DNA of 52,577 nucleotides from Intoshia linei (lineage: Eukaryota; Animalia; Orthonectida). Location of the stretch: contig LWCA01000115.1 in the NCBI GenBank assembly GCA_001642005.1, forward strand, positions 1 through 52,577. The letters are read 5' to 3'. Shown piece after piece: positions 1 to 52,577 of the stretch. The position numbers and the translations under genes were made by a program. The notes under the pieces are model-generated. The model made no database searches. It saw only the letters and a list, made by a program, of their open reading frames with translations, and was not told where the DNA came from. Within the stretch, counting starts at the first letter, position 1. Each line of letters opens with the position of its first letter.

Positions 1-199
1 ATTCCTGATTCCACCTCATCAATTATTTTGATTTTATCAAACAAATTTATAGACCTCTTAATTTTCATTATCGTTATTTTTCAAATGTGACGCCAAATTA
101 CCTTTATTTATTAGTTGTAATTTAAATTTTTCTTAGTTATAACAAAAATAGCACAAAATTATTGTGCAGTTTGCTGTATGTATAATCGAGATTCCACTG
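1..199 (-). mobile_element. pogo/Tigger-like DNA transposon, 5' end with start of transposase (truncated by window edge)
   Basis: The minus strand reads TA|CAGTGGAATCTCGATTAT (TA at 200-201), a Tigger-type terminus. An ATG at 68 gives MKIKRSINLFDKIKIIDEVESG, which resembles the CENP-B/psq N-terminal HTH of pogo transposases. Confidence 0.6.
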
Positions 200-452
200 T
201 ATTATGGAAATTGTCATTTTAATATCGATATGGACAATTATTTTAATTTTTTTTCTGTACTTTAAACATTACTGAATACTTGTATGTACTTGTAGTTTAC
301 TTTCATTATTTGTTAAAAAAAACAAATTTATATAATCTTTGTAGGCTTAATCAAAAATTTGAAGTCTACAAATTTTTTTAGCATTTTTAAATCAAGTCTA
401 CATGATTCTCTTTTTGCGATACATACATTGATGTATCACAAATGTTATTAGA

Positions 453-724
453 TCAGAGTTTCTTAACCGGGTCTAGAAAATTATTTATATTTTTTACTGT
501 ATCGATTAAGTAATTGGATTATAACCCTTGAAATTTTAATTTTATCAAATACAACTTCTATGTGTAATGGATATGTTTATCATTAATATGGTTGTTTTTA
601 AAAATTTCAACAAAATATGATTGTTACGTTAAATGTTATGCTACATTTTGTATTGTGTATGTGGTGCTTGAAATAATTGATCTAGTTAACGGGGTGCTAT
701 ATTTAAAAAAGGTTAAGAAATCCT
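453..724. mobile_element. hAT/Charlie-like MITE
   Basis: Imperfect terminal inverted repeats cagagtttcttaacc ... ggttaagaaatcct. Confidence 0.45.
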
Positions 725-1117
725 ATGTTAGAAGATCAGAGGGAATATATAAGTATAAAGTTAATTAAGTGAAGTGTAACTGAAATGATACATTGCTATA
801 TGGTTAAAATAAAATAACCCAAAATTGTGATTTAGTGTTTAAAATTTGTTAAAAATAATATCCATTAACCCTTTCACTGTTTGTGTATTGTATACTATAC
901 ACAGCATAATTTTGAAAAAATAAATTTAAAATAAAAATTTTTATCAAATAGACAACTTTTTATATATTGTATGGTGGATCTTTAGAAAAATCATTTCAAT
1001 TATTATTAAAACTAATTTTATCAAATTGAATTGCTGGCTATACGCCCTGGTCTTCATTTATATTTTATATAAAATTTTTCAAATACCTCGATTTTTAGTA
1101 TAACCCTTGGTTAAAAA

Positions 1118-1321
1118 TGACTATTACTCAATAAGTCTTTTTTTATATCTATCTACTTGTGAGGTTACAGCACACCAACTTTTATTATAAACCTTCGTTA
1201 AGGATGATTATTACTCAATAAGTCTTTCTCATATCTATCTCCTTGTGAGGTTACCGCACACCAGCTTTTAGAATGATTATTACTATAAAAGTCTTTTTTT
1301 ATATCTCTCTCCTTGTGAGGT
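1118..1321 (+). repeat. Three imperfect tandem copies of a ~70-85 bp unit
   Basis: The unit atga(c/t)tattactcaataagtcttt...atatctatct(a/c)cttgtgaggtta(c)agcacacca begins at ~1118, ~1204 and ~1273 (third copy truncated). Confidence 0.8.
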
Positions 1322-3700
1322 AATTGAGATCCCTTGAGACTAGCCATTTTGGCTGACATTTTTTTAATTAATTAGACACATATTGAATTCAAATGTACCC
1401 ATTGCTGAACAGTGACACCAGTGCCGTGGAGAGCCAGCAATAGGTCAGGTCAGATGGGAAATGGTATCTCAATACATTGCTTAATCCAGTGGTGGGAAGA
1501 CTTATTGATATGCGGGCCGCATATGATCACGTATCATTATGTCGCGGCCGCACAAATATCGTGAATACACATGAAACAATTTAAATTAATGAAATTCTAT
1601 TTTGGCTTGTAAATTTGATTGCTTTTTTTAAATATTAAAGTGTCAAAATTCCATTTAAATAATTAACAATTATTATTTTTGGAGTGATCTAATTAAAAAT
1701 ATACAATTATTTTATCTAATACGCAAAAATAGACGGTTAATAATCTACATGGAATGTGACATGTAAAATTTACAATGTAAATAATCAATTTCAAAATTTG
1801 AATGTAAACATAAGTATGAAGCACGATTTCGCGAGTCGTAGTTTGCTCACCACTGGAATAAGGATATATGCATTTGGTAGCATATGTAACGAATAGCCAC
1901 AATAAGGTTATAAACAGGTTAAGTATGAGATTGTAATTTTTCAATTTACATTTGATTTTATTTGAAAAAAACGCTCAACATTATAAAAATAGTATAAATT
2001 CCTCTTGATAAATTTACATTATTGTTAATAGATTTATGATGTAATTACTATGTATGTTTAATTTATTGAACTATTTAGATATTAATATTGTGGATTATCG
2101 TGGGTTTAAAAGGATCGATATGGAAGAAATTTCAAGAGGAAAAAAGGATGGTAAATGCAGAACAAAATTACTTAGTAGGCATCAAATGCTACATTACGCT
2201 AACCTTGTTACATAAAAAATGTAAATAAAATATTGTACATATAAAATGTTGTTTTTACAATGTAATGCATTTATGGCTTTTTAATTGCAATTGAAAAATG
2301 TATAGAGTAGTAATCTAAATTTGGTTTGTCCAACCTTTTTAAAACTTTTCCAATGTTTTTTATACATACAAATAATGTAACATTTAATGAAATGAAAAAA
2401 AATGTGTGCAATACATCAATAATAACTAATATACTTTAATTAAATAGATTAATTTCGATAAAATTTGCTGTGAGCTCAAATTTCATTTTTTCTAAAAATC
2501 TCCTTGGTTACATTGTTACTCCCATTTTTTCAGCATTACCCGGCAAAGTATAAAGATTTTTCTCAGCATACGATAAACTTTTCTAATAAAATTTAAAATA
2601 GGTTTTGTAATGATCGGCTCAGTCATATGGCTCTAACCTCTCTTAACGGCACTGTGTTTATCTTTACCATTTGAGTAGTAGTATTGCATTTCAGTAATAT
2701 TCATACAGTGCAATGCACATGGAAATGAATAATAGAGGTCATGTAGTAGCCTTCTGCCTCACAGTCCAAAGTTTTTTCTAAATTAACTTCTGAACTGAAA
2801 TGGTGTTTATATTAAATTATATAAATCAAAAAAATTTGAAATAAAATGCAGTGTATTGTAAACGTATTTCGAAAAAATCCAATTTTAGTAAAATTACAAT
2901 TTACTTGTTTGTATCTTAGTAAAATGGAATATTTTTACAATAATGATTATAATTACATCAACTTTTAGTTGAAAGAACAGATTAATCAAGACCGATTTAT
3001 TAACAAAATTAATGAAAATTATATTTTTTGGCATGCTTAATTTACACTTTGTTATTAGAATCTAAAAAATATTTATTATTGCCACAAGACTAAAAAAATT
3101 TATCAATTACAATAATCACTACAATGATGTGAATTTATCGTTGTAATATGAAAATAAATAAATTAAAAGGTCCCCCTTGTAAAAGTAAATCATTTAAACT
3201 AAAAAATGTAATCCTTGTAATCCATATAAATTTGTTTTCGTTACCAAGAAAAGATTCATGTCAGGGATGTATTATAATTAGAATCAAGTAGCGCGTGACG
3301 ATATTAAAAATTATATTAATATAAATTAGCATTGTTGTGAAATAAGAATATCAACTCACAAGATATTTAACGTATAATGAATTTATCCAAGTGACCAAGT
3401 GAATCGCACGAAAAATGAGTAAAGCTCGCTCGTTATAGTGTCGGCTTACATATTTACACTGTAAACATTTTAAACTCATTCTTACTTATGGGCCATATAT
3501 AAACTGACCATTGTTATTTTATGTAGAATAAATTTTAATATACACTATATTGTAGTGTTCACTTGCTGATAAATTCATAATTTGACATAAATAATTTTAA
3601 ACTAGAATGCAAACATGTCCAATAGTTTACCTTTTAAAAATTATTTACATTGTAAAATTTTAAATAAATATCATAAACTACCAAAGTAATATAAATTTAT

Positions 3701-6700
3701 ATGAAAAATCTCAAAGTTTTCATTTTATTTTGTGTTATAACCTTGACTTTTTGTTCAAAGGTCGATAGGGTATATTTGATTTAAAATATTATTTTAATAT
3801 ATTGATAGGGTCATGAAGACAGGGGTCACGATGATCATGAACATCAAGAGGAACACGAAGAGCACGCGCATGAACATGGGGATCATGACCATCATGACCA
3901 CGTAGATCACGATCATAATCACAGTGAAAGTTCACACGGTAAGGATACACATTGTCAGGGTAAGAATGGAAAATACGGAAAACTGTCTATTGGAAAAGGT
4001 ATACATTCTTCAACTTTAACGTTTAGTTAATATTAATTAATTTGAGTGTGAAATTATGTAACTGAAATATGAAATTTCCTTTTAGGATAAATTTGGTTAT
4101 TAAATCAACCCGATTTATCTTTTTTAAATTAAGTTTATTGAATCGTCTAAATATATCAATATTGAAGATTCATAAATGTCAAAATATTCGTTTTAACCGA
4201 TTCACATTTAATGCGTTTTAGGTCCTTATAAAGCGTTATAACTATTGAAAAATTTTTATATACTGTGTTTACTCAAAATTTTTATAATTATAAGATTTGT
4301 TTACAAGATTTTCGTGCTTATTCACATTATCAGTAAACGCTGATCGTTCTTACATTTTGGTATCGTAATTTTTGAATAACTATGATTTATCTAAAAATTA
4401 TAATACCCTAAAATGTTAAAAGCATATTGTAGATAACAATTTGTTATATTAATGAAATTTGGATATTGCAGTAAATTATACAAGTGCACTTTAGTTTCAT
4501 TAGTATACAATTTTAATAGCAATTAACTGCATGTGACTAGTTCATGTGTCTGAAATGAATGTTTCTCAGGCAGGGCATCTGCAGGGGTAAATTCCTCCCT
4601 GGGTAGGAATTTTACAATTTTAAAGGATGATTAGTAATCAATTCGTGCGACGAGAAGTACGAGTTTTTAGATAAAGTACGACTTTTGACACTGTATTGTA
4701 AATTATGTTATATTAAAAATATTAAGTTGGATTTGAGGTAAAAACTAATGATGAATTGACTATAAACTTTATAATAAAGTGAAAAAATATTTTGTAATTT
4801 GGGCCTTGTTAAGTTTAGCCTCGCACTATTTTTCAAAATGATATTATTAACAGTTCGCGACACCTTATGTAAATTGAGAAATCCATATGAAAACGATAAA
4901 AGTTTTAGAAAATTAGTAATTTGACCCTTTTCGATTTTGACGATATATACATTAAAAAAATCAGAAAATTGAATAGTTTAAGAATCACCCTAAAAACCTT
5001 ACACTTTAATGGTTTTGTAAGCATGACGACCACATTTATATATTACTAGGTTGAATTTTATGTACTACGTACAAATAACACCTAGCTCTGTCCAGGGGCG
5101 GATCCAAGAGGCTAGTTAATGGGGTGCAATTTCAATATCAAGAAAAATTTTTTAGGGTGTCTCTTTTAATATCAAGATTTCTAGTTTGATTTTAAAGCGT
5201 CTCTTTTAATTTCATTTAAAGGTTGTTATACAATAGTTTCCAAATTTGTATTTTTTCGCAAAAATAAAAAAAATGAACAGCACAAAATGTAATTAATAAT
5301 TTTGTTCATTAAATAATCCTAAATCAATTAGGTCCAGTATTCTGGGATGAAGTATTGCAAATTCATTAACCAAAGTTTCAATATAAAAATTATAGTCATA
5401 GTGGCAATTTATGAGGGCCAGTCCACATAGACGATTACCAGTCATTGTGGATCTTAAAAAGGTTTTCAATCTACTCAAAATGCTAATGGAGCGTTCACGT
5501 TCACATGTGGTGATTGGCAATGTAGTTAAACTAATTTCGCAGTTTTCGATTAATTGTATGATAGTGGTCTTTGAATCAAGTTCTTTTTTTTTTATCTAGT
5601 ATATTCTGCTTTGAGATCTTCATTTAATGATATGCATGGTAAAAATAATTCACATTTTACTGCGAATTCTTTCTAATCTTTTGCAAAAAATATTTTTGGC
5701 TTAAAATTGTTTCTAAATAAATCTAAGTAAAATTCTAAGTAATCGAATGTGACTAAATCGAGATATTACTATATAAAATTATTAATTATAGATGTGCATG
5801 TAACAAAAGGCCTCAAGTCAAATGATCAATTGTTCATGTAATGACATGTAATTTTATGCGCCATCTTATTGTTTTAATAAATTAAAAACTTTTTCAGTTA
5901 TTTTACAAAACATTAATTAAATTTTTTTTTTAAATTTAAAAGGTGCAACTGCACATTCTGCATCCCTGGAATCCGCCACTGCTGCCGATGGCACATTTTT
6001 ATTCTACCAAAAAAATAAATTCATATTGAAAATTTAACTTAAAAATCCTATTATTTACTATTATCAATCCTTTAAAAGAGTGGTTCCCAAACTTGTTTCA
6101 GGTGGAACTGACATATCACAATACTTTTTACTTTCCATTCGTCCATCCAGTAAATATTCCGTCGTAATTATTTTGTAACATTTGCGTAAAGAATTTTTAA
6201 AACAAGTGGTATCCCATTTTTTTAATTTATTAGACAGAATGTGTGTATATTATACATATATAGTATAATATTAAAAATAAAGTAAAAACCGTCCAATCCT
6301 AAAAATTGTCATAAATAGCATAAATTCCAAAATAAATAAAATTATAAAAAAAGAAAAAATCGAAAATAGCAAAAAAATTACAAACTATTTTCCAATGCAT
6401 AAATATTTATATATTTGTGCTAATATTCGCTTCATTCTTAATTCATGTTGTACAACCAACTCTATTATGAATATTCTAAATAACCGGTCCCTTGACATTC
6501 ATATTGTACAGAAACCACTGTATATTAAAAATTATTTTCACTGGAAATGCGTAGATTTCTAGATTTTAAATTTTGTATTTATTTTGTATATCAACTGGAA
6601 TAAGCTTTATCAGAATAATATTGTTTTTTTTAATTTTCATACATTAATTATTTCACATTTTTTTTAAGTGCTCATTTTGTAAAGATGATCCCACCACTTT

Positions 6701-8211
6701 ACAAAAATTTTGCTAAAACCCTACCATCTCCTGAAGGGTCTCTGTGCAGTAGGTTCGGCACTGTATATAATGATAAAATTAAATATTAAATATTTTTAGT
6801 ATATTTGTACAGCACAATATCTATTACAATAATAAGTTTGCTCTCTCTTTGTGGTGTTTTCCTCATTTTTTTCCGTCGAACTGAATTTTACAATAAAGTA
6901 ATCATATTTATGATAGCTTTAGCTATTGGCACGCTACTATCTGATGCCATATTACATTTGATCCCCGAGGTAAATTTAAAATTGTATACAATAAAATAAA
7001 ACTTAAAATGTAATACAGTCAAAGTGATCGCCTCTAATGGGGAACATTTTTAGTCACATCTACTCAACAGTGATCTATAGAATTTATCATTAATTTACTT
7101 TTCATATTGATTTTTGACTCTCATCATCTCACCTCTTTTGGCCAAACTATTCTAATTTAACATCTTCATAATACAATGCAATGTAAAATTATTTCAACAA
7201 TTAATTTAACCGTTGGGTTCCACATAATTACTCACCGAATACAATTACACTTGTAGTCACTTTTTCAGTGAACTGTATAAGATGTATTCATATACAATAT
7301 TATTACATTCATTAAACGAAAATAGGTTTTTGGCGCTCACCATCACGGCCCTGACAATGAAAAATCAACCTTGGCTATTCACATCAAAGGATTGACAATT
7401 TTGTTGGGTTTATTATTTTATTACAGTATAATTTAATATTGTCTATAGGTGTCATATTTTTGTTTCACATTGAATATTTAATCAAGAAAATATTTCAAAT
7501 GACCAAAGAAAAAACCAAAGTAATACCAAAAAATACTGCAATAATATAAATTTAGACTACTGAACAAAAACAATACAGATGGGGTACATTTATAAATGCA
7601 TATATTTTTATAAACATTTTAGGAATAAAACCGTTAGCATTTGTGGTAACATTCGGCGACGCTGTCCACAATTTTGTGGATGGTATGGCTATTGGAGTGG
7701 CATTTAAAAAAAGTGCTTATTACGGGTTAACCGTATCATTGGCTGTTTTTTTTCATGAATTACCACATGAATTGGGTTTGTTAGTGTCATTTTAATGTAA
7801 AATGTTTGATAGGAGACTTTGCAATTTTGCTTGAAAATATAAAAAGGAAACGAAATTGGTTGTGGGCCATGATTTTTAATCTAATTTCATCTCTTTCTGC
7901 TTTTCTTGGGATGATTGTCAGTATTTCTATATCCAATTCTCCTGATGCTAAGGATATCATTTTGTCATTTACGGCTGGATTATTTTTGTATCTTTCATTG
8001 ACAGATTTAGTAATTTCTTTTTTAAAAGTTGTCATGTTTTATTTATGTTGTTAATTAGATGAACGAAATTGCTGAACAAAGAAAAAAACATAGATCCACG
8101 ATTATACTTGTTATTCAAGATGCTGGATTTTCAATAGGAGTTTTACTCATGTATCTTTTATCTTATTATGAACACGACATTCTTCACATGTTTTCAACAC
8201 GTTGTGATTAG
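3701..8211 (+). CDS. ZIP/SLC39 zinc transporter, LIV-1 subfamily (9 predicted exons)
   Basis: Exon 1 (3701-3769) is a signal peptide, [19 protein letters not shown]. Exon 2 (3809-3998) is His/Asp/Glu-rich. Exon 3 (6800-6969) carries [17 protein letters not shown]. Later exons give [10 protein letters not shown] and the LIV-1 motif [10 protein letters not shown], then [14 protein letters not shown]. Stop TAG at 8209-8211. All joins are in-frame GT-AG. Confidence 0.93.
5046..6665 (-). mobile_element. Non-autonomous Helitron copy, interrupted by a hAT insertion
   Basis: 3' end with hairpin and CTAG|T at 5046-5090 on the minus strand. 5982-6310 and 6580-6665 match the family copies at 37107-38297 and 32662-33346. 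Confidence 0.7.
5093..5981 (-). mobile_element. Internally deleted hAT transposon with transposase C-terminal (hATC dimerisation) remnant
   Basis: TIRs CAGGGGCGGATCC ... GGAATCCGCCACTG. ORF 5293-5520 ([36 protein letters not shown]) is a typical hAT dimerisation domain. Flanks are ctgtc and ctgcc. Confidence 0.88.
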
Positions 8212-8702
8212 TTTTAATTGTTTTTAAATTAAATTTTATTATTAAAACTCCTACCAAAATTTCTTTAAATTTTTAAGAATTAGACGAAAAAAGATTCCCT
8301 TAAACAAACCAACAAAAATGTGGTCCAAAAATTAACGATTAATTAGTAAAACCAAGTATTAAGTAGCTCTAACAATACATCGCTCTGAACTTTAGAGAAT
8401 TGACGTCATTATTTTGAATATTTCCTAAAATTAACAAGAGGAGAATGTGGAACCGAAACATCTTTGTTTCATTCAAAATAGAATTTTCAAACATAATTGT
8501 ACTAGTTTTTCAAAGTAGTAAAACGTTTTCAGCGTCACCTGCAATAGTAAAAACCTGCACCATCACTCATTATGAAGAGATAACCATAAAACAACAACGC
8601 CTAAAAAAGTAATATCCAAAATCAAAACAATCAGAAATTTTTTGGATATAACAAACGCGGACAATATAGATATATTTAATAAATAAATGTACAACTTGTA
8701 AT

Positions 8703-11700
8703 TTACACATTCTCTAATTCCTCTTTTATAGCGTTAAAACTTTTTATTCCAAATTTATTTATGTGGTTAAGTAAATTGATTAAATCTTGATTATTCAAAC
8801 ATACTGCCTTCACATAATCAAATCTAAATTATAATAAAAATATAAACTCAAATATTGAACCTGTAAATGCTGATGAGTTTAGACAAAACTTTTTTTATTA
8901 ACGGTCTAGTTATCTTTTTAATTTCCGTACCAGTTATAAGATTAATCTAAATAAATCATTAGATTTTGAAGGGTTTAAAACTACTAAATCTTGGAGCTTA
9001 TAACTGTTCACTTCGTGAAATTTCAACAGATCCAATAGACAAATCAAAACAATGTCATTTTTTATATTGCGTACTTTAATATTTTTTAAAACATTTAAAA
9101 TGTAAATAAAATCTGTTACAGTGGCGCAGTCTAAAATTGTATTAAATTTTAATTTATTCAAACCAAAAACCTTTGTATATGGATAGATATTCAATAAAAC
9201 AAATCAATCCAGAACAAAAATTATTATAATCATTTATATCTGATTTTGACTGCATAGTATCCAAAAATAGTTTAAATGCATTGAAAACCCGTTTGATACA
9301 ATCTAAACAAAAGTATTAAAATAACAAAATATATTTGCCCTTTTGGTTAAAATAAATCGTTCAGTTAGGGTCGTGTTAATCAACTGGAAACTAATTACTA
9401 GATTTAATTTTTTCAATGCGAAATAACACACTGAATGTATTTCAAATCAATCCAACAAATAATACCCGATTTGTCCAAATCAACGGATACGTAATCTGTC
9501 AATTCCTTCAAAACCTCAATAGAAGACATCTTTACTTTATTTTTCGTGTCGTAAAAGTTTAAAATTAACTGAAAACAGATTATAAAAAAATTAAACAAAA
9601 AACCTCTGGAAAAATTAAATTGAAAAAATCGTTAGATGGCATCCATTTCCTTTTTATAATTTGGATAAAAATGTCATTTCGGTACTAAATATATTAATTA
9701 TAACTAGCCGGTAGATATTATATTGAACATTTGAGGAAATTTATTAATAAATAAAAACAATAAAAAATTATAAAATGCAACCTTCCTGTGTTGGTCCAAT
9801 ATGAGCAAATTTTCGTCGAACAATACATTTTTTAAATAGACATTTTTAAATATAACTGAAATATTCTTATCATCAAAATCTGATGCCATTAAATGATATA
9901 AAAGCCTATAACCAGATTTTTTGCATTTATATTCATTCTAAAAATAAAAAGTTGATATAAATTTACAAATTTACTCCTCCGCTAAAAACGGAAAACTAAA
10001 ACAACACCTTTTCTTGGATAATACAAACAGCAACATGTAAAATTCTCGTTAATTGCACACCCTCACATTTTTGAACCATTAGTGGTAAAACATCAACCAA
10101 GTAAATACTAATCAAACATTAAAATAACATTATAAACATGTATACTTGTATTCTTGGTCAGATTTTTCAATAACTTGTAAAATAATGTCCACAACTTGTC
10201 CCAGGTTCTAAAAATAATCAATGTAAAAATTAAAAAAATTACCTTTTTACTGCAAATACTTGTATAATTATTCAATAACAACAATAATTTTGATTTGTAA
10301 ATGCTGATGCAAATGCTGTCACCATCTTTAATGATATCAATAATTTTTTTAACAACCAAAACTGCATTATCAGATTCAAAATGATCTACATTGTAAAATT
10401 TAAATTAAAGTCATATTTTGTACCGATGTTTTTAAGAAAACTAGATAAATTCAGTAATCCATCAATAACTTGGGGAAATATACTCTCGTCTTTATTTAAT
10501 AATGGAGAAAGTTTCTTCAAATACTCTATTAAAATCTAAAAATTGATAAAAACGTAATATTAAATTTTTCTAAACCATGACATCATCTTTGGGTTTTTTG
10601 CAAAATAAGGGAAATAGTGTCCAAATTTGTTTGAATAATATTTTGTACATGGCTGATAATTTTGAATCACTTTTTAAATATTCGTTGGCTTTATTTACAA
10701 GATGGTGGGAAATTGGTATAAATGAGTCGACAAAATAAGATAAATTTTCAGAATAAGTGTGAGAATTGAAAATGGGTATTACCCAACTTCTTTCGAATGG
10801 ATTGTTACTAAATATACAAAACGATTATATATGCCAGTTTTTCTTAAACTGGGATCCACGAAACGTGGGTATTTACAATTTTTTTGGGGTCTGCGAAATA
10901 TTTTAAACTAATTATGTACAAATCATCTATAGATAAAAAATTAATGTTTGTTTATTCCCATTAATTCAAAAACCAAAAATCGTACAATTTTTAAAAAACA
11001 AATTCTAATACACGTTTTCCAGTGAGTTTCATAATTTAGCATCTTCATGATCAAAAATTAAAATTAACATTTTGCAAATGGCCGTGTATTTAAATCCAAC
11101 CATTTTTACAGAATTGCAGAGTAGCCCATAAAAACTCAATATAACAAACAAAACAAAGTGAAGTTCTTAAATGGAAGGATCATCTATAAACAGATGTTAT
11201 AACCGCCTGAATACTTACTATAATTGATGATGAAACAAATAAAACCTTTCAAAATAAAAGTAAAAAAATTTTATTCACTATGGACTTTTTTGTTCTTGAA
11301 ATATTTTATTTAGATGTTTTTAGTGGTCTTCTTCGCTTTCTAAGTATTTTTATTAGGGTTAATAAAGGGGGAATTTTCCATTAAGGGTTGGTAAATTTTG
11401 ATTTTTAGTAAAAACAGATCTATCGGTTTATATGGCATACGTATTGTTTACCATATTGTTTAGACCTATTTTTAATTTTAGGTGGCCCGACAACATGCTA
11501 GTTTGGGCTCTGATAGTTGGTAAACTTTTTTACTGCGAATTATAAAATTTGTATCAGTTTTAAACTTAACCTCTTCCCCTTTACCATTATCCAATTTTTT
11601 AGTCAATAGATTTATAAATAGTTTAAGGTGATAGAAAAATTTTTGTTGAAAGGGAAGTTGGCTCAATTTTCAAATTTGAACGTTAGAAAATAAACACTAA

Positions 11701-14700
11701 ATATTTCAAACACAAACTTTGAAATAAACCGATTGACATTTACAAAATTGATATAGATAAAAATAAAATGCGCATTGCGCATGTATATGAAACAGACTAT
11801 GTTCAGTTCAACAACTATTATAATTGATTATATAAAAAAATAAACCTTTTAATATTTATAGGATATAAATTGATGCACTCTTCAACGCTAAATTCTTCAA
11901 CATAATCACCAAAAAATTTACAAATTGATTTGTTTGCTTTGGCATTATCAGAATAAAAATTTCCAATAGTGGTTAAAATCTACATATAATGTATTAATTT
12001 TTGAATAACAAGATTCGTAAATAAAGTTTACATTATGAAAAAAGTGATTGAAATTTTGATGATTAATAAAAAACTCTGATCAGCTGGGATATCAGTCATA
12101 TCTGGACCAACAAAAAAATAAGGGTACTATTAATTACGGCCAATTAATTCATTAAAAATAAACTTTTTAAATTATATTTAGGGAGATAAATTACGGACAG
12201 CATACAATTTTATTATATAGGGTCAGATAACTCATACCCCATGTGATCAGACCAAAATCAGTAAAAAATGTATGCATTTGAAAATGTTAATAAGAATTTA
12301 AATTATATTTCTGGAAATTACCTTTTTTTTAAAAGTTTTCAAATTTTTCGAAATAAATTTTGTAAAAACAAACATGAGTTTAATTGTGAACGAAAAATAG
12401 TTTGCCGACACATCAATCCTTGATATTTTTTTCAAAAATGTCTCCATTACATTAATAATATTTAATGGTATTGGAACCGCATTTTCTGAAACGACTGAAC
12501 AAAAGGACTAAATGTAAATTAAAAATGAAAAAATGGACAATAATTTTAAAATATTACTTCAAAACTATTAATAATTTCATTTTCAATTGTAATGGTGTAA
12601 TTTTCATGAACATAGTCAATACTTGTGTAAATAAATTTAGTTAAAAATTCATACAATATGTCCATATTTGATCTAAAATAAATTAACATGTCAACTTTTT
12701 TACCACTTACCGGAATTTCCCAGTAAAATTTAAAACAAAATTCCATGAAACATTACAAAAATACTATCACTGCATAAATTTTTTTATTTTAGTTGTATAG
12801 TAAATTTTTCAAATGTTTTTATAAGAAAAAGTAGTGGTTCGTGGACCTGTATTTGGGTTCCGGTGGTATAAATAATTAATTACGCGTCTGAAATTTGATA
12901 TAATTTAATTAAAATTGAGGCAATCAACTTTGAGCAATAAGGTGAAAACAAATGCAAACTACAAATCATATCACAGTGTTTTATTAAATTCTAAACATAC
13001 ATTTATATAAAAATAAAATTTATAAAATTAAATAAATTACAGTTGATAAATCGACTAGCATTTTTTCTGATAAACGGTTATTAATTTGTGAAAGATTCAC
13101 CGCATCTTTTAACATAATTAAACAGTGCATTGCTAACTATAGAATTGTGACAATACAAGTTGAAAGAAAACAAATATTACTCTTTTATTTCCTTTATTAT
13201 TAAATAAAAATTTATTTAACCAACTGTCCACATTTTTTATTTCAAACAATATAAGCGACAATATATTAAAATAAGTCTTTATAAATTCATCAGAATCTAA
13301 ATTATTCCATTAAATTTTAAAATTTATAATGTTACATTTATAATATCCACAGAAAAATTTAGAAAATCAGAACAATCGCTCTTTATGAGCAAATATACAT
13401 TTATATTTTAATAATTATTAAAATATTAATATTATTATAAATTCTCTGCAGAGGTAGGTGCTGTTTGTACAAAGTACAAAACAGACAAGTTAGTAATATA
13501 TATTAAATTAAATTGTACCCAAAATCTCTTCAAATTCAACCAATTTTTCAACTATGATAGGTTTTAATTTCACAGCAATTTTTTTTTTCATTAAACATGT
13601 AAATAAAATCAGACATGCATCTTTTCTTACCTAGATTAATATCAAGTAACAAAAAACAAAATATACCAATTGATTTGAATCGCGTAAAAAGGAAAAACAA
13701 ACTTGTACCAATTCATTCAACATTGTCTCGTCACTGAATTCTAACAAAAAACCAATACATTTCATTAACTAAATAGTACATAATTAAATTTTATCAATTC
13801 ACTCATTAACATAAAAATAAATATGACTATAAAATGAATGTTACGATCCTAAATAATATAAATCAGTGGTTCCCGATTCAAAAATTTATATATGAATACT
13901 AAAATACTTTTTTGACCGTGAAGTCATCACTTATTCGGATTGAAATTTTTTGTGTGTGTTAACAGGATACAACTGTACCACTAACTCGTTTGATTTTTAA
14001 AAAAAACGACAACTGGGTTTTTGACCCGTAAGATGTGTGTTTGAGAGGTTGAAATTTATCTTATTATATGTCCCGGAAAAAACTGTAATTGAAATGTGAA
14101 CTTTATAAAATTCTAAGACTGGTAGTTATTTCAATAAAGTAAAACACACACATACAAAAATAGCATAGCATATTCTATAAATAAGATAAGTAAAGATTAC
14201 TGGTTTTTATGTTAAAACATTCAAATTTTCGAATAATCAGGACTCCATAGTCCACACACATTTTTTTTATGACATTTGATCCATAGTGGAAAAAGTTTGG
14301 GAACCACTGGGTTAATAGGTTGTTGCTCATAAGATTTGATAAAATTGGATTTTTCAAAAAAATATAAGTAAAAGTCTATTTTTCCATGAGGGTTTTAAAT
14401 CATATTTTTTATTAAAATTTAATGAAATTTTATTAAAGTGTGATCATAATGATAAACAAAATCATTAAAAATACCTTTAAAGGGTGACGTGAATCAACGG
14501 AAAAGTTGTCAACAGCACGTAAAATTGCAACTGAAATAATTTGATTCTTTTTCATTACAAGTCCTTTGGGCACACTAAAAAATTTTCAAAATTCTGAATA
14601 TAACAATATAGATAATTTAAAATAAAATTTCAATTAAAAGAAAAGAATACGTTTGAAGAATATCACTCAATTTATCATAGCAAAAGTAAGCAACATTTTT

Positions 14701-15404
14701 AGATTTTGTTTTATTTAAAATTAAAACCTAAAATAGATTATAGATTGTTTACACATCACTGTCAATTTTAAAGGGATATTTAACATTTTAAACCAAAATT
14801 AAAATATAATTTACTCTAAAAGATCAAGATTACAAGAAAAAATCAAAACTTTGTATACATTTTATACCCAAAATGTGAAGAGTTGGATACAATTTTTAAC
14901 CCAATTTAAAATATTTTATACAAATAAACAATAGTTTCGCCAGACCTTAAAAGGGTGTAGGAAATTTAAATTCCACAATTTTAAATTTTACATAAATGTA
15001 GTTTTTCGAATGATCCCAAATTGACAATAAAATAAAAGTATCTTACTAACAAAGATAACTGCTTAATATTAGATTTTTCATCAGTATCAGATAAACCAAT
15101 TAATTTAGAAAGTAAATCATCTGCAGCAATATTCATATCATGTGATTGAGTAATCTAATCAAAAACATTATTTTGAAATATAAAAAATGTATATAAAAAT
15201 GTACTTTATCAATTTTTTCTTGTTTAACAATTAAAGTTTTATCTAATAGAACATGATTATTAAAAAAATTATCAAAAAAAAATGCATTATTTTACCTATT
15301 TTTATCATTTTGCGTACATTTTGACGGTTTTTGGTAAATTTGGAATTGTCCCATTTAATCGGGATGTCTCTAGTCTTTTGAAACTTTTTCTTGGTAAATT
15401 TCAT
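8703..15404 (-). CDS. RRP12: RRP12-like ribosome biogenesis HEAT-repeat protein (NUC173), multi-exon
   Basis: Exon ~10577-10807 gives NPFERSWVIPIFNSH...YFVDSFIPIS...YKILFKQIWTLFPLFCKKPKD, matching the RRP12 RSWLLP...QxWxLLPGFC segment. Other exons give VPKGLVMKK, FLRDSNQL|VRKDA and IKKVLSKLISIYR|FDYVK. Predicted start MKFTKKKFQK at 15404, stop at 8703-8705. Confidence 0.85.
13441..13493 (+). mobile_element. Helitron 3' end fragment
   Basis: Hairpin ctgtttgtac-aaa-gtacaaaacag followed by acaagTTAG|t, same family as the other copies. Confidence 0.6.
13895..14187 (-). mobile_element. Helitron 5' portion
   Basis: Reverse-complement match to 37107-37560, ending in a TC...TATA-type 5' terminus near 14187. 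Confidence 0.65.
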
Positions 15405-15612
15405 TAGAGTTGACACGTATAAATAAAAAGAAGAATCACGTGAGACAATAAATATTACTATAGTTTTTCCTATATATTAAAAATAAAAAGTTGACTTCAT
15501 TTTAAGTTTAGTTTTGATAAAATATATAAAGTCGAATTGATATAGTTTGCATTTCGTTTCCATGTTATAAATTTTTTATAGTGCATTTGTATTTACAGAA
15601 ATATTTTGTGAT
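15405..15612. promoter_or_regulatory. Putative bidirectional promoter (RRP12 / STAM) with E-box
   Basis: The divergent predicted ATGs at 15404 (-) and 15613 (+) are 208 bp apart. Palindromic TCACGTGA at 15436-15443. Confidence 0.5.
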
Positions 15613-18600
15613 ATGAATTTCGGTAAGTTGATGGTCTATTACTACCTGTCATTAATTTTTATTCTTAGACAGTTTGGTTAAAGCAAATGATATCGATTGG
15701 TGTAAACTTTTGGATTTTTGTGATAGAGTAAATGCAAATTATGAATTGTAATTTTTGAAAAACTCATATTTTATTTTACATTATATTACAAATAGATTTT
15801 ATTTGAACAAATATTGATTGTTTTCGTTATGATTAATTTGATGACGATATTCAAAATTTTGTACTTTGGATTTAAAAATAAATGATATATTCCAAAATTA
15901 TCATGTTGCAAAATTTAAAAAAACGAAATGACCGAATATTTTTCAAAACCTTTAATGAATGGTTCCCGATTGTGGTTCCCTGGATACCTTAGGGTTCAAA
16001 AATATATTTCTGGGTCCGTGAGATTCAAAAACAATATTAAAAAATGTTTATCACTTTTCTTTATTTTTATAGGAGAATTTTTAATATTTATTACAGAATT
16101 TTCGCATGTTTGAAATTTATCCAAAAGCATATACAACCGCTATATTATTATTCCAAAAACCCCTATTTTATTTCACCATTAATAACATTTACAGTGCATA
16201 GGGGCGGATCCAAGAGGCTAGTTAATGGGGTGCGAGCGAAGCGAGCAATATATTTAACTTTAAAAAAATTTAGGGCGTCTCTTTTAATATCAAGGCGTCT
16301 AGTTTGATTTTAAAGCGTCTCTTTTAGTTTCATTTAAAGGTTATTATACAATAGTTTCCAAATTTGTATTTTTTTGCAAAAATAAAAAAAATGTAATCTT
16401 ATGCGCCATTTATATTGTTTTAATAAATTAAAACTGTTTTCAGTTATTTACAAAACATTAATTAAAAATTTAAGGGTGCAACTGTATTTTTGCACCCCCT
16501 TGAATCCGCCCCTGGTGCTATCAGTGTTAATAAAAAATACCATATTAAACAGCTAGGGAAAAATCGATTTTTACTCATATTTTTTGAAAAACGATTTTAT
16601 CAAATTTTATTAGAAAAAACCTTTAATTTTTCCATTAAAGTTTTATATTTTGAATTGGGGTCCGTATTCTATTTAAATCGGTAACCAGTACTTGAAGGTG
16701 TGCCATGGAAAAAGTTTTGTAATTGTTGCATTAATATATTCATTGTTTTAAATACCTGCTATTTTGTTTGTACATCACATAACAGTCTAATTTTGAAATA
16801 TATTTAGAATTGTGGACTTATCACATGTTGTAATGCACGTCATTCATACTGGATTGGATGATGAAATTGAACGTTTGTTAATTGTATTTTAAAACCATTT
16901 TTAGTTTTGATATAATTTTTAGATTCTTGATTCTGTTGTAAAAAATTGCTCAACGGCATTTTCAAAAATGTACACAACCTGTAGCTTTTTAGATATCATG
17001 AAAAATGTAAAAATTGTTTTAAAAAATACATTTTGTGTTAATATAGATTCTCATCAAAAGACCAGATTTTATTAATAATATTAGAACGTGGTCAGATGAT
17101 ACTTTAATTGATGCTGACTTTAGAAGGTTTATTCGATTTTGTGTTTATAATTATTTTTAGTTTGGTAAGCATTGGCATAATCAATATACTAGATAAAACT
17201 ATTAATGAAAGTAAAATTTCTACACCTACCGTTCCTCAAAATAATAATACTAATAAAATTGATGCACCGGTAATTTTCATATTTTTCATATTAATTGATT
17301 TTTTCACTATTAACTTTACATTTAAAATTTTACCAACTGATTAGCTACTTTTTAAGTGTAAAATAATTTTATTTTTTTGGTTTCGTAAAAAACAAAAATT
17401 TTAAAATCAATTTAGTGATTGTGATATCTCGGGAAATGACAAAAGTCGAGAACCGGAAATTAAAAATTAAATTTCCCGGGAAAAATAAAAAATTTTTATT
17501 TATATTTAATATAGAAGCATTAAAAATTTTAGAGACCTTAATTAATTTTAGAAACAAAAAGAAATTTAATTAATGAAATAACACGAATCTTAGATTCAAA
17601 TTTACAAATTTTAAACGAGATCTACGTTTTGTAACGAAATTAGAAGCAGTAGAGAAATTTATTTCATTTTGTGTTGACGTAGGTTGAAGTCATAAGGGTT
17701 CCTTTAATTTTAACAGTCTTTATGATAGCGTTCCAGTTTGTAACAACTCATAATATTTTTCAAAATAATATTGGAAAAAGAGGATAATCCCCTTAAGCGT
17801 TAGTAATTTGTGGTTGGAATAAGAGGTTTCTAAAAAAAGTATTGGAAAAAGGATATTTTTCCATTAAGGGTCGAAAAATTAGATTTTTTATTTGTGGTTT
17901 AATGAAGTGGATTTTTGAAAAGAATATCGGTGTAAGTCAATTTTTCCATGAGGGCTTGAAATGGTATTTATGATTAAATTTTATTAGTGGTGGGATTTTT
18001 GAAATGGTAAATTTTAAATTGTATTATAATATAAATCAAATATATGTATATCTCAATTTTTTTCGGGAAATCCCGTGAATTTTGTCTCGGCACAATCACT
18101 AAATCAATTTTTATTAATATTGTGTTTTAATTATTAAAATTTAAAAAATGTTGCATTTAGAAAATAGTTTATGCAGTGTTAAAATTCGATGCAGAAGAAA
18201 AGGATGAATTAAATTTGGAAATTGGGGATGTTATCACCGTAATTAATGATGGGTATTTTTATTTTATTAATTCATTGGAATAAATTTCAGTCATTTTCTA
18301 CTTGTTTGTTGTGCCCTTTTTTAAGTTTTAAATATATTTTGGTACGTAAACAAATAAATTAATACACCAGATTGTAAGGATTACTAAATTATTGTAATTT
18401 ATACAAGACACTTTGATTTTTTTTGATTACTCTAAAAAACTTACAATTTAAATTGGACATGGATGAAAAAATATTTTCAATTTTGGGCGTTTGTTACGTT
18501 CATATTTGAACACGAATAAATTTTAAATTAGTTTATTAATTGTTTTTTGTGTGTCAACTAATAAAGGTTGAATATAACTATCTTAACCTGACTGTAAGTC

Positions 18601-19493
18601 AATGAATTTAATTAAATTTATTAGCGACTCTAATTGGTGGACAGGCAAAAAGAATGATGGATCTATAGGATTATTTCCTAGTCATTTCGTTTCTACAACA
18701 AATGTTGTACAAGGTAATTTGAATATATTTAAATTGCCTTTATAACAGTGTTATTTAAAGTAGGGTCTGTATGATTTATTGCAAAATATTTTGTATTATT
18801 TATATAACAAATTTAAAATTATTTTGTTTATGTAATGATCTCTTCACTTTTTTATATTGTCAATTCATTATTCTGCTAAATGTTAGCTGTAATGTACAAA
18901 GTTTGTTTAAAAAAAACTATAAGAAATAAATTTGGTTATTGATGGTTTTTTTTAAAATAAATTCATTTAATTTAGAACCTATAATTAAAGAAGAAAAAGA
19001 ACAAGTGGTTGAATTGAATATGGTAATTTAGAATACATTTTCATGTAATGATTATTCATTTTTTAGGATTTGATAAATAATGTTCTCAGTTATATAAAGT
19101 CAATTGACCCAAGTTCATTGGATCCCGATAATGAAAATTTTTTAATAGATGAAGGTAAATTTAAATATATTATATTTGAGTGTTATTTTGAATAATTAGA
19201 AAAATGCAAAAACATGATTCCCCTCGTAGATCAAAATATACAGACTATTGACAAGTATGCTGTAACTTGATCTGAATTTTATATTTTTTAGAAAATTATT
19301 CATGTTATTGAATGTACAAAATAATTTAAACAAATCTTACAAACTTTACCACGATCTTCTCAATAATCAAATGAAAAAAGACAGAGACACACAGAGAAAA
19401 ATAAAAGAAAGCATTCCTTGTATTAATACAAATTGGCCTAATGCGCCCCAAGACCCAGACGTCTCAAACAGTCAATACCCGCCATTTAATTAA
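15613..19493 (+). CDS. STAM: STAM/Hse1-like ESCRT-0 subunit (VHS-SH3-GAT/coiled coil)
   Basis: VHS: DIDWCKLLDFCDRVN (15669-15747) and ILDSVVKNCS (~16923). SH3: VYAVLKFDAEEKDELNLEIGDVITVIND (18161-18252) and DSNWWTGKKNDGSIGLFPSHFV (18625-18713). Then a helical region and stop at 19491-19493. Confidence 0.85.
16199..16514. mobile_element. Short MITE derivative of the hAT element at 5093-5981
   Basis: Shares the left ~190 bp and right ~120 bp of the 5093-5981 element. TIRs TAGGGGCGGATCC ... GAATCCGCCCCTG. Flanks are gtgca and gtgct. Confidence 0.85.
17413..18101. mobile_element. hAT-like non-autonomous element in STAM intron
   Basis: TIRs TAGTGATTGTG ... CACAATCACTA with subterminal tcgggaaat motifs. 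The interior (ttggaaaaagag...ccccttaagc) recurs near 21550. Confidence 0.6.
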
Positions 19494-19506
19494 TCGTTTT
19501 TATTTA

Positions 19507-20081
19507 TTATTTATTAAAATTATAATTTGAATTACAATTTTGACTCAAAATTTTTTTCTTCAACAAAAATTTTACTTTGTACGATTCAATGTCAATCTTA
19601 TTGTAATGATGAGTAGTGATTTCAGATTTAAGATAGTTTTCAAAGGAAATTTCGTCTAATGTAGTTGATTGAGGAAGTTTAGTGTCTAATATTTGTTCTA
19701 AATTTGTTTGGTTTGGTTTTTCCTTGATGACAATAATGTGGTTTCCACTCTTAGTGCAATAAGTATTGACAAGTTGGAATTTATCATCCTTTGTTAATTC
19801 TGGTACAGAAGAAACGATCCCACTGTCATTTTGAGGCTCCAATAACGAATTTTCGTCCAAAATAAAAGTGTTTTCTTGTTCATATTCCTGATTGATTGCA
19901 TTTTTAGTATTGTATCTTGAATTTTCACTAAAAACAACTTGACCATCTTCCTGATAGTTTATCCAATTGTCAAGTTGAAATTCCGTTCCGTCATCTAATT
20001 AATATTTAAAAAAATATAAACGAAATTACCCAATTCTTTTGGACCATCCTCAAACTGTAAAATAAATTCATCAGATTCCAT
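19507..20081 (-). CDS. Hypothetical acidic protein (~180 aa, 2 predicted exons)
   Basis: ATG at 20081 gives MESDEFILQFEDGPKEL. A short GT-AG intron (~20029-19995) joins in frame to an exon continuing into ORF 19507-19860. No family recognised, and the start is uncertain. Confidence 0.55.
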
Positions 20082-20590
20082 AAAATTTACTAAAAATGCT
20101 CAAATTTCATTGATAATTAGTATCAATTTATGATGAAACTAACATTTTCAGTCTAAATATAGGAGGGTGAGTGTACTGTAATTTCAAATAAACTTGATTA
20201 ACATTTTTGCAGCCAAATTTAATCATTATCTATATTAATGTTGTGGACAATTATCACCTTCTCATTTCACGTCATGGCTAAGATTATTCCATAAACTTCG
20301 ACAGTCGATAGTTATTTCATCATTTATTAATTTTTAAAATTGCACAATTGCTTTGGGCAAGCTTCAATAATTCTGACAAGTGGGGTATTTCATCAATTAA
20401 ATACTTCATTATGCATTTTTCACACTTTAATAATTTTTTATTTATTTCAGGTTATTCATCTTTTGAAGCATTTTAATTTCTAATAATAAACATTTCACCG
20501 TATCAATAAAAATTTTACATATGTATCATTATATTTATTTATATATTCATCAATTTTGGACAAAATGTATCTGACAATAAATAAAATTTA

Positions 20591-23500
20591 TCAAAACTTG
20601 CGTCGGCTCTTCAGTTTTGCATTGTTAGGGTAATTTATTTTGGCTTTATTCGTAAATGTTATACACTAAACAAAATTATAAATTAAAATAAAGTAATTAT
20701 AATTAATGTATCACAAAGACGACATTTTCATTGTACAATGTGGAGTAGATAACCTAATAAACATTCATGTAATTAAAAAAAAATTTTAATGGAAAATTTA
20801 CATTTATCCGCTTTAAAAAATTCAATTTTATCAACCACCATTTAAAAAATATAATTCAATATACATATAACAGTAAACCTCTTTAATTTTTAAAAAATAA
20901 TAAAAATTACTTGGGTATCTAGAAAATTCATTAATGATTTTGCAGTAATACATTTGTGTTTATTTTTTATTTCTTTCAGTAAATCTTCAAAAACAATAAT
21001 CTATTTTTAAAAAATTAATTTTTTTTTAGAAGCAATGAAATTACCTCATATTTTAAAATTGATTCGTAAATTTGAGGGTTTTCAAATTTAATAAAGTCAG
21101 ATATCTAAAAAAATATTAATTATTGGCATATTAAGTTAAGTCAGGAAAAATTTCGATAAAATTTCACCTCTAAAATCGAAATAATTTCAGAAAGTTTATC
21201 GAAGCTGAGTGGTGTCCACAATCCGCTGACTACACGTCTGTATTTATAAAAAACTACATTCTGAAATGAACAATTTAAATTATATAGCCACAAAATGCTG
21301 ATATCAAATAAATTAATTAATTAAAATGTTATGAAATAGTAGGAATCAAAACTGATAATTTAGAAAGATAATGAGTCTCTGCTCTAATATTACCGATAAC
21401 TGTCAAAGCTGAAAAGTTTTTCTCTTCTGTTGACCTGTTTCCAACAATATAATGAAACGAGATATATACACTACATCAGTGGTTCCCGATTCAAATAGTA
21501 TACTGACATTTCTCATCAGATTTGGTATAATGGGATTTATCAAAAAAATATTGGAAAAAGAGAATAATCCCCTTAAGCTTTGCTAAAATTGGATTTTTAT
21601 TTTGGGGTTAGAATAAGAGCTTTTTCTTACTAGATTTGATAAAATCGTGTTTTTGAAAAAAATATAGGAAAAATGAGATTTTCTTAATAATTAACAAAAG
21701 TTGATAAAATTTTTTTATATTTCATTTAAATCTCACGGACCCATAAATATAGTTTTTGATCCAAGGGTCCAGTAACCCCAATCGGAAACCACTGCACTAT
21801 GTGTATATTATCGGAATCAAATTAAATTTTAATTATCTAGATCAGGGGTTATCAACCTTTTTTTAGAATAGCCCCCTCCATAATCATAAAAAAGTTGCTA
21901 CTGTTACTCAATTTTTTAAAGAATCGACCCAAAGAATAAAATAATTTTATATATTGTTTATAATTATAATTAACAATATAAAAAACGTTATTTTAAATAT
22001 ACTGTTAAAAATCGATTAACTAATAATTTAATTATTAGAAAATTCTATTAATGTTAAGATTTTGACAAATTTATAATTTAGAAATTATTCTTTTTAGAAA
22101 TTATTTGTTAATTTTTTAGATTATGTATTTTGTGAAATAAAATACAAAAATCGCCCTAAATTATAATATCGCCTACCGTTGAAAACCCCTGGTCTAGATT
22201 AGACAGTCACGATTATTCGAAAAATTGAAAACCGATTTTCGAATAATTTCGTTAATTAGAATTTTTGAATAATCGTAAATATTTTTTAATTTTAAATCAA
22301 AAATTGCCATTATCTTAATAATCACTTTAAAACCCTTCATGTTGGTTAAACTTGTAAAATATTTTTAATTGCTTAATAAGTTAAATTGGCTTGGTATATA
22401 GTATGTTGAAATCTTTCCTAATTGGTATGTCAATTAAGTTTCTACTTTCATCATAATTGGAATGGTTTTCGATTGGATATAATTCAGTAACTAAAATCCA
22501 TAAAATATCTATTCATAATTTTTTATATTTTATTTTAAGTATTTCATATACAAGATTCTCCTAGATCATCAAATTTATTGCATTTAAAGTATTGTTTCAG
22601 TAAGCTCGTCAATAACGGGGACTACACCTCCTAATCAGACGTATGATAATTCAATGCATACATGTTTATAAGACGGAAATTAGAGTCAAAAATTACAATT
22701 TTATCTTTGTTTATTATCTCATCATCTGATTCACTTTCGCAAAATGATCTAAAAAATGATATTAAAAATTGGTAACATTTTACAATAAAACTAAATCAAC
22801 TACTGAAAATTCGATGCATCCATAAAATATGATGAGAAACAGATCCTAATTAAAACCATACCTATATAAAACTTCCTCCTGTGGCAATGATTCCGTAAAA
22901 TTAGTGTTTGATTGTTGAGAAATGAAATCCAGATACGAAATCATTTTATTTCTCGACATTTTTTTAATTCCAAATTCTTTGCATTTCCTAATTAACACTG
23001 AGTCATTCAAACCTTTGTGGTTATATAGAGGCATTCTATTGACCATATCCTGATTTTTAGATTTTCGTTTTTTTAAATTTTTTCTTGGTTTTTTAATAAG
23101 CTCATATTCATTGGGTAAATTTGTTAGAATATCAGAATCACTACTGCAATTCGCGTGGAAATCAAGGCGATCAAAAGAATTTGATCTTTTCAAATTACTA
23201 AATGAAGAGTTTAGTGTAATTGCATCAATTTCTGAATTTTCAAAGTACTTTGAAATATTTTGCAAATTTGTAGGTTGAGAACTGTTATTACAATACATGG
23301 AGTCAACTTCTTCATTTTTTAAATCGATACTATCAAAAGTGGCATTACCGTAATGATCAAAATTGTCCCATACACTAGTATTGCAATCGTTTAAAGATAT
23401 TTCTGTAATGTCGTCATTTTCCAAATTTTCGTGAATTTTTTCATTTACCAGTTTATCTTCGGTAAAAAGTGGATTGCTTAAATTAGAATTATTAGATGCA

Positions 23501-24738
23501 TCCTTAACTCGTGGAAGTTGAGTTAGGATTTCAATTTCGCTATTATCAGAATCACTAATATACATAGTTTTATATTCATCCGCAGACTTATTTTGTAATA
23601 AGGTAAATTGATTACTACGAGGTATCGAAAAAGCATTAGTTTCTTCTTTGTGTTCAGGTAATTTTATTGCGTCGTCCCAAGTAAATGTATCTTGTGACTC
23701 GAAACTAGCACACTGTTTAATAAACGAAACAGTAATGATAGTATCATTCAAATCGAAATAGTCAATCAATAAAGACAATTCATCAGATTCCAAAAGAGAC
23801 AAAGAAACCTCAAAAGTATACAAAAAGTTAACAAACAATGTCAAATGAACTGCATCAAAATGAGTACAATCTAAAACTGATTTACTATAAATATTTCGAT
23901 GAGAATCAACCCCAAAGGCGGCAAAAATAAATTTGTGCAAATAAATAAAAGTATCATCGTCCAATTTGACCTTGAGATCACTGAATTGCTGATTATTAAA
24001 CATTTTAGAAAAACAAAATTTAAATGGTGGTTTCAGTTTAGATTTAATTTGAGGATTGTCAGATTTCAAAGTACAATCCATATTTGCCAAAAGATAAGCA
24101 GTTTGATTACATTGTGTAGGTTTAATTGAAACATCTTGAGAAAAATGATCAATATAATTTTTAAAGTTTTCGCAAACATTTTCTTCTGTAAAACCGGTAA
24201 AATCATTCAAGGTGTCATCTTCATTAAATTTTGAACACGACAATGATTTACAATTTTTAGTCATAATTTTATAAAAATGTCTAGCATTATGGCGACACTT
24301 TACGTTTGCATCTAGTGGCGTATCAATATAACATTTTATTACTTTAGGTAAAATTGATACAGTTGAAGCAGGTGTGATTGGAATATTATCAACATTTTTC
24401 CAACTATCGATAGCTTTCAGTTGCTTATTCAATTCCTTGTATTTTTCTTGGTTATTTAGTGAAATTTCATTTTGATTTCTCGAAAGTTTAATCATTTCAG
24501 GTAAACTCACCATATTTTTTTTGCCACACATTCTCAAATGATTTAATCTCGTGTTCGGTGTAGTAAATTTTTTACCACATATAAAGCAATTTGGTAAGTT
24601 TGGCATTTTTTCTTTAGATTCTTGTACTTTTTTCCCCTTTTTTTTCATTTTTCCACATTGTTTTAAATGTTCTTGTAAGAAAAATGTCTTTATTTTACAT
24701 TTTGGACAATCTTTTGCACTGTAAATTTCCTTTTTCAT
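20591..24738 (-). CDS. SLX4: SLX4/BTBD12 structure-specific endonuclease scaffold (~717 aa, 5 exons)
   Basis: Exon 1 (24738-22862) has two UBZ-type fingers (CPKC..HLKQC; CFICGKKFTTPNTRLNHLRMC), a BTB domain (FSDLKVKL..YLHKFIF) and a SAP-like motif (MPLY..KCKEFGIKKMSRNKMISYL). Exons 22748-22697, 21104-21045, 21000-20911 and 20665-20591 give the SLX1-binding domain IYESILKYE..LMNFLDTQ|CITFT. Confidence 0.88.
21843..22191. mobile_element. hAT/Charlie-like MITE in SLX4 intron
   Basis: TIRs CAGGGGTTATCAAC ... GTTGAAAACCCCTG, flanked by near-identical 8-mers atctagat / gtctagat. Confidence 0.75.
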
Positions 24739-24812
24739 GGCAATTTAAAAATATAATCACGATTACAGTCGATATTATTATGATAAAAAGTTTAAGAAAT
24801 TGTAATTGTTTA

Positions 24813-25151
24813 TTATTCAGATCGCATTGATATCTCAGGTTTTTTTAATGCGTTGTAAATTGACAATCTTTTGGAATGGATATCTTTTAATTGTTTTTGT
24901 TTTATGTCGTCTTCACTGATAGATGCATAATAATTTATTTTTTCAAAAACTGAATTAGGTATTAGACTAAATACATACAAAATTAAATAGACATTGAATG
25001 TATAAAGTTTGTACCTTATCGCTCCAAATGCTAATAATGCAGTAGATCCTACAATTAACCAAGATAATAGAGACGAAGTTTTTCTAAAATATTTAATGTC
25101 GGGTTCAGTGCCTTTTCTAAATGTTTTTAGATTTCGTATAAAACGAACCAT
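24813..25151 (-). CDS. Small hypothetical single-pass membrane protein (possibly mitochondrial)
   Basis: Basic N-terminus MVRFIRNLKTFRK, one hydrophobic segment LLSWLIVGSTALLAFGAI, and a probable in-frame 48-nt GT-AG intron after GAIR. Confidence 0.55.
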   Translation of the reverse strand: MVRFIRNLKTFRKGTEPDIKYFRKTSSLLSWLIVGSTALLAFGAIRYKLYTFNVYLILYVFSLIPNSVFEKINYYASISEDDIKQKQLKDIHSKRLSIYNALKKPEISMRSE

Positions 25152-25211
25152 TAAACAGGAATTTTATTGTTTAGTTGTCTAGTAAATTATTTAACTTTAG
25201 TTTAATATAAA

Positions 25212-25395
25212 GTTTAAATTGAAGTGGCCAGAAAAATACGTATTATCACTTTTAGTTTATTTAGTTTTAGTTTGGAATAAATTTTAAGCCGAAAATTTTT
25301 ATTCGTCATCATAGATAAGTAGTTTTGTCATTACATTTATCATCAAATAAACTAAAATTGATAGTACGTATTTTTTCTGGTCACTTTATTTAAAT
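25212..25395. repeat. Fold-back inverted repeat / MITE
   Basis: aagtggccagaaaaatacgtattatcacttttagtttattt (25222-25262) pairs with aaataaactaaaattgatagtacgtattttttctggtcactt (25345-25386). Confidence 0.8.
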
Positions 25396-25654
25396 TAAAG
25401 TTAAAATTTAACCTAAATAAATGATGTGTAAATGAAACTTGCAAAGATAATATAATACAGTATATCTGCGCTCATTGGTTTCACCGGTTCACAGAATAAT
25501 TGACTATTGAAATATGAACATAAAAAGGACAGTCAAATTTGCATAATACCAACATTGTGACTTTGAACCAATTATCATATACAGTCAAGTTTCGTTAGTA
25601 GAGGCAAGAAAACTCAGTATATTTCAAAGTGTCAAATCAATTATAACTTATAAT

Positions 25655-26125
25655 TAGGGCAGTTTTTTATGGCAAAATGCCATTTTTTATATGATAATAA
25701 GCACGAAATTACAAGCACTATGATACCAATATTATGTTTATTAATTAGGTAATTAACAATTTATAAAGTCAATAAATGTCATAAACTAAGTTTTTTCATA
25801 AATGCCATAAAGTCAATTATTTTTAAAAAGGTAATTTTTTTCAAGTTTAAATTGAGTTACCATTAAATCACAAAAGAATGTGTATTATTATATTAATCAA
25901 ATTTTTTCCAAATCAATTATATCCTCATACATTAACGAAACTTATATTTAAAAATGCCTAAACCGACACATCTATTTATACTAAAATGAATAACATTCAA
26001 AAACTATGATGATGAATTCAAAATTAATGGAATTATTTTATGTGTATAAAATGTAGTTGCTCTGTCTCTTATGAAAAATTGTACTTTGCAAAGAGTCATA
26101 GAACCACAAAGAAACATAATGTAAT
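25655..26125 (+). mobile_element. Decayed hAT element with CGGBP1-like N-terminal zinc finger
   Basis: TAGGGCAG terminus at ~25655. The interrupted frame from 25954 reads MPKPTH..YDDEFKINGIIL/CIKCSCSVSYEKLYFAKSHRTTKKH (CxxC...H...KH). Confidence 0.5.
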
Positions 26126-26446
26126 GGAAGATGGTTTCATCATTGCCAAAATATTTAAAACTGACTATTAATTTTACTGATGTTATAAGTTGTAGTAATT
26201 ATTAGTAAAGTTTATCAATTATTTTCATATCTGCGCTGTTAAATGGACACCCTGTATTAAACTAGTTACTTTAAAATGTCTTATAATATTGATAATTTTG
26301 TTACTTTGAAAATATTTAAAGATTAAGTTGAGATATTAAGGTAAGGCTCGATATGCATGCCTACCGAGTCGGTAGTACCGACAATACACTTATTAAAAAG
26401 GTAGATTAATAAGTTTTCCCCAATTATAATAGACATTGTATATATT

Positions 26447-29400
26447 TTATTTTTTATAAACATATTTGGCAAAAATATGTGCATATTTACTTCCATTTAC
26501 AGTAGCTTTTAGTTTTTCTAAAAGCATAAATAATCCAGATATTTTTCTATGAAATGTATATGCTTCTTCTGGTGGTGGAATAAGTCTATGTTCCAACATG
26601 ATGGGTATCATGTTAAAAATTGATTCTTTAACTTTAAAATCACCAAAATTATAAGAATTCGATGAGTATATACTGGCTACAGCTTTCACAAGATTTAAAT
26701 GTGTGTCAATCATGATCTAAAAATATTACTGTATATATAAATTATACTTTTAAAAAATTTTAGTGTAACATTTTACATTTAAAACCTTACTTATATGTAA
26801 GTAAATTAATTAATTATAATTATAAAGTAATGTAGTTGAATATGTAGGTTCTTGTATTTGTTTGCATTTAAACATTTATTTAAGAAAGTGAATGGTGTAG
26901 ACTCTACGCTGTAGAGTTTTAACAATAAACAATAAGTTTTAAGTTCTAATACAGTTTTACGAGAGTCAGATTTTATCATAAATTTCATTTTCTGAAATTG
27001 AATTATTCAGCGCCAATAAACTAAAATTATGAGTTTAACATAAATTTCAAGCTCAAAAACTTAAATCTTCACAACCAAAATGCGAAATTACGCAATATTT
27101 TGTAAAATGTATGTATGCATGCATGTAGTAAAACCGTAACGGTACGCCAAACTTAAAAATTTATTTTTATAAAAATAACCTTTGATTCATTTCCATTAAT
27201 AAATTTTAATTTTTTGGATAATTCCATAACCATTTCTTCATTTTTATCTATTGTTGCACCAATCATTTGAGTATAATCAGACAAAAATTCTGGATCATAT
27301 TCGACAACGGCTCCCATATCAATTAAATTAATCTAGAAATGACATAAATTAAACTAAAATAATTTTATAAAATATACAGTATAACAGCGCAAATCCTAAC
27401 TTATATAAAACTCTTAGTTATTGAAATAAATGATAACACACATACAGACAAACAAAGAGTATTAGAATTTTATAAAAGTCACATTTCTATTACAGTTTTT
27501 TCTGGGGGAAAGTAAGATAAATTTCAACCTCTGAAACTCTAATCTTACCGGTCAAAAATTCCAATTGTCCCTTTTTTTGAAAATCAAACAAGTTCGAGAA
27601 TTTAAAAAAATATATACACTTGTATGTACACTGATACGGATTTTAAAATCATAAATATCATCATAACTTAAAAATTAAAAAAAATATATCTTCAGAGCCA
27701 AAACCACAAATTACCTTTTTTTTAAATGAAAAAAGCACTAGAATTTAAAAAAATTACAGGTATTACAGTTGTATCCTGTTAAAACACAAAAAATTTCAAT
27801 CTGATTAAGTGACGCCTTCACGGTTAAAAAAGCACTTTAGTATTCATATATTATTTTTCAGAAATATTTTATTAACTAAAAAAATGTAAAATAATTAACT
27901 GTTCAAAAATTAAAAAAAATATTATTCTGATAGAGCTTATTCCAGTCGATATAAATACAAAATTTCAACCACAGAAATCTACGCATTCCTGGTGAAAAAT
28001 AATTTTTAATATATTATCAACTAATATATTTCGATTAAAATCAAAAATTGAAAATTGAATGTAAATATTGATCCTACAATTTCAAAAAAATGTGGATTGT
28101 ACGTCTACACAATTTCCAAGAAGACATATGGGTGAAAATCTATATAATTCATTCCTTCGGATTTTTTTAATTGCTACGCAATTTTTCATTCTCAAATACT
28201 CATTTTCAAAAAATTTAACGAAATTTATATAAAAACTTAAGTAACTAAAAGTACAACTTTGTTATTATGATTTTTTTATTTATTACAATGCTTTGCAATG
28301 TTGGTAAAATTCAACCGAAATTTTAAAATTGTTTTACTTGTTAAACTTACTGATAGTACTTGTGAATATACAGATTTATTTACAATTTAAATTAAATCTG
28401 ACAGTAGATTAAATTTAAATTTTTAATATTAACGTCAGATAAGTCCGTCCTCGGCAGAAGTAGGGCTGTTTGTACGTAGTACAAAACAGCCAATCTAGTC
28501 ATGTTTATAAAATACAAAAAAAAATATTAAAAATACCACATTTATTAAAAATAAATAAGAAATTGTAATTATCCAACCACTACGGGGATAGATAACATGA
28601 TATGGTTAATAATCACCGATAGACTTTAATCTAAGATACCACATTTTATGGCTTCTGAAAAATGTTCCTACACTTTAGTGGGCCACGGACGAAAAACTTG
28701 AGAAACAGCTCAGTATAATAGGCATTATAAACCCGTTACATTATGTACCCTTCATATGGACCAATTTGTCAACAGAACATGTTTGATCACTGAAAAAATT
28801 AAAATTTTACTTATTTTACAAATATCATTATTGCAAGTCCTAAATTAAGATTCCTCAAGTAATAAGTTGCAGAATTAGGATTCCTACTCCATAAAAATTT
28901 AAATAAATATGATTACCACGTCATTATTTTCATCGTATAAATAATTGGCCCAATTGGGATCACTTTGCATTAAATTATTTGTAAATTCAACTCCATTCAA
29001 TGTCAATATTCGTTCTGCGATCTATTAATTCAAATAAATACTATTTATTATATATCTACAGTAGAATCACAAATATAATTAATTTTTCGTAACGCGCGGT
29101 CATTTTTTAATATATTTTACACCCGTTTTTCAACTACAATAATGACTTCAACAAAAAATTTAAAGTAATGAAATTATTCGTATCTGAAAATACTATGCAT
29201 TTGTATTAAATTATAAAAGTCACAAGTGGGAAGGCTGTCGTACAGTAATTTGCAATAATATTTGAACATTAAAAAAATGGAAAAAGAAAGAATTTCAGAA
29301 AATAAGCCATCAAAAGATTATAAATAAAATTATTAACAATTGTTATTGTAATTTGGTCGAATCTGACTCATTTTCACGATACAGTTAATAAATATAATTT

Positions 29401-31870
29401 GAAATAAAAACGTGTGAATCACTCGAAGCTAAAGTATAAGAAGAATTATACAAATTATAAAACCTCATTTTTTTTACTACTTTCTAATAGTGCAGTTTTA
29501 TCCAAACTATACCCTTCTGCAAATTCAGTAGTAAGAACTTTTCTGGTACAATAATTCTCAATAATATTTGGAACGTTGAATTTTTGATTAATTAAATCTT
29601 TATTTTCATTAACCATTTTTCTAAATTGTTAATTATAAATGTAAATCGTCTACAATAAACGGAAACTGAAAATGGACCTTGGCCACGGAGAAATTACAAA
29701 CTAATTGATAAAGTAGATTTTTTAATCGTATCGGGATGCTGACACGTTAGAACGTTTTACACCGTTAGACTTACGGTTAGTTGCAAAAAATTTTACCTCG
29801 AAAATACGTTCTAAAATGTATAAATGTACCTAAATTTAATGATATTTGATGCTTCCAACTCATAATTAACTTCTTTCACCAATTCCAATTTAGCCACATT
29901 AATAATATTGTCAATAAAAAGTCCTAATTAAAATTTGAATATATTTTTTGAAAAAACAAACCTTTAGGAATGACGTTGAAAAACTTTAAAAAAGTAGCCA
30001 AATTATCCATATCACTATTAATACTTTTATCTACACCAGGATACTAAAATAGTTTATCAAAATCATTGATATTTATCAAACTTGAATTTTAACAGCTACA
30101 TCTAGATTATTAATGGTAGTAGCTCTATGAACTTGGCCTATTGACGCTGCAGCAAACGGTTTGGTATCAAAATTTTTAAATTTCGATATCCAGTCATTTC
30201 CAAGTTGTTTTTGCATAGTTTTCTGTTAAAAATATATTTAATTTAAATCAATTATAATAATTATTTATAACCTTTAATTGTACGAGTGGCATGTAATCTG
30301 CATTATTTCGAACTCTTTCAAATATAGTACTCCAATTAGGGTGTATGACTGAAGAATCTATTAAACGAAAATGTAAGGTATAAAATTTAAATATACCAAT
30401 TAAACTAAACATTTGACCTAATTTCAATGATGCTCCGCGAACTTTACATAGAGTTGAAACAATCCTTTCAATATTTTCATCAGTGAATATATTGTCCATC
30501 TTGTCTATTTTTAATTTGGATTATAAATCAATTATTTCAATGTAGTGTAATGCAAAAATGATTTTTTACAAACCTCGATCAGAATAGATTAAAATATTAG
30601 ATAATGACGAAAGTCCAACCTTGGCAGTCAAACCTATAACATGAGATTAAAATAAATATAACAAGTAAAGTAAAATAGTGTGGTAAATGAATCATCGAAA
30701 TAGAAACTGGTTCTAAACCGGATTCAGGGTAGTTATTTAACTTAAAAAATTTCCTCACGCCACTAATTAGTAAAATGCTCCAAACATTACATTAAAGTGA
30801 CTGATATTTGTTGAATATATCGTATTATTATTGTTTTTTTTCATGTTATTATCATATATTTTTTTATATATTTTACCCATTTTTCGTTAGTTACATTATA
30901 CAGTTACAAGTTCTAATTTATAAAACAAATTTAGCTTTGAAAATGATACATCTAAACTGGACTAATAGAAAATCTACATATTTAAGAAAAACCCGTTTAA
31001 TTTTAAAGAAATATGTTTAATTTTATATTTTATACTTCCAAATTCAAAAAAACGGCCAATCCTTGTTTCAGGAACTGGATTTTCTTTACTTCTTTCACTT
31101 AGCTAAATACTAATTAATTATTTATATTGATATAATTACCATTTGGTTGAATTTTCCTTTTTTTGGTGAATTTGATGCATTACATTTAAACAAAATATTA
31201 TAACTTGATCCAATTTTATAAATGTCACTACACATAAAACATGTAAACGTAGAATTATTTTATAAAATTACAGGGTATTCAAAAAATATAATTACAAATA
31301 TACTCTATCGATAACATTATAATATCTATCTTCTCTCAAACTTAATCCATTAATTATAATAACTAGATTGACTGTTATGTACTTCGTACAAACAGCACCT
31401 AGATCTACCGATGGCGGACTTTTTTGATTGTACAAAAAATAAATTCAATAATAAAATCTTACTTCAATATACTACTATTCACTATTATCAATTCTTTAAA
31501 GGAGTGATTCTCAAACTATTTTCATCACAGAGCGGTCATTTTACGTTATCTATTTTTAAACTGAATTAATCCCACTTTAATTTTATTTTGATAAGAAGAA
31601 TTTGTGTAAAGAATTTTAAAAATAATTCTATTCTTAAATATCATAAGTAAATTTTTTTTTAAATTTAAAATTATTAAGAGAAATTAAAGACCCTTGAAAA
31701 GATGGGTAGATGGCGTAGATGCGTCGTTTGCGAAGATTTTTCATTTTCGGTGACCTCGATATTCGGCTGTGCAAGTAACTCGATTAGTCCGGTTATTAAT
31801 CGAGTTACCTGTATATAATTCAAAAATTAATTAGATTAAAAAATTACCGTTTTAGAATACAAATAAACAT
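26447..31870 (-). CDS. COQ8: Atypical kinase COQ8 (ADCK3/ADCK4, UbiB family), multi-exon
   Basis: Motifs in order: QM|[31 protein letters not shown] (KxGQ), [17 protein letters not shown]|[41 protein letters not shown]. Predicted first exon MFICILKR at 31870-31848. Stop at 26447. Confidence 0.95.
27394..28498 (+). mobile_element. Near full-length non-autonomous Helitron
   Basis: A|TCCTAACTTATAT 5' end. The 3' hairpin ctgtttgtac-gta-gtacaaaacag is followed by ccaatCTAG|T. No TIR or TSD. Confidence 0.82.
31363..31530 (-). mobile_element. Helitron 3' portion
   Basis: Minus-strand hairpin plus CTAG|T, matching the family 3' end. Confidence 0.72.
31772..31811. repeat. 40-bp hairpin resembling fused pogo/Tigger TIRs
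   Basis: caagtaactcgatta - 10 nt - taatcgagttacctg|ta. Confidence 0.7.
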
Positions 31871-32661
31871 GTATTTTAAATATTAAATAAGAGAATTTAG
31901 TCAAATAATTCGAAACAAATAAACTTGTGATTCAATTTGAAATACCTTTTTCAATATTGCAATAAATTTTATAAAATTATTATATGTTAGCGTATACCAG
32001 GGGTTCCCAAAATGGACGATATCGCCCCAAGGGGGTGATTATAAAAACACTGTATATTCAAAAAACGATTTTAGATGGGTAGAGTGGAGTGTTGATGAAT
32101 TTTTTGGTTGTAAGGGGATATTTTTATAGCAAGTTTGGGATCCACTGATATAAAAAGCGACTTTAATAAATAAATTTATTACATATCATAGTGAAGAAAT
32201 GTTATAATACGATTTATCGACTTGCTAGTTACATATATTTGTTGAATTGTAATTCATCGTTCTTTATCAGAAATTTAATTTATTCTATAATTATTTATTT
32301 TTTGTATTCTAGAATTAAATTAACCGGTTATCAACACTACTAAATATTATACAAATTATACTAATATTATATCATTATAACAGTAATTACATGAAACAAT
32401 TTTTATAATTAGTTTGAATTGTAATTACAGTGATTTGTGTCCAATATGAATGCCAAGGGACTTATTTTGTTCAATGTGAATATAACCCACAAAATACATG
32501 AATTTTGAGTCGCAAGACATTCCATTGGGGTAAATTGACATTGCACAGAAACCACTGCACTACATTCACGTAGTATAAATTACTTTAGATTCATTTTCTA
32601 AAATAAGTTTTATTTTTATTGATAATTACAAAACTTTTTTTTTATTATTATTGAGTTCCGC

Positions 32662-33346
32662 TTTTCAATTACAGTTTTTTCCGGGACGTATAATAAGATA
32701 AATTTCAACCTCCCAAACTCACATCTTACGCGTCAAAACCCCAAATTACCATTCTTTTTATAATGAAAACAGCCCTAGAATTTCAAAAAATTTACAGGTA
32801 ATACAGTTGTATCCTGTTAACACAGATAAAAAATTTAAATCCGAATAAGTGACGACTTCACGGTCAAAAAAGCATTTTAGTATTCATATATTTTTTTCTG
32901 AAATATTTTATTAACATGTAAAACAAAAAATGTGAAATAATAAACGATCCTAAAATTAAAAAAAAAAAATTATTCTGATAGAGCTTATTTCAGTTGATTT
33001 TTAGGATTGGTCTGTTTTTACTTTATTTTTAATATTATACATATATTCTGTCTAATAAATTAAAAAAATGGGATAACAATTGTTTTTAAAATTTGTTACG
33101 CAAATGTTGACAAACAAAACATTAAGATAGAATAATTCACTTCAAAGTAAAAAATAATGTGATATGACGGTTCTACCTGAAAAAAGTTTGGGAACACTTC
33201 TTTAAGTGATTTATAATGGTGAATAGTATGATTTTTAAGTTAGATTAGTTAGATTTTCAACGTGAATTTATTTTTTTGGTAAAATAAAAATGTGCCCTCA
33301 GCAGAGCTAGGTGCTGTTTGTACGTAGTACATTACAGTCAACCTAG
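32662..33346 (+). mobile_element. 5'-truncated, internally deleted Helitron copy
   Basis: Collinear with 37200-38297. Ends with hairpin and acCTAG|T. Confidence 0.8.
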
Positions 33347-33608
33347 TTTTAATATAATATTGACAGTAATAATGTTTCTGGAATATTTTTACATTCTGTA
33401 TTACAATTTAAAATGTTTTCTTTGATCAATATATAAAATATTCCCGATAAAATACAGGATGAAGTAATAGATTTAATTTATCATTCCACTGAACGTAATA
33501 TTTTCTATGAAAAACCATTAAGTACCATGTACTTTTTAATGTGATACAGATTTATATATTATACATTCTTAAAACGATATATTAATATGTTTATTTAAAA
33601 ATTTTTTA

Positions 33609-36600
33609 TTACAATGTAGATCTGTTAATTAACGGAGTAACAATCAAGAGTATAAATATCATTATAAATGTTAGTAAAGCAAACACAATCAAAAAAATTC
33701 TGTCTACGATTACAGCTATTAAACCTAAATATAAAATAATTAAACATCTATTGCAGAAATTCCCACACTTTTTTCACGGTAGACCGGTATTCATAATATT
33801 ATATTATAAAAGTTATCGCGGACACTTGAAGCGAAATTAAGAGGAAAAAGTAAAAAAAAGTAGATAAAAAAGGTCTTGAAAAAAACGAATCGACTTCTAA
33901 TTAGTAAAGTTTTTCAGATACCGGTATTGATCCCGGGCCGGCATTTTGGAAACGCTGATCTATAGTAATTTTCCAATAATTTTACTGATATTTGAGCAAT
34001 ATATATGTAATTTTGTTATCCAAACTTAAAACGGGCGTTTAGAGTTAGCCGGTGAATAAAATATAAACTATGATACTCACTTGGTTCATACCATCAATAT
34101 CAGTTGCTGTATGTTGATGAAAATTATATAATAAATAATAATAATAGGAAATAATATCGACTACGTTTACGTTACATATATGATTTCCATACTTTGTGTT
34201 ATATTTTAAAATAAATTTTATTTGAATATATATATAATGTATATTATTCCTAATTAAATCAAATTATTTACTATAAGTAAGATGTAAAAATAATAATATT
34301 ACGCCATTCTGCAAAAATGTCTTCCGATTCAGTCACTTTTTCAGAATATTTTCTTAAAATGCTTTCTTTCAACAATGATTTGTCCTAATAACATGAAAAT
34401 ATAATATTATTACATTATAAATTAAATTTTAGTTATTGAATACCCTTGTCATTTTCCAATCAAAAAACAAAATATATCGTTAAAAAATTCAAAAATGTTT
34501 ATCAGCGTAACATATTAAAAGTAATTTTTGACCGAGATACGTAGATCTCTGTGTTTAAAATTTTTAGCTAGATCAACTGGAATAAGCTATATCAGAATAA
34601 TCCTTTTTTTAAATTTTAGGATTATTAATTATTTCATATTTTTTATTATACATTAATTAATTAGTTATTTAGTGTGATCATAAAAAGTCGTACGATCAGT
34701 TTCAGTTTATTTATTTACTTTTTTAAATCTTGTTTTTTTTAATTTATTTTTATCTGTGGGGATTATGGGGTGAATAGGCAACATTATAATACTCATGAAT
34801 ATGATATAAAAATTGTAAAATAATAAATTACATCACAATCAATGTTTCGTTCATTTGCATTGGAGTATGATGCATGAGCGGCAGATTGTCGAATACGCAT
34901 TTTATCAATTTGCAGAGATTGGTTTCCTTTAATAATTGAGTTTTTTTTGAAAAAATTTTCACAAAATTTACAAGGATCTTTTAAAAAAATTCGACACGAA
35001 ATTTTCCCGAGTATTTTTTTGTTTACATATTTTGGCAGTTTAATCATGTTGGAGGAATTATTGTGCAAATTTAGAATGAAAATTGACAATAATATTGAAC
35101 ATGTAGTAATAATCATGGATAAAGTAAGATATATACCTAAAAAGAAGTATTTAATAATATTAACTATGTAATTATTTACAATAATAACAGTTAATAATTA
35201 ATATGAATTGTAAATCTTATTTTTTAATTTATTCAACAATTTTTCTTCATATATTATTTAAAATTTAATTTAATTAATAATTTTATTCTAATAATTATAT
35301 ATTTACATATGTTACTAAAAACGAAAATATAAATGTATAATATATAATAATACATAATAATAAAAAGTTGGATGAATAAAATTATTTACGAAGTACCTAC
35401 AATAGGTACACTTTCAGAGGTAACAGGAATATTTTCAGCAATGAGAAGCATAAATACAGAATATGCCAATAAAATGGTTATGCCTAGAGATATCTTTTCT
35501 CCTGAATCACATGGTACACAAAAATTGGATATATTTAAAAAATTTAACCATATGCAAGGTAAAATGATGTAAATAATATAATAACTAGTCAGTCTTTCAA
35601 AATATAACACAATTGTTACATCTGAAAAGTAGTTTGTGGATATTGGATACTTTACTTGATTTTTCTCGATTTTTGTATGTTTTATACTCCATTCTCCATT
35701 TTTTGTAAATAGATCCAAATTTACTATATTTGATGAGTTGCGAATGTCCAATTGGTTTGATGGGTGCATCCATGAACCGAATTTAAGTGAACATATTTGG
35801 CTATCAAATGGGAAAAATGCAATGTTGAGTTTACAGGAGGATCGTAGACGAACTATACATCTTTATATAATTTTATATGGCGGGTAATTTTCTAGAGAAA
35901 TTGTTTTTTAAATTGGTTAATTTTATTAACATATAGTAAATTTTTTTACTTTTATACCAGCGGTTTATAAGTGGGAATAATGATATCCCGAGGTCCAGAA
36001 ATAATTTCGATGGGTTAAATCTTCTGAGCCTTATATTGCATGCATACATACTATGATACAATTAAAATTACACTAATATCATATACATTGCGATTGCAAA
36101 TTTTTTTAATTAAACTTAAAATTTAGTATTTGTTGCTACGAGACTTTCATCACATTTAAAACCGCTGGTATACATGTATTGCAATTGTTCTCAATATACT
36201 TCACAGTTTGTACCCCTAAACTGAAAAAAATAATTTCGTACCCAATAATAATTTAAATTTAATATAACTGACATCGTATGAATTAAAAAAATTGTATATT
36301 TGACCGGTTGATGAAACTTTTCTTTAAAATGTTTAAATGATAGATGAAATTAATTAAATCGAAAATATGATATATTAATTTAAATTTATAGTAATATACA
36401 TATATATGTATTATATATAAATATAACCTGGTGGAGCCCAAGAAACAACGCCATCGCTCATAAGTATCACTTGAGAAGATGTGAATTTGTTTGAAAAATC
36501 GTCTGCGCTTGAATAATTTAAAATTAATATAAAAATGACATACAACTAACATACAATGTAATACATTAAATATATTTAAATAAAATAAATTCATTAATAG

Positions 36601-39600
36601 CTCCATTAATTTTTGAGTAGAGATCGCTGTATCTCGAAAAAAATTTAGAAATTAGATATATATTCTAGTCAAAGCAGTCAGCACTGTCGACAAGTAGGTA
36701 ATGCGTAGGTTTAAAAATTATCAAATCATTATTATAAATTAATTGTCCTTTACTAGAGCGACTCATCATACCCAGACCCTTTTAGATGCCTAGACAAAAT
36801 TTTTACAAACTGATCATTTAAAATATTATATTTTCGAATATAATAACTATTTTAAACTTAGACTTAAATTTAAACTACCAAATTACCAAACATTACCAAA
36901 TACTCCAGATATTTTCAAAAAAAATTTTTATCTAGAAAAAGTTACGTAAGAATCACTAAACGTCACAGATTTATTAATTTATAATAAATTAATAAAATAA
37001 TAAATAAATAAATAATAATAATAAAATAACTAATACCAATATTTATTATCGTAATATTTTCATTCGATCAACAACACAATATTTAATAACATAAATAAAA
37101 CTTAAATCCTTACTTATATTATATGCTTTGTTTGTCTATGTGTGTGAGTGTGTTATCGTTTATTTCAATAACTACCAGTCTTAGAACTTTAATAAAGTCC
37201 ACATTTCAATAAGTTTTTTCCGGGTGATAATAAAATACATTTCAACCTCCCATACTTACATCTTATTGGTCAAAAACCCAATTGTTGTTTTTTTTTAAAA
37301 TCAAACAAGTTGGAAAATTTAAAAAATATATACGCTTATACGGATTTTAAAATCATAATTATTATCATTAATTTAAATTTAAAAAAAATTAATCTTCAGG
37401 GCCAAAACCACAAACTACCCTTTTTTTAATGAAAACAGCCCTAAAATTTAAAAAAATTTACAGGTAATACAGTTGTATTCTGTTAACACAGATAAAAAAT
37501 TTAAATCTAAATAAGTGACGACTTCACGGTCAAAAAAGCATTTTAGTATTCATATATTTTTTTTCCGAAATATTTTATTAACATGTAAAACAAAAAATGT
37601 GAAATAATAAACAGTCCGAAAATTTAAAAAAACGATTATTCTGATAGAGCTTATTCCAGTTGATATAAAAACAAAAGTTCAACCCGACAAATCTTCGCAT
37701 TACCGATGAAAAATAATTTTTAATATATTATCAACTAATATAGTTTAAATATTTCGATTAAAATAAAAATTAAAAATGTAAAATTCGCCTGAAATATGTT
37801 TATAAAGTGAAGATTCCGTTAATTATTGATAAATAATTGGTATTTTTAAGTATTTATTTAATTGGTACTGAATTTATTATTAATATATCATCACATTGAA
37901 AATGACAAAATGTGTTTATATAATTTTATTTTTTCTGGAATTTATGCTATTTATGACAACTTTTAAGATTGGACTATTTTTACTTTATTTTTAATATTAT
38001 ACACATATTCTGTCTAATAAATTAAAAAAATGGGATAACAATTATTTTTAAAATTCTTTACGCAAATGTTAACAAACAAAAAATTAAGAAGGAATAATTC
38101 ACTTTAAAGTAAAAAATGATATGACGTTTCCACCTGAAACTAGTTTGGGAACCACTCCTTTAAAAGATTGATAATAGTGAATAGTAGGATTTTTAAGTTA
38201 GATTTTCAACGTGAATTTATTTGATACAATAAAAATGTGCCCTCGGCAGATCTAGGTGCTAGTGCTGTTTGTACATAGTACATAACATTCAACCTATTAA
38301 TATATAAAATAATATGATTAGTTAACAAAATTGATGACTATGTCGCTTTAAAAATACATCGCTCAAATTAATATAGCATCTAAAAATGATGGATAATAAA
38401 ATTACTTATTGTATAATACAATGTCTGGTAACCATATGCGGTCATCTGGAACTGTAATACTTGATATACCGCTATGTTCGAGTGGTTTCCATTTTAAATT
38501 CACATCAATCCACGTCTAATTAAAATGTAAATAAAATCAGCTATACAAGATGTACAGTTTACGCCTTTGATGAGTGGAAAAGGGTTAAATAGTACACTAC
38601 CAAGTTTGTAATCCAAATTTTTAGAGGTCAACTACAAAAAATTTTTTATTTTATAACATTTAAAAAACTTATTTTTACACGGTGTGGGCACTTCCCAAAA
38701 GTAATATCTTATTAGATATAACAAAACTATTGTAATGTAAATTAATTTTACTTGTAACAGTGACCAATAAATATCAAATAGAAACAAACGTACCCGAAAA
38801 AGTTTTATTTTCCCTGAATCATCTATATAGTCCAAATCTATCGACAGATTGCTAGGACCTATTTTTATTTACAAGATTTACTCGAAGCATAGTAGGTTTG
38901 GATCTGGTGTCAATGGTTAGATATTTAATAAATTTAAATAATTTAATATTAAATTTAAGTTTAAGTTAAAGTAAAAGTTAGAAAGTTAAAAGTTAGTTAA
39001 AATAAGTTAAAGTAATTAATATTAAAAATTTTAATAAACAAATTAATATACCATGTAAATGTTAATATTACAAATAGCATCTTATTTCTAAATATATTTT
39101 CAGGGTCTTCCCATAAATAATATTCTTATATTAATTTATTGGCATATAATTCGTCCATATTATATTGTTAAATATAAAGTAATTAGTTTAATTAATACCA
39201 TAACTATAATAACGGTATACTTTCAAGTTTAGTGGAAAAAGTGACCAATTGCCCAATAAAGTGGTAATTTTTCGAGTATTTACTGTACATGCATTAATGC
39301 ATCTCTCTATAATAAAATGTACCATTGTAAGCCAACAATTTGTAACTAAGACTTGATTTTTTTCTTCCTAAAAATTAAAAAATGTAGTCATTATTATTGT
39401 TTTCCAGTTAATGTGATCAAATTCAATTCAATAATTGTTTTTTTGTTTGTTTCATTTAACAAATTGTATTGTGCGCATTAAATCGCGAAGAAATAGATTT
39501 TAGAATTTGAGCTTTTAAAAATGTAATAATCTTAACGCTTTGAAAAAATATTGGCACATAGGTACACAAAGATTGAGTTTTCATATGTAAGATGTAAATC

Positions 39601-42283
39601 TTTACGGTTCGATAAAAGTAAGGATCCTTTTTGTGTTTATTAAAATAAAACTTTTATTCTTTATATCAGGGGTGCCCAATATTTTTTTGATGCAATCGAC
39701 TTTAAAATTTTTTAATGAGTGACGATGGACTAATACATTGACGAGAAAAATGTTCTGATCGGAATCTATGTTAAAAATTAAAAATTATGATTGTAAAAAA
39801 GATAAAAATAAAAATTCAGAATAATTCGAAGCGTTTCGCTGTATATTTGAAAATTATTGTCAAAACCTAGTATAAGAATTAGTGGAATAATCCAAACTTT
39901 ATAAATTTATGTAGCAAGTATATTATTTAATAATATTGCTAGAGAAGGGGTTAAATAAGTAAACTTCCGGTACCCACTCAACATATAATTAACTACGTTT
40001 TAACAATATATAAATAAAATTAAATTTTATCAATATTAAAATAAATTATTTTAAAATAATGATCATTTTAATGACGAGTATTATTTATAATAAAAAATTA
40101 ATTATAATTTTTTAATTTTGGCGATCAATTAGAAAATTATCTGCGTTCGACAGATTGGACCTCTATGCTCTATATACACCGGGTGCATGTACGTCTACGA
40201 CAAATCAACTTGGTTCACATCAACTGAAACTGAAACATTGACAACAGAATATGTTTATATTTATATATTATGTAGTACATCAGCTATTCTCAACGGGGTC
40301 CACAGCACTCTTTTGGGGGTCCATGAAAATTATATACATTTATTACATATTATAGACATTTTCAGTAACATAAAGGCTCAGAAATACTAATATAAAACGT
40401 GAAAATCATGTAAAAGTAAATTCTTTGGTATTAAATTAAATTACTTACAAGTGTAAAAACTTATTGGGAAACCTCCATTGTTCTATTTTAGGAGCAGCTG
40501 TTTTATTTAATTATTTTATTAAAATTTATGACCGAGCCGAGTTTCTAGCCATAAAAAGAGCTTTAAAGTTCAAATTGAAAATGGGACAAAAAATCAGTCA
40601 ATATTCATGATTCTATGAAATATCAACCAAGGGATATAAAATATTAATTCTATACAGGAAAGATAGATAATATAGACTTTTTATTGATGTGATAAAATAT
40701 GTAGTAAACAATTAATAATGTACTGTAAAGAATACCTGAAAAACATGTTGCATTTTGGGCACATGACGGGTTAAAAGTTAATATTAATAGTTCATCAAGT
40801 TTATCACCTCGCAAAAATAGAGTACTCCATGTTTTTTGACCATCATTTGTTTCACCCAAATGTAATGATTCATTAAAAATTGTCATTATTATTAATTTTT
40901 TTTGGGGTCCACAGCGAGTTGAAAAAGACAAAATAAAAAAGGTTGAGAATGCCTGTAGTACATAATATGTTGTATATTGTAAATAGTGTTCTATTAAAAA
41001 TAATAATTTTTTGAATTTACAATTTATATATACATTAATAATTAATGTTAATAATAATATTTAATTTATTGATAAATAAATAACAGAATAAGAAGAAACT
41101 GTACAATGTACATTGTTATAAAAAGTTTGCGTTGTATTTATTATCATTTATATCAAACTAAGATACATTTTTTTAAATTTAAATTTATGATAATACAAAA
41201 AATATTTATATATTTATGATTTTAAAATCCGTAGCAGAGTATATATTTTTTTAAATTCTCGAACTCGTTTGATATTCAAAAAAGGACAATTAGGCTTTTT
41301 AACACGTAAGATGTGAGCTTGGGAGGTTGAAATTTATTTTTCTAACCCCCGGAAAAAACTATTATTGAAATGTGGACTTTATAAAATTCTAAGACTGGTA
41401 GTTATTGAAATAAACGGGCACACAGACATTTAAACAAATATTGCAAAGCATATTATATAAATAAGGATTTATTTAAGTTTTAGCTACTTTTAACTTCACT
41501 AACAAGTGTTCGATGGGATTAAGGTCTGGAAATTTACTAGGCCAATCTGGAATAACGACTACATTGTCATATAACTATTTAAGTCATTATCATGCTGGAA
41601 AATAAAATTATACTTTAAAGTTTAAACCTATGATTTCTGCGGATAACGTGAGATTATAACTAATTAAAAACTAAATTAACAACTTAGTTTTTAAAATTAA
41701 AAAGACAACTTTGTACATAAAATGTACTATGAAAAAAATTACAACCAAACTTTTTGTAACAACTTTACACAAAAACATTTTTCATATTTTATACCATATC
41801 CAATACGTGCACTAATGTTAAATCTAAAATATAAATTAATAAATAATACATATTTAAACATTTGGACAGTACGGACAATTATAATTATACATAATTTGTA
41901 TTATCAAGTTGTTGAGGCCTAATAAAATTCTGAAAAATTCCAATAATCATACTTAAAAATAATGAACCTCATTTTAATTTGTTTCTAATTAAAAGGTTTT
42001 TCGGTAAACTATAATTTGAATGAATTAGTGAGAAATCATAATCAATATTTGGAGTGAAAATTTTTTTTGACTTTAACTGCTCTTTTTGTCAACACTAATC
42101 ATGTATTTTAAAATTACCGAAATAGACAACAACAGTTTCATTCCATTTGAGTACTGGACGAGTATTTTTTCTATAATCCAAAAACAAATGTTCAAGTAAT
42201 TTACTTTGATCTGACAAGCAATAAAAACATTTTAATTTAAATAAAAATGAAATGGAAATAAAATTTACAATGTATCTAAACAT
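33609..42283 (-). CDS. Nicotinic acetylcholine receptor subunit (Cys-loop cation channel, no vicinal CC)
   Basis: Signal peptide plus LLEHLFLDYRKNTRPV (42283-42118); EEKNQVLVTNCWLTM (~39368-39324); WLPDIVLYN (~38516-38407); GVVSWAPP (~36428-36508); Cys loop CKLNIAFFPFDSQIC; M2 GEKISLGITILLAYSVFMLLIAE; M4 EWRLIAVIVDRIFL; stop 33609-33611. One expected short exon between 39370 and 42117 was not located. Confidence 0.93.
37107..38297 (+). mobile_element. Full-length (~1.19 kb) non-autonomous Helitron
   Basis: A|TCCTTACTTATATTATATGC followed by a GT-rich tract at the 5' end. The 3' hairpin is followed by degenerate CTAT|T. Reference copy for the family. Confidence 0.8.
41170..41467 (-). mobile_element. 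Helitron 5' portion
   Basis: The minus strand begins A|TCCTTATTTATATAATATGC and matches 37107-37370. Confidence 0.75.
41485..41660 (-). pseudogene. Tc1-type transposase remnant
   Basis: Frameshifted translation FQHDND ... VVIPDWPSKFPDLNPIEHL matches the Tc1 DD34E motifs FQQDN and WPxxSPDLNPIEN. Confidence 0.8.
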
Positions 42284-43949
42284 TGCTATATTATAAAAAT
42301 TTTTAACTGAAAAATAAATGTATATAGTGGGCCCATATATACAAACCATTTAGACATTAATCAAAACAATTTGCATTTATTTAATATTAAATGTTTGACA
42401 CACATCATTTTATTCCACCATATCCTGTATTATATCTATCAGATACAATAAAATGAATGCATATGATGTGTAGTTGTATCAGTTTGCTAGTTGAAAAATT
42501 AATAAAATGTGTAAATTGTAAATGTTTATAATTTCTTTAGCATACTTGGTATCATTTAAAATTTTTACATTACATTTAATAAACAATGTAATTACAGTTT
42601 ATAATAATACAGTATACTTTTTTAAATATTATACACAAAATATACATATTAAAATGTATTTAAAAAGAACCTCTAAAGTAAAGTTTAATTATTAAAATTT
42701 CAACAGTAGGATTAATTAGCATTTCTTGTCGGCATAATAAATGTTGGGCACAGTGCACATGTTGTATATCGTTAACGTATCCAGTTGATAGGTTAAGCTC
42801 AAGTTTAGTTTAACGCAAAAGCGAATACCAATTAAATAATCTTTACTTTGCTATATAAAAATTAACAATAAATACATGTATGTATAAAAAAAAAATTGAA
42901 GTTACTTAAAGGGTACGACCAGGAAAATGTCGGCCCGTGCCATATAATCTGAACGAATTTATTGTACAATTTTATTTAAATAATAAAATGTAATTACAAG
43001 CCTTTGGCATATTAATACAGCAGTGATTTCAGCTACTAAATAAATTAAAATTTTACCAATTTTGGATTAAAATTTACCGTGTACGTAGACGTGCATTTTG
43101 CAGTAATTCCGTGGTTGGCCAATTTTCTAACAATCAAATGTACATTTATGGGGATTATAGATTATTAACGTGTGTCCTCAAACACCGTTTATAATTTATT
43201 ACTGCAAACGTAAGTAGAAACATAAAACTTTTTTATTTACACCAACATGTTAAAAATAGTGAATGAAATGTATACCATTTTTGACGTTTAAAACTGAATA
43301 TTGATAAATAATGCAGTAATATAATATACAAAAGTAAAAAGAATAGTCCAAAACATTGATATCTTTATACAAACCAATCGAATATGCAAAATATTTATAC
43401 ATTGTATTTAAAGATTTTAATTATACTGCGCATTTTCCATGTTTTTCTCATTCCTGTTCCCTAATATTAATACATTGATGAATATGATATATATAGTTAT
43501 ACACATTTTCGAAGGTGATGTAAAACAGACAATGCACAATTTAAATTTAAATCAGAAGTGTCAAACTTGCAACCCTTTTAAATTTAAATGCGACAAACCG
43601 CGACTACTTATACATGTATATTAAGGTGTCATATTGTTTCAAAAATGTGAGAATTTTAAGAATGATTAGTTCCAAATCTGTTCATTTATGTGGTAGTAAG
43701 AATGGTTTGAAATATTTTATGTCAACAATATCAAAAATAGTACATTTTAAATAATATTGGTTGCAGTCCCCTACATTTTGAAAATACTCCAACGTGGGCT
43801 AACGCCTACGTTGAGAACCACTGGTTTAATATAATATAAAAATTTATTTCAATTTCCAGAAGAGGTTTTGGGCGCGGTAGGTGTATTCTAGTTTCAAAAT
43901 TCTGGGAAAATTCTGGTTTTATCAACCCTAAAAAGAAAAAGAAGAAAGA

Positions 43950-44230
43950 AGTTCTTACTTTATTTTTAATATTATACACACATTCTGTCTAATAAATTAA
44001 AAAAATGAGATAACAATTGTTTTTAAAATTCTTAACGCAAATGTTAACAAACAAAAAATTAAGATGGAATAATTCATTTTAAAGTAAAAAGTAATGTGAT
44101 ATGATGGTTCTACCTGAAATAAATTTAAGAACCACTCCTTTAAAAAATTAATAATAGTGAATAGTAAGATTTTTAAGTTAGATTTTACACGTGAATTTAA
44201 TTTTTAAGTATAATAAAAACATGCCCTCAG
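43950..44230 (+). mobile_element. Helitron internal/3' fragment
   Basis: Matches 37980-38250. Confidence 0.7.
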
Positions 44231-45160
44231 TCAACCTTGTCAGTTATAAAAGTAATCATTGATTTGTTTATTGAATACTTCGTTTATGGTATATGACCAT
44301 AATTAATACTAAATTAATGGCTATTTTTTTCAAATTTTGTTGTATAAAATTTGAAACTTAAAGTAGTTCTTTTCAATACAATATTTATTTATGTTAAAAA
44401 ATTTTTGCATAATTCTTTTAATTGGTGATTTTAGATAATATTTTTGATACACACTTAAAATAAAAAAACATTGACATCCTATTGTACAATACTATATACA
44501 TTTTGCATAATATGTAAACAATTCAATTACCGAGGCGCCCATTGCAGCTACTCCAAAATGTATAGTTTCATGTTGTATGTTCGCAATAATATATAAAGTA
44601 ATTTTTGAATATTTTAATTTACACAATTGTATAAACAAATATTTTAATTTTTTATATTATTACACGGACCACAAAAATCTTTTTATTTCATATCATTATA
44701 CATATATGTAGTTTTTACTTGGTCTCATTATGTATATTTTTTTCTTTTCTCAATGTCGTACAGCCACCACATAAAATTAGGCGTTCAAATGTGATCTGTT
44801 ACATCAATTGAAAAATCACATTTGTAGGAGAATTGTAGGATTTTAAATATTCATTTATTGCATATGATTTTTTGGATTTAATTAAATAAATACCACAAAC
44901 CATGCAGTAGTGTGACACATATTATAAACATTCCATTTAACAATATTGATAAATGTTAACATGTTAACAATAATGATAAAAAATAAAATATTCCTAATAA
45001 ATGTGAATTTTAGTGCTAATTCTTAGCCAAATATTAAAGGGGATTAATTAATTTGTCAGTTTTTAATTGCTTTCTTGTCAGTACATAATTGCATTTTTGT
45101 CAGTAAATACATTAACTAGATCAGTATTCATCGAAAATTGTAAGTAATTCAACAAATAAG

Positions 45161-45483
45161 TATATAGAAATAAACACATTTTATAAAATAATATTTTGTC
45201 AGTAAAAAAATTGAATTGTAAGTTTAATGATTTTGAAGTGTCAGTATAAAAATTAAAAGTTTTTGAAATTGAATGTAATTATGTCAATCCCTTTAATCTT
45301 TTTTATATCTCTCTCTTGTCNTATAGAAATAAACACATTTTATAAAATAATATTTTGTCAGTAAAAAAATTGAATTGTAAGTTTAATGATTTTGGAGTGT
45401 CAGTATAAAAATTAAAAGTCTAGTTTTTGAAAATTGAATGTGAATATGTCAATCCCTTTAATCTTTTTTATATCTCTCTTGTC
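45161..45483 (+). repeat. ~160-bp direct duplication spanning an N
   Basis: 45163-45320 is repeated at 45322-45483 with a few differences. A single n sits at 45321. Confidence 0.8.
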
Positions 45484-45892
45484 TTTATTATCATTATTGT
45501 GAGGTTAATAATTAGTTTAATCTTATAAAATACTTTATATAATAGTATCATTCACTACAGACCCAAGTTAAAACTGAAATATTAAGATACCATATTATAA
45601 CTACAAACCAAATTACAAAAAAATTAGGAATATTCTATGGTGTTTACACCAGAGAATATTTTTTTATGAAATATAATTGTTAATTAATTAATTGTTAACA
45701 AACATGTTAATTAATTGTGTCAGTATTTTTCTTTAATTATTTTTTAGTATTGTAGATGGTTTTCAGTATTTTAGATTTTTTTACTGACAAAATAATTTTT
45801 TTTACTGCTTTTCCAATTTAAATACCGACAATCAATTATTTGTAAATTTTAATTCGTTATATTTAGATTAATTTATTATATCTTAATATAAG

Positions 45893-47109
45893 ATGAAAAG
45901 TTTTTCAATTACAAAGTTATACAGATTGCAATGTTGGTAGAGTATCAAATATAGTCGATATGATTAATATTCATCCATTTAAAATAAAAAAAACAGAAAA
46001 ACGGGAATGCAAATGCGAACCAATTATAAATTTTTCTGATACTGAAATAAAATATGAGAATGATTTGAATTACATCCCATTTGTTCCCAAAAAAAAATAA
46101 TATATTAAATGGAAAAGAATTGGCCAGCATTTCAGAAAATACTGGGATTTGAATGAAATCAACAATCATTGTAGCAAATGCAATATTTGATAAATTACAA
46201 TTGAAATCAATTTCACGGATAGCTGCACAAATAAAATCCTCTTCAATTGAAACAATCAACTTACAACTTATTTATGCACTTAAACAGGATAGTACAGGAT
46301 ATTTATTATGTTTTGACGGAAAAACTTATAAAAATATACATTACTTGGTAATTGCTGTAAAAGGGGAATAGTTAGTAAAATTATTGCCTTAAAAATAATA
46401 AAAAATGGAAAATCCCAAACAATTTTTAATGTTTTAATGGAGGTTATATGTCAGTTCAATATTTATAAAAACATTAAAGGGTTGATGTGCGATACAACAG
46501 CTGTAGATACAGGATCCAAGAATGGTGTTTTTTGTTGCTTAAAAATAATATTCCCAAATATTATATATTACCCTTGTCGTTTACATGTTCTCGACAGGTT
46601 ATTGTTTCATTACATGGATGAATAACTACCTCATCTTCTCCTAATTCGGAGTATTATTTTATAAACACACTCAGAGATAAATTTGACATTTTACTGTCTA
46701 ACTATACAACATTAGATGTATCTGATTGGAAATATCCTCGCATGAACCGAAACGATTATAGCGAACTTTTATTGTTTATCAAATCATATATGCTATCAAA
46801 TATTATATACTTACAAAAGATCCTAATTTACGTGCAAGCTGTAATTTTATAGCAGATTATTGGGGACCGGCTTGGTTTCAATATAGAAAGGATTTAACTG
46901 GTATAAAAAAGCTTAAACCAAAATGCAATGGTAAAATATTGGATTGCTACGAAAGACATCTTGCTATTGAAACGCAACCTTTACTAAATGTGGAAATGAC
47001 CAACGAGATATGCGAACGAGCATTTTCCAGCTTAGAAAAATTCGCGGATAGGCATCTCAAGGATATTGCTACCAAATTTCTCATTTATGTCAATAAATCT
47101 TTTTCATAA
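45893..47109 (+). pseudogene. Decayed hAT-superfamily (hATm-like) transposase
   Basis: Fragmented frames: LCFDGK (first D), GLMCDTTAVDTGSKNG (second D), YPCRLHVLD (CxxH) and MTNEICERAFS (catalytic E). Multiple stops and frameshifts. Confidence 0.75.
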
Positions 47110-48014
47110 TGATATTTGTTTATTATATATTGTACTAGACTGGCAATTACATTATTTTATTAGTATTATGTTAATAAAAATTTGACAATCGTCTCAAGTT
47201 TAACCCAATTTTATTCAAAATTTTTCATTACTTCTTTAAATATAAAACTTTGAATATTCCAATATTTAGAAAGGAGTAAAAACTAATAAGGAAATCACTT
47301 GTAATTCATATAAGGGTTAATTGTAGCACCTTTATAATCTTCAAATTTTACTTTTAACTAAAGTAACGAATCGAACTTATTATTAAATTGATAAACCTTA
47401 ATTTTATTCGTTATTTTCAATTCTATTCATATCAGTTTGAAACTTCAATATTATAATATTAAAAAAATACGAAATGAAAATATGAGGCCTCAATCGAGCT
47501 ATCCACGTTTGTACGTATTACAAAACAATAGATCTAATCATATGTACATTATAATATTTAGAAAGTCAATTATTGAAAAATATTAAAATGCTGTAAAATT
47601 AAAATCACAAAATTTCAAAAAAATAAATATATATTCGTGTTATATAAAAAATTAATTTCCAATTGGTTATTATTGATCAATTCTTATATTATTAGTTTCA
47701 AAAAATGCACAATCTTACATTGTAGCGAAGCATAAATGCTGATAATAATTATTTAGATTCTGTTAAGAAACTTCTATTTAACCGATTTCACAAAAATTAA
47801 AAATTAATTGTTATGACGATTATTCATAACTGAAATTTACTATATGAAATATGATAATAATGTTGAATTATTTAAATTTTGAAGTGCTCAGCTCCAACGT
47901 TTTTTTAATTTTTTTTTAATATTTTTTTTAATTATGTACTACTCAACCGGCTCTTTAACATGTGTGGGTGTACTTTTGCATTTTCGAAAAAAATTGCAAA
48001 AACTTACACCCCTA

Positions 48015-48194
48015 ATATATACATCATACATAATATACCTCAAACATTATGCTTGTATTCACAGTGTTACAACACCAATACGAATAAAAAGTGTATGGTG
48101 TGATGTTCCCGCTAAAGCAAAATGCTTATCAATGGTACGAAAAAGGAGAAGAGGTCGTCCACGTATTGCTAGATCTGCATTGGCTTGGGATTAA
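48015..48194 (+). pseudogene. Possible MULE/SWIM-type transposase C-terminal remnant
   Basis: YLKHYACIHSV...VPAKAK..VRKRRRGRPRIARSAL resembles the degenerate SWIM finger plus KRxRGRP..AL tail of Mutator-like transposases. Confidence 0.4.
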
Positions 48195-48579
48195 ATAATA
48201 TTTTTTTATAATAAAATTTAATTGGTTATAATTTATAATGTACGAAATTTCAAATTGATACGGAGACTTGGTCATCTTCATCATTCATTCATCATCAACT
48301 TCACCATTTCGTTAGTTCTTATTCTTATTATATATTGATATAAACATTGTTGAACTAACTGGCATTTTGACTTATTTTATTTACGGTGATAATTCATAAT
48401 TAATTATAATTACTGTTATTGTTAATTTAAAATAAATTCTGTGAAAATTTTTCAAAAGTACTGTTAATTTTTTAAATATACTGTGAATTGAATTAATGTT
48501 ACGGTTAAATGAAGTTGGTTTACTGTTCATTTAAATTTATCTGATTTTTTTACAATTACGGCATTACAAGAAGAACTCT

Positions 48580-48930
48580 ATTACAGTTTTTCGAGTGATG
48601 TTTCATCGGAAATTTAATTTTCAGAATTTGAGTCCTTAAAGGTCAAAACCTTCATTTTTTTTTTTAAAAATCAAAAGATTCCTAAAATTATAAAAAATAC
48701 ATAATCTAATAAAGCTTTAAAAATCATCAACATAATGATAAATTTCAATTTCAAAATCTGATATCTTTGTTTTGAGACAAGTTTGGAAATCACTCCTAAT
48801 AATAGTGAATAGTAGCATTTTTAAGTGAGATTTTCTTTTTATACTGAATTTATTTTTTTGGTCGAATTTAAAAGTCCGCCATCTGCAGAGCTAGGTGCTG
48901 TTTGTGCCAAGTACATAACAGTCCACCTAT
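48580..48930 (+). mobile_element. Diverged Helitron fragment
   Basis: Family 3' end aagtccgccatctgcagagctaggtgctgtttgtg..gtacataacagtccacCTAT|T. Confidence 0.65.
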
Positions 48931-49009
48931 TAATCATACAAAACAATACCAGATGCAATGAAAATGTGATAAAATAAAATTTTAATAAAATATACACAAA
49001 TCGATAACA

Positions 49010-50559
49010 TTATTTAGCATTTTCGATGAAATATTGCATTAAATTGAGACTGATACTTTTTTTTGAATAAAAAATAGTACGATTAAAGTGTAGCAGTTGA
49101 CCATAAGAATCTACAACTGAATTTGGTGAACAAAGCAAAATTAAAGGAACTGTAGCAATATGTTTCTTTTTAAATCCAATTTCAGTCAAAAATTTAAAAT
49201 TTTTAATAACATCATCAGTATTTTTCAAAGGAACAACATGTTTATAAGTATACATTCTTTCAATAATATTTTTTTCCTCCTCTGTACACAATTTAAACAA
49301 TTCATTCATGTAATTACGAAATTGATGCACTTTCATAAAATCACGTTCAGTTTCATTTGACGTTACATTCACAATTTTATCAAAATGAGCAAAACTAATC
49401 TTTTGTCTATATGGAATAATTTTTTCCAACGGATCAATTTTATAAAACAATGAAAAATTTTTAAATTTTTCCATTGTAGTAAATTGTTGTAAAATTATTA
49501 AAACTTTTTTAGAATAATCCTGATAAAAATTAGTTTCAAAAACGGATCTATCTTTATCAAAATCGTATTCGGAAATGAATGAGTCATTGGGATCATCGGA
49601 ATATTTTTCAGTGTTTTCATTTTCAAAATTTTTGTTGATGTATTTAATGTAAGCGTCCATAATTTTTGAAAAACAAACTGACGAGTATTTACTAATAATA
49701 CGACTACTGTCTAGTTCAAATCCCAACTTAATGAATGCTTTTAACATTGATATTCTTCCAAAATTGTTATATCTTAAGAAACTTACTACTACGTCAGAAT
49801 ATATTTTTGAACCAATCAATCTTTTTTTATAAAAATTGTCTAACTCATCCATGCATGAAATTATGACAGGGTTGGATAAGTATTTTTCAATTTTTTCTAA
49901 AGGTTGTGTAGCGAAAGCAACGCACACGTAATTTGGTCGTTTGGATTTTACGTACTCTAACCTTTTTTTCAGTTCAATTTCGTTTATCAAGAGTAACCTT
50001 TTCCATGTAGAAAGTTCATATTCAGTTAATGGTGCATATTGACGTAGTAAAATTACTACGCGGTAAAAATTTAGAAATGTTTTATAAAATGTTCCATAAT
50101 TGAAATTTTTTCTTGAAACGAATGATTCAAAAATTGAAAAATTCTTTTTTCGAAATAAAATGTAGGCTGATTTTATTTCAGTGTCAATGAAAAGTTCATT
50201 ATTCATTTGTAGTGGAGCCGAATTAAAACATCGTGGTACTATTTTTTTTACATTTTGACCCACTACTTTTTCTCTTAGGAGAAAAGATATTTGATTTATT
50301 GACATGTTTGCATTGTACATTTTATCGTAATTTTTTCGTGACAGTGATAAAATTCTTATTAATCCATTTATTAAATTTCCATCCAATGAAAATGTATTTC
50401 TAAATATTTAATTATTTGTATTTTCTTCTTATTTTTCAAAATTGTACAATTTGAGTAATAATCAATATGCTCGATCAACGCGGTTAATATTTTAGATTCA
50501 TTGATAACTGACACTATAGAATAACTCATTCGATTAATACGATATTTTGAAAAATTCAT
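49010..50559 (-). CDS. Putative mTERF-family mitochondrial nucleic-acid-binding protein
   Basis: Open 458-codon frame at 49010-50386. mTERF-like repeats such as NFKFLTEIGFKKKHIATVPLILLCSP and ELKKRLEYVK, and the C-terminus LNLMQYFIE recalls invertebrate mTERF5/DmTTF ends. The frame starts at TTG, so an upstream exon (MNFSKYRINRMSYSI from 50559) is inferred. Confidence 0.5.
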
Positions 50560-51451
50560 TAATCGCGTTAAATGAGGCTAGTCTGTATTATCAAAATAAT
50601 TACAGTTCATGTCGCCATTTTAATAATCTACGATAGTCAGATTTAGTATTTAAATCTATTATATATGGATATATTTTGAATAGTACATTTTTTTTTACAA
50701 TAAACATAGTTTAATTTGGTTGATAATATATTCAATTTGGGAATACCTATCAATTAATCAAGTGCGATTAGGATTGTGTATAGAATTGGTGTATTTTTAA
50801 TAATTGAAACTTGATCAAAATTCCTATTCGAACAAGCACCCATTTTTATAATCGTATAAAAGTATTATTTCAAAATTGAAAATAAACTTTATTTTAGTTT
50901 TTATTTTGCGTTTCTTATTTTTTCTATGTATTAACTGCAAAAAGCTATATTATCTATGAATTTTTATAAAATATGACTTAATTTTTTCATTTAAGAAATA
51001 ATAGGTAATTTTGTATTTTCACGGCGTTATTTTTACAAATACACAAAAATACAAATGTAAATCCAATTTGAAAAAAATTTATTTTGACAAAATTTTCGAA
51101 TGTTGAAGTTTCCATAGTTCTCCCCACCTTATAATTTTTTTCTAAAATTCGAAAATTTAATGTATAGTTTCGGTTATAACGATGATAGAACTACATCGGT
51201 TCGGATAATTGTAACTTCTCAGTTACATGGAACCTACATTAAAAATAAAGTATAAACCCTCAGAGGTTATAACTGAAAAATAATTTTATTTACACGACAA
51301 TTTTCTTAAATATAGAACGACAAAAATATCCACGTCGAATTAAGTTGTTAATAGTAAATAAAGTTTTGAATTGTAAACAATTTATTTTCAATATTTAATT
51401 ATTTTGAATTTTTTTTAAAACTTTGTTTATCCAATAAATTGAAATTTTACA

Positions 51452-51900
51452 ATGGGAGCAGTGTGGAGTTATGTATTGAGTTTTTTGGGTAAAAAAGAAC
51501 GAAGAATTTTAATTTTAGGATTGGATAACGCTGGGAAAACCACAATTTTGTATCGATTACAAGTTGGTGAAGTCGTTACAACTATCCCAAGTAATTAATT
51601 ATTAATTCCAAGTTATTTTATATAAAAAATAAAATATTCAACTCAATTAATTATACTTTTAACTAGCAATCGGGTTTAATGTTGAATCTGTAAAGTACAA
51701 CAAACTGACGTTTCAATTATGGGATTTGGGTGGTCAAAGTAGTATAAGGTAAAACATTCATGTCGGATTATAATTTTGTTTAATATAGACCATATTGGCG
51801 CTGTTATTATGCCAATACTGATGTTATTATTTATGTTGTTGATAGTATGGATAGGGATAGAATGGTATTGTCTTCTAAAGAACTACAATTAATGTTGAAG
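51452..51900 (+). CDS. ARL1: ADP-ribosylation factor-like protein 1, exons 1-3 (gene continues past window)
   Basis: Exons 51452-51590, 51667-51748 and 51789-51900 give [35 protein letters not shown]|[16 protein letters not shown]|[20 protein letters not shown]. Confidence 0.95.
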
Positions 51901-51944
51901 GTTACTATTTTTATTTGGTAGATATAAATTTTATGTTATATGAA

Positions 51945-52360
51945 GTTAGCCCTATCCTTTAACACATGATTCACGATAAATGACATATATCTGATCTCTT
52001 AGAGTCTAAGAGACTTAGACCTTCTATTCTCCAAACTCTTCCTCACATCTTTCTTTATCAAGTTTAATGTGCGGTGCGTTGATCAGATTTAATCCAGAAG
52101 GGTTGTCATCAATTTGAGTAGATCAGAACGTATGTATTGTTTTGTTCTACACGAACCTGCAGTGAGGCTTAATGTTTTACAAAATTTGCTTTCTGTACTT
52201 TCATATACAGATTTCTAGAATGTTTCAAACTTTAACAAATAGGATCAGGAAACTGTTGAACTAGAAATCTACATAATGCGGTACCGCCTGGTCCAGGATC
52301 AAAAACGAGGAAGAAGTTCATCATTTGCAATACAATATCTTCTGATAGGAGTATATCTAT
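51945..52360 (-). pseudogene. Endogenous viral element: rhabdovirus-like (Mononegavirales) L polymerase fragment
   Basis: Decayed translation FLVFDPGPGGTALCRFLVQQFPDPIC*SLKHSRNLY / STESKFCKTLSLTAGSCRTKQYIRSDLLKL / DNPSGLNLI / LNLIKKDVRKSLE. It is collinear with recalled rhabdovirus L motifs LYLDPSxGG..LxRFxIRxFPDPVTESL..KLVEDPTSLNI..NLLKxEVKKxL. Confidence 0.8.
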
Positions 52361-52362
52361 TA

Positions 52363-52577
52363 CAGTGTTTCCCAACCTTTTAAGTGTCATGCCCCACTTT
52401 TATCCTTACGAAATTTCTACGCCCCACCATAATTTGTAACAAATATTTCCATAGTAGTGTCCTAACAGATTTTTTTATGCACATATGATTTGTTTCATAC
52501 AAAATGAATTAATGTGATTTTTCAGTTTGGTGTTTTTTGCAAAGATTTTCTATTTGAAGCACCATTTTTGTAATCTT
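52363..52577 (+). mobile_element. hAT/Charlie-like MITE left end
   Basis: CAGTGTTTCCCAACCTTT terminus followed by gcccc subterminal motifs. The right end lies outside the window. Confidence 0.6.

Follow-up and report, generated by a model that had tools for sequence, protein, structure and literature searches.

Close to the downstream end of the window (the whole stretch of 52,577 nt of Intoshia linei DNA analyzed here), we found a decayed fragment derived from the L gene of a rhabdovirus. It lies on the minus strand at 52330-51948, spans about 400 bases, corresponds to L residues ~880-1010, and thus represents ~6% of a full L. We put at roughly 0.85 the probability that this is a broken piece of an animal-rhabdovirus L gene, positioned antisense in intron 3 of the ARL1 gene and likely to be a germline, functionless, and spliced-out fossil. 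A neutral non-retroviral endogenous viral element (EVE) is the best reading of the data.

An earlier reading of this stretch, made from the sequence only, had proposed a rhabdovirus-like L identity for the segment from a series of L motifs, and this proposal was borne out. When aligned in a frameshift-aware manner to a profile built from 80 L regions, the segment scored 86.7 bits over 52327-52014. All controls stayed far below this value: 300 dinucleotide shuffles gave 14.2 +/- 1.8 bits with a maximum of 21.8, the maximum among 190 other segments of the window was likewise 21.8 bits, and the opposite strand of the fragment reached 12.4 bits. Chance resemblance is excluded by these shuffle and segment controls. 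A scan of the six frames of the window with the same 80-L profile matched at the fragment only (52300-52181, E 8.9e-9; 52223-52014, E 1.2e-5), with the next best match at E 4.6. The profile was made from those 80 of 92 viral loci that cover the region, the loci having been gathered by searching at the DNA level for the FPDP motif. Since the L references had in this way been picked by a motif common to the fragment, circularity was checked with a second profile that lacks it. This profile, comprising 152 columns downstream of the FPDP motif, matched 52214-52014 with an E value of 1e-4.

The first 55 codons of the fragment, in which X stood for each stop codon, found just two matches at E <= 10 among the 177,635 sequences of the PDB, namely VSV L (residues 878-914, E 0.024) and, in second place, rabies L (residues 885-930, E 0.26); its second frame gave no match to the PDB sequences. 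A comparison of three frames with Pfam returned no L family, and a match to M11L, which lay under the cut-off, was taken as noise. A word-index search of proteins, queried with the same 55 codons, covered entries of up to 2000 aa, a length below that of most L proteins, and yielded one candidate and no match. Eleven matches, mostly to long or repetitive cellular proteins, were returned by HMMER from 1.84 billion representatives, and none of them fit the L profiles; the ESM Atlas gave hypothetical proteins (top value 0.81) and was uninformative. For a fragment of this length, these large libraries were of no help. Other viral genes were not detected in the window when 929 ORFs from 354 viral loci were compared with it, all 114 matches at E <= 0.01 falling on the L fragment.

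In profile and pairwise alignments alike, the motifs DP..GG, RF..R.FPDP, [ED]P..LN, and NLLK follow one another collinearly downstream of the catalytic site, and the L proteins of the Alpharhabdovirinae possess the same motifs in the same order and with the same spacing after GDN. The ordered series of L motifs that the sequence-only reading had recognized is therefore present, although DP..GG is three codons short owing to a 9-nt in-frame deletion within the motif. A further departure is a Q in place of the R that precedes FPDP. The positions given earlier for the individual motifs were recovered as well, with DPGPGG from 52300, FPDP from 52252, a stop codon at 52234-52232, DNPSGLNL at 52107-52084, and LNLIKKDVRKSLE from 52067.

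The core of the element (52014-52327, minus strand) comprises ~105 codons that lie just downstream of the polymerase catalytic motif, and is covered by the PDB, profile, frameshift-aware, and pairwise alignments; the GDN motif itself and the capping and methyltransferase domains of L lie beyond its reach. Two stop codons interrupt it, at 52234-52232 and 52217-52215, and the frameshift-aware and pairwise alignments place three frameshifts near 52221-52225, 52105-52108, and 52074-52075. The first of these stops had been noted before, but its count as the only one overlooked the second; likewise, all three frameshifts proposed earlier were recovered by the frameshift-aware alignment, but the first sits earlier in the reading direction than had been implied, at ~52225. 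These lesions indicate that the L fragment was released from selection as a protein.

Upstream of the core, minus-strand positions 52328-52362 probably continue the element up to the border of a hAT-type MITE. This stretch corresponds to a variable part of L and is open in the same frame, with a GC content of 0.28-0.35; for the 11 codons adjoining the MITE (52360-52328), the per-column profile scores are close to zero, and among the 60 best pairwise alignments one starts at 52360 and two start at 52357. On the other side, several pairwise alignments run past 52014, open a gap of 12 codons, and restart at 51977-51948. Positions 51978-52013 are thus a probable 36-nt in-frame insertion, and L similarity probably resumes behind it at 51977-51948, a probable 3' tail of the viral piece (minus strand) whose 10 codons keep the same frame and fit the next profile columns. 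Against these columns, 17-26 of 2000 shuffles score as well as the tail. The insertion includes a stop codon in the L frame (52001-51999) and is composed of short inverted repeats, among them a perfect 9-bp inverted repeat at 51995-52013; a repeat like it was carried by 20 of 2000 shuffles, in a test that was chosen after the repeat had been seen. Short inverted repeats are the type of scar that hairpin-type transposon excision or end-joining repair leaves behind, and the palindrome-rich insertion is possibly a hAT excision footprint or an end-joining scar.

Base composition also sets the element apart from its surroundings, in agreement with the GC-rich segment that had been described earlier. 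The GC content amounts to 0.35 over 51945-52362 vs. 0.13 in ARL1 intron 1, 0.23 in intron 2, and 0.14 at the 5' end of intron 3, and it drops to intron level below ~51945. Values of 0.35 or more are attained by just 6 of 1044 overlapping 418-nt segments of the contig, those of the element itself counted in. For comparison, the median GC content of the same L region in 80 rhabdovirus L genes is 0.39.

The ARL1 gene is encoded on the plus strand. Its first coding exon (51452-51590) begins with an ATG at 51452 and matches members of the ARF/ARL1 family in the PDB; after an intron of 76 nt follows exon 2 (51667-51748), and after a further intron of 40 nt exon 3 (51789-51900), for which ARL1 proteins account for the six best of 7 PDB matches (E 4e-13). 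Spliced contigs from three public runs (X2, X3, and X4) document the joint from 51590 to 51667 as well as the GT..AG joints of exon 2 and those of exon 3, and attest to the expression of ARL1 in these runs. In all three, contigs join exon 3 to a next exon lying outside the window, which indicates that intron 3 (51901-52577), where these contigs exit the window and which runs off the contig end, is at least 677 nt long and is removed normally. Intron 3 holds both the viral piece and the MITE. The spliced contigs fix the introns and exon 3 is that of ARL1, and the antisense position in ARL1 intron 3 that the sequence-only reading had assigned to the element stands. The spliced contigs do not cover the L element and say nothing on its transcription.

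The junction between exon 3 and the element is contained in an unspliced contig of 902 nt from X1, which aligns to 51491-52392 without gaps and with 3 differences from the window. It extends over more than 400 nt to either side of the junction and retains introns 1 and 2. Reads joining exon 3 to the element had been named earlier as a check on the assembly, and the X1 contig provides such a bridge, perhaps not independently of the window: X1, whose type we guess to be DNA, is possibly the source of the window. The contig reaches 30 letters into the MITE, which is one short of a formal bridge to it. The differences from the window fall at 51725, 52226, and 52234, the last of them within the first stop codon of the core; the lesion pattern may vary between chromosomes, or one of the two readings may be wrong.

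These data bear on the notion that the segment arose as a chimera, in the assembly or in a library, by the joining of RNA-virus cDNA, or of foreign DNA, to ARL1. The segment does lie near a contig end and beside a high-copy repeat, and one sample only (S1, possibly the source of the window) contains it. We nevertheless consider a chimera very improbable, given that an independently assembled contig crosses the junction for hundreds of bases in both directions with introns 1 and 2 unspliced, that a replicating virus would not be expected to carry two stops and three frameshifts, and that X1 and the window differ within the piece at two single bases, which resemble allelic variation or sequencing error. 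Viral-derived sequence is joined here to host genomic DNA and its reading frame is disabled, and these are two of the features by which an EVE is recognized.

To place the source virus, we extended the references by 263 loci, chosen through a polymerase motif that lies outside the region of the fragment, and compared 224 distinct L cores. In frameshift-aware comparisons with the fragment, the clade containing VSV and rabies virus (~101 sequences, counted from the tree) had group medians of 70-148 and a best score of 160, whereas the L cores outside this clade (~123) all scored 57 or less. We named the clade Alpharhabdovirinae from its named members, and Merhavirus is included in it; most outgroup L sequences were recognized by motif and genome length. 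A phylogeny of L sequences, which the sequence-only reading had recommended, was run with 68 references (P0060 was left out), 89 usable columns, and the fragment bridged with X. It places the fragment inside the Alpharhabdovirinae, nested among named members, in a reference set whose outgroups are mostly without names. In the tree search, the fragment joined the merhaviruses with an SH-aLRT of 91, its own branch being long (1.11). When the fragment was placed on the 133 branches of a fixed backbone, all 34 branches outside the clade were rejected (delta lnL >= 42, pAU <= 0.002; AU test with 2000 replicates), and the stem of the VSV/rabies clade gave a delta lnL of 12.7 and a pAU of 0.03. The fixed-backbone weight fell mainly on ephemerovirus (~0.61) and merhavirus (~0.27) positions, which lie within 0.4 log units, and many other branches survive. 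These placements support a source virus inside an Alpharhabdovirinae-like clade; the support extends to the subfamily and not to the genus, because the fragment is short (89 columns) and its branch is long.

The best amino-acid identity within the tree set was 53% over 89 columns, and a closer lineage outside the clade has perhaps not been sampled. That the fragment came from another family of negative-strand viruses, or is a chance likeness of host DNA, nevertheless appears hardly credible, since the controls exclude chance, none of the outside L cores comes near the scores within the clade, and every outside placement was rejected. The source had been suspected earlier to be a probably undescribed virus, and in keeping with this suspicion no close relative was present in the sets searched: a search for closer relatives took in one metagenome locus, which scored 83, and another 113 viral loci, none of which exceeded 160. 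Among the references, we identified no rhabdoviruses of flatworms, annelids, or molluscs and none of the gamma type from fish.

Among individual L proteins, that of Culex tritaeniorhynchus rhabdovirus (Merhavirus) is identical to the fragment in 45 of 82 aligned residues, that of Koolpinyah virus (an ephemerovirus) in 50 of 115, and that of porcine ephemerovirus 1 in 49 of 126; other close L proteins are those of Kotonkan virus (an ephemerovirus) and Ngaingan virus (Hapavirus). In contrast to these alpharhabdoviruses, the fragment retains a small part (~6%) of L, is broken, and resides in host DNA, and it is equally far from several genera. The close alpharhabdoviruses come from mosquitoes, other biting flies, and mammals, and not from a marine spiralian. 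The reference work also brought up several unnamed environmental alpharhabdovirus-like L sequences (L038, L012, L045, L063, and L355), of which L038 is located at the base of the clade. In the record of Culex tritaeniorhynchus rhabdovirus at L017:4682-8680, the L frame ends at 1333 aa vs. 2123 aa in other records, which we take to be consistent with the known intron in the L gene of this virus.

Rhabdoviruses are without a DNA stage, so that a host reverse transcriptase would have copied the viral RNA. Judging from the non-retroviral EVEs of other animals, this enzyme was likely supplied by a host retrotransposon, and the internal L piece would then have been captured in a germline cell, most simply at a DNA break. 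We favor such a capture, or a template switch, over insertion of a processed mRNA because the piece is internal to L and possesses no poly(A); the visible ends of the element carry neither a piece of a retroelement nor a target duplication nor poly(A). The insertion would have been tolerated on account of its intronic location and would subsequently have decayed without selection for a protein. The hAT MITE presumably landed later, at or near the upstream end of the L piece, and either repair or transposon excision probably produced the 36-nt palindromic insertion. The development of orthonectids takes place inside other invertebrates, which is a nemertean in the case of I. linei, so that the virus was perhaps the parasite's own or that of its host; it may have replicated in the orthonectid or in the surrounding host tissue, and the sequence fits both.

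Rather than being a mere fossil, the element might be a working source of antiviral small RNA, with the spliced-out intron being cut into piRNA-like guides. In the ARL1 pre-mRNA, the element is present in virus-genome sense and is hence the complement of L mRNA; expression of ARL1 was seen in three runs. Passages in the literature describe piRNA-like primary RNAs from putative endogenous virus copies of dog whelk, starfish, and sponge (PMC6085071), and the retention of the piRNA pathway in almost all Lophotrochozoa (PMC11114477). We regard such a role as improbable all the same: an antisense orientation has a one-in-two chance of arising anyway, the element consists of one piece of ~400 nt, carries several lesions, and lies in the intron of a housekeeping gene and outside a known piRNA cluster, and the endo-siRNA machinery is reported to have been lost in Trochozoa (PMC11114477, from whose main text Intoshia is absent).

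The functionless viral fossil that we favor is best read as a known kind of EVE in a host phylum for which no earlier rhabdovirus report was found. Rhabdovirus-derived EVEs are widespread in arthropods. A passage of PMC11097642, a study that sampled Orthonectida, makes a general statement on rhabdovirus EVEs, and a putative EVE derived from a rhabdovirus nucleoprotein is described for the dog whelk Nucella lapillus in part of the text of PMC6085071. The arthropod elements and that of N. lapillus resemble the fragment in being pieces of a negative-strand virus gene in invertebrate DNA next to a transposon; they differ from it in that the present host is an orthonectid, the viral sequence comes from L and lies in an intron of a housekeeping gene, the junction is known, and a small-RNA role is putative. 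In the passages of PMC13524379 and PMC7943196 that mention them, Orthonectida are merely listed among the sampled genomes. No report of a rhabdovirus, or of this element, in orthonectids was found in our search, which covered mostly papers outside the subscription literature and part of their supplements.

A near-complete RdRP of a viral family, named in figure colour only in the relevant part of PMC6396948, has been listed for the predicted proteome of I. linei. It shares with the fragment the host species and the nature of a virus-derived polymerase sequence, but the two cannot be the same element, because the screen, as its text describes it, kept near-complete RdRP domains in predicted proteins. 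This RdRP could be a mononegaviral L or belong to another family, and its existence weakens any claim that the fragment is the first viral trace in I. linei. Intact rhabdoviruses of parasitic flatworms (described in part of PMC9241645) are, as here, tied to spiralian endoparasites, but they are exogenous and not found in host genomes.

In our estimate, the odds are about even that the fragment constitutes the first rhabdovirus record in Orthonectida and documents an undescribed lineage of the VSV/ephemerovirus crown that replicated in germinal cells of a marine invertebrate endoparasite. If this were true, a clade mainly known from arthropods and vertebrates would extend to spiralian parasites, a living relative would be predicted to occur in Intoshia or in its host worm, and further L, N, or G pieces would be predicted in the genome, possibly including the RdRP of the I. 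linei proteome. Should the placement hold with wider sampling, alpharhabdoviruses would have reached marine spiralian parasites, and the fragment would bear on the proposal, put forward in a passage of PMC9241645, that rhabdoviruses are shuttled between hosts by parasites. Very little is known of orthonectid viruses. A fossil in the germline anchors a virus in its host lineage more securely than does a transcriptome contig from an infected animal. The fragment also shows that the genome of a parasite, though small and compact with introns of 40-76 nt, still acquires and retains foreign cDNA. The mechanism itself is ordinary, and rhabdovirus EVEs are well-known.

The MITE that borders the fragment (52363-52577, plus strand) is represented by its left end only, since the contig ends within it. 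It begins with CAGTGTTTCCC after an 8-bp site that carries TA at positions 4-5, and many copies with other flanks are present in X1, X3, and X4. The terminal repeat starting with CAG, the 8-bp target with central TA, and the many dispersed copies identify it as a hAT-type MITE; it is Buster-like by family features, a label that we presume. The MITE plausibly cut off further L sequence, and we say no more than plausibly because positions 52360-52328 are without profile support and the contig ends inside the MITE. A complete hAT-type MITE of 318 nt is located elsewhere in the window at 21477-21794; its ends read CAGTGG, and its 8-bp target duplication is near-perfect and has TA in the center. 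Ends of related MITEs were seen at 13864, 14309, and 43823. The broken frames at 45948-47106 and 5296-5595 look by eye like decayed DNA transposases.

Several further genes of the window deserve mention. The public I. linei protein P0102 (829 aa), which maps across 24816-35769 (minus strand), combines part of a nicotinic acetylcholine receptor with a kinase of the ABC1/COQ8 type and, possibly, with a third gene; it appears to reflect gene models that were run together, not a genuine fusion. A nicotinic-receptor exon of the window agrees with this protein at all of 125 residues (100% identity), the next matches (<=56%) being mostly to molluscs and other spiralians. Two long single-exon ORFs on the minus strand, at 22849-24738 (630 codons) and 49013-50407 (465 codons), are absent as exact sequences from the cluster collection; judged by eye, we take the former to be SLX4-like and the latter mTERF-like. 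On the plus strand, 3809-8051 contains exons that by eye appear to encode a His-rich ZIP-type zinc transporter.
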